This document shows positions 1-59,430 of a stretch of 59,430 bases of DNA, one piece after another (the first letter of the stretch is position 1; the number at the start of each line of letters is the position of its first letter). The notes below the pieces were generated by a model that saw only the letters and a program-made list of their open reading frames with translations, ran no database searches and was not told the DNA's origin. The stretch comes from Fidelibacterota bacterium (lineage in GTDB: Bacteria > Pseudomonadota > Alphaproteobacteria > Rhodospirillales > Rhodospirillaceae): positions 1 to 59,430 of the forward strand of contig CANJOI010000001.1 in the NCBI GenBank assembly GCA_947475365.1, read 5' to 3'. Made by a program: the position numbers and the translations under genes.

Positions 1-1180
1 CCATGCGGCCGGCTTCACCGACCGAGTACGGCGGGAAGTTGTAGTGCAGCATGAAGAACTGGCGGTACTCGCCTTCCAGGGCGTCGATGATCTGCTCGTC
101 CTGGCCGGTGCCGAGGGTGGCCGTGACCAGTGCCTGGGTTTCGCCGCGGGTGAACAGGGCCGAGCCGTGGGTGCGCGGCAGGATGCCGACTTCGATTTCG
201 ATCGGGCGCACGGTCTTGGTGTCGCGCCCATCGATACGCACGCCGGTCTTCAGGATCTGGCCGCGGACAACGTCCGCTTCCATGTGCTTGAACACCGGGC
301 CTGCGACCGCGAGTTCGGCTTTCTCTTCGCCCAGGCTCGCCATGGCCTTCTTTTTCACTTCGCCGACAGCCGCATAACGTTCTTGCTTCACGCGATTGCG
401 GTAGGCGGCGTCGAGGTCGCCGGTGAACGCGGCCAGCTTGCTCTTCACGATCGCGACTTCCGGGGCTTCCGGCGCGATGGCGAAGGGTTCCTTGGCGCAG
501 GCTTCGGCCAGTTCGATGATCGCCTGGATCACCGGCATCATGGCGTCGTGGCCGAAATTGACGGCGCCGAGCATGATTTCTTCCGACAGTTCCTTGGCTT
601 CGGATTCCACCATCAGCACGCCTTCGCGGGTGCCGGCGACGACCAGTTCCAGCGACTGCTTTTCGTATTCGTCCATGCGCGGATTGAGAACGTACTGGCC
701 GTCCACATAACCGACGCGGGCGGCGCCGATGGGGCCCATGAACGGTATGCCGGAGATGGTGAGCGCGGCGGAGGCGCCGATCATGGCCACCACATCCGGG
801 TCGTTCTTCAGGTCGTGCGACAGAACGGTGCAGACCACCTGGGTTTCGTTGCGATAGCCCTCGTGGAACAGCGGGCGGATCGGACGGTCGATCAGGCGCG
901 AGGTCAGCACTTCCTTTTCGGTGGGGCGGCCTTCACGCTTGAAGAAGCCGCCGGGAATCTTGCCCGCGGCCGAGGTCTTTTCCTGGTAGTTGACGGTGAG
1001 CGGAAAGAAATCGACGCCGGGCTTCGGCGACTTGGCGCCGACGGCGGTGCACAGCACGGTGGTTTCGCCGTAGGTGGCCATGATGGCGCCGTCAGCCTGA
1101 CGCGCGATCTTGCCGGTTTCGAGGACCAGCTTGCGGCCGCCCCATTCGATCTCTTTGCGATGAACTTTGAACATGGACAT
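1..1180 (-). CDS. pnp: Polyribonucleotide nucleotidyltransferase (PNPase), N-terminal ~393 codons; the 3' end runs off the window start
   Basis: Absent from the ORF track because no stop lies in the window. My reverse-complement translation from ATG 1180 (alternative ATG 1174) reads [45 protein letters not shown] ... [33 protein letters not shown] ... [18 protein letters not shown]. This is the typical PNPase RNase-PH-like N-terminus. It lies downstream of rpsO, as is usual. Confidence 0.92.
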
Positions 1181-1265
1181 TCGTGGTAATTCCTTCTTCC
1201 CCTCATGGACCGGCGCCGGATTGCGCGCCCAGCTCGACCGCTCAAAACCCACCCTATTGTGAGTC

Positions 1266-1321
1266 AAAAACGGACCGAGGGTTCGAGCCGGGATTTCGAT
1301 CCTCGGCAGAGACTCTCTGCC
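1266..1321 (-). terminator. rpsO terminator / pnp leader hairpins
   Basis: On the minus strand there are two adjacent hairpins. The first is GGCAGAG-AGU-CUCUGCC (1305..1321). The second is CCGAGG...CCUCGG (1275..1306), followed by UCCGUUUUUG (T-run 1266..1270). They sit between the rpsO stop (1493) and the pnp start (1180). Confidence 0.45.
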
Positions 1322-1492
1322 TTCTTACGCAGCGCGTTTCCGTCTCGCGGAGATATGCGCGCCTAACTTCACAGCGGTCTTTTCTGAAACCCGATTCCGG
1401 CCGCTGCGGGATGTGAATGCGGCAACGCGCCCGGCTTGGATTGCTCCAAGGGGCGCTAAACCGTCCTCACCGGAACCGGGCAATGGCCAGCG

Positions 1493-1762
1493 TTACTTAC
1501 GCAGGCCGAGACGACCGATCAGGGCGTCGTAGCGCGGAGCCGACGAAGCCTTGAGGTAATCGAGCAGACGGCGGCGCTGACCGACCATCACCAGCAGGCC
1601 ACGGCGCGAGTGGTTGTCCTTGGTGTGACCCTTGAGATGTTCGGTGAGATTCTTGATGCGCTCGCTGAGCACCGCCACCTGGACTTCCGGCGAACCGGTG
1701 TCGCCCGACTTGGTGGCGTATTCTTGGATGAGCGCCTGTTTGCGCTCCGCGGTAATCGACAT
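1493..1762 (-). CDS. rpsO: 30S ribosomal protein S15
   Basis: 89-aa [60 protein letters not shown]...; classic S15 sequence and position upstream of pnp. Confidence 0.97.
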
Positions 1763-1805
1763 CGTGTACTCCTGCTTTGTATAGCGCGCGCGTTTCGGCG
1801 CGCGA

Positions 1806-2726
1806 CTAGAGATTCATGACGCGGACGGGGCGGACCATGCCCTCCCCGACCTCGGCCACCGCTACCAGCGTCTCCCCGCATTTGACCTGCACGGCGTCGC
1901 CGGGCGTGAGTCCGATCAGGGGGCTGCGCTTTGCTACCGGCCATAGGGCGATGGATTGCCCCTGGCGCATGCGGCGGGCCTCTTCCGCGGTCAGGGCCAG
2001 TGCCGGGATGTCGTCCAGCACGGTCGCGACCGGGAGAAGATATTCGGAAGCGGCGGCTTTATGCCCGAGGGATTCCAGCATTTCCAGGGAAATCGCCCCC
2101 TCCAGGCCGAACGGGCCGCAGCGGGTGCGCCTCAGCACCGAGATATGGCCCAAAGTTCCTAGATGGCGGGCTAAATCCCGCACCAGCGCACGGATATAGG
2201 TGCCTTTACCGCAATCCACCTCGAATTTGGCCCGCTCCGGGCCGTTTTCGAGCAGGGAAAACCGGTCGACTCGGACGGTGCGGGCCTCCAACGCCAGGGA
2301 CTCCCCTTGCCGGGCCAGGTCATAGGCCCGTTTCCCGCCCACTTTGATGGCGGAATAGTCGGGGGGGATTTGCTGGATGGACCCGGTGAAAACCGGCAGG
2401 GCGGCGGCGATGGCGGCCTGGTCGGGGCGGCCCTCGGCGGTGGCGATCACCTGGCCATCGCTGTCGTCGGTATCGGTCTGGGCGCCCCAAACCAGTTCGA
2501 ACTGGTAGGTTTTGCGGCCATCCATGGCGAAATTGATGGTTTTGGTGGCTTCACCCAGGGCAATGGGCAGGATTCCCGTGGCTAACGGGTCCAAAGTACC
2601 CCCATGACCCACCTTTTCGGCGTTCATGGAGCGCTTTATCCGGGAAACCACCGTCGCGGCGGTCAAGCCTGCCGGCTTGTCCACGACAATCCAGCCGTGG
2701 ATCGGCTCACCTTTCCGGCGTCCCAA
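1806..2726 (-). CDS. truB: tRNA pseudouridine(55) synthase TruB
   Basis: 306-aa ORF with the [23 protein letters not shown] catalytic-Asp motif; rbfA-truB-rpsO order. Confidence 0.95.
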
Positions 2727-2731
2727 AGCGC

Positions 2732-3199
2732 CTAGTCCTCTTCCGAGTCGGATGTAGGCCCAGACTCGGATTCAGACTCGTCCCCGGCGCCGTAGCGCTC
2801 AGCGTCCAGGTCCCGGGCGACCTCGGGTTTGTGCAGCAGACGGCCGATGCGCTCGGCTTCGTCAAAGCTCTGGTCGGCGGCGAAGATCAGGTCGGGAATG
2901 AATCGCATCTGCAGGCGGTCCGCCAGCTGGCGCCGCAGAAACGGCTTCACGCGCTTGAGGCCCTCCAGCACCGCGGTCGCGTCGCCGCCGCCGAGCGGCA
3001 CCACATAGACGCGGGCGTGACGCAGGTCGGGCGACGGGCGCACCTCGGTGACGGTGATGTGCTTGCCGGCAAGTCCGGGGTCGCGAAACGTCTCGCGCTC
3101 GAACAGCGCCGCCAGCACGTGGCGAATTTCTTCACCGACGCGCAGCAGGCGCTGGCCGGGGGGTTGCTTGGCGTTACGGGTATTCCTGGGCATAGGCAC
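2732..3199 (-). CDS. rbfA: Ribosome-binding factor A
   Basis: 155-aa ORF with LRVGEEIRHVLAALF...HITVTEVRPSPDLRHARVYV, an RbfA-like core. It has an acidic C-terminal tail and lies directly downstream of infB. Confidence 0.9.
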   Translation of the reverse strand: MPMPRNTRNAKQPPGQRLLRVGEEIRHVLAALFERETFRDPGLAGKHITVTEVRPSPDLRHARVYVVPLGGGDATAVLEGLKRVKPFLRRQLADRLQMRFIPDLIFAADQSFDEAERIGRLLHKPEVARDLDAERYGAGDESESESGPTSDSEED

Positions 3200-3253
3200 T
3201 CCTTCCGGGGGACCGCGCCCCCGGACGAAACGGCGGCGCGGCGCGCGACTGAA

Positions 3254-5818
3254 CTAAAGCGTCGCTTCCACCCGTTCCATTTCGAAGCACTCGATGACGT
3301 CGCCCTTCTGGATATCCTGGTAATTGGCGAGCGCCATGCCGCATTCGTAGCCCTCGCGGACGTCTTTGACATCGTCCTTGAAGCGCTTGAGTTGCGACAG
3401 ATCGCCCTCGTGGATGACCACGTTGTCGCGCAGCAGGCGGACCTTGCAGCCGCGCTTGATGACGCCTTGCGTGACCATGCAGCCCGCGACCTTGCCGGTC
3501 TTGGTGATGTTGAACACTTCGCGGATCTCGGCGTAGCCGATGAAGTTTTCCTTGAAGGTCGGCGCCAGCATGCCGGTGAGCACCTGTCTGATGTCATCGG
3601 CCACGGCGTAGATGATCGAGTAGTAGCGGATATCGACGTTGTCGCGCTTGGCGGTTTCGCGCGCCTGGGCGTTGGCGCGGACGTTGAAGCCGATCAGGAT
3701 CGCGCCGTAGGTCTTGGCGAGCGTCACATCGGATTCGTTGATGGCGCCGACGGCGCTGTGGATCACGTTCACCTTCACGGCGTCGGTGCCGAGCTTGCTG
3801 AGCGTGCCGGCCAAGGCTTCGGCCGAACCCTGCACATCCGCCTTCACGACGACGCTGAGTTCGTTGGCGACGCCGGCTTTGATCTTGGCGAACATCTGTT
3901 CCATGGTCGACGTGCCGACGCCGGCCGCGTGTTCCTTGTCGCGGATCTTGCGGCGGCGGAACTCGGTGACTTCGCGGGCGCGGCCTTCGTCCTCGACCAC
4001 GATGAAGTCATCACCGGCCGACGGCGTGCCGCCGAAGCCGATGACTTCCACCGGCGCCGACGGCATGGCCGACTTCACCTGCTTGCCGTGTTCGTTGACC
4101 AAGGCGCGCACGCGGCCCCACTCGGCGCCGGCGACGAAAATGTCGCCCAGGCGCAGGGTGCCGCGCTGCACGAGAACCGTACCCACCGAGCCGACGCCCT
4201 TTTCCACTTTGGCTTCGATGATCGCGCCTTCGGCGGCGCGGTTCGGGTTGGCCTTGAGGTCGAGCAGTTCGGCCTGCAGCAGGATGACTTCCTCAAGCTT
4301 GTCGAGGTTGATCTTCTGCGTCGCCGACACTTCCACCGACAGCGTCTCGCCGCCGACGTCTTCCAGAACGACTTCATGATTGAGAAGGTCGGTCTTGATG
4401 CGCGCCGGATTGGCGCCGGGCTTATCGATCTTGTTGATGGCCACGATGATCGGCACTTCGGCGGCCTTGGCGTGGCGGATCGCCTCGATGGTCTGGGGCA
4501 TGATGCCGTCGTCGGCCGCGACCACCAGGATCACGATGTCAGTCACTTTGGCGCCGCGGGCGCGCATGGCGGTGAAGGCTTCGTGGCCCGGCGTATCGAT
4601 GAAAGTGATCTTCTGGCCGGCCTTTGTGCGCACCTGGTAGGCGCCGATATGCTGGGTGATGCCGCCCGCTTCGCCCGCGACGACATTGGTCGAACGGATG
4701 GCGTCGAGCAGCGAGGTTTTGCCGTGGTCGACGTGGCCCATGATGGTCACCACCGGCGGGCGGGTCGTCATCGCCTCTTCATCGTCCGGCGCGGCTTTCA
4801 GGCCTTCTTCCACCGAGCCTTCGGTGATGCGCTTCACCTTGTGGCCGTACTCCTGGGCCACCAGTTCGGCGGTGTCGGCGTCCAGCACTTCGTTGATGGT
4901 CGCCATGATGCCGAGCTTCATCAGCGATTTGATCACATTGACCGAACGCTCGGCCATGCGGTTGGACAGTTCTTGAACGGTAATCGTTTCGGGCAAAATC
5001 ACTTCGCGTACCACCTTGTCGGTGTTCATCGGTTGCTTGAGCTGGGCCTTGCGGCGTTCTTTCTCGACCGCACGGCGCATCGAGGCGATGGAACGCGAAC
5101 GTTCGACCTTGTCGTCACCTTCCAGGGCGGCGGTGATGGACAGCTTGCCCTCACGGCGGCGCGGCTCGGTACGCTTGTTGACGGCCGGCGGCTTGTGGCC
5201 GGTCTTGGGCTTGCGCGGCTTACCCTCGTCCTCTTCTTCCTCGTCGGCGACGGGACGGCGGGCGATCAATGCAGCGTCGCCGGCGACGGTTGCGGCGGCG
5301 GGGGTGGTTGCCGTGCGCACTTCAGCGGCGGGCGCGGCAGCGGGTTCCGGAGCGCGCGCACCCGGAGCGCTGGCGGGAGCCGCGGCGACCGGCGGCGCTT
5401 CCGCGGCGCGCTTGGCTTCTTCGGCGGCGCGCTTGGCGTCTTCTTCGGCTTCGCGTTTGGCGTCTTCCTCGGCCTGCTTGCGATGCTCCTCGTCCGCCTT
5501 CATGGCGTCCTGGAGCGCTTTCAGGCGGTGCGCCTTCTCGTCGTCGGTGAGGTTGCCGTGCTGGAGGGCTTCGCGCGCCTTGGCGAGCACTTCGTCGGAC
5601 TTGGTCTTCAGGGAGACGGGCGGGGCTTTGACTTCCTGCACCTTGCCGTCAGCGCCCATTTCGAACTGGCGCTTCCGCTTGCGTTCGACCTGAACGACTT
5701 TGGACCGGCCGTGCGAGAAGCTCTGGCGGACCTGACCGGATTCCACCGTCTTCTTCAGCTCCAGCTTCCCCTTGCTCAGCGTCAACGGGGCCTTAGGTTT
5801 GGTGGTATCGCTCGGCAT
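3254..5818 (-). CDS. infB: Translation initiation factor IF-2
   Basis: 854-aa ORF with a charged N-terminal region and a GTPase G-domain ([29 protein letters not shown]). Confidence 0.97.
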
Positions 5819-5901
5819 GCTGCTTAACTAACCTTGAGTGATGCGCGCGAGGCTCCCGCGCGTCGTGAACTTCCAAAAGCGGTTCGTAGACAGTGTTCAG
5901 T

Positions 5902-6549
5902 TCATGTCTGGACACGCTCTCCATCTGTGTTCTTCGCGCGCACACCCGCATAGCGTGCGGCGTCTTCAATCAGCGCCGTGGTCAGCCCGCCCGCGCGCAA
6001 AGCGACATGCACGGCGGCATCGCGTCCCAAGGCAGCTCCCATCTCCGCGCCCGTGAACACGTCCACGACAGGCGCATGGGGAACAAGGGCCGTAAACTTG
6101 CGGCGCTCCGCCGGCGATCCGTCCGCCGCTTCCACCAGCGCTACGGTTTGCCCGGTCGCGATCTGAGCGCGGACTTTCTCGGCTCCGGCGGCAACCAATC
6201 CGGCACGTCGCGCGAGACCGAGGAAATTGAGGCAGCGGCGCCGTAAAAGATCAGCAACGGTATCGGCCAGGCCCGGGGGAACCGTGACATTGTCCCGGGC
6301 GGCTTTGGCAAAAGCCCGTTTTGACGTCGCCAGCTCTATCATATCGCGGCTGGCGGTTAACCACAAACCCCGGCCCGGCAGGCGCCGCTCGATATCCGGC
6401 ACCACCGTGCCGTCGGGCCCCGCCACGAACCGGATCAGCCGGGCGAGCGGAAGCGACTCGCCCGACGCAATGCAACGCCGGTTGGGCCCCGTCTCGTCGG
6501 AGCTCGCCGTATCTTCCCCGTCCGTTTGGTCCTGCATCAAAAATCCCAT
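5902..6549 (-). CDS. RNA-binding protein, YlxR/DUF448 N-terminal part fused to an L7Ae/YlxQ-like C-terminal part
   Basis: 215-aa ORF between nusA and infB. It contains RRCIASGESLPLARLIRFVAGPDGTVVPD...LPGRGLWL (DUF448-like), then GLARRAGLVAAGAEKV (L7Ae-like). This is the typical alphaproteobacterial arrangement. Confidence 0.8.
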   Translation of the reverse strand: MGFLMQDQTDGEDTASSDETGPNRRCIASGESLPLARLIRFVAGPDGTVVPDIERRLPGRGLWLTASRDMIELATSKRAFAKAARDNVTVPPGLADTVADLLRRRCLNFLGLARRAGLVAAGAEKVRAQIATGQTVALVEAADGSPAERRKFTALVPHAPVVDVFTGAEMGAALGRDAAVHVALRAGGLTTALIEDAARYAGVRAKNTDGERVQT

Positions 6550-6575
6550 GGTCAGGACGCCGGTGGGGCTGGACC

Positions 6576-8135
6576 CTACGCCGGCTCGCCGGAGGCCGGG
6601 GCCCCGGCTTTATCTTTGGACTCCTCGCCTTCGGGGAACCAATGGGCGCGGGCGGCCATGATGATGGCGTTGGCCTGGGTCTCGGTGAGGCCTTCGCCCA
6701 GCATCTCCACCAGCTCGTCGCCGGCCAGGTCCGCGAGGTCGTCCAGGGTTTTGACGCCCTTTTCCGCCAGCGCGATGATCTTGCGGGCGTCCAGGCCCTC
6801 GATCTCGGCTTCGGCCAGGTCCTGGGCCACGCCCAGTTCCTCCATCTTCGCCACGATCTTCTTGTTTTCTTCCTCAATGTAGGTGGTGGCGCGTTCCTTC
6901 AGCTCGTTGGCGATGTCTTCGTCAAAGCCTTCGATGTCGGTGAGTTCCTCGGCGGGAACGAAGGCAACTTCCTCGACCGAGGTGAAGCCCTCGGTGACGA
7001 GCAGATGGGCGAGCACATCGTCCACGTCCAGGGCGTCGATGAACATTTTCGAACGCGACTTGAACTCTTCCTGGCGGCGTTCGGACTCTTCGCCTTCGGT
7101 CAGGATGTCGATGGTCCAGCCGGTGAGCTGCGAGGCCAAGCGCACGTTCTGGCCGCGGCGGCCGATGGCCAGCGACAGCTGGTCGTCCGGCACCACCACT
7201 TCGATACGGCCGGAATCTTCATCAAGCACGACCTTGGTCACTTCCGCGGGCGCCAGTGCGTTGACGACGAAGGTCGCCGGGTCCTGGTTCCACTGAATGA
7301 TGTCGATCTTTTCGCCCTGCAGTTCGGCGACCACCGCCTGCACGCGCGACCCGCGCATGCCGACGCAGGCGCCGACGGGGTCGATGGAGGAGTCGTTGGA
7401 GATCACCGCGATTTTCGCGCGGCTGCCGGGATCGCGCGCCACGGCCTTGATTTCGATGATGCCGTCATAGATTTCCGGCACTTCCTGGCTGAACAGCGCG
7501 GCCATGAAGTCAGGCGCGGTGCGCGACAGGAAGATCTGCGGGCCGCGCGGTTCTTCACGCACGTCGACAATGAAAGCGCGCACGCGGTCGCCGTTCTTGA
7601 AATGCTCGCGCGGGATCAATTCGTCGCGGCGGAGCAGGCCTTCGGCGCGGCCCAGGTCAACGATGACGTTGCCGAACTCGACGCGCTTGACCAGGCCGTT
7701 GACGATTTCGCTGATGCGGTCCTTGTATTCGGCGAACTGGCGCTGGCGTTCGGCGTCGCGCACTTTTTGCACGATCACCTGCTTGGCGGTCTGGGCGGCG
7801 ATACGGCCGAAATCGATCGGCGGCAGCGGATCGACGATCACGCCGCCGACTTCGATGTCCGGGTTCTTGCGCTTGGCCTTGGCGAGCGTCAGCTGGGTGT
7901 TCTCATCCTCGACGGTCTCGACCACGGTCAGATAGCGCGCCAGGCGGATCTCGCCGTTCTTGCGATCGATGTTGGCGCGGATGTCGTTCTCATGACCGTA
8001 CTTGGAGCGGCCGGCTTTCTGGATGGCCTGCTCCATGGCCTGGAACACTTCCTCGCGGTCGATGCCTTTGTCGCGGGCGACGGTGTCGGCGACTTGCACC
8101 AGTTCGGGGCGCGCCATGCCAATGCTCTGTGCCAT
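6576..8135 (-). CDS. nusA: Transcription termination/antitermination factor NusA
   Basis: 519-aa ORF with NusA N-terminal, S1, KH-KH and C-terminal acidic repeat regions (e.g. [44 protein letters not shown]). Confidence 0.97.
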
Positions 8136-8136
8136 C

Positions 8137-8655
8137 TCAGTTCTCCAGTTGTTGTTCGGTCTGCCGCCCGGGGGCGTTGGTGGTGGCGGCGATCAGTTCG
8201 TCGGTCAAAATCAGTTTCGCGGCGTTCACGTTGCCGAAGGCGATGGTCGCGTCGCCGTCTTCCGTGGCGATGACGATGTCTTCGCCGGTCAGTCCCTTGA
8301 GGCGTCCGCGGAAACGCTTGCGGCCGGCCACCGGCATCTTGGTGTCGATCTTGGCTTCGAAGCCGGCGTAGGTCGCGAAATCCTTGAGGCGCGTCAGCGG
8401 CCGGTCGATGCCGGTGGAACTGACCTCCAGGTCGTAGCGGCCGGGCACCGGGTCCTCGACATCGAAGATCGCCGACAAGGTGCGGCTGATCTGTTCGCAG
8501 TCTTCCACGGTGATGGCGGCGCCATCCTTGCGCTCGGCCATGACCTGCAAGGTCTTGCGGCCGACGCTGCCGGTAATAGCGATGCGCACCACGGCGAAGC
8601 CCATGGCTTCCAGCGTGGGTTCAACCCGCTCCTCGAGATGATGCAAACGTTCCAT
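8137..8655 (-). CDS. rimP: Ribosome maturation factor RimP
   Basis: The track ORF runs 8137..8721. The first 22 codons (MGSGPIAHFFCFCASRS...) overlap a strong intrinsic terminator. I therefore prefer ATG at 8655 (MERLHHLEERVEPTLEAMGF...), which is preceded by ACGGAG. Confidence 0.85.
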   Translation of the reverse strand: MERLHHLEERVEPTLEAMGFAVVRIAITGSVGRKTLQVMAERKDGAAITVEDCEQISRTLSAIFDVEDPVPGRYDLEVSSTGIDRPLTRLKDFATYAGFEAKIDTKMPVAGRKRFRGRLKGLTGEDIVIATEDGDATIAFGNVNAAKLILTDELIAATTNAPGRQTEQQLEN

Positions 8656-8687
8656 ACGCACTCCGTCCACCGACCGGGAGGCGCAGA

Positions 8688-8715
8688 AACAAAAAAAGTG
8701 GGCAATCGGCCCACT
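8688..8715 (-). terminator. Rho-independent terminator or leader attenuator upstream of rimP
   Basis: The minus strand reads AGUGGGC-CGAUU-GCCCACU (7-bp perfect stem, arms 8709..8715 and 8697..8703), followed by UUUUUUUGUUU. Confidence 0.75.
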
Positions 8716-8827
8716 CCCCAAGTCGATCGGACATTGATGAAGATGGCGCTGATATAAAGGGCTTTTCGCCCGAAGACAAGGTTTTAGGCGGCCCCCGGCG
8801 GAAGGCCGGAGTCTTTAAAGCGGACCG

Positions 8828-9574
8828 CTATGCGGTCCGCGGCTTGCGGAAAAACCGCAAAAACATCGGCGTGCGGCCGGCTGCGACCGCCTTTTGCTCG
8901 TAGCGGCTGGGGGTCGAGTCGGCGGGGCGGGCCCGCCAGTCGTCCGGGCCGGCCACCCGCCATTCGAAGTCGGGATGCTGCGGAACATGCTGCAGGGTCC
9001 AGCGGGCGTAGATGGGGTGGTCCGTCGCCACCCGGAACTCGCCGCCATCGGCCAGCAGGCGGGACACTTCGTTCAGATTAGAGGGCCCAACAAAGCGGCG
9101 CTTGGCGTGCCGTGTTTTCGGCCAAGGGTCTGGGAACAATAGAGAAATTCGCTTCAAACTTGACGCGGGAAAGGCCGGCAGCAAGGTCCGCACGTCGCTG
9201 TCATAGATGCGGACATTGGCCAGCTTGCGCTCGTCCACGTGCCGCAACAGTGAGGCCACCCCGTTCAGGAAAACCTCGGCCCCAAGGAAGCCTACGCCCG
9301 GGTGGGTTTCGGCTTGGCTGGCCAGGTGTTCGCCGCTGCCGAAACCGATCTCCAGCCAGACATCCTTCTGGCCGGAAAACAGCGACGCGGGTTCAACAGG
9401 ACCCTCCGGCGGCGGGACCCTTAGTGTCGGCAGAAGGGTATCGAGAAGCCGCTCACGGCCGGCTTTAAGGGGTTTGCCTTTGCGCCGGCCGTAGAAGCGG
9501 TGATCGGTTTGCTCAAACGCCAAAGGCGGATTCGAGCTGCTCGACCAGGTCCAGGCGTTCCCAGGTGAAGCCAC
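8828..9574 (-). CDS. trmB: tRNA (guanine-N7)-methyltransferase TrmB
   Basis: 248-aa ORF with [28 protein letters not shown] and [17 protein letters not shown] motifs. The longest start (9574) overlaps the metK 3' end by 62 nt. An in-frame TTG at 9523 is a plausible shorter start. Confidence 0.88.
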
Positions 9575-10706
9575 CCGAGCCGTCCGGGTCGCGGCCGAAG
9601 TGGCCGTAGGCGGCGGTGCGCGCGTAGATCGGGCGGTTGAGCTTCAGATGCTCGCGGATGCCGCGCGGCGAGAGGTTCATGAGCTCCTGAAGCACGCTCG
9701 AGAGCTTGTCTTCCGACACCTGCGCCGTGCCGTCGGTGTTCACATAAACCGACAGCGGCTTCGACACACCAATCGCATAGGCGAGCTGGATGGTGCACTT
9801 GTCGGCGAGCCCGGCGGCCACGACGTTCTTGGCGAGATAGCGCGCGGCGTAAGCGGCCGAACGGTCCACCTTGGTCGGATCCTTCCCAGAGAATGCGCCG
9901 CCGCCATGCGGCGCAGCCCCACCATAAGTGTCGACGATGATCTTACGGCCGGTAAGGCCGGTATCGCCGTCCGGGCCGCCGATGACGAAGCGGCCGGTGG
10001 GGTTCACATAGAATTCGGCTTCGGGACACATCCAGCCCTTGGGCAGTGCGTCGAGCACATGCTTGCGAACGTATTCGCGGATCTGGTCCTGCTGGGCGTG
10101 CTCGCCATGCTGCGTCGAGACCACCACCGACGTGGCGCGCACCGGCTTGCCGTTCACATACTGAAGCGTGACTTGGCTCTTGGCGTCGGGGCCGAGGAAA
10201 TCGACGTCCTTGGCATGGCGCGCGTCGGCCAGGGTCTTGAGGATGTTGTGCGCGTAGTAGATCGGCGCGGGCATGAGGTTGGGGGTTTCGTTGACGGCGT
10301 AACCGAACATGATGCCCTGGTCGCCGGCGCCTTCGTCTTTATTGCCCGCGGAATCGACGCCGACGGCGATGTCGGCGGACTGCGAATGCACGTAGCAATC
10401 GACGGTCGCGTTCTTCCAGTGGAAGCCGTCCTGCTCGTAACCGATGTCCTTCACCGCGTCGCGGGCGGCGGCGATCATGGCGTCCGGGGTGACGTTGCCG
10501 CGCACTTCGCCGGCCAGCACGATGCGGTTGGTGGTGCACAGGGTTTCGAGCGCGACGCGGGCCTGGGGGTTTTCCGCCAGGAACAGATCGACGATGGCGT
10601 CGGAGATGCGGTCGGCGACCTTGTCGGGATGTCCTTCGGAGACGGACTCGCTGGTGAAGAGATAGTCGGTCTTGGACAAAGGACGGTCCCCCTGGAGAAA
10701 AGCCAC
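9513..10706 (-). CDS. metK: S-adenosylmethionine synthetase
   Basis: 397-aa ORF with [26 protein letters not shown] and [19 protein letters not shown]. The track start is GTG 10706. TTG 10679 ([12 protein letters not shown]) is also plausible, with GGGGGA 7 nt upstream. Confidence 0.96.
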
Positions 10707-10798
10707 TGACGGTTAGTCACAAAACAGCAAGGGGGCTGTAAAGGAATAAGCCCGGTTTTTCAAGCGACAGAGCAGTCTTTGAGGGACAAGGCCCCGTT

Positions 10799-10820
10799 CA
10801 CAATGGCCCACAATGGCCCA
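10799..10820. repeat. Tandem 10-bp direct repeat in the metK upstream region
   Basis: CA-CAATGGCCCA-CAATGGCCCA, two perfect adjacent copies about 95 to 120 nt upstream of the metK start candidates. Confidence 0.6.
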
Positions 10821-10870
10821 CCCTGCCGTATTGGACGGCGCGCGTCTTAGCGCGCGACCGGCTGGAAATG

Positions 10871-10904
10871 AAAACGCCGCCCCGGTCTCCCGGAGCGGCG
10901 TTTT
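10871..10904. terminator. Symmetric (bidirectional-type) intrinsic terminator downstream of the XRE regulator gene
   Basis: AAAACGCCGC (10871..10880) pairs perfectly with GCGGCGUUUU (10895..10904), and there is an inner CCGG/CCGG pairing. The minus-strand RNA ends in UUUUCAUUU. It lies 23 nt after the stop at 10927. Confidence 0.7.
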
Positions 10905-10926
10905 CCGTAAGGCGTGTCGGTCCGGC

Positions 10927-11424
10927 TTAGACCTCTTCCGGAGCGGCCTCTTCCGTGGAGGCCAGGGACTTCGCCAGCTCATAGATGCGCCGGCGGACGT
11001 GATAGTCGGTGATCCGGTAGTAGGCGCGCACCAGTTCAAGGGTTTCGCGCTTGGTCATGGGATCGTTCTCGCGAGGTGTAACGTCGCGGCTTTCGCCGGA
11101 GAGGTTGCGCGGCGACGCCGAGGCCGTGGCTTCGTCCATATCCTCGAAGAAGAACGCCATGGAGCAGTCCAGGACGCGCGACAGGTCCCACAGGCGCGAA
11201 GCGCCGATGCGGTTCGCGCCACGCTCGTATTTCTGCACTTGCTGGAAGGTCAGTCCGATGGCTTCGCCGAGCTTTTCCTGGCTCATGCCGAGCAGGGTGC
11301 GGCGCAAGCGCACGCGGCTGCCGACGTGCACATCGACCGGGTTGGGCTTGCCTGAGGGCATGCGGCCGCGGGTGGAGCGGACAGGGCCCTGCTCTTCGAA
11401 ATCGTCCTTTTGTGCTAAACCCAT
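10927..11424 (-). CDS. XRE-family helix-turn-helix transcriptional regulator
   Basis: 165-aa ORF whose HTH_3 core is VGSRVRLRRTLLGMSQEKLGEAIGLTFQQVQKYERGANRIGASRLWDLSRVL. Confidence 0.85.
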   Translation of the reverse strand: MGLAQKDDFEEQGPVRSTRGRMPSGKPNPVDVHVGSRVRLRRTLLGMSQEKLGEAIGLTFQQVQKYERGANRIGASRLWDLSRVLDCSMAFFFEDMDEATASASPRNLSGESRDVTPRENDPMTKRETLELVRAYYRITDYHVRRRIYELAKSLASTEEAAPEEV

Positions 11425-11663
11425 AATCTACCTGTTGGCTTGGGTGAGGTTCCGTAACGCTACGTCAGTCCGGTTCGCAAGTCTACCGAACGTTGAGTGC
11501 CAGCCGCATCCTCACCACTTACGCTATACGTAAGATATTGAAATTACATGTAGTGAGGACCCCGGCGCGGCCCGTGATCTTTTTTAGTCTCACTCCAATG
11601 TAGCGAAAACAATCACACCCCAGCTCGCGCGGGAATAACCTCAGGTAGAATAAGTCGCGAGAC

Positions 11664-13271
11664 TTATCGTCCTTGGCGCCGCCGAAAAATAAACGCCGCC
11701 AGACCCCCAAAAGTTGCGGCGAGCAACGGCAGGATGTTGCGCAGCGTGCCGAACAGGGTGAATTCCGCCGCCGGCTGCGGGAGGGCCACGTCCAGCACGC
11801 CCTTGATCCCAAGCCCCAGTGACTCCCGGGTGCGGCCGTAGCCGTCGATCACCGCCGAGATCCCGGTATTGGCGACGCGTACCAGGGGCAGGCCCTCTTC
11901 CACCGCCCGCAGCCGCGCGGCGGCGTAATGCTGGTAAGGCCCCCAGCTCATGCCGAACCAGGCGTCATTGGTGAGGTTGAGCAGCCACCGGGGTTTGGGG
12001 CCGGTCCAGGGCGTGACCGCGCCCGAGAAGATCGCTTCGTAGCAGATCAACGGCGCGAACGGCGGCAGGCCGGGGACCGCCAGGGTCTTGAGGCCCGCGC
12101 CCTTGCTGAAATCGCCCACGCCTTCGGTGAGCTTTTTGAACGGGATCAGCCAGCGCAGCGGCATGTACTCGCCGTAGGGCACCAGATGGGTTTTGTCGTA
12201 GGTGGCTTCGATCGCGCTGGTGTCCGTCAACGCGAACAGCGAATTGTAAATCTGCACCTCGCCGTTTTCGTCACGGATGCCGCGGTCGGCGCCGGTGATG
12301 AGCAGGCCGTTCTCCGGCGCGGCCGCCGCCAGAAGGCGGCGCCCCTGGTCCGAAGCGTTAAGCGAGAACAGCGGCGGCACGGCGGCCTCGCCCCAGATGA
12401 CGGCGCTCGACCCGGCCGGCCGGTTTTCTTGCGAAAGCCGCAGGTAGTCGCGGATATGGTCGGGCCACAAATCCGGCCGCGCGCGATCCGCCTGGGAGAT
12501 GTTGCCCTGGACCAGGCGCAGTTTTATGCCCTCGACCGTCGCGTCACCGGCGCCCGTGAGGCGCACAGCGCCTCCGGCCGCGAACACGAGGAGCACGGCG
12601 GCGGGGGCGAGCGCCACGATCCAGGTGCGGCGCTCACGGAACGGCGTGCCCAGGATCGCCGGCGCGGCCGCGGCCAGGACCGTGAACAATGTCAGGCCAT
12701 AGGTGCCGATCAGCGCGGTCACCTGAATCATCGGCACCCCCACCGGCGTCATTTCTTCTGACCACACCGTGGCGATGGGATTCCAGGCGAAGCCCGTGAA
12801 CAGCCAGCCGCGGATCCATTCCACCACGGTCCAGGCGCTGGCGAAGAACACCACACGCGGCACGTAGACCGCGAAGCGCTCATAGGGCAGGTCGTCCTTG
12901 CCGGGCGGCGGAAACAGGTGCGTCACACCGCAGACCACGGCGATATACAGCGCGAAACCGGCGCTCAAGGCGGCCACGGCAGGCCAGGCGAACGCGCCGA
13001 AGGTGTCGGCGTCCACGTAGAAGGCGTTGGCGATCCAGTGAAAGCTCACCAGGAAATAGCCGAAGCCGAACGCCCAGCCCGTAGCGGTGGCGCTCCATCG
13101 CGTTTCACATCCGTCCAGCAGCCACAACAGCACCGGGAACGCCACCCAGAGCAGCGGAAAGGCCGACACCGGCGGATAGGCGACGATTGCCAACGCGCCC
13201 GTGGCGAAGGCCAGGATCAGCCGCTGCCAGGGGGTGACGGAGGACAGGCGCCCCGCGAGTCCGCCCATCAT
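11664..13271 (-). CDS. lnt: Apolipoprotein N-acyltransferase
   Basis: The track ORF (706 aa, 11664..13784) starts in an alternate frame of corC. The real start is ATGATG at 13271 (MMGGLAGRLSSVTPWQRLILAFATGALAIVAYPP...). The protein has a multi-TM N-terminus and a CN-hydrolase domain (LICYEAIF, NLTNDAWFG). Confidence 0.9.
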   Translation of the reverse strand: MMGGLAGRLSSVTPWQRLILAFATGALAIVAYPPVSAFPLLWVAFPVLLWLLDGCETRWSATATGWAFGFGYFLVSFHWIANAFYVDADTFGAFAWPAVAALSAGFALYIAVVCGVTHLFPPPGKDDLPYERFAVYVPRVVFFASAWTVVEWIRGWLFTGFAWNPIATVWSEEMTPVGVPMIQVTALIGTYGLTLFTVLAAAAPAILGTPFRERRTWIVALAPAAVLLVFAAGGAVRLTGAGDATVEGIKLRLVQGNISQADRARPDLWPDHIRDYLRLSQENRPAGSSAVIWGEAAVPPLFSLNASDQGRRLLAAAAPENGLLITGADRGIRDENGEVQIYNSLFALTDTSAIEATYDKTHLVPYGEYMPLRWLIPFKKLTEGVGDFSKGAGLKTLAVPGLPPFAPLICYEAIFSGAVTPWTGPKPRWLLNLTNDAWFGMSWGPYQHYAAARLRAVEEGLPLVRVANTGISAVIDGYGRTRESLGLGIKGVLDVALPQPAAEFTLFGTLRNILPLLAATFGGLAAFIFRRRQGR

Positions 13272-13281
13272 CTGCTGGCCG

Positions 13282-14208
13282 TCATTTGGGAGCCGGCGGG
13301 GCGGGTAAATTGCGTATGCGCAATTGCCGCACGCGGCGAGGGTCGCTCTCGATGATCTCGAACTCGATGCCGGAGTCATGTTTGACCAGGGCGCCGCGGC
13401 TCGGCACGCGCCCGCCGATACTGATGACAAGGCCGCCCAGGGTGTCGGCCTGCTCGCGCTCCTCGTCGGTGAACACATTGCCGACGCGGGCTTCGAAATC
13501 GCTGAGCGCCACGCGGGCATCGGCGAAGATGGTGCCGTCCGGACCATCGCGCATCTGGGGCTCTTCGTCGGTGTCGTGTTCGTCCTCGATCTCACCGACG
13601 ATCTGCTCGACCACATCTTCGATGGTGAGCAGTCCATCGATGCCGCCGTACTCGTCGACCACCACGGCCATGTGGGTGCGCTTGAGGCGCATCTCGAGCA
13701 GAAGGTCGAGCACCCGCACCGCCGGCGACACGAACAGCACGCTCCGCACCATGTCGAGAAGTGTGCGCTTGTGCAGCGGCGCATGGGCGACGTCGACCTG
13801 CAGGCTTTGCTGAAGCGCGAACACCGCGAGGTCCTTGATGTGGATCAGGCCCAAAATCTCGTCGAGGGTCTCGCGATAAACCGGCAGCCGGGAATGGCCG
13901 CCGCCGGTCAGGAGTTCGAGCGCTTCCGCGAGCGGGGTCGAGGCTTCGATGGCGACGATATCGGCGCGCGGCACCATGATGTCGCGGGCGGTGACGTCGC
14001 GCAGCGCCAGCACATTGGAGAGCAGCAGGCGCTCGTTGGGGTCGATGGCGGCGTCGCCGTCGGCGCTTTCCTCGATGCGCTCCTCGATCAGTTCCTCAAT
14101 GACGTCGCGCACCGCCTCGGCGTCCTCGGTCTTGGCGCCGAGCCAGCGCTTGAGCGCGCGCATGAGGCGGGGCTTTTCGCCCGACGGCCGGGAGCCGGCT
14201 TCACTCAT
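13282..14208 (-). CDS. corC: CorC/YbeX-family protein (CBS pair plus CorC_HlyC domain)
   Basis: 308-aa ORF with RDIMVPRADIVAIE, VDEYGGIDGLLTIEDVVEQIVGEIEDEHD and a C-terminal transporter-associated domain. Its ATG overlaps the ybeY stop (ATGA at 14205..14208). Confidence 0.88.
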   Translation of the reverse strand: MSEAGSRPSGEKPRLMRALKRWLGAKTEDAEAVRDVIEELIEERIEESADGDAAIDPNERLLLSNVLALRDVTARDIMVPRADIVAIEASTPLAEALELLTGGGHSRLPVYRETLDEILGLIHIKDLAVFALQQSLQVDVAHAPLHKRTLLDMVRSVLFVSPAVRVLDLLLEMRLKRTHMAVVVDEYGGIDGLLTIEDVVEQIVGEIEDEHDTDEEPQMRDGPDGTIFADARVALSDFEARVGNVFTDEEREQADTLGGLVISIGGRVPSRGALVKHDSGIEFEIIESDPRRVRQLRIRNLPAPPAPK

Positions 14209-14744
14209 CGATGACGCGCCCGCACAAGTTTCTGCCGCGCGACATATGGATCGGCGATGTCCAAGGTCTTCAGGATGGAAATCTCCAGGCGTTCCATGGC
14301 GCGTGCATCGGTATCCTGCTCGTGATCATAGCCCAGGAGGTGGAGAACACCATGCACCACGAGGTGGGTGAGGTGTTCCTCCAGCGTCTTGTTCTCGGCT
14401 TTGGCGTCACGCGCGGTGACGCCTTTGGCCACCACCACGTCGCCCAGGATGGCCTCGCGCGCATCGTCCGGCGCGGCGCCCGCCCAGGCCGGAAACGACA
14501 GCACATCGGTCGGCTTGTTCTTGCCGCGATAGGTCGCGTTGAGTTTTTTGACCGCGGCGTCGGAGGTCAGCACGATCGCCAGCTCGACCACCGCGGATTT
14601 CGGTTTGCGCCGCGCGGCGACGCCGGTAAAGGCCGCCGCGGCCGCGCGCTTGCAGACGGAAGCCGCCGTACGCAGCGCACGCTTCCATTCCGCGGACACG
14701 GCGACGTCGATGACAAGCTTTTGCGTAGCGGGCCGTGCGGGCAT
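14205..14744 (-). CDS. ybeY: rRNA maturation endoribonuclease YbeY
   Basis: 179-aa ORF with the HLVVHGVLHLLGYDHE zinc motif. Confidence 0.93.
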   Translation of the reverse strand: MPARPATQKLVIDVAVSAEWKRALRTAASVCKRAAAAAFTGVAARRKPKSAVVELAIVLTSDAAVKKLNATYRGKNKPTDVLSFPAWAGAAPDDAREAILGDVVVAKGVTARDAKAENKTLEEHLTHLVVHGVLHLLGYDHEQDTDARAMERLEISILKTLDIADPYVARQKLVRARHR

Positions 14745-14747
14745 GGT

Positions 14748-15710
14748 TTAGCGCTGCTCCTCGCGTTTTCGCGCCGCGTCGCGGCGGTCATAGGCCTCGA
14801 CGATGCGCGTCACCAGATCGTGGCGCACGACGTCGCGGGCGCTGAAGGCGATGCGGCCGACGCCGTCGACGCCGTGCAGGGTTTCCAGGGCGTCCTGCAG
14901 GCCGGACATGGTGCCGCGCGGCAGGTCGACCTGGCTCAGGTCGCCGGTCACCACCATGCGCGAATTCTCGCCCATACGGGTCAGGGCCATCTTCATCTGC
15001 ATGGTGGTGGTGTTCTGCGCCTCATCCAAAATGATGAAGGCGTTGGAGAGTGTGCGTCCGCGCATGAAGGCGAGCGGCGCCACTTCGATCTCGCCGGAGA
15101 GCATGAGCTTGGTCACTTGATCGCCCGGCAGCATCTCGTGCAGGGCGTCGTAAAGCGGGCGAAGATAGGGGTCGACCTTCTCGCGCATGTCGCCGGGCAG
15201 GAAGCCCAGGCGTTCGCCGGCCTCGACCGCGGGGCGCGACAACACGATGCGGTCCACCGTGCCGGCCAGCTTCATGGCGACGGCCTTGGCGACCGCGATA
15301 TAGGTCTTGCCGGTGCCGGCGGGGCCGAGGGCGAACACCAGTTCAAAATCATTGAGCGCGCGCAAGTAAGACGCCTGCATGGGAGAGCGCGGCGAGATGT
15401 GACGCTTGCGCGTGCGGATGGTGAGGTCTTGTCCGTCGTCTTCCTCCGGGGCAAAGCGCGCCGCGCTGTCGATGTCTCCCACGTCGATGCGCGCGCCGCT
15501 GGCGAGGCGGCCGTACAGGCGGTCCAACGCCGCCGCCGCCGTGTCGACATGGTCCTTGGCGCCTTCGATGGTGATGGTGTTGCCGTGGGCGTGCATCGTC
15601 ACGTCCAGACGCTGCTCCAGGCGCGCGAGGTGGGCGTTGTGAGGGCCGACCAACTGCTGCAGAAGCGCGTTGTCGGAATACTCGCGGGTCAGATGGAGAG
15701 AGTCGGTCAC
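14748..15710 (-). CDS. phoH: PhoH-like ATPase (YbeZ)
   Basis: 320-aa ORF with Walker [17 protein letters not shown] and a PhoH signature region. Its GTG start overlaps the miaB stop (GTGA at 15707..15710). Confidence 0.92.
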
Positions 15711-17050
15711 TGGTGTGCGACTTGCGCTTCTGTGCCGGGAATGACCCCGCCCAGGCTGTTGGTTTCCAAATTGGTGATATGCACGGGCACGATCCGCCCG
15801 ATCAGGCTAGGGTCCGCCACCACATGCACGGCCTGGAGATAGGGGCTCTTGCCCACCAATTGGCCGGGGTTGCGGCCGGTGCCGGTGAGCAAAACGTCGA
15901 AGGTGCAGCCGACGCTGGCGGCGTTGAAGGCGCGCTGCTGGCGCGCGATCAGGGCCTGCAGGCGCGTCAAGCGCTCGCTGGCCACATCCTCGGGCACCTG
16001 GTCGCCCATGGTGCTCGCCGGCGTGCCGGGGCGGGCGCTGTACTTGAAGGTAAAGCACTGGGCGTAGTTGACCTCTTCCGCCAGCGCCATGGTGTCCTGG
16101 AAATCCGCATCGGTCTCGCCGGGGAAGCCGACGATGAAATCCGACGACAGCGCCAGGTCGGGGCGGTGCTTGCGCAAGGTCTCGACCGTGCGCAGGTAGT
16201 CGGCGCGGGTGTGACCGCGGTTCATGGCTTTAAGGATGCGGTCCGATCCCGCCTGCACGGGCAGGTGCAGGAACGGCATCAGCTGCGGCACGTCGCGGTG
16301 CGCTTCGATCAGCGCGGCATCCATGTCGCGGGGATGGGACGTCATGTAGCGGATGCGCGCGAGGCCATCGATCTTGGCGAGTTCACGGATCAACGCGCCC
16401 AAACCAGAGGCCCCGTTGTCGGTGGCGCCGTGATAGGCGTTCACATTCTGGCCGAGCAATGTCAGTTCACGCGCGCCGCCGGCGACCAGGCCGCGCGCTT
16501 CCTTCAACACCGCGGCCACAGGGCGTGAGTATTCGGCGCCGCGCGTGTAGGGCACCACGCAGAAGGTGCAGAATTTGTCGCAGCCCTCCTGCACCGACAG
16601 GAACGCGGCCGGACCTTCCTGGCGCGGCGCGGGCAGCAGGTCGAATTTGGATTCCACCGGAAACTCGGTGTCGATTATCCGGCGCTTCGCGTTCACCTCG
16701 CCGATCATTTGCGGCAGGCGGTGATAGGCCTGCGGACCCACCACGATGTCCACGAACGGCGCGCGCGCCATGATCTCGGCGCCTTCGGCCTGGGCGACGC
16801 AGCCGGCCACGGCGATGATCAGATCTTTCTCGGCTTTGAGCGGACGCAGGCGGCCGAGGTCGGAGAACACCTTCTCGGCGGCCTTCTCGCGGATGTGGCA
16901 GGTGTTGAGGATCACCATATCGGCGTCCTCGGGGTTTTCGGTGGTGGCGTAGCCGAGCGGGGCCAGGTCGTCGGCCATGCGGCTCGAATCGTAGACATTC
17001 ATCTGGCACCCGTAGGTGCGGATGAAGACTTTTTTGGCGGGGAGCGTCAT
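15707..17050 (-). CDS. miaB: tRNA-2-methylthio-N6-dimethylallyladenosine synthase MiaB
   Basis: Radical-SAM methylthiotransferase with [14 protein letters not shown] and [16 protein letters not shown]. The track start is TTG 17101; the first ATG is 17050 ([15 protein letters not shown]). Confidence 0.93.
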
Positions 17051-17113
17051 AGGCGTCTGTTTAGCGGTAATAGCCCGCGAAATCAAAGCGCCACCCGCCA
17101 AAATGTTGGTTTC

Positions 17114-17863
17114 TCAAGGGTTTTCCCGTCCCGCGAGCAACCGGGCGAATCCGTCGCGGGTCATGCGCTCGCAATGGGCGGCCAGGGCTTTGCGGTCGGG
17201 AAAGTCGGCCGCGGTCACCGGCGGGTGGAAGGTGATCTCACAGGTGATCCAGCCCAAACTCAGCAGGCGCCTGAGGTGCGGCATCAGGTCCATGTCGCCG
17301 TACCAGGCCACATAGGGCCGCCAGCCCACACCCATGGGCATGCCGTTGAGGCGGGTGTAGGCGATCGACACCGGCTGAATCGTCACCGGCTTTCCGGTTC
17401 CCTGGCGTTCCGCCACGGTGAACAGCGCGCTCTTGAACGGCTTCATGCGGTTGCCGTCGCCCGAGGTCGCTTCGGGAAACATGATGAGCGTGGCCCCGGC
17501 GTCGAGGCGGCCCTGAAGCTGATCGCGCGCCGCCTTTGTCGCCTGGCGTTTGCGGTCGATGAACACAACGCGCGCGATCTTCGACAGCGTGCCGAAGAAC
17601 GGCCAGCTCGCCAGTTCGGCCTTGGCCACGAATTCGCCGTTGATGGTGGCGCCCAGGGCGATGATGTCGAAATAGGAGATGTGATTGCTGACAACCAGGC
17701 GCGGGCGGGCCGTGGCCTGTTCTCCGCGCACGACCACCTTCAGCCCCAGCAGGCGGACCAGAAAGCGATAGTAGTCGCGCCGGAGACGCCCGGCGTCGAT
17801 GCGCAAGGCATGATGAATGAGCGTGAGTCCGGCAGAAAAAATCGCCGTGACGACAAAGATCAC
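17114..17863 (-). CDS. olsA: Lysophospholipid/lyso-ornithine-lipid acyltransferase (PlsC/AGPAT family), OlsA-like
   Basis: 249-aa ORF with NHISYFD (NHxxxxD) and FPEATSGDG acyltransferase motifs. It lies immediately downstream of an OlsB-like gene. Confidence 0.65.
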   Translation of the reverse strand: MIFVVTAIFSAGLTLIHHALRIDAGRLRRDYYRFLVRLLGLKVVVRGEQATARPRLVVSNHISYFDIIALGATINGEFVAKAELASWPFFGTLSKIARVVFIDRKRQATKAARDQLQGRLDAGATLIMFPEATSGDGNRMKPFKSALFTVAERQGTGKPVTIQPVSIAYTRLNGMPMGVGWRPYVAWYGDMDLMPHLRRLLSLGWITCEITFHPPVTAADFPDRKALAAHCERMTRDGFARLLAGRENP

Positions 17864-17922
17864 AAGCCGCGCGACGCTGAGGATCGACCCTCGCGTGGCG
17901 TGCGGCAGCGTGACGCTATCGG

Positions 17923-18909
17923 TTACGACGCTTGCTTGAATGACGCAACCTTGCGTTCGCCGAGGTCGTAGTGGCGCGTGTAGCGGTCCGCGATCAGGTC
18001 GGTCTTGACGATGATGCAGACGTCGGTGGTGTTGAACTGGTGGTCCACCACCGCGCCGTCGCCGATGAAGCCGCCGACGCGCAGATACCCTTTGAGCAGC
18101 GGCGGCAGGCTGGCCAGCGCACGCTTGGGATCGATCGATTCCTTGGGCAGAAGATTCATGTTCACGAAGCGCTCGGGCAGCGCCTTGGCGCGCAGGGCTT
18201 CAGGCGCCAGGTGATAGTGATAGAGGTACGAGAGCTGCACCGCGAGCTTCTCGGGATCGGTGCCGTGCAGGCTGGCGCAGCCGAACATCAGGTCGACATC
18301 GTGGCTGTTCAGGTATTCGGCGATCCCGCGCCACAGCAGCTGCATGGTCGCGCGGTCGCGGTAGCCGGCGTCGACGCAGGAGCGGCCCAGTTCCATCACC
18401 GTGCCGGGGAACGCCGCCAGGCGTGAGACATCGTATTCGGAGGCGGAGTAGAAGCCGCCGACGCTGCGCACATGCTCGCGGCGCATGACGCGGTAGGTGC
18501 CAACCACCTGGTTGCCGCCTTCGAGGCTCTGGTCGACAACGATCAGGTGATCGCAGACCGCGTCATACTGGTCGAAGTCGCGATGCAGTTTGAACATCTC
18601 GGGCGTCGGGTGCGCGCCCATCTCCTCGTAGAACACCCGGTAGCGCAGCGCCTGGGCCGCGTCGAGTTCGGCGGCGGAGGTGGCGAGGCGGATGATCTGT
18701 GTGCCGGCGGTGATCGGCGCGAAGCTGCGCACGCGGCTGGCGACGCCTGTGCTCGGCTGCGCGAAAACCGGCGTCCAGCCTTGGCGGGCGCGCTGCTCGT
18801 TCTTGCGCCGCTTCAGGAACTGCAAAGTCAGCGCGAGTGTGTCCTTGAGCTTGGACCCGGTCTTGCGCGTGAGCGACATGGTGGTGGAGAGGGTTTTCTT
18901 CGCCGCCAT
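17923..18909 (-). CDS. olsB: Ornithine-acyl-ACP N-acyltransferase-like GNAT (OlsB-like)
   Basis: Contains AAELDAAQALRYRVFYEEMGA and an Acetyltransf_5-like core. The track ORF extends to 19020, but its first codons include rare AT-rich codons (ACA GTT TTA TTA). ATG 18909 or 18879 is more plausible; the start remains uncertain. Confidence 0.65.
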   Translation of the reverse strand: MAAKKTLSTTMSLTRKTGSKLKDTLALTLQFLKRRKNEQRARQGWTPVFAQPSTGVASRVRSFAPITAGTQIIRLATSAAELDAAQALRYRVFYEEMGAHPTPEMFKLHRDFDQYDAVCDHLIVVDQSLEGGNQVVGTYRVMRREHVRSVGGFYSASEYDVSRLAAFPGTVMELGRSCVDAGYRDRATMQLLWRGIAEYLNSHDVDLMFGCASLHGTDPEKLAVQLSYLYHYHLAPEALRAKALPERFVNMNLLPKESIDPKRALASLPPLLKGYLRVGGFIGDGAVVDHQFNTTDVCIIVKTDLIADRYTRHYDLGERKVASFKQAS

Positions 18910-19198
18910 CGGAATCAAAGCCGGTAATAAAACTGTCATATTTTGAGTCCGTCCGTGTCTAACACGTGCGCTGTTTTTGCGGCGTCCAAAGAGCTTCAGT
19001 GTCGTGCGAAGAAGCGTCATGCAGGTTGTGCGGATGAAGCGCGCTCGTCACCCGATCCGAGTTTTTCTGCGCCCGCGGAAACCTCAAAGGGACCCTCTTA
19101 AGTGTCTCTTGTTATTGGTGTTTGCGACTGTGGCCGGAGACTAGGCTCCAACCACCCCCACTCGCAAGACCATATCCGCGAGGGTACTAGATGTCGTG

Positions 19199-19663
19199 TT
19201 ATCGTTCCGTGTCTTTTTCTGCATCTAGAGGTAACACAAACAGCTCCAGCCGGTGGCCTACCAGTTTGTAACCATGGCTTTTGGCGATCTCGTGCTGCAG
19301 GCGCTCAATCTCTTCGTTGCGGAACTCCACAACCTTTCCTGAACGCATATCGATCAGATGATCGTGGTGGTGGGCGGGGGTTTCTTCATAGCGGGCGCGG
19401 CCATCGCCGAACTCATGGCGTTCCACGATGCCCGCTTCCTCGAACAGCCGCACGGTACGGTAGACCGTGGCGATGGAAATTCCCGGATCTTCCGCCACCG
19501 CGCGCTTGTGGACCTCTTCGACGTCCGGGTGATCGTGAGAGTCCGATAGCACGCGCGCGATGATGCGCCGCTGCTCGGTCATCTTCATGCCCTTCTCGGC
19601 GCAGACGCGCTCGATCTGAGACGGCTCTCCCTGCCCCCGGACATTGCGCCGCACGGCTGTCAT
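19199..19663 (-). CDS. fur: Fur-family metalloregulator
   Basis: Contains MTEQRRIIARVL, ISIATVYRTVRLFEEAGIV and HHHDHLIDMRSGKVVEF. ATG 19663 is preceded by AAGGAGA at 6-nt spacing; the track ORF is over-extended to 19765. The metal specificity (Fur, Mur or Zur) cannot be told from the sequence. Confidence 0.85.
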   Translation of the reverse strand: MTAVRRNVRGQGEPSQIERVCAEKGMKMTEQRRIIARVLSDSHDHPDVEEVHKRAVAEDPGISIATVYRTVRLFEEAGIVERHEFGDGRARYEETPAHHHDHLIDMRSGKVVEFRNEEIERLQHEIAKSHGYKLVGHRLELFVLPLDAEKDTER

Positions 19664-19888
19664 ACCGGTCTCCTTGAATGACGAAAGGCTCTTGTCTTTG
19701 GTCGCGTATCCGGCCGGAAAACTGGGTCCACCTTTTCCGGAATACGCTTCAGTTGGCCATTCCATAGAGCAAAGTGCAAGGGACTGAAAGTCTGGGGAAA
19801 ATCATTCGCGAACGAATCGCAGCCGGGCGCCTTGCCGGGCCGTGCCGGGGTGTATAGGTAAGGCGTTCAGATCCGGGGAGCTTCCTCT

Positions 19889-20164
19889 GTGCAGCCCGTT
19901 ACAGACGCGGCCTATTTCATCGACATCACCGGAGAGGTCTGCCCGCTGACCTTCGTCAAGACCAAGCTGTTGCTGGAAAAGATGCCGCCCGGCGCCATCG
20001 CCACCGTCCGCCTGAAAGGCGCGCAGCCGTTGGACAATGTGCCCCGGTCGGTGAAGGCCCATGGGCATGAGGTGGTGTCGCTGGTGCCGGAAGTCGCGCC
20101 GTTGGGGCCTGACGGCGACGCCGATCCCCGGCTGCCGCATATCCTCACCATCCGCCGCGTTTAA
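19889..20164 (+). CDS. TusA/SirA-family sulfurtransferase-like small protein
   Basis: 91-aa ORF with a GTG start, containing DITGEVCPLTFVKTKLLLEKM, the conserved Cys-Pro of the TusA fold. Confidence 0.6.
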   Translation: MQPVTDAAYFIDITGEVCPLTFVKTKLLLEKMPPGAIATVRLKGAQPLDNVPRSVKAHGHEVVSLVPEVAPLGPDGDADPRLPHILTIRRV

Positions 20165-20586
20165 ATCGTCAGTTCCATGATCGCCGCGTCAATGCTGCCG
20201 GCGTAGTAGCCGGTGCGGCGGCCGCAAACCGCAAAGCCCTTACGCGTATAGAGCGCGAGCGCGGCCGTATTGTCCGTGGCCACTTCCAGGAACACGCGCC
20301 GGGTGGCGCCGGCACGCAGCACGCGCAGCATCTCGTCGATCAGCGCCGCCCCCGCGCCTTTGCGGCGCGCGTCCGGCGTCACCGCCACGGTCAGGATCTC
20401 GGCTTCATCGGCGGCGGCGCGGGCCAGCAGCAGCCCGTGGGGTGGGTCCCCCATGATCCAGCTGGCCACGCCCGGTTGCGACAGCATCGCCGCGAAGGAC
20501 TCCGCCGACCACGGGTCGGGAAACCCTGTCGCGTGCAGCGCCGCCATGAGCGGCGCGTCCAGAGCGGTGGCATGGCGCAAGGTCAT
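20161..20586 (-). CDS. rimI: Ribosomal-protein-alanine N-acetyltransferase RimI (GNAT)
   Basis: 141-aa GNAT (ILTVAVTPDARRKGAGAALIDEM...LEVATDNTAALALYTRKGF), overlapping tsaB as in the conserved tsaB-rimI pair. Confidence 0.85.
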   Translation of the reverse strand: MTLRHATALDAPLMAALHATGFPDPWSAESFAAMLSQPGVASWIMGDPPHGLLLARAAADEAEILTVAVTPDARRKGAGAALIDEMLRVLRAGATRRVFLEVATDNTAALALYTRKGFAVCGRRTGYYAGSIDAAIMELTI

Positions 20587-21224
20587 GACGGCAGGGTGAC
20601 CGCGGGCGGATGCACATAAACCGGCGCCGGTCCGCCGGGCTGCGGCGCGGTTTTGGCGGCAAGTGCCGCGAGGACGCCGAGGTCCACCAGGCTTGGCGCG
20701 GATGAAACGGCCGCGCGACCTTCGAAAGCGTGCGCCGCCGCGGCGTCACCTACGATCACCACCGGGCCGTCGATCCACGCCGGCAAAGCCTCAGCGCTCA
20801 AGGCTTCCGGTGCGCCGCGTGCCGCGCCATCCGTGCCGAACTGCTGCACATAAAAGTCGCCGCGCTTGGTGTCGATGGCGGCCAGGAGGCGCGCGCCTTT
20901 GCGTTCACTCTCCGGAATGGCTGCCGCCAAGGCTTCGGTGGTGAGGATGCCGACGGTGGGAACCTCCGACGCCAACGTCAGCCCGCGCGCGGCGGCGAGG
21001 CCGGAGCGCACGCCAGTGAAAGAGCCCGGCCCGGTGGTGACCGCGATGCGCGTGAGATCGGCGTAATTCACGCCCGCGGCTTTCATGACCCGGTCGATCA
21101 TGGGCATCAGGGCTTCCGCTTGCCCGCGTTCCATGAGTTCGCGCTCCTGCGCGAGGATCGCGCCGTCGCGCCAGACGGCGACGGAGCAGGCCGGGCCACT
21201 GCAATCGAAAGCTAAAATCAGCAT
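20583..21224 (-). CDS. tsaB: tRNA t6A biosynthesis protein TsaB (YeaZ)
   Basis: 213-aa ORF MLILAFDCSGPACSVAV...IAVTTGPGSFTGVRSGLAAARGL. Confidence 0.9.
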   Translation of the reverse strand: MLILAFDCSGPACSVAVWRDGAILAQERELMERGQAEALMPMIDRVMKAAGVNYADLTRIAVTTGPGSFTGVRSGLAAARGLTLASEVPTVGILTTEALAAAIPESERKGARLLAAIDTKRGDFYVQQFGTDGAARGAPEALSAEALPAWIDGPVVIVGDAAAAHAFEGRAAVSSAPSLVDLGVLAALAAKTAPQPGGPAPVYVHPPAVTLPS

Positions 21225-21336
21225 GGGGAGAACGTTGGGCCGAAGTGGAAGCCGGTTCGGCCGCTAAACATGCGACCAACAAAAAACACAATATTCGCTA
21301 TCATGCGGCGCGTCACCCACTTGCAGATGTACGGTC

Positions 21337-21897
21337 ATGTCCCTGGTTGAAATCGCCCGCCCGGCTTACGACGTCGATATCTTCATCGCCTACGCCACCG
21401 CCCATAACTTCACCGGCAAGCCGGTGTATCAGCGCGCTGGATGCTATCTGCATACCGACGCGGCGGCCCATCTGAAAACCGCCATCGACCTCGCCAAGGC
21501 CATGGGCCTGCGCTTCAAGGTGTTCGACGCGTTTCGTCCGTCGGAGGCGCAGTGGGTGTTGTGGAACCACACGCCCGATCCGGATTTCCTGGCCGATCCG
21601 CGGCGCGGCTCGCCGCACTCCATGGGCGCGGCCGTGGACCTGACGCTGATCGACGCGGACGGCAAGGAGTTGGATATGGGCACGGCGTTCGACGCCTTCA
21701 CGCCGCTCTCGCATCACGGCGCGCTCGAGATTTCCGCCGAGGCCCAGCGCAACCGCGCCATCCTGTTGGGAATTATGACCGCCGCCGGCTGGGATTTTTA
21801 CCGCAACGAGTGGTGGCACTATCAGCTGTTCAATGCGCGCGCGCGCTATCCCGTGCTGGATGACAGCGCGGCTCCGGTTCCCATGATGACCGCTTAA
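21337..21897 (+). CDS. ddpX: D-alanyl-D-alanine dipeptidase (peptidase M15D, VanX/DdpX-like)
   Basis: 186-aa ORF with FDAFRPSEAQ, SPHSMGAAVDLTL and NEWWHYQL zinc/catalytic motifs. Confidence 0.85.
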   Translation: MSLVEIARPAYDVDIFIAYATAHNFTGKPVYQRAGCYLHTDAAAHLKTAIDLAKAMGLRFKVFDAFRPSEAQWVLWNHTPDPDFLADPRRGSPHSMGAAVDLTLIDADGKELDMGTAFDAFTPLSHHGALEISAEAQRNRAILLGIMTAAGWDFYRNEWWHYQLFNARARYPVLDDSAAPVPMMTA

Positions 21898-23141
21898 GAC
21901 GCCAGCAGGTCCGCGGCCGTGCGCGGCGCTTGCGGTTTTTTGCCCGAGGCCTCTTGAAACTCCAGCGCGACCTTCAACCAGTCCGCGGCGGCATCGGCGT
22001 CGCCGCGCTGGCGCGATTCGAGTTCCGCCAGCATGCGCGCGGCCCGCGCCCGCACATCGGCGGGCATGCTCTGCGCCGTCAGGCCCGAGAGCCGGTTGCG
22101 CGCCTGGCCCCACAACTCCGCGCCTAAAGCCGCGGCGGCGACCGCGAGCCGGCTTTCGGGGTGTTCGGGGGCGGCTTTGGCCAGGCTCTCGACCCGCTGC
22201 GCCCAGGCGATGGCGTTCTCACCTGGGATGAGGTCCCGATAAGCGACGAGCAGATCGGGGTGCGGATGTTCGGCCCAGACGCGTTCCACGGCGCTTGCCG
22301 CCTTGGCGCCCTTGCCTTGCGCAGCCATGGCGTTGGCGAAGGCGATCACGGCCGCGCGGTTTTGCGGGCTCACACCCATGGCGCGCTTCGCGGCCACGGC
22401 CGCTTCGGAGGTGTTGTTGCGCGCCAGTGCGGCGGCGGAGACGCGCACATAGATGCCCGATTTGAGCGCCGCGTGGTGGGCGGGCGTGAAAGCCTGGCGC
22501 GCGGGCTTGCTGTCGATCAAGGCCAGTGCGTCATCCCAATGCTCGCGGCCGATCTCAAGGTCCAGCAGCAGGGTCAGCGCCCAGGCGGGCGGGTCGCGCC
22601 GTGTCCAGGCGCGGCGCGCGTAGTCGGCGGCGCTGATGACATCGCCGGCGGCCAGCGCGCTGGTGGCCAGGGTGCGCAAGCCGGCGAGTTCGGTTTCAGG
22701 GCGTTCGAGCATCTCGCGCGCCGCGGCCTCCACGCCCTTGGTGTTGCCTTCCAGCGCCGCGGCTTCCTTGCGCAAAATCAGCACGGCGGAATTGTCCTTG
22801 AGCAGGCCGGCGGCTTCGCGCGCGAGCCGGCGCGCGGCGGCGGTTTGGCCGGCGGCCACGGCGGCGAACCCGTCGCCGAGCGACGTCATGCCGCGGTTGA
22901 GGCGTTGTTCGCGCCGGCGCGCCGCGATCGCCCGCATGGCCGCGCCGAGAGCGCCCGCGAGTTTCACGACCAACAGGATCAGCGCCACCAGCACGATGAT
23001 CGCGGCCACCAGCACGCCGACCGACGTGTCGACCCGCCAGCCGTGCCAGGCGAGATGGACGTCGCCCGGATCGTTGGCGAGCCACACGGCCACCGCCACC
23101 AGCGCCGCGACACTCAGGATATAGAAGACGAGACGGCCCAT
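21894..23141 (-). CDS. HemY-like membrane protein (HemY_N plus TPR-like region)
   Basis: 415-aa ORF. It has two N-terminal TM segments (FYILSVAALVAVAVWL, VGVLVAAIIVLVALILLVV) followed by an Ala-rich helical repeat region. It starts 2 nt after the stop of the HemD-Mic60-like ORF. Confidence 0.8.
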   Translation of the reverse strand: MGRLVFYILSVAALVAVAVWLANDPGDVHLAWHGWRVDTSVGVLVAAIIVLVALILLVVKLAGALGAAMRAIAARRREQRLNRGMTSLGDGFAAVAAGQTAAARRLAREAAGLLKDNSAVLILRKEAAALEGNTKGVEAAAREMLERPETELAGLRTLATSALAAGDVISAADYARRAWTRRDPPAWALTLLLDLEIGREHWDDALALIDSKPARQAFTPAHHAALKSGIYVRVSAAALARNNTSEAAVAAKRAMGVSPQNRAAVIAFANAMAAQGKGAKAASAVERVWAEHPHPDLLVAYRDLIPGENAIAWAQRVESLAKAAPEHPESRLAVAAAALGAELWGQARNRLSGLTAQSMPADVRARAARMLAELESRQRGDADAAADWLKVALEFQEASGKKPQAPRTAADLLAS

Positions 23142-23143
23142 GA

Positions 23144-26100
23144 TCAGTTGCTCGGCTTGTCGCCGGCGGCGGCGACGGCGGCCACGGCTTTGGTGATGGT
23201 ATCCGCGAGCGTGTGTTCCGCCGCGAGGCGCGCCTTGGCGGGACCGGTCCAGGATGCGGCGGCTTCGGCGGCCGCGCCGCGCAATCCCTCCATCTCCGCC
23301 ACGGCGCCGGCGAGATCGTTCTGCATCATGCGGCTCTCCGCGCGGGCGGCGATGGCCCAGGCGCTGGACCCTTCCGCGCTGCCATCGACGCGGCGGATGG
23401 TGACGAGCGCCATGACGCGGTCGAGAATGCGGCGCAGCCAGCCCGCGGTGTCGTCCGGCACAGCCGCCGCACGCACAGCAGCCGCTGCAGCCGCGTCGAA
23501 GCGTCCACGCAGGTCAGGCAGTGTCGGCAGCCCGGTGGCGGCATAGGCCGCGAAGGCGCTGTCATCAAATGATGCTCCGGCGCGGGCGGCGATGGCCTTG
23601 GTGGTTTCCAGTTCCAAGGCGAACGGCCGCCCCGCCGCCAACGCGTTTTGCCATTGGCCCAACGCCATGACATAGGCGACCGCGACGGCTTGCGAGCCAG
23701 CGGCCGAGCGCCCGGCGTTCTCCAATGCGTTCACGCGCCCGGTGAGCGACAGCACGGTGGCGGCGTCGGCGCTTTTGCCCTCCAGGGTGCTGAGGCGCTT
23801 GTTCAATTCATCCAGGCGCGCGGCGTTGCCGATGGCGGTTTCCAAGGTGGCGATGCGCGCGGTGAGCGCCGCCACCAGGCGGCCCTGGTTGGCCAAGGCA
23901 TCATCGCCCGCCGCCGGCGGTGCGGTGGCAGGCCCCGCGGCGGGCGCGGCCGGGCGCGGCGCGGCGGCTTTTTCCTCAAGGGCATGCAGGCGTGCGGTGA
24001 GCGCGGCGACGTCCTCGGTCTTCGCCGGTGGGGCTTGCGTGGCCGCTGGTTCCGGCGCGCGGCCGAACTTCGCAAGCCATGCGGGCGCGGTGAAATAGGC
24101 CCCCGCCGTCAGCAGCACCAGCAGCAGGAACAACAGTGGTGCGCGGCTGCGCCGGCGCGGCGCGGCGGCTGCCGGCGGCACATCGGGGCGGTCGCTTTCG
24201 CCGGCGGTTTCACCGCCATCGCCGAAGCTATAATTGGGGAACCGCTGCCCGCGCGCCTTGTCGTCGGCCGCGTCCTCGGCCAAGAGACGCGCCGCGCGCC
24301 CGCCGCGCAGGCTTTCGGCCGAGCGGAGCGGCGTTGGGCCCGGTGTTTCGGCGTCGTCTGGCGGAGGGCTGGCGGTGGGTTCAGAACTCATGGGCTCTAC
24401 TATATCCGATCGTGGGGCAGTTTCGGGTGCGGGAAGTGGCGGCGTAACAGGTATGTCCGGATCCGGGTCAGGTGACGCGCGGAGCGGTGGTTGTTCTTGC
24501 GGCGGCGCCTCGGCGGGAATCTCTTCCACAGGCTCTTGGACAGTGGCCCAAAATGGCCGCTGCGGCGGCGTGGCTTCGCCGGGTGGCGTGGCGAAGCGGG
24601 ATTTCAGCCATGTGCGCAGGCCGCCGCCTGACGCCTGCGGCTTTGTGTCCTGTTCGCCGTCGTCCTTCGCGGCCTCCGGCAGCGCCGTGGCCCGCGCTTT
24701 TTCGTCAGCTTCGCGCTTGGCGGCGGCACGGGCTTCGTCTTCCAGGCGTTGCTGTTCACGCTTGGCGTCCCGTTCGGCGCGGGCCTGTTCCTCGGCGATG
24801 CGCTTACGCTCGGCGTCTTCCTTGGCGGCTTGCTCAACGGCGACGCGCGCCTTTTCGTCAGCCTCGCGCTTGGCGGCGGCACGGGCTTCGTCTTCCAGGC
24901 GCTGCTGTTCACGCTTGGCTTCGCGTTCGGCGCGGGCCTGTTCCTCGGCGATGCGTTTGCGCTCCGCGTCTTCCTTGGCCGCTTGCTCACGGGCGATGCG
25001 GGCCTTTTCGTCAGCTTCGCGCTTGGCGGTGGCACGGGCTTCGTCTTCCAGACGTTGCTGTTCACGCTTGACGTCCTGTTCGGCGCGGGCCTTTTTGTCG
25101 GCTTCGCGCTGGGCGGCGGCACGGGCTTCATCCTCTTGGCGCTGCTGCTCGCGTTGGGCGTCACGTTCGGCGCGGGCCTGTTCCTCGGCGATGCGTTTGC
25201 GCTCCGCTTCTTTCCGGGCGGCCTGCGCGCGCGCGGTCCGTTCGCGCTCTTTGGCCTCTTTGCGGGCGCGTTCTTCCGCAGCTTGGGCCTCGCGCAAGGC
25301 CTGATCGCTGGCGGCCAGCGCCGCCGCTGCCGCGGCGGCTTCCGCCCGGCGTGCGGCCGCGATGGCGTCCTGTTCGGCGGCGCGCACCCGCGCCTGCTCT
25401 TCCTGCGCGCGCCGCTTCTCCTCGTCACGCGCGGCCTGCAGGCGTGCGTGTTCAGCCTCCGCCGCGCGCTGTTCCGCGAGACGCCGTGCCTCTTCGGCCG
25501 CGGCCTGCTCCTGTTTGCGGCGGCTCTCTTCGGCGCGCGCCGCGTCGCGCTCGGCTCGCGCGGCTGCGGTGCGTTCCGCCTCCTCCGCTTCCATCCGCTC
25601 GCTTAAAACGCGCTCCTGGGCGGCGAATGCGGCTTGGGCGCGTTTGCGGTCTTGCACCGAAAGCGCCAGCCGCTCACGTGCCGCCTGCGCCCGCGCGAAG
25701 CTTTCGTCGGCGGCGGCGCGCCGTGCTTCTTCCGCGGCTACGGCCAGCGCGGCTTCCGCGGCGCGCTTTGCCTTTTCTTCCGCCGCGCGCCGTTCGCGCT
25801 CAAGGCGCTCTTGTTCCGCGCGTTCACGTTCCAGTCGCTCGCGTTCTTCGCGTGCCGCGCGCTCCTTCTCCTCCGCTTCGCGTTTGGCTGTGGCGCGCGC
25901 CTCTTCTTCCAGCCGCTGGCGTTCACGCGCGGCGCGGGCCTGTTCCTCGGCGATGCGTTTGCGCTCGGCTTCTTCCTTGGCGGCCTGTTCGCGGGCGATG
26001 CGTGCTTTCTCGTCGGCTTCGCGCTTGGCGGCGGCGCGGGCTTCGTCTTCCAGGCGTTGCCGTTCACGCTGGGCTTCGCGCGCGGCGCGCGCCTGCTCCT

Positions 26101-27373
26101 CGGTCGCGCGCTTGCGTTCGGCTTCTTCCCTGGCGGCCTGTTCGCGGGCGATGCGCGCTTTCTCGTCGGCTTCGCGCTTGGCGGCGGCGTGGGCTTCGTC
26201 TTCCAGGCGCTGTTGTTCACGCTGGGCTTCGCGTTCAGCGCGGGCCTGTTCCTCGGCGATGCGCTTGCGCTCAGCTTCTTCTTTGGCAGCTTGCTCACGG
26301 GCGATGCGCGCCTTCTCGTCGGCTTCGCGCTTGGCGGCGGCGCGTGCTTCCTCCTCGCGGCGCTGCTGTTCGCGTTTGGCTTCGCGTTCAACGCGGGCCT
26401 GTTCCTCGGCGATACGTTTGCGCGCGGCTTCTTCTTTTGCGGCCTGTTCGCGCGCGGCGCGGGCGCGTTCCTTGGCCTCGCGCTCGGCGGTGGCTTTCGC
26501 CTCCCGTTCAATGCGGGCCAATTCCTCGGCGGCGCGCATGCGGGTGGCTTCCGCTTCGCGGGCGGCGCTTTCGGCTTGGCGCTGCGCTTCGGCGGCAGTT
26601 TCGCGTTCGGCCTCTGCGCGCGCCCGCTGCTCCGCGGCGGCACGCTGTTCTTCCACTTTGTCGACCAGCGCGCCGTCGAGCTGCATCGCCGCATCTTCGA
26701 GCGTGCCGCCGCTGGGAACGCTCACACCTTTGAACTTGAGCGCGCGCAAGGGCGCCGCCACCACGGGTGACGCCGCCACGGCCGTTATGGAGGCGACGGC
26801 GCTGTCGAGCTTTGCCACCTGTACCAGGGCGACGAAAGCGCGCGCTTCCTCGGCCGACAGGAACACGGCGGCGTCAAAGGCCTTATCGCGCAAGCCCGCG
26901 GTGATCCCGGCGGGCAGTGCGCTCGCGCGCCTCAGGCTGTAGAGCGGCAGGGGCCGCAAGGCGAAACCCATGTTGCCCAGGAGTGCGCCGAGATTGGTGG
27001 CAGGCCCGTTGTGGCAGGCGTGGATCAAGGCGCCGTGAGAGGGCTTCACCGTGCGTTCCGCCAGGCGCGCGAGATCGGCGGTGTCGTCCTTGGCGATCAA
27101 GACCTGTTTGAAGCCGAGCGAGGTCAGCAGCGCGGCGGTGGCCTCGCTGTCGGTGAACACAGGAAAAGTGCGCACACCGATATTGTCGGCCAGCGCCCGG
27201 GCGCCTTCGCCGCCCGTGACGACGAAGCCTTGCGCGGCGGTGAGGTTGATTTTGGGCGCGGGCAGGCGCTCCGCGGTCAGCAGGGGCGCGATCTCCACCG
27301 CGTGGCCGCGCGCCCGCAGCACCGCGGCGGTGGCGGCGGCATCCTGCGCCGGCTGTGTGATCAGAACTCGCAT
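23144..27373 (-). CDS. Giant fusion protein: uroporphyrinogen-III synthase (HemD) domain, E/R/A/K-rich repeat helix, Pro-rich linker, TM helix, coiled coil, mitofilin/Mic60-like C-terminal domain
   Basis: One uninterrupted 1409-codon ORF. Residues 1 to ~230 (MRVLITQPAQDAAATAAVLRARGHAVEIAPLL...) resemble HEM4/HemD. Residues ~238-898 are almost pure E/R/A/K/Q. Residues 899-1075 are rich in P/D/E. Residues 1079-1099 (PLLFLLLVLLTAGAYFTAPAW) form a TM helix preceded by RRRSR. Residues ~1160-1225 are heptad-like. Residues ~1235-1395 (WLRRILDRVMALVTIRRVDG...RAESRMMQNDLAGAVAEMEGLRG...W...AKARL) resemble the mitofilin domain of alphaproteobacterial Mic60. Domain calls are by eye, not by HMM. Confidence 0.8.
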   Translation of the reverse strand: MRVLITQPAQDAAATAAVLRARGHAVEIAPLLTAERLPAPKINLTAAQGFVVTGGEGARALADNIGVRTFPVFTDSEATAALLTSLGFKQVLIAKDDTADLARLAERTVKPSHGALIHACHNGPATNLGALLGNMGFALRPLPLYSLRRASALPAGITAGLRDKAFDAAVFLSAEEARAFVALVQVAKLDSAVASITAVAASPVVAAPLRALKFKGVSVPSGGTLEDAAMQLDGALVDKVEEQRAAAEQRARAEAERETAAEAQRQAESAAREAEATRMRAAEELARIEREAKATAEREAKERARAAREQAAKEEAARKRIAEEQARVEREAKREQQRREEEARAAAKREADEKARIAREQAAKEEAERKRIAEEQARAEREAQREQQRLEDEAHAAAKREADEKARIAREQAAREEAERKRATEEQARAAREAQRERQRLEDEARAAAKREADEKARIAREQAAKEEAERKRIAEEQARAARERQRLEEEARATAKREAEEKERAAREERERLERERAEQERLERERRAAEEKAKRAAEAALAVAAEEARRAAADESFARAQAARERLALSVQDRKRAQAAFAAQERVLSERMEAEEAERTAAARAERDAARAEESRRKQEQAAAEEARRLAEQRAAEAEHARLQAARDEEKRRAQEEQARVRAAEQDAIAAARRAEAAAAAAALAASDQALREAQAAEERARKEAKERERTARAQAARKEAERKRIAEEQARAERDAQREQQRQEDEARAAAQREADKKARAEQDVKREQQRLEDEARATAKREADEKARIAREQAAKEDAERKRIAEEQARAEREAKREQQRLEDEARAAAKREADEKARVAVEQAAKEDAERKRIAEEQARAERDAKREQQRLEDEARAAAKREADEKARATALPEAAKDDGEQDTKPQASGGGLRTWLKSRFATPPGEATPPQRPFWATVQEPVEEIPAEAPPQEQPPLRASPDPDPDIPVTPPLPAPETAPRSDIVEPMSSEPTASPPPDDAETPGPTPLRSAESLRGGRAARLLAEDAADDKARGQRFPNYSFGDGGETAGESDRPDVPPAAAAPRRRSRAPLLFLLLVLLTAGAYFTAPAWLAKFGRAPEPAATQAPPAKTEDVAALTARLHALEEKAAAPRPAAPAAGPATAPPAAGDDALANQGRLVAALTARIATLETAIGNAARLDELNKRLSTLEGKSADAATVLSLTGRVNALENAGRSAAGSQAVAVAYVMALGQWQNALAAGRPFALELETTKAIAARAGASFDDSAFAAYAATGLPTLPDLRGRFDAAAAAAVRAAAVPDDTAGWLRRILDRVMALVTIRRVDGSAEGSSAWAIAARAESRMMQNDLAGAVAEMEGLRGAAAEAAASWTGPAKARLAAEHTLADTITKAVAAVAAAGDKPSN
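24683..25240 (-). repeat. Coding tandem repeat array 2: about 3.5 copies of the same 153-bp unit, one copy internally truncated
   Basis: Equivalent positions were checked at 24703, 24856 and 25009 (spacing 153). A shortened copy near 25091 corresponds to the peptide junction ...READKKARAEQDVKREQQRLEDE.... The unit is highly similar to that of array 1, about 1.2 kb away in direct orientation. Confidence 0.9.
25859..26476 (-). repeat. Coding tandem repeat array 1: about 4 copies of a 153-bp (51-codon) unit
   Basis: Equivalent positions were checked at 26005, 26158 and 26311 (spacing 153). The encoded unit is IAREQAAKEEAERKRIAEEQARAEREAQREQQRLEDEARAAAKREADEKAR. Confidence 0.9.
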
Positions 27374-27464
27374 GAAGCAGCACTATGCTTATTTATAAGA
27401 GTGTTGTAGAGGCTGCGGGATAGCGGGAAAAGAGCTTTGCGCCCGCTAACCCACTGGAAATGCA

Positions 27465-28517
27465 TTGTTAGTTCTCGGCATCGAAACCAGTTGCGACGAG
27501 ACTGCCGCCGCCGTGGTGGACGGCGAGGGGAACGTGCGCGCCCAGGCGGTGTTGAGCCAGATCGAAGACCACAAGCCCTATGGCGGCATTGTCCCGGAGA
27601 TCGCCGCCCGCGCGCATCTCTCCCATCTTGACCGCCTGATCGCCAAAGCCATGAGTGACGCAAAGGTGCGCTTCGAGGATTTGAGCGCGGTGGCCGCCAC
27701 CGCCGGGCCTGGGCTGATCGGCGGCGTGATTGTCGGCGTGATGACCGCGAAAGCAATATCGATGGTGCGCGGCATCCCGTTCATCGCCGTCAATCACCTG
27801 GAAGGCCACGCGCTCACCGCGCGCTTCACCGATGGCGTTCAGTTTCCTTATCTCCTGCTGCTGGTGTCCGGCGGCCATTGCCAGATTCTGGTGGTGGAAG
27901 GCGTCGGGCGCTTCCGCCGTCTCGGCACCACCATGGACGATGCGGCGGGCGAAGCTTTCGACAAGGTGGCGAAACTGATCGGCCTTGGGTATCCGGGCGG
28001 ACCGGCCATCGAACGCGCGGCGCGGGACGGCGACCCCGCGCGCTTTACCTTTCCGCGCCCGCTCAAAGGCAGGCCGGGGTGCGACTTTTCATTTTCCGGT
28101 CTCAAGACCGCGGTGCGCCTGGCCGCCGAGGCGCTGCCCGCGATCAGCGAAAAAGACGCCGCCGATCTTGCCGCCGGATTTCAGACCGCGCTGGTGGAGT
28201 CCACCGCCGACCGCGTCGCGCGCGCCATCGCGGTGTTCCGCGCGGACTATCCAACGGGCGACACGCTGGTGGCGTCCGGGGGTGTCGCCGCCAACACCGC
28301 CTTGCGCGAAGCGCTGACAACCGTGAGCCGGAAAAACGGCCTGCGTTTTGTGGCGCCGCCGGTGGCGTTGTGCACCGACAACGCGGTGATGATCGCCTGG
28401 GCCGGCGTCGAGCGTTTGAAGCTGGGATGGGTGGACGGGCTGGATATCAAGCCCCGGCCGCGCTGGCCGCTCGATCCTGGCGCAGCGCCCGTGCGCGGCG
28501 CGGGCGTCAAAGCCTAG
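27465..28517 (+). CDS. tsaD: tRNA N6-adenosine threonylcarbamoyltransferase TsaD
   Basis: 350-aa ORF with a TTG start: [17 protein letters not shown]..., [11 protein letters not shown] and [10 protein letters not shown] motifs. Confidence 0.95.
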
Positions 28518-28549
28518 AAGCGTTTTCGTCAGAAAATGCGACGATAAAA

Positions 28550-29560
28550 TCACACGTTATAGTAATCGCGGAACCAGGCCACGGTCTGGGCCAGGCCGTC
28601 CTCCAGGGACGTCGCGGGCTGATATCCCACCGCGCGCTTCAGGGCGCTGACATCGCACCAGGTGCCCTCCACGTCGCCGGGCTGCATGGGCTGCATGTTG
28701 AGATTGGCTTTGCGGCCCGTGACCTTCTCAAGGGCGGCGATGAAATCCATCAGGTCCACCGGCGCGCCGCGGCCGATGTTGAACACCCGGTAGGGCGCCA
28801 CACCCGAACCATCGGTGGTGGGTGCGTTGGAATCCCAGCTCTCGTCCGCCACCGGCACCTGGCCGATCACGCGGCGCACGCCTTCCACGATATCCGCGAC
28901 AAAGGTGAAGTCGCGCTTCATCCGGCCGTTGTTGTAGACCTCGATGGGATCGCCCGCGAAGATCCGCGCGCAGAACTTGAACGGCGCCATGTCGGGCCGT
29001 CCCCACGGACCGTAGACGGTGAAAAACCGCAGGCCGGTCACAGGAATCTTGAAAAGATGCGCGTAGGAATGGGCCAGAAGTTCATTGCTGCGCTTGGTGG
29101 CGGCATACAGGCTCAAGGGATGCGAGGCGCCGTGATGCTCGGCGAACGGCATGGCGGTGTTGGCGCCGTAGACCGAGCTGGTGGATGCGTACACGAAATG
29201 CGCGGGCTTAACGACGCGCGCCGCTTCGAGCATGTTGACGAAGCCGGTCAGGTTTGAATCCACATAGGACTGCGGATTCTCCAGGCCGTAGCGCACGCCC
29301 GGCTGCGCGGCCAGGTGCACGATATGGGTGGGCTCAACCTCATCGCACAGCGCGAACAGCGCATCCCGGTCCGTCAGGTTCACGCGCCGGCCGGCGAAAC
29401 CGTCCCGCTTCTCCAGGTTCGCCCAGCGCGCCTCTTTCAGGCGCACATCGTAATAGGGCGTAAAGGCGTCGAGGCCAACCACGCGCTTGCCCTCGTCCAA
29501 CAGGCGCATGGCCAGATGGTAGCCGATGAAGCCGGCGGTTCCGGTGACGAGAATGGTCAT
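28550..29560 (-). CDS. NAD-dependent sugar-nucleotide epimerase (UDP-glucuronate 4-epimerase-like SDR)
   Basis: MTILVTGTAGFIGYHLAMRLL (GxxGxxG), YASTSSVYG and YAATKRSNE (YxxxK). The track ORF is over-extended to 29653; the ATG is at 29560. Confidence 0.8.
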   Translation of the reverse strand: MTILVTGTAGFIGYHLAMRLLDEGKRVVGLDAFTPYYDVRLKEARWANLEKRDGFAGRRVNLTDRDALFALCDEVEPTHIVHLAAQPGVRYGLENPQSYVDSNLTGFVNMLEAARVVKPAHFVYASTSSVYGANTAMPFAEHHGASHPLSLYAATKRSNELLAHSYAHLFKIPVTGLRFFTVYGPWGRPDMAPFKFCARIFAGDPIEVYNNGRMKRDFTFVADIVEGVRRVIGQVPVADESWDSNAPTTDGSGVAPYRVFNIGRGAPVDLMDFIAALEKVTGRKANLNMQPMQPGDVEGTWCDVSALKRAVGYQPATSLEDGLAQTVAWFRDYYNV

Positions 29561-29690
29561 GAAAAAGTCTTTGCTGATTGGGGGCGCGTTTGCAACGACG
29601 TTCGCCGCACAGGGGTTCCGCCATTTTAGAAGGTTTGCGCGCCTTCCGCGCACCTTGAAGTTTTATGGCTCACCATGTCACATAACGCCC

Positions 29691-30701
29691 ATGCAGAAGC
29701 TTGGGATCATTGGCGCCGGCGCGTGGGGGACGGCCCTGGCGGCGGTGGCCCGCAAGGCGGGGCGCGATGTCACCCTGTGGGCGTTCGAGCCCGAGGTGGT
29801 GGCCGCCATCAATGGGCAGCGCAGGAACCCCTTTTTCCTCCCGGATGTGGTCCTCGATCCCGCGATTGTCGCCACCAGCGATCTCACCCAGGCGGCTGCG
29901 TCCGACCTGATCTTCCTGGTGGTTCCCGCCCAGTTCCTGCGGCCGGTATGCTTGCGCCTCGCGCCGTTGCTGGCGCATGGCACGCCGGCGGTGATCTGCG
30001 CCAAGGGCATCGAAAAGGGCACCGGCGCCCTTATGACCGATGTGGTGCGCGAAACCTTGCCGCACACCGAAATGATGGTGCTGTCGGGTCCGACTTTCGC
30101 GGCTGAGGTGGCGGCGGGCCTGCCCACCGCCATCACGCTCGGCGCCGCCAACGAAAGCCTCGGGATGAAGGTCGCGGCAGCCATCAGCTCGCCCGCCTTC
30201 CGGCCGTATCTCTCCCATGATGTTATTGGTGCGGAAGTGGGGGGTGCGGTGAAGAACGTTTTGGCTATTGGCTGCGGGATCGCCGATGGCCGCAAACTGG
30301 GCGCGAACGCCCGCGCCGCGCTGCTGACACGCGGCCTGGCCGAGATCGTACGCCTTGCGGTCGCCCGCGGCGGTCGCCCTGAAACCCTCATGGGCCTTTC
30401 CGGACTGGGCGACCTGGTGCTCACGGCCACCTCCATGCAGTCGCGCAACTACTCGCTGGGTGTGGCGTTGGGCCAGGGCCGAACGCTTGCCGACATTTTG
30501 GGCGAACGGCGGTCGGTGGCGGAAGGTGTGGCAACCGCCGAAGCCGTGGCCGCGCTCGCCGCGAAAATCGGCGTGGATATGCCGATTTGCACCGCCATCG
30601 ACGCGGTGCTCAACCGCGGCGCGCAAGTCGATCATGTGCTCAAAGGTTTGATGGACCGGCCCTTGCGCGCGGAAGTGGACACCCCGGTCCCCCGTGATTA
30701 A
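29691..30701 (+). CDS. gpsA: NAD(P)H-dependent glycerol-3-phosphate dehydrogenase
   Basis: MQKLGIIGAGAWGTALAAV..., GPTFAAEVA, GAVKNVLAIGCGI. The track ORF starts upstream at 29526, antisense to the epimerase gene. Confidence 0.93.
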   Translation: MQKLGIIGAGAWGTALAAVARKAGRDVTLWAFEPEVVAAINGQRRNPFFLPDVVLDPAIVATSDLTQAAASDLIFLVVPAQFLRPVCLRLAPLLAHGTPAVICAKGIEKGTGALMTDVVRETLPHTEMMVLSGPTFAAEVAAGLPTAITLGAANESLGMKVAAAISSPAFRPYLSHDVIGAEVGGAVKNVLAIGCGIADGRKLGANARAALLTRGLAEIVRLAVARGGRPETLMGLSGLGDLVLTATSMQSRNYSLGVALGQGRTLADILGERRSVAEGVATAEAVAALAAKIGVDMPICTAIDAVLNRGAQVDHVLKGLMDRPLRAEVDTPVPRD

Positions 30702-30753
30702 ACCAAGCGTAGCTAAACCATCGCCAGACTGAAGAAGTCCTAGGGAGCAAGGC

Positions 30754-32433
30754 GTGTCAGCCAAAGCCGCGAAGCCCGCGAAACTTTATCCGGTGATCCT
30801 GTCCGGCGGCAGCGGCTCGCGGCTGTGGCCGCTGTCGCGCGAGGAATTCCCGAAACAGCTGCAGCCGCTGACCAGCGAGCGCACGCTGCTGCAGGAAACC
30901 GCCCTGCGCCTCGGCGCGGGCGGCGACAGCTATACCGTCGCCCCGCCGATCGTGGTGTGCAACGAGGCGCACCGCTTCATCGTCGCCGAACAAATGCGCG
31001 CCGCGGGCATCGAGCCGAAAGCCGTGGTGATCGAGCCGCAGGGCCGCAACACCGCGCCCGCCGCCTGCGTCGCCGCGCTGCTGCTGGAAGACGAGCCGGA
31101 TGCGCTGATGCTGATCATGCCGTCGGATCATTCGGTGCGCGATCCGGATGCATTTCGCGCCGCCGTGGGCCGCGCGGCGGCGCTGGCCAACGCCGGCAAG
31201 CTCGTGACCTTCGGCATCCAGCCCTCGTCGCCGTCTACCGCCTATGGCTACATCAAGCGCGGCACCGCCATCGCTGACGGCGCGTTCACGGTTGAACGCT
31301 TCGTCGAAAAGCCCGACGCCGCGAAGGCCGCCGCGTTCCTCGAGGAAGGCGGCTACGCCTGGAACGGCGGGATCTTTCTGTCCTCCGCGAAAACCTATCT
31401 CGCGGAACTGGCCAAGGGCGAGCCCGAGATCGAGCCGGCCTGCCGGGCCGCCATGGCGGCGGGCAAGAGCGATCTGTTTTTCTTCCGCCTCGATGCCGCG
31501 GCCTTCGCGAAGGTGCCGAGCCAGTCCATCGACTACGGCGTCATGGAGCGCACGGATAAAGCCGCGGTCGTCCCGGTCGACATGGGCTGGTCCGATGTGG
31601 GGTCGTGGAGCGCGCTGCACGACGAGTCCGCCCATGACGCCGACGGCAACACCTTCCTGGGTGACGTGCTGGCCATCGACACCGCCGGCAGCTATGTGCG
31701 CAGCGAAAAGCAATTGACCGCCGTGGTGGGCCTCAAGGACATCGTGGTGATCGTCACCTCCGACGCCGTGCTGGTGGCCGATAAGGCGCATGATCAGAAG
31801 GTGAAGCAGATCGTCGAGCGCCTGAAGGCGGCGGGGCGCAGCGAAGCCACCGCCCAGGCGCGCACCTACCGGCCCTGGGGCTGGTTCCAGACCATGGACG
31901 AGGGCCAGCGCTTCAAGGTGAAACGCATCTGCGTGAAGCCCGGTGCGCAGTTGTCTCTGCAGAAACACTGGCATCGCAGCGAGCACTGGGTGATCGTCAC
32001 CGGCTGCGCGGTGGTGCATCGCGATGGTCAGGAAGTGACCCTGCGCGAGAACGAGTCCACCTTTATCCCGGCGGGCACGGTGCACCGGCTCACCAATCCG
32101 GGCCATGTGGAACTGCATATGATCGAGGTGCAGTCGGGCGAATATGTCGGCGAGGACGACATCGTGCGCCTGGCCGATGACTACGGCCGCACCGAAGGCA
32201 AAACCGAACGCCCGCAAAAGACAGCGTTGGAACAGAAGCCCGCGAAGACCGCCAAGGCCAAGGGCAAACCGGCGCCGGCGAAGCCCCACCGCAAGATGCG
32301 CCGCAAAGCCAATCCTTCGGCCGCCGCCCGCCGGCGCGTGCGACGCCATGTGGCGCGGCCCGCCACCAAAGTCGCCAGCAAACGCAAACCGGCCGCCAAG
32401 CCCAAGCCGCCGACCAAGCCGCGCCGCAAGTAA
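30754..32433 (+). CDS. manC: Mannose-1-phosphate guanylyltransferase / mannose-6-phosphate isomerase (type II PMI-GMP) with an 80-aa basic C-terminal tail
   Basis: GTG start after AGGGAG. It contains LYPVILSGGSGSRLWPLSR, a cupin region HWHRSEHWVIVTG...HRLTNPG, and EDDIVRLADDYGR at the usual C-terminus. Then follows TEGKTERPQKTALEQKPAKTAKAKGKPAPAKPHRKMRRK...KRKPAAKPKPPTKPRRK. Confidence 0.88.
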   Translation: MSAKAAKPAKLYPVILSGGSGSRLWPLSREEFPKQLQPLTSERTLLQETALRLGAGGDSYTVAPPIVVCNEAHRFIVAEQMRAAGIEPKAVVIEPQGRNTAPAACVAALLLEDEPDALMLIMPSDHSVRDPDAFRAAVGRAAALANAGKLVTFGIQPSSPSTAYGYIKRGTAIADGAFTVERFVEKPDAAKAAAFLEEGGYAWNGGIFLSSAKTYLAELAKGEPEIEPACRAAMAAGKSDLFFFRLDAAAFAKVPSQSIDYGVMERTDKAAVVPVDMGWSDVGSWSALHDESAHDADGNTFLGDVLAIDTAGSYVRSEKQLTAVVGLKDIVVIVTSDAVLVADKAHDQKVKQIVERLKAAGRSEATAQARTYRPWGWFQTMDEGQRFKVKRICVKPGAQLSLQKHWHRSEHWVIVTGCAVVHRDGQEVTLRENESTFIPAGTVHRLTNPGHVELHMIEVQSGEYVGEDDIVRLADDYGRTEGKTERPQKTALEQKPAKTAKAKGKPAPAKPHRKMRRKANPSAAARRRVRRHVARPATKVASKRKPAAKPKPPTKPRRK

Positions 32434-32453
32434 TTCAAGAGGGGGAGGACAGG

Positions 32454-32735
32454 ATGCTCGTTTCGCTGTTGTGCTTCGATAAGCCGAATCACGTGGACCT
32501 GCGCATGAAGCTGCGCCCCACCCATCTCGACTGGATCGAGAAGACCGGTGTGAAGATGGCCTTCGCCGGTCCCATGCTGTCCGACGACGGCGCCACGCCG
32601 CACGGCTCCATCATCATCGGCGACTTCGCCACGCTCGCCGACGCAAAGGCCTTTGCCGAGAACGACCCCTATGCCCAAGGCGGGCTGTTCGAGCGCGTGC
32701 TGATCCAGCCCACCAAGCAAGTGTTCCCGAAGTAG
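32454..32735 (+). CDS. YciI-family protein
   Basis: 93-aa ORF: MLVSLLCFDKPNHVDLRMKLRPTHLDWI...AKAFAENDPYAQGGLFERVLIQPTKQVF. Confidence 0.8.
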   Translation: MLVSLLCFDKPNHVDLRMKLRPTHLDWIEKTGVKMAFAGPMLSDDGATPHGSIIIGDFATLADAKAFAENDPYAQGGLFERVLIQPTKQVFPK

Positions 32736-32736
32736 C

Positions 32737-33066
32737 GTGCCGCGGATCTTGTGCGCATTGGCCGATCTCGCGGCCACCGGCGCAAAGGACATCGCGCTAT
32801 TCAAGGACGGCGCGCCGTATTCCATCTTTGTGATACGGGATGCGGCGGGCGTCAGGGCGTTCGAGAATTCCTGTCCCCATGCACGCCTGCCGTTGAACGG
32901 CGCGGCCGATGTCTTCTTCGATGTCCGCCGCACCGTGCTGGTCTGCGTCAACCATGGCGCCCATTTCGACCCTGTGACGGGCGCCTGTCTCAGGGGTCCC
33001 TGTAAGGGTGAGCGCCTGCGCGCCTTCCCGGTGTCGACGGACGGAGAGTCAGTGCTGATTCCCTGA
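32737..33066 (+). CDS. Small Rieske [2Fe-2S] domain protein
   Basis: 109-aa ORF with a GTG start 1 nt after the yciI-like stop. It carries the CPH...(17 residues)...CVNHG Rieske ligand pattern (SCPHARLPL ... [10 protein letters not shown]). Confidence 0.8.
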
Positions 33067-33107
33067 CGCGGTTTGGCTATGATCATGGCGCTTCAGGGAG
33101 GATTGCC

Positions 33108-35051
33108 GTGACCGAGAACACCATCATCGATGTGCCCGCCGCTTTCGCCGCGTCGGCGTTGATCGACGCGCGCAAGTGGCAGGAGATGCGCGAGCAGTCG
33201 CTGAGCGACCCGCTTTCCTTCTGGGGCGCGCACGGCAAGCGCATCGACTGGATCACGCCCTACACCAACGTGCGCGATGTGTCCTTCGACGCGAAGGATT
33301 TGCATATCGGCTGGTATCTCGACGGCACTTTGAACGCGAGCTTCAACTGTCTCGACCGGCACCTGAAGACCAAGGGCAATCAGACCGCCATCATCTGGGA
33401 GGGTGATGATCCCACGCAGTCCCGGAACGTCACCTATAACGAACTTTATGAAGCCACCTGCCGCATGGCCAACGCCCTCAAGACCCTGGGCGTGGCGAAA
33501 GGCGACCGCGTGTGCATCTACATGCCCATGATCGTCGAGGCCGCGGTGGCGATGCTGGCCTGCGCGCGGATCGGCGCGGTGCATTCGGTGGTGTTCGGCG
33601 GCTTCGCGCACCATTCGGTGGCCGACCGCATCAACGACTGCGGCGCCATGGTGGTGATCACCGCCGACGAAGGCCGCCGCGGCGGCAAGACCATTCCGCT
33701 CAAAGCCAATGTCGACGCGGCCTTGCAAAAGGCGCCATCGGTCCGCCATGTGCTGGTGGTGAAACATACCGGCGGCCCGGTGCCCATGCACCCGCCGCGC
33801 GATATCTGGCTGCACGAGGCGACCGCGAACCTGCCGGGCCACTGCGATCCTGTGGAGATGAACGCGGAAGACCTGCTGTTCATTCTCTATACCTCGGGCT
33901 CCACCGGAAAGCCCAAGGGCGTGCTGCACACCACCGGCGGGTACATGGTCTATGCCGCCATGACCCATGAATATGTCTTCGACTACAAGGACGGCGACGT
34001 CTACTGGTGCACCGCCGACGTGGGCTGGGTCACCGGGCACACCTATATCGTTTATGGACCGCTCGCCAACGGCGCCATCACGCTCATGTTCGAGGGCGTC
34101 CCCAACTATCCCGATACCTCGCGTTTCTGGCAGGTGATCGACAAGCACCGCGTCAATATTTTCTACACCGCGCCCACGGCGATCCGCGCGCTGATGCGCG
34201 ACGGCGACGCGCCAGTGAAGCGCACATCGCGCAGCACCTTGCGCTTGCTCGGGTCCGTGGGCGAGCCCATCAATCCTGAGGCTTGGCTCTGGTATCATCG
34301 CGTCGTCGGCGATGGCCGCTGCCCGATCGTGGACACCTGGTGGCAGACCGAGACCGGCGGGATTCTGATCTCGCCGCTGCCGGGCGCGACCAAGCTCAAG
34401 CCGGGCTCCGCGACTTTGCCGTTCTTCGGCATCGAGCCGTGCATCGTCGACTCCTTCGGCAAGGAACTGGAAGGCGCCTGCGCCGGTAACCTGTGCCTCA
34501 AAGGCTCCTGGCCGGGGCAGATGCGCACGGTCTACGGCGATCATCAGCGGTTCATCGACACTTACTTCAAGACCTATCCCGGCATGTACTTCACCGGTGA
34601 CGGCTGCCGCCGGGACGAGGACGGCTACTACTGGATCACGGGGCGCGTGGACGATGTAATCAACGTCTCCGGCCACCGCCTCGGCACCGCGGAAGTGGAA
34701 AGCTCGCTGGTGGGCCATCAGGCCGTGGCGGAGGCCGCGGTGGTGGGCTTCCCCCACGACCTCAAGGGGCAGGGCATCTACGGCTATGTGACCTTGAAGG
34801 CCGGCATCGAAGCGACCGAGGCTCTGCGCAAGGAACTGGTGGATTGGGTCGCCAAGGATATCAGCCCGATCGCCAAGCCCGACGTGCTGCAATGGGCGCC
34901 GGGCCTGCCCAAGACCCGCTCCGGCAAGATCATGCGCAGAATCCTGCGCAAGATCGCCGAGAACGAGATCGGCAATCTCGGCGATACCTCGACACTCGCC
35001 GATCCGTCGGTGGTCGATGATCTGGTGAAAAACCGCGCGCAGCCGAAGTGA
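33108..35051 (+). CDS. acs: Acetyl-CoA synthetase
   Basis: 647-aa ORF with a GTG start, containing [20 protein letters not shown] and [14 protein letters not shown], ending in [15 protein letters not shown]. Confidence 0.96.
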
Positions 35052-35063
35052 CAAAAATAAGGG

Positions 35064-35984
35064 CTACGCCACCCGCACCGGCGCGTGTTTCGGGCAGGTG
35101 GTGAGGCGCACGCGCAGGTCGTCTATCAGCATGCGGCCGGCCTTTTGCGGCGGGCGCGCGCGATCGTGCACCACGTGGATCGGCAGCTCCCAACTGGGAT
35201 TCTCGGTCAACTCCAGGCGCACCAGCCGTCCGGCATCAAGGTGCGGCTGCACCAGATGCAGGGGCATGTTGCACCAGCCGAACCCCGCCAGCAGATAGTC
35301 GAGCCGCGTGCCCAAGTCGGCGAAGCGCCAGATGCGATGACTGATGACGCCGCCTGAAAAGCGCGCCGTCACTTGCGTGCGATCGGTGAGCACCAGTTGA
35401 ACCTGGTCCTCCAGTATGGCGCGCGTGATGGGGCCTTTGACGCTAGCGAGGGGATGCGCGGCGGCCACCACCGGGGCCATGGCGATGCCGGCGAGAAATT
35501 CGCTGGCAAGATCATCCTGCGCGGGCCGCCAGGCGTAGATGCCGAGCCGCGCGCTGTGGTCGCGAATGCGCTGTTCCGCGCCGCCCAAGGCTTCCGTGAA
35601 CACCGTCACCGGCAGTTGGGGAAAGGCGCCCGCGAGCACCCTGAGACTCTCCATCAGCAGGAGATTGGGGAACATGGCGTCGACCGCGAGGCACAAGTCG
35701 GGCTCTACGTCCGACGCCATGCTCTCGGCTTTGGCGCGCAAGGTCTCCGCGCCCCGCACCAGCTTGCGGGCCTCCTCAAGGATGGCTTTGCCGGCGTCGG
35801 TGAGCGCCGGCACTTTTCCCGACCGGTCGAACAGATCAATCCCGAGGGTGGATTCGAGCGCCTGCATGGTTTGGCTGACCGCTGACTGCACCCGCCGCAA
35901 AGCGCGCCCGGCGGCGGAAAAGCTGCCGGAATCGGCCACCGCGATCAGGGTGCGGAGCTGATCTAATGTAAGGCGATCAAGCAC
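35064..35984 (-). CDS. LysR-family transcriptional regulator
   Basis: 306-aa ORF with a GTG start and an N-terminal HTH: LDQLRTLIAVADSGSFSAAGRALRRVQSAVSQTMQALE. It is divergent from azoR. Confidence 0.9.
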   Translation of the reverse strand: MLDRLTLDQLRTLIAVADSGSFSAAGRALRRVQSAVSQTMQALESTLGIDLFDRSGKVPALTDAGKAILEEARKLVRGAETLRAKAESMASDVEPDLCLAVDAMFPNLLLMESLRVLAGAFPQLPVTVFTEALGGAEQRIRDHSARLGIYAWRPAQDDLASEFLAGIAMAPVVAAAHPLASVKGPITRAILEDQVQLVLTDRTQVTARFSGGVISHRIWRFADLGTRLDYLLAGFGWCNMPLHLVQPHLDAGRLVRLELTENPSWELPIHVVHDRARPPQKAGRMLIDDLRVRLTTCPKHAPVRVA

Positions 35985-35991
35985 TTAGCAA

Positions 35992-36018
35992 ATATCCATC
36001 TGTTTATATGATGGATAT
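35992..36018. promoter_or_regulatory. LTTR-type dyad (T-N11-A) in the LysR/azoR divergent promoter
   Basis: Perfect 9-bp inverted repeat ATATCCATC (35992..36000), a 9-nt spacer, then GATGGATAT (36010..36018). An extra half-site GATGGATC lies about 25 nt downstream. Confidence 0.6.
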
Positions 36019-36102
36019 AACCACAATTTTGCCGATTTTCCAGATGGATCAAAAGGCCCACCTTCCTGCCCACACACGACCCACCAACAACAGGAGTTCG
36101 TC

Positions 36103-36717
36103 ATGGGCACCCTTCTTTTCGTCTCTTCCTCCCTCATGGGGGATAAATCCCAGTCGCGCCAAGTGGCCGCCGACTACATCGCCGCGGCCCGCGCGGCCAA
36201 CCCGGGCCTCACGGTGGTGGAACGCCACCTGACCCCGGACAACATCCCGCACCTCGGCATGGACGCGCTGGCCGGGCTCGGCGCGACGCCGGACGCGCGC
36301 ACGCCGGCGCAGGCCGCCGCGGTCAAACTGGCCGACACCATCATCGAAGAAGTGGAAGCGGCCGATACGATTGTGCTCGCGGTGCCGATGTATAATTTCT
36401 CGGTGCCCTCGACCCTGAAGGCCTGGCTCGATCATGTGGCCCGCGCCGGCCGCACCTTCAAGTACACCGCCAACGGCCCGGAAGGTCAGCTCAAGAACAA
36501 GCGCGTGATCGTGGTGGAAAGCCGTGGCGGCTTCTACACCGGCGACAGCCCGGCCAAGGCCATGGACTTTCAGGAGCCCTACCTGCGCGCCTTCTTCGGT
36601 TTCGTCGGCATCACCGACGTGAGCTTCGTGCAGGTGGAAGGCCAGGCCATCGGGCCCGACGTGGCCGCGAAGGGACTGGCTGCGGCGAAGAGCGCCGTGA
36701 CGAAGCTCGCGGCCTAA
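36103..36717 (+). CDS. azoR: FMN-dependent NADH-azoreductase
   Basis: 204-aa ORF: LLFVSSSLMGDKSQSRQVAADYI..., VLAVPMYNFSVPSTLKAWLDHVARAGRTFKYT. Confidence 0.88.
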   Translation: MGTLLFVSSSLMGDKSQSRQVAADYIAAARAANPGLTVVERHLTPDNIPHLGMDALAGLGATPDARTPAQAAAVKLADTIIEEVEAADTIVLAVPMYNFSVPSTLKAWLDHVARAGRTFKYTANGPEGQLKNKRVIVVESRGGFYTGDSPAKAMDFQEPYLRAFFGFVGITDVSFVQVEGQAIGPDVAAKGLAAAKSAVTKLAA

Positions 36718-36735
36718 GGCCTAAAACAGAACCAT

Positions 36736-36765
36736 CATGCAGCCGGCTTTTTAGCCGGCTGCATG
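36736..36765. terminator. 13-bp perfect palindromic hairpin between the convergent azoR and 470-aa genes
   Basis: CATGCAGCCGGCT-UUUU-AGCCGGCUGCAUG. It overlaps the last 5 codons of the minus-strand gene. The U-tracts are weak, so terminator function is uncertain. Confidence 0.4.
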
Positions 36766-38163
36766 CGCCGCAAGCATCTGCAGCACATGTGACCGCTGCG
36801 CTTCCACCACCTTCACGCTGCTCTCGAGGTTGAGTTCGGTGAACACCTGCGAGGCTTGTTCAAAGGCGTGGGCGGCTTCGCGCAGGTAGTCGGCGTTGCG
36901 CGCCGACATGCCTTTTTCCTTCAGCGCCGCGCCGACATTGGCCAGCGCGGTGGCCCACACCAGCGGCGCCTTGGTGCGGCTGCGGGAGTCGGCGATTTTC
37001 AGGAAGATGCTGACCGCCTTGTCGAACAGGCCGTCCTGGCGCGTGAGGCGGCCCATGGTGATGAGCAGCCCGCCGAGAGAGTTCTGCACATCGGCCCAGC
37101 GTTCCGGCGCTTCGGTAATGGTCCAGATGGCGGTGGCGGCCGAGAACGCGTCGGCGGCGTCCTTGAGATGGATGGCCTCACCGGTCTGCTGCGCGAGGTT
37201 ATGAAGCGCGAGACCCAGGCGCACTTTCAGCGCGGCGTAGTCGTCGGCGAAGACTTCCTTGCGCACCATGCCCAGCGCTGTGCGGTAATATTCCACGGTC
37301 TTGTCGCCGAGCGCGGCATGGTTGGTGAGCTCGGAGATGGCCGAGAGCGCATCGGCGATGTGGGTGCCGATCATGGCGCGTTCGTGCTCGGAGAAGGCGT
37401 CGTTCCCGAGGATCAAGGCGCCCTGATAAATGGTCACGGCGCGCTGCAATATTTTCACGTCACCGGTGCGTGCGCCATCGAGCAGCAGCATGGCGGCGTA
37501 GCAGGCTTGCGCGGTGGCGCATTCGGCCACCGAGCCGTGAAAGTCCCCTTCGGCGAAATGGCTGGCGGCTTTCAGCACCGGACGGAACAGGGTGGCGCGC
37601 GCGCGAATGCCATCGCCGGTTTCAACATTGGTGGCGGCGAGCGCCGCGCCAAACACCAGATCGCCGGTGGCGTCATCGAACAGCGCCGGCACTTCCAGGC
37701 GCTCGAGCGCGGAGAAGGATGCGGCTTGGGGATGCAACGGCGTCGCGCGCGAGAGAAAGCGCAAACGCCAGGAAACATGCGATGACGACGCGCGGCGGCC
37801 GGGCACCGTGAGGCTTTCGCCCCAGATCAAGAGGTCGGCGCCGTCGCGCTTCAGCCAGCGGCGGCCGAGATCCACGGCCATGGACACGAACAAGGCCTGG
37901 CTGTAGTCGGCGCCGGGCACGGTCAGCGGCCGGTCGGCGATGGCGATGGACAGGCCCATGCGCCCGGACAAACGGTCTTGGATATGACGCGCGGCGAGAC
38001 CGGTGCTGTCGCCCGCCAGCGGGCTGATCAGAATGCGCAGCGGTTCGACGCCGTAGAGCGCGTCTTCGGGTTCATTGGCGCCCAACGGTGCGAAGGCCGG
38101 CTCCGAGGGCGACCCCCGCAGCAGCAGATCGATGAACGCGCCAACCTTGGACCCCAGCGGCAT
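36751..38163 (-). CDS. Hypothetical protein: N-terminal alpha/beta-looking region plus C-terminal TPR-like helical repeats
   Basis: 470-aa ORF with coding-like composition. I recognise no family. The C-terminal half has repeated A/L-rich helix pairs (e.g. ...AAHAFEQASQVFTELN...). Confidence 0.55.
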   Translation of the reverse strand: MPLGSKVGAFIDLLLRGSPSEPAFAPLGANEPEDALYGVEPLRILISPLAGDSTGLAARHIQDRLSGRMGLSIAIADRPLTVPGADYSQALFVSMAVDLGRRWLKRDGADLLIWGESLTVPGRRASSSHVSWRLRFLSRATPLHPQAASFSALERLEVPALFDDATGDLVFGAALAATNVETGDGIRARATLFRPVLKAASHFAEGDFHGSVAECATAQACYAAMLLLDGARTGDVKILQRAVTIYQGALILGNDAFSEHERAMIGTHIADALSAISELTNHAALGDKTVEYYRTALGMVRKEVFADDYAALKVRLGLALHNLAQQTGEAIHLKDAADAFSAATAIWTITEAPERWADVQNSLGGLLITMGRLTRQDGLFDKAVSIFLKIADSRSRTKAPLVWATALANVGAALKEKGMSARNADYLREAAHAFEQASQVFTELNLESSVKVVEAQRSHVLQMLAAHAAG

Positions 38164-38322
38164 TCTGCCCGCCCCAATACTTCTCTGTGGCCGCGTGTTC
38201 TGGACACGCTGTCACACAGCCATTTTACCGGCCGCGAAAATGCGCGGCCTGAATCAACGGATTAGGCGGTCGGATTTAAAAATCCATTGAGAATCGCAAG
38301 AATTCGCGCGCGCCGTCCGTGC

Positions 38323-38499
38323 TCAGAAATCGGAGCAGCGGCCTTTGCGCTCCCAATCCCCGAACCGGGTGGGTTCCGGACCTTTGGGGCCGCCCAGCTC
38401 TGGCACGGGCGTGGTCTCGACCGTGCTTTCCGGCTGCGGCGCTTTGGGTTTCAGCGCGGCGGCGGCGGGGCTGAGCGGCAGGGGTTTCGGTTTTGTCAT
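38323..38499 (-). CDS. DUF1674 / SDHAF4-like small protein (58 aa)
   Basis: Too short for the ORF track. My translation is [58 protein letters not shown]. The C-terminal [10 protein letters not shown](F/Y)[11 protein letters not shown] block is the DUF1674 signature. Confidence 0.8.
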
Positions 38500-38591
38500 A
38501 CGCTAGAGATAGTCTTGAGATCGTGAATTTACCACATAGATCAGGCGTGTATGTCTCATATGGGACGGCACCTGAGGGAGTTTTCAAGGCG

Positions 38592-39518
38592 ATGAATACC
38601 ATGCGCGCGGGTCTTTTGCTGGCGGCGATGACCGGCATTTTCCTCGCGGTCGGCTATGCCATCGGCGGCAGCGGCGGCATGCTGATCGCCTTCCTGTTCG
38701 CGGTCGGCACCAACGCCTTCGCCTACTGGAATTCGGACAAGATGGTGCTGTCCATGTACGGCGCGCGGGAAGTCTCGCGCGAGTCCGCGCCGGAGTTCCA
38801 TGACCTGATCGCGCGGCTCGCGGCGCGGGCGAAGCTGCCCATGCCCAAGGTCTATATTATCGACAGCGACCAGCCGAACGCCTTCGCCACGGGCCGCGAT
38901 CCGGAACACGCGGCGGTGGCCGCCACCACGGGCTTGCTGCGCATGCTGGATGAGCGCGAGATCGCCGGCGTCATGGGTCATGAGCTGGCCCATGTGCGCA
39001 ATCGCGACACGCTGGTCATGACCATCACCGCCACGCTTGCCGGCGCCATCGGCATGCTCGCCAATTTCGCCTTCCTGCTGGGCGGCCGGCGCGACGAACG
39101 CGGCGGCGGCAACGCCATTCTCTCCATTGCCATGATGATCCTGGCGCCGATCGCGGCAGCCATGGTGCAGTTCGCCATCTCGCGCACCCGCGAATACGGC
39201 GCCGACCACGGCGGCGCGGAAATCAGCGGCGATCCGCTGGCGCTGGCGTCGGCGCTGGCGAAGCTGGAGCAGATGGCCCACCAGGTGCCCAACGCCCAGG
39301 CGGAAGCCAATCCCGCCACCGCGCATCTGTTCATCGTGAATCCCTTGAGCGGCCATGGCGCGGATAACCTGTTTTCGACCCACCCTGCCGCGCGCAACCG
39401 CATCGCCAAGCTGCAGGAGCTCGCGCGCGGCATGAACGCCGCGCCGGTCACGACAGCCGGCAGGGCAAGCGGGCCGTGGGAAGACACCGCGCCGCGCCGT
39501 AAGGGGCCTTGGGGCTAA
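38592..39518 (+). CDS. htpX: Membrane zinc protease HtpX (M48)
   Basis: [22 protein letters not shown]..., [10 protein letters not shown] (HExxH), [13 protein letters not shown]. The track ORF is extended upstream to 38493. Confidence 0.92.
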
Positions 39519-39571
39519 GGATTCGGGGTTAAGGCTGTTTCCAGGGCCAGCCTTCCTTTAGAAGGACGGCC

Positions 39572-40537
39572 ATGAACGAACCCCTCCCCACCCTCCAGGA
39601 TGTGGAAGCGGCGGCGGACCTGATCCGCCCCGTGCTCATCCCCACGCCCCAGATCTGCTGGCCGCTGCTGTCGGCCCGGGCGGGGACGGAAGTCTGGGTG
39701 AAACACGAGAACCACAATCCCACCGGCGCCTTTAAAGTGCGCGGCGGGCTCACCTATATGGCCCAATTGAAGGCCAAGGCGCCCGAAACCTCCGGCGTTA
39801 TCGCCGCCACACGCGGAAATCACGGCCAAAGCATCGCCCACGCGGCCAAAAGACTGGGTTTGACGGCCACTATTGTCGTCCCGCACGGCAATTCCCGCGA
39901 AAAGAACGCCGCCACCGCCGCTTATGGCGCTGAATTGGTGGAATACGGTGCCGATTTTCAGGAAGCGCTGGAACACGCCATGGCCTTGGGCGCGGAGCGT
40001 AAGCTTCACGCGGTGCCGTCCTTCGCCATGGGTCTGGTGCGCGGGGTCGCGACCTATGCCCTGGAGCTTTTCCGCGGCGTGGCGGACCTGGACACGGTCT
40101 ATGTGCCCATCGGCCTGGGCTCGGGGATCTGCAGCGTGATCGCCATGCGCGACGCCCTCGGCCTCAAAACCAAGGTGGTCGGCGTCACGGCCGAAGGCGC
40201 CCAGGCTTACGCCCTCTCTTTCAAGGCGGGGCGGCCCGTGCCGACCAATCAGGCGGTGACGGTGGCCGACGGCCTCGCGGTCCGTACCCCTCACCCCCAG
40301 GCGGTGGAGATCGTGTGCAAGGGCGCCGATCGCATCGTGGTGGTGACCGACGCCGAGATCCGCGCCGCCATGACCCATTATTACACCGACACCCACAACC
40401 TGGCCGAAGGCGCGGGGGCCGCGGCGCTCGCCGCTTTGCTGCAGGAAAGCCGCAGCATGGCCGGCAAGAAAGTCGCCGTGGTGCTCACGGGCGGCAATGT
40501 GGATCGGCCGGTTTATGCAGGAATTATCGGGGCTTAA
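39572..40537 (+). CDS. PLP-dependent threonine/serine ammonia-lyase family enzyme
   Basis: 321-aa ORF with HENHNPTGAFKVRGG (PLP lysine), ATRGNHGQSIA and GLGSGI motifs. The exact substrate is not determinable from the sequence. Confidence 0.8.
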   Translation: MNEPLPTLQDVEAAADLIRPVLIPTPQICWPLLSARAGTEVWVKHENHNPTGAFKVRGGLTYMAQLKAKAPETSGVIAATRGNHGQSIAHAAKRLGLTATIVVPHGNSREKNAATAAYGAELVEYGADFQEALEHAMALGAERKLHAVPSFAMGLVRGVATYALELFRGVADLDTVYVPIGLGSGICSVIAMRDALGLKTKVVGVTAEGAQAYALSFKAGRPVPTNQAVTVADGLAVRTPHPQAVEIVCKGADRIVVVTDAEIRAAMTHYYTDTHNLAEGAGAAALAALLQESRSMAGKKVAVVLTGGNVDRPVYAGIIGA

Positions 40538-41868
40538 TGGCGCAGCATCACCGCAAAAAAACACCCTTGGGGCCGGAGCTGGCCGCCCGTATGGCCGCGC
40601 TGCAATTGCTGCAGGCCGTGCTGCTCAAACACCGCAGCATAGATGACGCCTTTGATGCGGCCGCGCGCGGTCTAGAGCCACGTGACCGGGCGTTTGTGCG
40701 CCTGCTGGCCGCCACGACCCTGCGCCGCCTGGGTCAGATCGACGACGTGCTGATGAAGTTCGTCGCCAAGGAACCGCCGCCCGATGTGCGCGATTTGCTG
40801 CGCCTCGGGGCCGCGCAATTACTGTTTCTGGGCACACCGCCACATGCCGCGGTGGCGACCACGGTGGACCTGGTGAAAGCCAAGTATGACCGGCTCTCGG
40901 CCTTAGCAAATGCGGTCATGCGCCGGGTGGCCGACCAGGGTGCGGGGCTCATCGCCGCCCAGGACGCGGCGAAGCTTAATACGCCTGACTGGCTGTGGGA
41001 GTCCTGGGTCGCGGCCTATGGCGACCCCGCCGCCCGCGCCACCGCCGAAGCCCATCTCCACGAAGCGCCCCTGGATATCAGCGTGAAGGATCCGGCGACG
41101 GCGCCCGTGTGGGCGGAAAAGCTCGGCGGCCTGGTTCTGCCCACCGGTACCGTGCGCCTGCCCAAGGGCAGCAAAGTGCAGGACCTGGAAGGTTACAGTG
41201 AGGGCGCCTGGTGGGTGCAGGACGCCGCCGCGGCGCTGCCGGCCAAGATTTTGCTGCACGCTTTGCTGCAAAATGGGCTGCAGCATGGACCGCAGCAAAT
41301 TGGCGACATCTGCGCCGCCCCTGGCGGGAAGAGTGCGCAATTGGCGGCGGCCGGCCACAGCGTGACGGCCGTGGATATTTCCGCCCAGCGCCTTGGCTTA
41401 ACAGAGGAAAACTTCAAACGCTTGGGTCTGACGGCTCACACCGTGGTGGCCGACGCGCTCACCTGGCGGCCCGAAACCCCGTTTGACGGCCTGCTGCTGG
41501 ACGCGCCCTGTTCGGCCACCGGCACGATCCGGCGTCACCCGGACCTGCCGTTCCTCAAGCGGCCGACCTCCTTGGAGGCCTTCGTCACCACCCAGACGGC
41601 GCTGCTCAAGGCCGTGGTGCCCATGGTCAAACCGGGCGCCCCCATCGTTTACAGCGTCTGTTCGCTGCAACCCGAGGAGCGCCGCGCGGTGGTCGATGCT
41701 GTCTGTGGGGAAACCGGGCTGGCCCGCTTGAAAGTCCCGGCGGCGGCCATTGCCGGAGAAAACCAGTTCCTGACCCGCGACGGCGAGCTACGCACCCTGC
41801 CCAGCCAGTGGGGCGAGTTGGGCGGCCTCGACGGCTTCTACGGCGTGTTGCTGCAGAGAACCATTTAA
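40537..41868 (+). CDS. rsmB: 16S rRNA (cytosine967-C5)-methyltransferase RsmB/Sun
   Basis: The ATG overlaps the upstream TAA (TAATG at 40535..40539). It has a NusB-like N-terminus, DICAAPGGKSAQLA, LLDAPCSATGTIRRHPD and YSVCSLQPEE. The track ORF is over-extended to 40315. Confidence 0.9.
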   Translation: MAQHHRKKTPLGPELAARMAALQLLQAVLLKHRSIDDAFDAAARGLEPRDRAFVRLLAATTLRRLGQIDDVLMKFVAKEPPPDVRDLLRLGAAQLLFLGTPPHAAVATTVDLVKAKYDRLSALANAVMRRVADQGAGLIAAQDAAKLNTPDWLWESWVAAYGDPAARATAEAHLHEAPLDISVKDPATAPVWAEKLGGLVLPTGTVRLPKGSKVQDLEGYSEGAWWVQDAAAALPAKILLHALLQNGLQHGPQQIGDICAAPGGKSAQLAAAGHSVTAVDISAQRLGLTEENFKRLGLTAHTVVADALTWRPETPFDGLLLDAPCSATGTIRRHPDLPFLKRPTSLEAFVTTQTALLKAVVPMVKPGAPIVYSVCSLQPEERRAVVDAVCGETGLARLKVPAAAIAGENQFLTRDGELRTLPSQWGELGGLDGFYGVLLQRTI

Positions 41869-42578
41869 GCCTTACGGCCGCGCAGGAAGATGTAGTCGCC
41901 GGTGTGTGCGCTGTTCAGCAGGAACACCGTGTAGATCAGGTGCGACAGCAGCTTCTTGACCGGGCCGAAGGCGCCCATGGTGCCCTTGTTGCCCAGCACC
42001 TCCAGAAGATTCCGGTACAGCGGTGAATAGAACGGGAAGCCCCATTCGATGCGCTTGTCGATGGTGAGCCCCGCCGCGGTCATCTTGGCGGCCAACTCGC
42101 CCTTCGCGTAGTTGCGCATATGGCCGATGTCGGCCTCGAACCGCCGCATGCGTCCCTGCAAGGTCGCGATCACCACCGCGCCGCCGGGGGCGCACATGGC
42201 GGCGATGTTGTTCAAGGCCGCCTGGTCGTCGGCGATATGCTCGATGACATCGGCGCAGACCACAAGGTCATAGGTCCCCGGCAGGCGCTGGGTGGCGGCG
42301 TCGAGTTGCGAGATGTCCGCGCCCGGCAGCCCGCGCTTGGCCAGGGCGACCGCGTTCTCGGAAATCTCCACACCGGCGAGTTTGGCGCCTGGGTGCGCCT
42401 GCGCCAGGGCGACGAGCAGCGAGCCTTCGCCGCAGCCCACATCCAGGATCGATCTGGGCGCGAGGTCCCTGGTGATCATGCGCATCAGGCGCCGCGTATG
42501 CCGCGCCATGGGGCCGTAGCGGCGCATGTCGTCCCAGCCGCCGGACCAGATCTGGTCATAGGTGGGGTCGGGAATCAT
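41865..42578 (-). CDS. Class I SAM-dependent methyltransferase
   Basis: 237-aa ORF with ILDVGCGEGSLL (motif I) and YDLVVCADVIEHI. Confidence 0.8.
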   Translation of the reverse strand: MIPDPTYDQIWSGGWDDMRRYGPMARHTRRLMRMITRDLAPRSILDVGCGEGSLLVALAQAHPGAKLAGVEISENAVALAKRGLPGADISQLDAATQRLPGTYDLVVCADVIEHIADDQAALNNIAAMCAPGGAVVIATLQGRMRRFEADIGHMRNYAKGELAAKMTAAGLTIDKRIEWGFPFYSPLYRNLLEVLGNKGTMGAFGPVKKLLSHLIYTVFLLNSAHTGDYIFLRGRKA

Positions 42579-43732
42579 GGCTCGACGCCTCGGGCGCGCG
42601 CTTGGTCCACCACGCCCATCCAGGCGCTGGCGACGATATCCCAGCCGAAAGTGGTCTCGACGCGTTTACGCCCGGCGCGGCCGAATTCCGCGCGGCGGGG
42701 CTCATCCTTGATGAGCGCGGCCAGCGCCGCGCCAAGGGCATCCTCATCTTCGGGCGCCACCAGCAAGCCGGTCTCGCCCTGGATCACCACTTCGCCAGTG
42801 CCCGCGACGCGCGTTCCGACCACGGGCAATCCGGCGGCCATGGCTTCCAGCAGCGCATTGGCCATGCCTTCGTCGCGCGACGGTAGCACGAAGATATCGC
42901 CCTCGCGGTACATGGCGGGCAGCGCGTCCTTATTTACCCAACCGCGCAGGTCCAGGCGATCCGCGAGGCCCAGGCGCGCGGCCTCGCCCGCGATCGCGGG
43001 CCACTCCGGCCCGTCGCCCACCAGGATCAGCCGCCATTTGAGGGCCAGGTCCATCTTGGCGAGCGCCGCGATCAGGACGTCGAGGCCCTTCTGTTTCACC
43101 AGCCGGCCCACGAACAGCAGATTGATGGGGCCGGGCTGCGCGTAGCTGGTCTTGGGTGCGATGCCGGTGAGATCGGCGCCGGCGGGGATCATGCCGATGG
43201 TGGCGTCCGGATCGTGGGTGCGGGCCAAGGTGGCGAGGCCTTGCGAATTGGCCACCACGGCGGCAGCGTCGCGCCATAGGGCGCTGATCAGGCCGCCGGT
43301 GAGTTTGTGGTACAGGCGCATGCGGCCGGGATCGAAGCCGGGCACATCGCCGCCTTGCAGCGAAATGGCGTAAGGGATCTGGCAGGCGCGCTTCAGGTAC
43401 CAGGCGATGGGGGCGGACGGCAGGGTGAAGAACGCCAGCGCCACGTCGATCTTCCAAACCCGCGCCAGCGTGGGCGCTGAGAGCAGCCCCGCGACGATGA
43501 AGGCGAGCATTTCCAGGATCGAGCAACGGTCCGCGCGCCGGCGCAACGCGGGGATGCGCCTGACGGTCACGCCTTCGTCGATTTGCTCGGCGGGCAGATT
43601 GCCCCAGGCGGCGGTGAGCACATAAACCTGATGCCCCATGCGCGCGAAGGCGCGGGCGGTCTGCTGGGTGGCGTTGCCGCCGCCGCCGCCGATGGGGGGA
43701 TATTCGTAATTAATGAGAAGAATGCGCGACAA
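42575..43732 (-). CDS. Glycosyltransferase family 4 (GT-B, GT1-fold)
   Basis: 385-aa ORF: ILLINYEYPPIGGGGGNA..., VLPSRDEGMANALLEAMAAGLPVVGTRVAGTGEVV (EX7E-type). Its stop overlaps the downstream methyltransferase start by 4 nt. Confidence 0.88.
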   Translation of the reverse strand: MSRILLINYEYPPIGGGGGNATQQTARAFARMGHQVYVLTAAWGNLPAEQIDEGVTVRRIPALRRRADRCSILEMLAFIVAGLLSAPTLARVWKIDVALAFFTLPSAPIAWYLKRACQIPYAISLQGGDVPGFDPGRMRLYHKLTGGLISALWRDAAAVVANSQGLATLARTHDPDATIGMIPAGADLTGIAPKTSYAQPGPINLLFVGRLVKQKGLDVLIAALAKMDLALKWRLILVGDGPEWPAIAGEAARLGLADRLDLRGWVNKDALPAMYREGDIFVLPSRDEGMANALLEAMAAGLPVVGTRVAGTGEVVIQGETGLLVAPEDEDALGAALAALIKDEPRRAEFGRAGRKRVETTFGWDIVASAWMGVVDQARARGVEP

Positions 43733-43782
43733 GAAGGATCCGTGAGGATATTGCTCAGCGATTGCCTTAACACCTGAGCCTT

Positions 43783-44706
43783 ATGCGACCAAAGAATTTC
43801 CTGAAGTATGCGGCGATCCTCGGCCTGAAAGTCGGCGTCAGTGCGGCACTGCTTGCCCTGGTTCTGTCACGGGTGCCGTTGCGCGAAGCGGCCGCCGCGG
43901 CCGCGGACATGGCTCCGGCGGCGGTGGCGCTCTCGATCCTTGGCTATTTCGCGGCCCATGTGATCAATGCCGCCAAGCTGCGCGTGCTGTTGCCGGGACT
44001 TTCGCTCTGGCAGGCGTGGCGCTTCACCATGATCGGCGTGTTGTTCGGCCTCGCGCTGCCCGGACAGTTGGCCGGCGACGCGGTCAAGGCGCTGCGCCTG
44101 GCCCGCGCCGCGCCCGATGTGGGTGAAGTAACCGCCGCCGTGGCGGCGACGGCGGTGGATAAAATTATCGGCATGTTCGCGCTGCTGTTGATCACAGCCG
44201 TGGGCCTCGCGCTCAACAGCGGCATTTTCGGGCAACCGGTGATGATCGCGGCCGGCGCGGTGACGATCCTGATCCCGGTGGCCCTGGTCGCCATCCTCTC
44301 GGCGCCGTTGCCCGCCTGGCTCGGAAAATGGGGCCAGGAGTTCGCGGCCTGGCGCACCGTGGCGTTGACGCGCGATGCCTTGTTGCGCGCGCTGGCCCTC
44401 GGCATCGTGTTCCAGTTGGTGTCCATCGCCAGCGTCCAGATTCTGGGCGGCGCCTTGGGAATCACATTGCCTTTCACGGCCTGGGCGGTGGTGGTGGGCC
44501 TCACGTCCGTGATCCTGATGCTGCCGGTGACGGTGGCCGGGCTGGGCCTGCGCGAAGGATCGCTGGTGGCGGTCATGGCCATGCTGGGCGAAGGTAAAGG
44601 CCCGGCGCTGGCGCTGTCCTTCGCGCTTCTGGCGATCAATATCCTGGGCGCGGGTGTGGGCCTGGTCGTTGACCTTGCGGGCCGCGACAAAGCGCCGTCA
44701 GCCTGA
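43783..44706 (+). CDS. UPF0104 / LPG-synthase-TM (flippase-like) integral membrane protein
   Basis: 307-aa polytopic ORF: KVGVSAALLALVLSRVPL..., FGLALPGQLAGDAVKALRL, GLGLREGSLVAVM. Confidence 0.75.
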   Translation: MRPKNFLKYAAILGLKVGVSAALLALVLSRVPLREAAAAAADMAPAAVALSILGYFAAHVINAAKLRVLLPGLSLWQAWRFTMIGVLFGLALPGQLAGDAVKALRLARAAPDVGEVTAAVAATAVDKIIGMFALLLITAVGLALNSGIFGQPVMIAAGAVTILIPVALVAILSAPLPAWLGKWGQEFAAWRTVALTRDALLRALALGIVFQLVSIASVQILGGALGITLPFTAWAVVVGLTSVILMLPVTVAGLGLREGSLVAVMAMLGEGKGPALALSFALLAINILGAGVGLVVDLAGRDKAPSA

Positions 44707-45588
44707 TTTTCGTGCTGTAATGATCAGGGGCGTCCAGCCCTGAAGCGCGATGATCACCGCCGCGGCCAGGCGGTTGATACCGAGCGTCTGTCCCAGGCCG
44801 ACAATCTTGCCGACCACGCCCAAAGCCATCCACCGGCCCACATCGGCGGTGCACATGCGTTCGCGGAATTTCTCCTGACCGAGCGTGAGCACCTCCAGAC
44901 CGCCGATAGCTTTGATCTGGTGGCGCACCCAGAGCGGATTGATCTCGGTGCGGATGGTGGCGGCGAACCACGGGTCCTTGCGGTAGATCCACTTCATCCA
45001 CCACTGAAAGAACCCGTTGGAAAAGATCGGCGGATGGATCGCGGCGTAGTGGCCATCGAAATAGGAAAGATAGTTGGGGCAGACGATCTGCATCACACCG
45101 CCCGGCTTCAACACGCGCGCGGCCTCGCGCAGTACCAGGGCCGGGTCGTTGGTGTGCTCCAGGACGTTGGAGGAATAGACGATGTCGAAAGATGCGTCAG
45201 GGAACGGCAGGCGTTCGCCGGGCGCGTCCTTGATGCGCGCGGTGTCGAGGTCGTTGGCCGCGATCAAAGTGCGGGCGATGGCGGCTGAGCTTTCGAAGCC
45301 TTCGCCTTCCGGTTCCACGCCCCAGCCGTCGACGCCGTACTTCTTGCGCCAGACGATGTGATTGACGCCGCAGCCGGTGCCGATCTCCAGAACCTTTTTG
45401 CCGTCGAGGGGCGTGTAAGCGCTGAGCACCGCCGCCATGTCCTCGGCCTTGCGGGGATCAAGCGTGTCGTCGGCGTATTTGCTGGGGTCGATACCCATCT
45501 GGTGTGTGAAGCGCAGGCCCTGGCTGTCGCGCAGGCGCGTCCAGGCGTCGTCGGTGATGGTGCAAAACGGGGTCGAGAGCGCGTTCAT
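44698..45588 (-). CDS. Class I SAM-dependent methyltransferase (Methyltransf_11-like)
   Basis: The real start is ATG 45588 (MNALSTPFCTITDDAW...), overlapping the asnB-like stop (ATGA). It contains VLEIGTGCGVN and FDIVYSSNVLEHTNDP. The 480-aa track ORF is an alternate-frame extension into the asnB-like gene. Confidence 0.82.
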   Translation of the reverse strand: MNALSTPFCTITDDAWTRLRDSQGLRFTHQMGIDPSKYADDTLDPRKAEDMAAVLSAYTPLDGKKVLEIGTGCGVNHIVWRKKYGVDGWGVEPEGEGFESSAAIARTLIAANDLDTARIKDAPGERLPFPDASFDIVYSSNVLEHTNDPALVLREAARVLKPGGVMQIVCPNYLSYFDGHYAAIHPPIFSNGFFQWWMKWIYRKDPWFAATIRTEINPLWVRHQIKAIGGLEVLTLGQEKFRERMCTADVGRWMALGVVGKIVGLGQTLGINRLAAAVIIALQGWTPLIITARKSG

Positions 45589-47435
45589 GCCGCACCTCGC
45601 GCGGAGTGGCTCAGCGCCATCCAGCACCACAGCGCCAGGCGCTCGTCGGATGCGCGCGCGCGGTGGATGTCCCAGCGCCGGCGCAGGACGGCGGTGTTGG
45701 CGTAGGGAACGGTTTCGCGCGGCGGCTCCCAGCTTCTCAGCCAGCGCGCCAGCGGAATGCCGAAGCCCTTCTTCGGCCGCGCCAGGATGTCCGCCGGCAG
45801 GCGCTTCTTCACGGCCTGTTTGAGAATCCATTTGGTCTCGCCGCCGTTGAGCTTGAGGCGCGGCGGCAGGCGGCGCACGAAGTCCACAACGGTGTTGTCC
45901 AGGAACGGCGCCCGCACCTCCAGCGACACCGCCATGCTGGCGCGGTCGGTTTTGGTGAGGATGCCGTCGGTCAGATAGAAGCGGGTGTAGAAGTCCAGCA
46001 CGCGGTCGACGCGGTCGCGGCTGGGGCAAGCGTCCCAGGCGGCGATGGCCTCGCTGTAGAGTTCCTCGGCGCTGATGGGCGTCTCGAACAGATCCGCGAT
46101 CTCGTCCGGTTGCAGCGGCGCGAGCCACAGGGGATTCCACAGCGCGTCGCGATGCTTCAGGCCCTTGAGGCCCCGGTTGAGCATGAAGTCGAAGCTCATG
46201 TTCCGCTCCGACACCGGCAGCCGCGCCGCCAAGGCCTTCACGGCCGCATGCACCGGGCGCGGCACCACGGCGTCATAGAACGCCGCACGGCCCAGCACCT
46301 TGAAAGGATCGTAGCCCGCGAACAACTCATCGCCGCCGTCGCCCGAAAGCGCCACGGTCACATGCTTGCGCGCGAAAGACGACAGCAGCGCCGTGGGCAA
46401 GATGGAGCTGTCGCCCAGGGGTTCGCCGATGGTGTCGAGTAATGCCGGCACCTGGTCGCGGGCGGACTCCAGCTGGCAGATCTCCGAGAAATGCGTGGAG
46501 CCCACATGCTTCGCGACGCGCTCGGCGTAGATGGACTCGTCGAAACTCTGTTCGCGGAAACCGATAGCGAAGGTTTTCAGCTCCGCGGCCGGGCGGGTGT
46601 CGGCGGCGTAGCTCAGGACGGCGCTGGAATCCACGCCGCCCGAGAGAAAAATGCCAACGGGCACGTCTGCCTCAAGCCGCAACGCGACCGCGTGGGCGAG
46701 CAGGGCGTCCAGCTCCTCGGCCAGATCCTGGTCTCGCCCGGGCGGATCGTTGGGCGTGATCTCAAACGTCCAATAGGCGCGCGTGTCCCGCGCGCCGGTG
46801 GCGGCGTCGATGCGCATGACGTGGCCAGCGGGGAGTTTCGCGATCCGCTCATAGGGCGAGTGCGCGCCCGGAAAATAGCCGTGGGCGAAGAATTTCATCA
46901 GCCCGGTCTTGGACGGCGACGCGGTCTTGAAGGCGGGATGCGCCAGCAGCGCGCGCAGCTCGGAGCCGAAGGCGAAGCAGCCGTTGCTCTCGCCGTAGAA
47001 CAGGGGCTTCTCGCCGAAGCGGTCGCGGGCCAGCACCAGCGTCTTGCGGTGCCGGTCGTAGATCGCCACCGCGAACATGCCGTTCAGTTTGGCGAACAGG
47101 CCTTCGCCCCAGGCCTTATAGCCCTGCACCAGCACTTCCGTGTCGGAGTGATCGCTCTGGAAGCGATGTCCCTGGGCCTCCAGGTCGCGGCGCAGGTCGC
47201 GGTGGTTATAGATCTCGCCGTTCTGGATGACGCAGATGTCGCCGCGCTCGTCCCACATGGGCATGGCGCCGCCTTTGATATCCACCACCGCCAGGCGGCG
47301 GCTGCCCAGGAATACCGGCAGGTGCTGGTCGGCGAAGTAGCCGTCGCCGTCAGGGCCGCGATGGATAATGGCGTCGCACATGGCGCGCAGGTCGGCCGCG
47401 GTTCCGGCGCCGATGAAACCCGCGATGCCGCACAT
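45585..47435 (-). CDS. Asparagine synthase (glutamine-hydrolysing)-family amidotransferase
   Basis: 616-aa ORF with an MCGIAGF Ntn-glutaminase N-terminus and FLSGGVDSS PP-loop. It is probably a glycan or other carboxylate amidotransferase given its context, rather than housekeeping AsnB. Confidence 0.85.
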   Translation of the reverse strand: MCGIAGFIGAGTAADLRAMCDAIIHRGPDGDGYFADQHLPVFLGSRRLAVVDIKGGAMPMWDERGDICVIQNGEIYNHRDLRRDLEAQGHRFQSDHSDTEVLVQGYKAWGEGLFAKLNGMFAVAIYDRHRKTLVLARDRFGEKPLFYGESNGCFAFGSELRALLAHPAFKTASPSKTGLMKFFAHGYFPGAHSPYERIAKLPAGHVMRIDAATGARDTRAYWTFEITPNDPPGRDQDLAEELDALLAHAVALRLEADVPVGIFLSGGVDSSAVLSYAADTRPAAELKTFAIGFREQSFDESIYAERVAKHVGSTHFSEICQLESARDQVPALLDTIGEPLGDSSILPTALLSSFARKHVTVALSGDGGDELFAGYDPFKVLGRAAFYDAVVPRPVHAAVKALAARLPVSERNMSFDFMLNRGLKGLKHRDALWNPLWLAPLQPDEIADLFETPISAEELYSEAIAAWDACPSRDRVDRVLDFYTRFYLTDGILTKTDRASMAVSLEVRAPFLDNTVVDFVRRLPPRLKLNGGETKWILKQAVKKRLPADILARPKKGFGIPLARWLRSWEPPRETVPYANTAVLRRRWDIHRARASDERLALWCWMALSHSARGAA

Positions 47436-47439
47436 ATTT

Positions 47440-48453
47440 TTAAGAAATGCGGCGGACGTCGCCGCGCGCTGCGTCTTCTACCGGCGCGAGGTTGATGCGC
47501 TCTTTGACGGTATAGGGGGTCTTGTTCTGCGCTTCGTAGTAGATGCGCACCAGCACCTCCGCCAGCAGACCCATCAGGATGCACATGACCCCGGTGATGA
47601 AGCCGAGGGTGAACAGAAGCGGCAGCGGCGTCTGGACGAAGGAGGTGTCGCGGAAGAACTTGAGGTACAGCGCGCTGATTCCCGCGAACAGTGAAACCCC
47701 GAAGAAGAAGAACCCTACGGCGCCGAAGATATAGATCGGCTTGGTTTCGTATTGAGTGAGGAACTTCACCACCAGGAGATCGAGCATCACCTTGAAGATG
47801 CGCGACAGGCCGTATTTGGATTTGCCGGCGGTGCGGGCGTGATGCGTGACCGGCAGCTCGGTGATGCGGGCACCCTGCCATTTGGCGTAGATCGGCACAA
47901 AGCGGTGCATCTCGCCGTAAAGGCGGAAGCCTTCCAGCACTTCGTGCCGATAGGCTTTCAAGGTGCAGCCGTAGTCGTTGAGGTGCACGCCCGAGACCCA
48001 GCTTATGAGGCCGTTGGCGATCTTGCTGGGCAGGGTGCGGGTGAACAGGGCGTCCTTGCGGTCCTTGCGCCAGCCGGACACCACGTCATAGCCCTCGTCC
48101 ATCTTGGTCAGCAGGCGGCCGATATCGGCGGGGTCGTTCTGCAGGTCGCCGTCCATGGGCACGATCACGGCCCCCTTGGCATGGTCGATGCCCGCCATCA
48201 TGGCGGCGGTCTGGCCGACATTGCGCTTGAAGGAGATCAGCTTCACCTGCGGGTGGGCGCGGGCACAGCGCGCGAGCTTCGCGCCGGTGCCGTCGGTGGA
48301 GCCGTCGTCGATGACGATGATCTCATAGGGCCGCGCGAGGCCCTCCATCGCCGGCAAAAGCGCCGCCATCAACGGGTCGATGTTCTCAACCTCGTCGAAG
48401 ATCGGAATAATGACCGAAACCAGATCGCGGTTGCCCAAACTCTGGTTGCTCAA
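47440..48453 (-). CDS. GT2 polyprenyl-phosphate glycosyltransferase (GtrB/ArnC/DPM1-like) with two C-terminal TM helices
   Basis: VSVIIPIFDEVENI, IIVIDDGSTDGT and PMDGDLQNDP (DxD), plus C-terminal TM segments IYIFGAVGFFFFGVSLFAGI and LLFTLGFITGVMCILMGLL. The preferred start is TTG 48453, preceded by AGGAAGAGG. The track ORF extends to 48561. Confidence 0.85.
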   Translation of the reverse strand: MSNQSLGNRDLVSVIIPIFDEVENIDPLMAALLPAMEGLARPYEIIVIDDGSTDGTGAKLARCARAHPQVKLISFKRNVGQTAAMMAGIDHAKGAVIVPMDGDLQNDPADIGRLLTKMDEGYDVVSGWRKDRKDALFTRTLPSKIANGLISWVSGVHLNDYGCTLKAYRHEVLEGFRLYGEMHRFVPIYAKWQGARITELPVTHHARTAGKSKYGLSRIFKVMLDLLVVKFLTQYETKPIYIFGAVGFFFFGVSLFAGISALYLKFFRDTSFVQTPLPLLFTLGFITGVMCILMGLLAEVLVRIYYEAQNKTPYTVKERINLAPVEDAARGDVRRIS

Positions 48454-48622
48454 GCGGGGACCTCTTCCTATATGCCCCTCTTGTACGGCGGCTGGGGGGC
48501 CCGACAAAGCAAAAATTCGCTTTGCGCCAAGGGGATAGGCTGTCGCGTTCCGCGTCCCCATGATACATATCCTTGCTCCCTCCCCCTAACCCTCTCCCTC
48601 ACACGCTTTTCGTATCGGCCTC

Positions 48623-49554
<932 letters not shown>

Positions 49555-49558
<4 letters not shown>

Positions 49559-50316
49559 ACGGTCCCGCCGTCGTTTCCATCTACGGCTTCGAGATGGCGC
49601 GCACCTTCCGCACCATCGTGCAGAGCATCGTCTCGCCGGTGCTGACCACCTCGCTCTATTTCGTGGTGTTCGGCTCGGCCATCGGTTCGCGCATGACCGA
49701 AGTGCACGGCGTGCCCTACGGCGCCTTCATCGTGCCCGGCCTGATCATGCTGTCGATCCTGACCGAGAGCATTTCCAACAGTTCGCTTGGGATCTACTTC
49801 CCGAAATTCACCGGCACGATTTACGAAATCCTGTCCGCGCCGATTTCGGCGGTGGAGATTGTCATGGGCTTCGTCGGCGCCGCCGCCACGAAATCGATGA
49901 TGATCGGCACCATCATCCTCGCCACCGCCTCTCTGTTTGTGCCGCTGCAGATCGTGCATCCGTTCTGGATGGTGGTGGTCATGGTCATCATGAGCGTGGC
50001 CTTCAGCCTGTTCGGGTTCATCCTGGGGGTGTGGGCCGACGGCTTCGAGAAGCTGTCGTTCGTGCCGGTGCTGATCATCACGCCGCTCACCTTCTTGGGC
50101 GGCAGCTTCTATTCCATCGACATGCTGCCGCCGTTCTGGCACACGGTCACGCTGTTCAATCCCGTGGTCTATATCATCAGCCTGTTCCGCTGGAGCTTCT
50201 TCGGCACCGCCGACGTGAGCGTCGGCGTCAGCCTCGCCATGACCCTCTTGTTCATCGCCGGCTGCCTCGGCTTCATCACCTGGATCTTCAAGACCGGCTA
50301 CAAGCTGAAGTCCTAG
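49555..50316 (+). CDS. ABC-2 type transporter permease (YadH-like)
   Basis: 253-aa ORF with six hydrophobic segments. Its ATG overlaps the ATPase stop (ATGA). Confidence 0.88.
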
Positions 50317-50384
50317 CCGCCCAGCAACAGCGGGATTCCCCAAATTCCCGAAACCGGGCACACTTGTGGCTCGGGGAGGCGTTC

Positions 50385-51602
50385 ATGAGCGCTAAGGGCG
50401 GGCCGCATTGGGAATGGATCGTGCTGGCGGCGGCCGGCAGCATGCTCATCACCATGGGCGCGCGCCAGTCCATCGGCCTGTTTGTCGCGCCCCTCGATCT
50501 CGCCACCGGCCTCGGCCTCGCCAAAATCAGCCTGTCGCTCGCCATCGGCCAGTTCATGTGGGGCTTCGCCCAGCCCATCGCCGGCGCGGTGGCCGATCGC
50601 TACGGCCCCGGCCGCATGATCGGCATCGGCTTGGTCATGCTGGTGACCGGCAACATCCTCACCCCGTTCATGGACAGCCTGCCGGGCCTGTCGTTCACCA
50701 TCGGTGTGCTGGCGGCGGGGGGTGCTGGCTGCGCCAGCTATTCCGTGCTCATGGGTGCGGTGGGGCGGCGCCTCGCGCCGGAAAAACGCGGACCCGCTTC
50801 GGGTATCATCGGCGCCGGCGGCTCGCTGGGTCAGTTCATCTTCGCCCCGCTGCTGGGGGCGATCATCACCGGTTGGGGTTGGCACGTAGCCATGTGGGCC
50901 AGCGCCGTCCTCGTCGCCTGCGCCATCCCGCTGGCGTTCGTGTTGCGCGCGCCGCCGTCGAGCACACCCGGCCTGCCTCTGCCGCAGTTCCTGGCCAATA
51001 TGGGCAAGGCCACTACATCGGCCATGGGCGACCGCAGCTATCTGCTGCTGCACGCGTCGTTCTTCACCTGCGGCTTCCACATCGCTTTCCTGGTCACGCA
51101 TTTGCCGGGCGAGATCGGCCTGTGCGGTTTGCCGCCATCGGTCGCGAGCTGGTCGCTGGCCATCATCGGGCTTTCCAATGTGGCGGGCAGTTTACTGTCC
51201 GGCTGGGCCATCGGCCGGTATTTGAGCAAGCACGTGCTGTTCGCGATGTATGCCTCGCGCGCGCTGTTGATCCTGATTTATCTCGCCTCACCCAAGACCG
51301 ACACGACGTTCTACATCTTTGCGGCGGGGTTGGGCCTGACGTGGCTCGCGACCGTGCCGCCCACGGCCATGATGGTGAACAAGCTGTTCGGCACGCGCTA
51401 TCTCTCGACCTTGGTGGGGCTCACCTTGCTCTCGCACCAGATCGGCGCCTTCTTCGGCGCCTGGATGGGCGGCATCGTGTTCACCGCCACCGGCACCTAC
51501 ACCTGGATGTGGTATATCGACATCGCGCTGGCCGGCATGGCCGCGCTGCTCAATCTCCCGATCCGGGAACCGCGGCGGCCGCCGGTCGAAGCGGCGGCTT
51601 GA
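50385..51602 (+). CDS. MFS transporter
   Basis: ATG 50385 lies after GGGGAGG (MSAKGGPHWEWIVLAAAGSMLITMGARQSIGLF...). There are about 12 hydrophobic segments. The 691-aa track ORF is an alternate-frame read-through of the ABC permease gene. Confidence 0.85.
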   Translation: MSAKGGPHWEWIVLAAAGSMLITMGARQSIGLFVAPLDLATGLGLAKISLSLAIGQFMWGFAQPIAGAVADRYGPGRMIGIGLVMLVTGNILTPFMDSLPGLSFTIGVLAAGGAGCASYSVLMGAVGRRLAPEKRGPASGIIGAGGSLGQFIFAPLLGAIITGWGWHVAMWASAVLVACAIPLAFVLRAPPSSTPGLPLPQFLANMGKATTSAMGDRSYLLLHASFFTCGFHIAFLVTHLPGEIGLCGLPPSVASWSLAIIGLSNVAGSLLSGWAIGRYLSKHVLFAMYASRALLILIYLASPKTDTTFYIFAAGLGLTWLATVPPTAMMVNKLFGTRYLSTLVGLTLLSHQIGAFFGAWMGGIVFTATGTYTWMWYIDIALAGMAALLNLPIREPRRPPVEAAA

Positions 51603-51649
51603 ATTCTTAAGGCAGGCGCGCGCCGCGTCCCAGCTTGACCGGGCAAGAA

Positions 51650-51675
51650 ATATTCATATATTTGAATATATGAAT
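51650..51675. promoter_or_regulatory. AT-rich dyad operator candidate for the ArsR/BigR-like repressor
   Basis: ATTCATATAT (51652..51661), spacer ttga, ATATATGAAT (51666..51675), with a nested ATATTCA/TGAATAT pair. It forms an AT island in GC-rich DNA and overlaps the first ATG (51670) of the regulator ORF. Confidence 0.6.
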
Positions 51676-51987
51676 GCAAATACCATGCGGAAAAAGGCGG
51701 CGGAAGTGGCGGAGCTGCTGAAGGTGCTTTCGCATCCGAAGCGGCTTCTGATCCTGTGCCATCTGGTCGAACAGGAGCGCGCGGTGGGCGACCTCGCGGT
51801 GCTCGTGGGCGTGCGCGAGGCTGCTGTGTCCCAGCAGCTGATTCTGCTGCGCAAGGACCGGCTGGTGGGCACCCGGCGCGAGGGGCGCACGGTGTTCTAC
51901 AGCCTTGCGCGGCCGGACATCAAAGCGCTCATCGGCTTTCTGTATGAAACCTACTGCGCCGGTGGCGGGCGGAGGCCGCGTGGCTGA
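51670..51987 (+). CDS. ArsR/SmtB-family regulator, BigR/SqrR-like persulfide sensor candidate
   Basis: 105-aa ORF: [51 protein letters not shown]. It has two Cys residues (C30, C96), 66 residues apart. It heads an operon with YeeE/YedE, persulfide dioxygenase and TauE genes. An alternative start is ATG 51685. Confidence 0.8.
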
Positions 51988-52414
51988 ATTCACACCGATA
52001 ACCTCCCTGGCCGGCGGCGTCTTGATCGGTTTGGCCGCCGTGGCCTTGATGCTGCTCAATGGACGCATCGCGGGGATCAGCGGGATTACCGCCGGCCTTC
52101 TCTCCGTGTCGGGCGGCGCGCCCGGGCGCGGCTGGCGCCTCGCCTTCGTCGGCGGGCTGATCGCCGCGCCGCTGTGTCTTGCCTTCTTTGAAGGCCCTCC
52201 CGCGATGACGATTTCCGGACCGCTGCCGGTCATGGCGCTGGCGGGCTTCCTGGTGGGTTTCGGAACGGTGCTCGGCAACGGCTGCACCAGCGGTCACGGC
52301 GTCTGCGGCATCGCCCGCCTCTCGCCCCGGTCCCTGGCGGCGACCGCGGCTTTCATGGCCGCGGGGATGGCCACGGTTTTCCTGGTTCGGCATATTTTCG
52401 CGGGTGCGCCGTGA
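51980..52414 (+). CDS. YeeE/YedE-family (sulfur-transport-like) membrane protein, first half-size gene
   Basis: ...[27 protein letters not shown]...[12 protein letters not shown], the conserved Cys motif. The track ORF starts at 51905 inside the regulator gene. GTG 51980 after GGAGG is more plausible. Confidence 0.78.
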
Positions 52415-52851
52415 AGCAGATATTGGCGGGTGCGGCGACCGGCATGCTGTTCGGGGCGGGTCTTTCGGTATCGGGCATGATCAACCCCGCGAAGGTCATC
52501 GCCTTCCTCGATCTTGCCGGCGGGTGGGACCCGAGCCTGGCCTTTGTGATGCTGGGCGCCGTGGCGGTCACCGCAATCGGCTACCGGCTGGTGCTGCGCC
52601 GCAGGGGTCCTGTGTTCGGTTCGGCATTCTCGCTGCCTCTCAGGCGCGACATCGACCCCGCGCTGCTCGGGGGCGCGGTATTATTCGGCGTCGGTTGGGG
52701 ATTGGGTGGTTACTGTCCCGGCCCCGCCCTCGCGGCGCTCGGCTTTGGTCAGACGCCGACTCTGGTCTTCGTGGCGGCGATGGCGGCCGGAATGATGGCC
52801 GCGCGTTCGCTCGGGCACGTGCTCCCTGGCCGCGCGGGAACGCACCAATGA
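52411..52851 (+). CDS. YeeE/YedE-family membrane protein, second half-size gene
   Basis: 146-aa ORF with a GTG start overlapping the upstream stop: [24 protein letters not shown]...[12 protein letters not shown]. Confidence 0.78.
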
Positions 52852-53714
52852 ACCGGCTGCAGATCCAACCCTTCTTCGACAAGGCGACGTTCACGGTGAC
52901 ATACGTGATCGCCGACCAGGATACCGGGGTGTGCGCGGTCATCGACCCCGTGCTTGATTTCGACGCGGCGTCGGGCCGCGCGGGTCATGCCTCGGCCGAC
53001 GCGGTGATTGCCCATATCCGCGGCGCCGGCCTCTCGCTCGCCTGGATCCTCGAAACTCACGCCCATGCCGACCACCTGTCGGCGGCGGCCTACATCAAAG
53101 GTGTCCTCGGGGGCCGCACCGCCATCGGCCGCCATATCGTGGATGTGCAGAAAATCTTCGCGCCGATATTCAATCTTCGGGACGAATTTGTTCCAGACGG
53201 GCGTCAATTCGATGTGCTGTTCGCCGATGGCGATAGCTTCGCGGTCGGATCGCTGATCGGGCGGGTCATGCATACGCCGGGGCATACCCCCGCTTGCGTG
53301 ACCTATGTCATCGGCGGCGCGGCCTTCGTCGGCGACACGCTGTTCATGCCGGATTACGGCAGCGCGCGCGCGGATTTCCCGGGCGGAGACGCCGGCACCC
53401 TGTACAGGTCCATGCGCAGGATTCTGGAATTGCCAGATAACACCCGCCTTCTCACCTGCCACGACTACGGCACTCCCGCACGGCCGGATTTTGCCTGGGA
53501 GTCGACCGTCGCCGAGCAGCGGCGCGCCAATATCCATGTGCGCGACGGAATCGCCGAGAATGAATTTGTCGCTCTGCGCATGGCGCGCGACCGCACGCTC
53601 GGGATGCCGCACCTGATCCTGCCGTCGATCCAGGTGAATATCCGCGCGGGCGCCCTGCCGCCGCCGGAAGATAACGGCGTGTCGTATCTGAAGTTGCCCG
53701 TCAACGCACTGTAG
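52848..53714 (+). CDS. Metallo-beta-lactamase-fold persulfide dioxygenase (type II PDO / Blh-like)
   Basis: ATG 52848 overlaps the upstream stop (ATGA). It contains FFDKATFTVTYVIADQDTGVCAVIDPVLDFD, ILETHAHADHLSAA (HxHxDH) and TPGHTPACVTYV. The 436-aa track ORF is an upstream alternate-frame extension. Confidence 0.85.
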   Translation: MNRLQIQPFFDKATFTVTYVIADQDTGVCAVIDPVLDFDAASGRAGHASADAVIAHIRGAGLSLAWILETHAHADHLSAAAYIKGVLGGRTAIGRHIVDVQKIFAPIFNLRDEFVPDGRQFDVLFADGDSFAVGSLIGRVMHTPGHTPACVTYVIGGAAFVGDTLFMPDYGSARADFPGGDAGTLYRSMRRILELPDNTRLLTCHDYGTPARPDFAWESTVAEQRRANIHVRDGIAENEFVALRMARDRTLGMPHLILPSIQVNIRAGALPPPEDNGVSYLKLPVNAL

Positions 53715-53732
53715 AGCCGAAAGGGGGACCGC

Positions 53733-54498
53733 ATGCTCATCGCCATTCTGACCGTGTTGTCGGGTGTCGCGGAGGGGTTTGTGCTGGGTCTTCTGGGCGG
53801 GGGGGGGATCCATCCTCGCCGTGCCGTTGCTGCTGTATGTCGTCGGCGTGAGCGATCCCCATCTGGCCATCGGCACAAGCGCGGTGGCGGTCGCGGCCAG
53901 CGCCGCCATCAACCTTGTGCTGCATGCACGTGACGGCAACATCAGATGGCCCTGCGCCATCACTTACGCCGCCAGCGGCAGCTTCGGCGCGGCGCTCGGT
54001 GCGGCGCTCGGCAAGGCGGTTGACGGCAAACGCCTTCTCCTGGCCTTCGCGGTGGCCATGGTCGGTGTCGGCATATCCATGCTGTTGCGCAAGCCCGGCG
54101 CCGGCGACAGCAATGTACACATCTCGCCGCGCCTCGCGGCGCGGCTGGTCCCGATCGGTTTCCTGACCGGCATCGCCTCCGGATTCTTTGGAATCGGCGG
54201 CGGCTTTCTGGTGGTGCCCGGGCTGATCGGCGCCACCAACATGGTGATCCTGCACGCGGTGGGTTCAAGCCTGGTGGCCATCACCGCCTTCGGCGCCGCC
54301 ACCGCGGCCAGCTATGCCGGGTCTGGCCTCGTGCTGTGGGATGTGGCGGCGAAATTCATTGTGGGCGGGCTTGTGGGCGGGCTGATCGGCTCGCGCCTCT
54401 GCGCGACGCTGGCGAGCCGCAAGGCGCTGCTGACGCGCGTGTTCGCGATATTCATCTTCGCCACCGCCATTTACATCGGCTGGCGGTCGCTGCTGTAA
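53733..54498 (+). pseudogene. TauE/SafE-family sulfite/anion exporter, split by a frameshift in a G9 run
   Basis: The frame starting at 53733 gives MLIAILTVLSGVAEGFVLGLLGGGG, then nonsense. The +1 frame (track ORF 53764..54498) continues SILAVPLLLYVVGVSDPHLAIGTSAV.... Together these form the canonical TauE N-terminus. The junction is the homopolymer G(9) at 53799..53807. Confidence 0.8.
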
Positions 54499-54503
54499 CG
54501 GCC

Positions 54504-54986
54504 CTATTTAACGGTGATGCGTACGACATCGCGCACACCGCGTGCGCCGTGCTTGTCGCCGGGCACGACCACCCTCACGCTGCCGGCGGGATCCACCGGC
54601 TTGCCGTCCCGCAGGTAGGCGACCAGCACCTGTTTGGCCTCCAGGTTGGGTTCGATCTCGCCCATGGCCACCGCGATCACATAGTCATCGCCGCCCGTCA
54701 CCTCGACCACCCGCCGGAAGCGTCCACCCTTGCCCGCGCCGTCGATGACGCCGGCTTTGTTCAAGACATCCAGCAACAACACGCCGGTGAATTGGCTCTT
54801 CTGAATTTTGCCCTGGGCCTCGTAAGCGACGTCGACGGTGACGCCGGGCATCTTCCGCAACTCCGCGACCGTGAGCGTAAGCGTAAGCGTCTGTTTTACT
54901 TGCCCATCGACGGTGAAAGAGTCTGCCGCCGCCGCGATCCCCGTTGCAGCGAACCAAGACAGTAGAAAGACAATGACGAAGCGCAT
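54504..54986 (-). CDS. Secreted small protein, molybdopterin-oxidoreductase-fold-like (SUOX/YedY-type domain), function unknown
   Basis: 160-aa ORF with a signal peptide (MRFVIVFLLSWFAATGIAAAA). FTGVLLLDVLNKAGV...GDDYVIAVAMGEI...VLVAYLRDGKPV...VRVVVPGDKHGARGVRDVVRITV resembles the Oxidored_molyb fold. This call is from memory only. Confidence 0.45.
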   Translation of the reverse strand: MRFVIVFLLSWFAATGIAAAADSFTVDGQVKQTLTLTLTVAELRKMPGVTVDVAYEAQGKIQKSQFTGVLLLDVLNKAGVIDGAGKGGRFRRVVEVTGGDDYVIAVAMGEIEPNLEAKQVLVAYLRDGKPVDPAGSVRVVVPGDKHGARGVRDVVRITVK

Positions 54987-55000
54987 GAAAACTCCTCAGC

Positions 55001-55021
55001 GATATATTCCGTCAAATATAT
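55001..55021. promoter_or_regulatory. AT-rich inverted repeat upstream of the 160-aa secreted-protein gene
   Basis: GATATAT (55001..55007), 7-nt spacer, ATATATC (55015..55021). It lies 15 nt upstream of the ATG (54986), next to the SD GAGGAG. Confidence 0.4.
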
Positions 55022-55063
55022 CGCACATGCCGGGAATTGAAACGCGAAGCCGAGCGGGCCCGC

Positions 55064-55106
55064 GCCCGAAGGGCGCAAAAATTGAATCCGCCCGAAGGGC
55101 GCAAAA
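55064..55106. repeat. Two copies of a 17-nt direct repeat, each containing a GC hairpin
   Basis: GCCCGAAGGGCGCAAAA occurs at 55064..55080 and 55090..55106 (period 26). A related cgcccgaagg occurs at about 55269 on the other side of the tRNA. Confidence 0.7.
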
Positions 55107-55174
55107 CAAACAAACTCGATCCCGCTCAGCAGCGGAGTATGGAACCAGCGGGAGAGCTCTTACCGAGAAGCTAG

Positions 55175-55250
<76 letters not shown>

Positions 55251-55454
55251 GCACCAGCAAGGGACAGCGCCCGAAGGCCTGTCCTACAGGTAAAAGCGGC
55301 GGGAGAATGGGTCCAAAGGTGGCGGAAGTCAAGGCAGCCAAACCTATGGCTTTGTTGAATTATTCGCCCGCGTCAGGGCCGGGGCGCGCCTTGCGCGCGC
55401 CGGGAGCGGTCCTGTAGGGTAGCGCACCTTCACGCCCACCCCCATGTTCCGGTC

Positions 55455-55760
55455 ATGAACACCATCCTGATTCCCATCCTCCAGGTCCTCAGCGTCGCCC
55501 TGAATCTTTATTGGTGGGTGGTGCTGGTGGCGGTGATCCTGAGCTGGCTGGTGGCGCTCAACATGGTCAACACCCACAACCAGATTGTCCGCACCATCGG
55601 CAATTTCGTGCACCAGCTGACCGAGCCGGTGCTGCGCCGCATCCGCCGGGTTGTGCCGATGGCGGGCAATGTAGACCTGTCCACCATCGTGCTGTTCCTG
55701 ATCATCATCCTGCTCCAGCAATTCATCGCTCAGCTGATTTTCCGCCTGTCGATAGGTTGA
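55455..55760 (+). CDS. yggT: YggT-family membrane protein
   Basis: 101-aa ORF: LNLYWWVVLVAVILSWLVALNMVNTHNQIVRTIGNFVHQLTEPVLRRIRRVVP. Confidence 0.85.
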   Translation: MNTILIPILQVLSVALNLYWWVVLVAVILSWLVALNMVNTHNQIVRTIGNFVHQLTEPVLRRIRRVVPMAGNVDLSTIVLFLIIILLQQFIAQLIFRLSIG

Positions 55761-56077
55761 TCTTGAGCCGGCCGTTTTTCCGGCCTGATGCGGACGGCCT
55801 TTCGCTCACGCTCAAAGTCCAGCCCAAGTCCTCGCGCGACGCCATCGAAGGCGTGGTGGAGACGCCCGACGGGCTTGCCCTCAAGATCGCAGTCACAGCG
55901 CCGCCGGACAAAGGCAAAGCCAATGCGGCGGTCATCCTCCTGGTGGCCAAGGCCTTCGGCGTGGCTAAAAGCAATGTCACGCTGACCCTAGGTGAAACCG
56001 ACCGGCGCAAGGTGCTACACATCGCCGGCGACGCACCCGTTCTTCAAGCCATCGCGCAGCAGTGGAGACGCCCATGA
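55757..56077 (+). CDS. DUF167 (YggU) family protein
   Basis: TTG 55757 overlaps the yggT stop (TTGA). It contains [75 protein letters not shown]. The 188-aa track ORF runs upstream through yggT in another frame. Confidence 0.8.
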
Positions 56078-56988
56078 CCGCATATGTGATCGACGGTAAG
56101 GAAGCTTCCGCGCGCCTCAAGGACGGCGTCGCCAAGGCCGTGGCCCAGCTCAAGGAAAAGCACGGGATCGAGCCGGGACTCGCCACGGTGCTGGTGGGCG
56201 AAGACCCCGCGAGCCAGGTCTATGTGCGCAACAAGCAGAAGACCGCGGTGGCGCTGGGGATGAAGTCCTTCCAGCACGACCTGCCCGCGACCACCAGCGA
56301 GGAGGACTTGCTGGCGCTGGTGCGCAAGCTCAACGCCGCGCCCGAGGTGCACGGCATCCTGGTACAACTGCCGGTGCCCAAGCACATCGATGCCTTCAAG
56401 GTGATCACCACAACGGCTGTCGCCAAGGATGTGGACGGCCTGCATCCCGAAAGCGCCGGGCGCCTGGTGGCGGGCGGCGACGCACTGGTGTCCTGCACGC
56501 CCATGGGCTGCATCATGCTGGCGAAGGATGTGCTCGGCGATCTCACCGGCAAGCACGCCGTGGTGGTGGGGCGCTCCAACCTGGTGGGCAAGCCGGTGGC
56601 GCACCTGCTGTTGAACGAGAACTGCACCGTCACTATCGCCCACTCGCGCACCAGGGATCTCGCGGCCATTTGCCGCAGCGCCGATATCCTGGTGGCGGCG
56701 GTCGGCCGGCCCGAGATGATCCGTGGCGATTGGATCAAGCCGGGCGCCTGTGTCATCGACGTGGGTATCAACCGCGTGCCGACGCCGGACGGCAAAGGCC
56801 GTCTCGTGGGCGACGTGAATTATGCCGAGGCGTCACAGGTGGCCGCGGCCATCACGCCAGTGCCGGGCGGCGTCGGGCCCATGACCATCGCCTGCCTGAT
56901 GGTGAACACCTTGAAGGCGGCCTGCGCCCAGAACGGGATCACCGACGTGGAGATTCCGCAGAAGCTGCCGGCGAAAACGGCGGTCTAA
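56074..56988 (+). CDS. folD: Bifunctional methylenetetrahydrofolate dehydrogenase/cyclohydrolase
   Basis: [16 protein letters not shown]..., [49 protein letters not shown] 56074 overlaps the DUF167 stop (ATGA). The track start 56062 is also possible. Confidence 0.94.
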
Positions 56989-56991
56989 GGC

Positions 56992-57756
56992 CTAGAACTT
57001 AGAAAAATCCGGCGCGCGCTTTTCCAGGAAGGCGGCGGCGGCTTCCTTGAATTCCGGCGACTTCAGGCGCGCGGAGAAGATTTCCACTTCCTTGGCGATC
57101 CAGTCGGAAATGGCGCCCTCTTTGCCGCGCAGGAGCACCTTGGTGGCGCGTAACGACGCGGAGGGCTTGGCCGCCAGAATCTTGGCCTTGGCGGTGACCG
57201 TCGCCATCAGGTCGGCGGCGGGGATAACCGCGTTCACCAGGCCATGCGCATGGGCCTGCTCGGCGGAGAACGGCTCGCCCAGCAGCAACAGTTCCGCCGC
57301 CCGCTGATAGCCGATGATATGCGGCAGCAGCAGGCTGGAGGCGAACTCCGGCACCAGGCCCAGGTTGACGAAGGGCAGCGCGAACTTGGCCTCGGGGCTG
57401 GCGTAAACCAGATCACAGTGCAGCAGCACGGTGGTGCCGATGCCGACGGCGACACCGGCGACCGCGCCGATCACAGGCTTGGTCAGCGCCACCATGGCGG
57501 CCATGAATTGGAACACCGGCGCGCCGAGGTCGCGCGGCGGGCTTTCCAGGAAATCCTTCAGGTCGTTGCCGGCGGTGAAGGCGCCGCCGACGCCGGTGAG
57601 CACCACCACGCGCACGGCGGCGTTGTCTTCCGCGTCTTTCAGCACCCGTGCCGCTTCGGCGTACATGGCGCCGGTAATGGCGTTCTTCTTTTCCGGACGG
57701 TTAAACGAGAGCGTCAGAATTCCGTCCGCGATGGTCGATGTGATGTGCTCGCTCAA
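56992..57756 (-). CDS. Enoyl-CoA hydratase/isomerase (crotonase) family protein
   Basis: LTLSFNRPEKKNAITGAMY, VVVLTGVGGAFTAGNDL, AVAGVAVGIG. TTG 57756 is preceded by GGGAGA and overlaps the HAD stop (TTGA). The 315-aa track ORF is an alternate-frame extension into the HAD gene. Confidence 0.85.
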   Translation of the reverse strand: MSEHITSTIADGILTLSFNRPEKKNAITGAMYAEAARVLKDAEDNAAVRVVVLTGVGGAFTAGNDLKDFLESPPRDLGAPVFQFMAAMVALTKPVIGAVAGVAVGIGTTVLLHCDLVYASPEAKFALPFVNLGLVPEFASSLLLPHIIGYQRAAELLLLGEPFSAEQAHAHGLVNAVIPAADLMATVTAKAKILAAKPSASLRATKVLLRGKEGAISDWIAKEVEIFSARLKSPEFKEAAAAFLEKRAPDFSKF

Positions 57757-58424
57757 GGCATTTCTCCCAGAATCTGCGCCAGGTCCTGCATGTCGCGGGC
57801 GACGTGGACCGCGCCCGCGTCGCTCAACCGGCTGCCCAGGCGCGGTGAGCAGTGACCGCCGCCGACGAAACCGATGGCGGTCATGCCCGCCGCCACCGCC
57901 GACTTTACACCGTTGATGCTGTCTTCGACCGCGACGCAAGCGCCGGGATCGATCCCGAGCTGCGCCGCGGCGTGCAGGTAGATGTCCGGGAACGGCTTGC
58001 CGCGCGCGACCAATTCTCCCGAATAAATATGCGGGTCGAAAGCCTCAAACAGGCGGGCGCGGCGCAATTTATGCTTGATGTGGTCGAGGCCTGAGCTGGA
58101 CGCCACCGCCACCGGCACTTTGAGATCGGCGACGGCCTCATGCACGCCGGGCACCGCCTCGGTGAATTCCGACATCTCCGCCCAGATCATATCGATCAGG
58201 CGCGGACCGAACCCTTCGGGCAAGGGCGCGCCCAGGCGTTCGCGGTGATCCTTGTCCAGCTCGGCGTGGAAGGCGGCGTGGGTCTGGCCCAGGAATCGTT
58301 CGGCAAAGGCATGGGCATCGTCATAGTGCAGGCCGATGTCGGCCAGGGCCTTCAGCTCCACGCGGAGCGCGATGATCTCGCTGTCGACGAGAACGCCGTC
58401 GCAGTCGAAAATCACTGCGTCCAT
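57753..58424 (-). CDS. HAD-superfamily hydrolase (subfamily IA phosphatase/phosphomutase-like)
   Basis: 223-aa ORF with MDAVIFDCDGVLVDSE (DxD motif), VAVASSS and VAVEDSINGVKSAVAAGM. Confidence 0.85.
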   Translation of the reverse strand: MDAVIFDCDGVLVDSEIIALRVELKALADIGLHYDDAHAFAERFLGQTHAAFHAELDKDHRERLGAPLPEGFGPRLIDMIWAEMSEFTEAVPGVHEAVADLKVPVAVASSSGLDHIKHKLRRARLFEAFDPHIYSGELVARGKPFPDIYLHAAAQLGIDPGACVAVEDSINGVKSAVAAGMTAIGFVGGGHCSPRLGSRLSDAGAVHVARDMQDLAQILGEMP

Positions 58425-58433
58425 AACAGGAGT

Positions 58434-59430
<997 letters not shown>

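Follow-up and report, generated by a model that had tools for sequence, protein, structure and literature searches.

Organisation of the hemD::mic60 locus

The window, i.e. the complete 59,430-nucleotide stretch of DNA analysed here, carries on its minus strand, which the first-pass annotation had left unstated, the gene hemD::mic60, the features of which are collected in Table 1. The first-pass annotation of this DNA had reported a single stop-free frame of 1409 codons, and this ORF was recovered. Its two terminal domains lie in one common frame, a Pfam scan having returned a HEM4 match at the N-terminus and a Mitofilin match at the C-terminus, thereby bearing out the proposal that HemD is physically joined to Mic60 in one polypeptide. 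The codon usage of the charged (ER/K) part is that of the rest of the gene and of the neighbouring genes (GAA preferred over GAG, CGC, GCC). Since the domains share a frame, the codon usage is normal and 15 related genomes have the same uninterrupted ORF, the 1409-codon frame is confirmed as genuine and is not an accident of GC-rich sequence. It is likewise so improbable as to be nearly negligible that an assembly or sequencing artefact joined hemD to mic60 or inflated the repeats: the linker is indeed the break point in many short-read contigs of relatives and frame changes occur in some assemblies (L010, L018), but the fused frame recurs in 15 independently assembled species, one of which is represented by the chromosome-level MAG record OZ257255.1, the normal codon usage speaks against an artefact, and the related loci L002 and L004 encode proteins of 1407 and 1380 aa, respectively. 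Two long antisense ORFs, 24749-25606 (+) and 25634-26770 (+), were rejected as a by-product of the E/R/A/K codons.

Table 1. Features of the hemD::mic60 locus, with positions in the window and the basis of each assignment.
Feature	Residues	Position	Strand	Basis or remark
Whole hemD::mic60 gene		23144..27373	(-)	1409 codons + stop, ATG start
HemD (uroporphyrinogen-III synthase, HEM4) domain	1-237	26663..27373	(-)	PF02602
ER/K/A-rich segment resembling a single alpha-helix	238-898 (661 aa)	24680..26662	(-)	Composition, charge pairing, AF2
N-proximal array of 153-nt (51-aa) repeat, 3.5 copies	copy starts 307, 358, 409	25914..26456	(-)	TRF, alignment
C-proximal array, same 51-aa repeat family	copy starts 714, 794, 845	24693..25189	(-)	TRF
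P/D/E-rich, putatively flexible juxtamembrane segment	899-1072	24158..24679	(-)	20% Pro
Basic-aromatic motif GGLRTWLKSRF	917-927	24593..24625	(-)	Directly after ER/K span
Conserved, predicted cytoplasmic motif RGGRAARLLAEDAADDKAR	1023-1041	24251..24307	(-)	Conservation in clade
RRRSR + single transmembrane helix	1073-1099	24077..24157	(-)	Hydropathy, AF2
Predicted periplasmic helical region of Mic60 (coiled-coil, lipid-binding-site-like)	1100-1242	23648..24076	(-)	AF2, profile search
Mitofilin domain	1243-1409	23147..23647	(-)	PF09731
orf52 (HemY_N + TPR), downstream		21894..23141	(-)	PF07219, E 2.5e-17; starts 2 nt past the fusion stop codon
tsaD, divergent upstream neighbour		27465..28517	(+)	TIGR03723, E 1.5e-122; 91-bp intergenic region

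Concerning the neighbourhood, orf52 is the downstream neighbour in all 22 loci and the divergent tsaD gene is kept wherever a related locus reaches far enough upstream, the order tsaD / fusion / orf52 being conserved across the related loci. Of the expected hemC/hemD/hemY-like synteny, orf52 lies downstream and hemD is present in fused form, whereas hemC is adjacent neither here nor across the clade and is absent from the window ORFs scanned, tsaD being located upstream instead. The arrangement also recalls HemX of the E. coli hemCDXY cluster, likewise a membrane protein encoded beside hemD and a hemY-like gene, which has been described as distantly related to Mic60 but without the mitofilin domain (bioRxiv 10.1101/2022.06.14.496148), whereas the window protein possesses a bona fide mitofilin domain that is fused to HemD. 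Promoter and terminator scans revealed no signal inside the gene above shuffled expectation. Elsewhere in the window, the translation of a 706-aa ORF (11664-13784) with unusual GC2 reads like that of an ordinary Lnt-like membrane acyltransferase whose start has been called too far upstream.

The HemD and Mic60 halves and the membrane anchor

When the N-terminus was scanned alone, the HEM4 profile (PF02602) matched aa 14-227 (E 7.7e-21; 74.7 bits against a cutoff of 27.5) over profile positions 2-228 of 231, and with this near-complete coverage a full-length two-lobe HEM4 domain is present, in agreement with the HemD-like fold of some 230 residues without a signal peptide that had been noted from the DNA. 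The domain was not detected in whole-protein scans against Pfam and NCBIfam, a failure that is probably due to the biased composition of the linker. The HemD half is 83-86% identical to those of L002 and L004, and its PDB matches, although weak, are to uroporphyrinogen-III synthases (3re1, 4es6). As it has no signal peptide, this half would be cytoplasmic.

At the opposite end, the Mitofilin profile (PF09731) matched aa 1243-1386 (E 1.4e-11; 44.5 bits against a cutoff of 27.4) in a domain modelled by AF2 with a pLDDT > 90, while a Mic60 family profile comprising 61 relatives matched PDB entry 7pv1 (Mic60 fused to Mic19) with an E-value of 9.9e-9. AF2 placed helices at aa 1120-1137, 1158-1180 and 1184-1247, the helical region gave profile matches to designed coiled coils, and together with the Mitofilin match these helices correspond to the heptad region and C-terminal mitofilin-like block previously proposed. 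A Foldseek search of the Mic60 model against the PDB returned no match with E < 0.3, the Mic60 helical bundle 9qwr_A ranking 23rd with an E-value of 1.5. The window protein shares its transmembrane (TM) helix, coiled coil, C-terminal mitofilin domain and orf52 partner with the stand-alone Mic60 proteins of R. sphaeroides and R. palustris, but these have neither HemD nor a long cytoplasmic extension. Roles in intracytoplasmic-membrane development and an interaction with BamA have been attributed to stand-alone alphaproteobacterial Mic60 (bioRxiv 10.1101/2022.06.14.496148).

The single TM helix that had been postulated to follow RRRSR was recovered, RRRSR occupying aa 1073-1077, the most hydrophobic 19-mer starting at aa 1078 (hydropathy peak aa 1078-1096) and the AF2 helix spanning aa 1079-1095. 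From the positive charges of RRRSR on the N-terminal side of this helix, and from the presence of the enzyme on that same side, we infer an N-in, C-out topology. This is also the topology predicted for published HemD-Mic60 fusions, in which HemD would be cytoplasmic and Mic60 periplasmic (bioRxiv 10.1101/2022.06.14.496148). Immediately upstream of the anchor, residues 899-1075 are, as described in the first-pass annotation, a P/D/E-rich linker (20% Pro), and this Pro-rich part displays a dN/dS of 0.32, more relaxed than the remainder of the gene. Motifs similar to GGLRTWLKSRF are present in L002, L004, L007, L008 and L011, while RGGRAARLLAEDAADDKAR is kept in all clade loci but L022, where only its ...D is retained.

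Composition, charge patterning and diversity of the linker

The segment that separates HemD from the Pro-rich stretch had been characterised as almost exclusively E, R, A, K and Q, and these five residues make up 87% of aa 238-898 (E 22.7, R 19.8, K 6.5, A 30.3 and Q 7.9%). Not one of its 661 residues is Pro or Gly, 53% are charged (E+R+K 49%) with a net charge of -5, and the middle of the segment (aa 540-700) is less charged. Large hydrophobic residues (LIVMFWY) number 43 of the 661 (6.5%), roughly one per 15-17 residues and without a heptad seam, a proportion that is too low for a canonical coiled-coil core. Opposite-charge pairs are enriched relative to shuffled sequences at i+4 (z = 11.0) and i+3 (z = 3.7) and depleted at i+5 (z = -2.4), these scores being inflated by the repeats. 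The same pattern was observed in all 11 lineages compared, with enrichment at i+4 (z 3.3-11 overall, 5.7-11 in 10 of the 11, and 3.3-10.4 in the ten besides the window) and depletion at i+5 throughout; it extends to lineages without the 51-aa repeat of the window, which is common to L002 and L004 only. The ER/K spans of these lineages measure 357-670 aa, contain 0-6 Pro and Gly residues and carry a net charge of -5 to +4, remaining near neutral although their proportions of K, R and E differ.

Structure prediction of aa 238-898, which had been recommended as a check, yielded 97% helix in a single-sequence AF2 run (pLDDT 70, pTM 0.23), divided into four helices by breaks at aa ~420, ~571 and ~712. 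In its composition, i/i+4 pairing and predicted helicity the segment therefore resembles the E/R/K-rich single alpha-helix (SAH) that had been proposed, features that are no more than suggestive of a monomeric extended state in solution; some helix-helix packing may occur, since Ala reaches 30% and aa 540-700 are less charged. The segment has a contour length of ~100 nm and, with the persistence length of ~15 nm published for ER/K helices, would have a root-mean-square reach of ~50 nm. The earlier estimate of a span of ~100 nm consequently holds as a contour length but not as a reach, and the division into four AF2 helices qualifies it further.

The likeness to the ER/K SAH domains of myosin VI/X, INCENP, CAF-1 KER and drebrin extends from the E/R/K-rich composition, the absence of Pro and Gly, the i/i+4 salt-bridge patterning and the scarcity of hydrophobic residues to a location in which the helix, as a spacer or leash, connects two functional domains. 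In contrast to these, the window segment is bacterial, richer in Ala (30%) and made of 51-aa repeats, and its 53% of charged residues is exceeded in classical ER/K helices; the known characterised SAH examples are also several times shorter than 661 residues. A long, extended, low-complexity spacer beside a single TM anchor is found in other envelope proteins, namely the (EP)n/(KP)n rod of TonB and the domain II helix of TolA, yet these spacers cross the periplasm whereas that of the window protein would be cytoplasmic.

The ER/K part is under purifying selection, its dN/dS of 0.14-0.15 being equal to that of the HemD and Mic60 domains. Compared with the window, L002 and L004 exhibit indels of whole 51-aa units, despite which total protein length is near-constant (1409, 1407 and 1380 aa).

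Related loci were found by a search with a 6-sequence alignment, and HemD through Mic60 proved to be one ORF of 701-1494 aa in 15 of the 17 related species-level genomes with both domains, the longest, of 1494 aa, being that of OZ257255.1 (5.33 Mb). The proposed comparison of orthologous loci for a separating stop codon thus returned a conserved fusion in the great majority. Part of HemD also lies in the Mic60 frame in L012, four further loci that are cut off by the end of their contig keep the frame open as far as they run, and the species-level relative L003 stays in frame to the edge of its contig. L010, L018 and the P0002 contigs appear split in frame, and strains with 99.9% identity to L011 carry nonsense alleles in the linker, the TAG/TAA alleles concerned lying at codons 812 and 852 and L011, L023 and L024 coming from lakes. 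As such alleles exist in near-identical strains, the covalent link may be dispensable, and, as it is sometimes lost, its putative tether function may be weakly selected. Linkers within the clade are of three types, ER/K-rich (540-890 aa), P/E-rich (~650 aa) and (PE)n (80-220 aa), the last in the sister loci L015, L017 and L021 and resembling the TonB motif. That sister lineages have such non-helical linkers in its place suggests that the ER/K segment serves as a spacer and not as a specific binding surface.

Neither the fusion nor the extension is peculiar to the window, as had been thought possible. Muñoz-Gómez et al. (bioRxiv 10.1101/2022.06.14.496148) have reported an occasional fusion of HemD to Mic60 for the Rhodospirillales, Kiloniellales and Rhizobiales, and HemD is carried by 39 of the best 150 Mic60 cluster representatives examined here; giant linkers, for their part, recur in no fewer than 11 clusters (50% identity), with members at >90% identity differing in length. 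The published fusions likewise combine HemD, a TM helix and Mic60 in one ORF with orf52 downstream, in a Rhodospirillales-like lineage. They are described as 'membrane-anchored at its midpoint', which fits the short forms of 560-770 aa with linkers of 14-160 aa, whereas the TM helix of the window protein lies at position 1079 of its 1409 residues, behind a linker of 842 aa. The clade of the window is further distinguished by the lack of an adjacent hemC and by an extra GGRAARLxAEDAAD motif, a regular expression for which found no match in any 560-770 aa HemD-Mic60 fusion. No description of the giant linker was found in the literature searched, and the new element, a charged and predicted helical spacer of ~660 residues common to a clade of uncultured alphaproteobacteria, appears undescribed.

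A putative cytoplasmic tether and its alternatives

The best reading of these data, which we hold with moderate confidence, is that of a bitopic inner-membrane protein in which a long, semi-rigid cytoplasmic single alpha-helix would tether HemD to Mic60. The gene would be co-transcribed with orf52 and yield one polypeptide beginning with the cytoplasmic HemD enzyme, followed by the ~660-residue, charge-balanced ER/K/Ala-rich segment as a mostly continuous helix, a flexible Pro-rich stretch with the conserved motif GGRAARLLAEDAAD, one TM helix, and a periplasmic module corresponding to alphaproteobacterial Mic60 (coiled coil and mitofilin domain). The helix may act as a leash or spacer, keeping HemD bound to Mic60 membrane sites yet free over tens of nanometres of cytoplasm, and the linker would evolve as 51-aa repeat units are gained and lost, under selection on helicity, charge balance and length, the exact sequence not being the target. 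Single alpha-helix domains have been described as interdomain connectors, 'dog leashes' and constant-force springs (PMC4571873, PMC4183817, PMC5812594). A leash with a reach of ~50 nm would, however, do little to confine an enzyme within a small cell, which counts against a tether.

It is unlikely that the linker is instead a near-neutral, repeat-driven low-complexity expansion, i.e. a disordered polyampholyte whose flanking domains would fare equally well apart. The variation of clade linkers from 80 to 890 aa and in chemistry (ER/K, P/E, (PE)n), the winning and losing of 51-aa units, the length differences inside a cluster of >90% identity and the nonsense and frameshift alleles would all be expected of such an expansion, but a dN/dS as low as that of the enzyme and the Mic60 domain would not, nor would 661 residues free of Pro and Gly, a net charge near zero in 11 lineages of differing K/R/E content, specific i+4 pairing even where the 51-aa unit is missing, or the near-equal length of close relatives despite unit turnover. 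Quite improbable, too, is a role of the ER/K/Ala region as a cytoplasmic oligomerisation device, a coiled coil or antiparallel bundle that would gather Mic60 and/or HemD into higher-order assemblies. Oligomerisation has been reported for eukaryotic Mic60 and is presumed for the alphaproteobacterial protein (bioRxiv 10.1101/2022.06.14.496148), the four long AF2 helices with short breaks form the pattern of a helical-hairpin bundle, and Ala makes up 30% of the region. Against this, large hydrophobic residues amount to 6.5% without a heptad seam, the pTM of 0.23 indicates no confident packing, and sister lineages possess at this position Pro-rich sequence that is unable to form coiled coils. Moreover, the oligomerising coiled coil of characterised Mic60 proteins sits on the other side of the membrane.

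A further alternative, which we regard as highly improbable, holds that two proteins are usual, with Mic60 produced from an internal start (Met995 region) beside or instead of the fusion and the ER/K segment serving as a tail of soluble HemD. Gene calling in split alleles (P0006 in L023, L024) starts the Mic60 half at a linker Met of comparable position, a Met follows purine-rich codons (…GAAGAGCC…ATG) in the window, L002, L004, L009 and L011, and mic60-orf52 of R. sphaeroides has its own transcription start site (bioRxiv 10.1101/2022.06.14.496148). The internal Met is, however, conserved in close relatives only and not across the clade, the window offers no convincing Shine-Dalgarno sequence there ('tagtagagcccATG') and no promoter-like site inside the gene, and a frame that stays open in 15 species over a linker of 2-3 kb is hard to explain if reading through it were valueless.

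Returning to the tether, a bolder form of this reading, tentative and rather doubtful, is that this clade of uncultured Rhodospirillales-like bacteria has in its linker, of 540-890 residues and 80-130 nm in contour, possibly the longest single alpha-helix of any bacterium, kept under purifying selection as a cytoplasmic ruler or leash that sets the distance of a tetrapyrrole enzyme (or of a helix-binding partner) to Mic60 membrane sites, and without a counterpart in mitochondrial MICOS. If so, the natural nonsense alleles would represent ongoing fusion and fission of the module. Mic60 is the one MICOS subunit traced to alphaproteobacteria, and its bacterial variants therefore bear on the origin of the crista-forming machinery. 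That HemD and Mic60 are fused speaks for a functional connection of haem synthesis with Mic60 sites, a point already in print, and what is new is the conserved and selected, putatively cytoplasmic rod, up to ~100 nm long, that lies between them. Should it prove to be a single alpha-helix, it would constitute an extreme natural, bacterial example of the motif and a ready system in which to study how linker length affects an enzyme tethered to a membrane-shaping protein. On a practical note, those giant proteins that bear a database name are annotated by their HemD half only, two of the giant clusters looked up being called simply 'uroporphyrinogen-III synthase' by NCBI.

Architecture of the HemD-Mic60 fusion gene

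The single stop-free frame of 1409 codons described by the first-pass annotation was recovered, but on the minus strand. Pfam analysis of the whole protein returned Mitofilin as its sole match (PF09731, aa 1243-1386, E 1.4e-11, 44.5 bits against a cutoff of 27.4), substantiating the proposed mitofilin-like C-terminal block, while HEM4 was missed and NCBIfam gave no match. Scanning the first 244 residues on their own revealed a full-length HEM4/HemD domain (aa 14-227, profile positions 2-228 of 231, E 7.7e-21, 74.7 bits against a cutoff of 27.5), in agreement with the HemD-like N-terminus noted earlier; its loss in the whole-protein scan is probably due to the composition bias of the linker. 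Automated annotation of these giant HemD-Mic60 proteins is unreliable. The predicted single transmembrane (TM) helix preceded by RRRSR was likewise borne out, as RRRSR occupies aa 1073-1077 and the hydropathy maximum begins at aa 1078.

The two linker segments also proved to be as described: aa 238-898 (the ER/K span) comprise 87% E+R+K+A+Q, no Pro or Gly and 43 large hydrophobic residues in 661, while aa 899-1075 (the P-rich stretch) contain 20% Pro. Both 153-nt repeat arrays belong to one family. Codon usage of the ER/K part equals that of the rest of the gene and of neighbouring genes, indicating that the long antisense ORFs opposite it are a codon-composition artefact; they were rejected as genes because E/R/A/K codons give rise to such frames, which naive gene calling might pick up.

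Features of the fusion locus in the window
Feature	Position (nt)	aa	Strand	Remarks
hemD::mic60 fusion gene	23144-27373		-	1409 aa, ATG start
Motif GGRAARL[LQM]AEDAAD, in the window RGGRAARLLAEDAADDKAR	24251-24307	1023-1041	-	Cytoplasmic, 45-60 residues before TM helix
Basic-aromatic motif GGLRTWLKSRF	24593-24625	917-927	-	Directly after ER/K span
51-aa (153-nt) repeat array 1	25914-26456			Tandem Repeats Finder
51-aa (153-nt) repeat array 2	24693-25189			Tandem Repeats Finder
Antisense ORFs opposite ER/K region	24749-25606; 25634-26770		+	285 and 378 aa, GC3 0.87-0.89

Distribution and gene neighbourhood

A search with the Mic60 part, restricted to one genome per species, yielded 21 loci, the closest being L002 (79% identity) and L004 (77%). 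By label, the majority are 'Rhodospirillaceae bacterium' or Alphaproteobacteria MAGs, two are uncultured bacterium and uncultured Rhodobacterales, and five are Candidatus Marinimicrobia, L003, L008, L011 and L016 being among the MAGs so titled that carry this alphaproteobacterial locus. Since their TsaD and Mic60 are 64-76% identical to those of Rhodospirillaceae MAGs, the Marinimicrobia-labelled genomes look like mislabelled bins. Seventeen loci contain HemD as well as Mic60, and in 15 of these no stop separates the domains, the frame running from HemD start to Mic60 stop (701-1494 aa), which answers the orthologue comparison proposed earlier. The exceptions, L010 and L018, show frame changes, the HemD domain of L018 itself being broken. 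A partial HemD lies in the Mic60 frame of L012, and in four other truncated loci that frame is open to the contig end.

When the Mic60 part was searched exhaustively against 1.84 billion cluster representatives, 1221 matched at E ≤ 1e-10. Of the top 150, 39 have an N-terminal HemD domain; 11 of these measure 934-1374 aa and the remainder 562-880 aa, nearly all of the latter being shorter than 775 aa and joined by linkers of 14-160 aa. The giant clusters MGE3475374.1 (1254 aa) and MDX2143795.1 (1374 aa) bear the NCBI name 'uroporphyrinogen-III synthase [Rhodospirillaceae bacterium]'.

The first-pass annotation knew of no characterised HemD-Mic60 fusion; such fusions are common in databases and have been reported as occasional in Rhodospirillales, Kiloniellales and Rhizobiales, with a midpoint-anchored topology, cytoplasmic HemD and periplasmic Mic60 (Muñoz-Gómez et al., bioRxiv 10.1101/2022.06.14.496148). 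That preprint makes no mention of long or low-complexity linkers, and the literature searched held no other paper on the fusion. As far as we could find there, the giant single-alpha-helix-like linker is thus undescribed, but it belongs to a whole clade and not to this gene alone.

In the window, orf52 (HemY_N and TPR) starts 2 nt past the fusion stop codon, and tsaD is the divergent upstream neighbour, 91 bp away (27374-27464); this order is kept throughout the related loci. Of the genes in the expected synteny, the hemY-like gene lies downstream and hemD is fused; hemC neither adjoins the fusion nor occurs among the window ORFs scanned. In contrast to the published hemC-hemD-mic60-orf52 order, the clade has tsaD as conserved divergent neighbour. 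Overall, the window has the gene content of an ordinary housekeeping stretch of chromosome (truB, rbfA, infB, nusA, rimP, metK, ybeY, phoH, miaB, olsA/B-like, tsaB, rimI, gpsA, manC, acs and polysaccharide genes). The N-terminal region of its IF-2 (3254-5818, minus strand) also contains a short ER/K/A-rich stretch, of a kind common in bacterial IF-2.

Linker chemistry across the clade

ER/K/Ala-rich linkers of 540-890 aa are found in the window, L002, L004, L006-L009, L011, L013, L016 and partly L020, a P/E-rich linker of about 650 aa in L014, and (PE)n linkers of 80-220 aa in L015, L017, L021 and L022. Long perfect (PE)n runs of tens of copies, resembling the TonB (EP)n rod, occur in L015, L017, L019 and L021, more distant clade members. 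Taking TsaD identity as a rough measure of distance, (PE)n lineages are the furthest at 65%, P-rich or mixed ones stand between at 69-71% and ER/K ones are the closest at 73-90%, from which we infer that ER/K linkers are probably derived.

Over 357-670 residues, the ER/K spans contain 0-6 Pro+Gly and stay within a net charge of -5 to +4. Pairs of opposite charge are over-represented specifically at the i+4 spacing, with z = 11.0 in the window, 3.3 in L020 and 5.7-10.4 in the nine further lineages, and are under-represented at i+5. As the 51-aa repeat is common only to the window, L002 and L004, it is the pattern that is conserved, not the sequence. Single-sequence AlphaFold2 modelling predicted 97% helix for the window span, in four helices of 134-186 residues (pLDDT 70, pTM 0.23).

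Possible roles of the linker

The observation of the first-pass annotation is confirmed and its interpretation partly supported. The reading we consider most likely, with moderate confidence, is that of a bitopic protein in which a mostly helical, charge-balanced ER/K rod would act as the tether between HemD in the cytoplasm and periplasmic, membrane-anchored Mic60. Its contour length (661 × 0.15 ≈ 99 nm) agrees with the span of some 100 nm put forward initially, but given the persistence length of an ER/K helix, about 15 nm, the rms separation of its ends comes to about 50 nm. Parts of the literature on single alpha-helix domains describe them as connectors, leashes and constant-force springs (PMC4571873, PMC4183817, PMC5812594).

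Neutral low-complexity expansion is unlikely: despite gain and loss of entire 51-aa units, the proteins of the window, L002 and L004 measure 1409, 1407 and 1380 aa, and dN/dS of the ER/K part against the latter two is 0.14-0.15, compared with 0.15-0.20 for HemD, 0.13-0.14 for Mic60 and 0.32 for the P-rich stretch. The giant linker is a conserved, selected feature of the whole clade. A cytoplasmic oligomerising bundle, for which the predicted helices would be suitable, appears quite improbable; the non-helical P/E-rich sequence of similar length in the same position in L014 argues for a spacer role over a specific binding surface. An assembly artefact is the only rival effectively excluded, the intact frames including that of a chromosome-level MAG record (OZ257255.1, 5.33 Mb); frame changes split the fusion in L010 and L018 and apparently in the contigs carrying a related protein, P0002.

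The split alleles bear on separate translation of the two halves, which we regard as improbable. The intact 1458-aa ORF of L011 (6401-10777) was compared with L023 (GCA_964830305.1) and L024 (GCA_947466935.1), both at 2983-7359, which share 99.9% identity with it across 4377 nt; the two comparisons together show eight substitutions at six distinct sites, two of these sites being nonsense. Just past the ER/K span, L023 carries an in-frame CAA→TAA at codon 852, and L024 this change and GAG→TAG at codon 812; gene calls give a HemD-ER/K protein of 874 or 834 aa, likewise without a Pfam match on record, and a 452-aa Mic60 from an internal Met. Together with the frame-split loci, these alleles indicate that the covalent link has been lost repeatedly, which weakens any claim of essential tethering. 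Translation of Mic60 from an internal start may be feasible. However, the clade as a whole does not keep the Met in question, nor is it preceded by a clear SD sequence in the window.

Two motifs lie between the ER/K span and the TM helix. GGRAARL[LQM]AEDAAD is kept in every clade locus except L022, and its regular expression matched no HemD-Mic60 fusion of 560-770 aa. GGLRTWLKSRF, which might form an in-plane membrane-binding helix, has counterparts in L002, L004, L007, L008 and L011, and L014 contains repeated 'KKRNLLSALSSLF'-like copies of this basic-aromatic motif.
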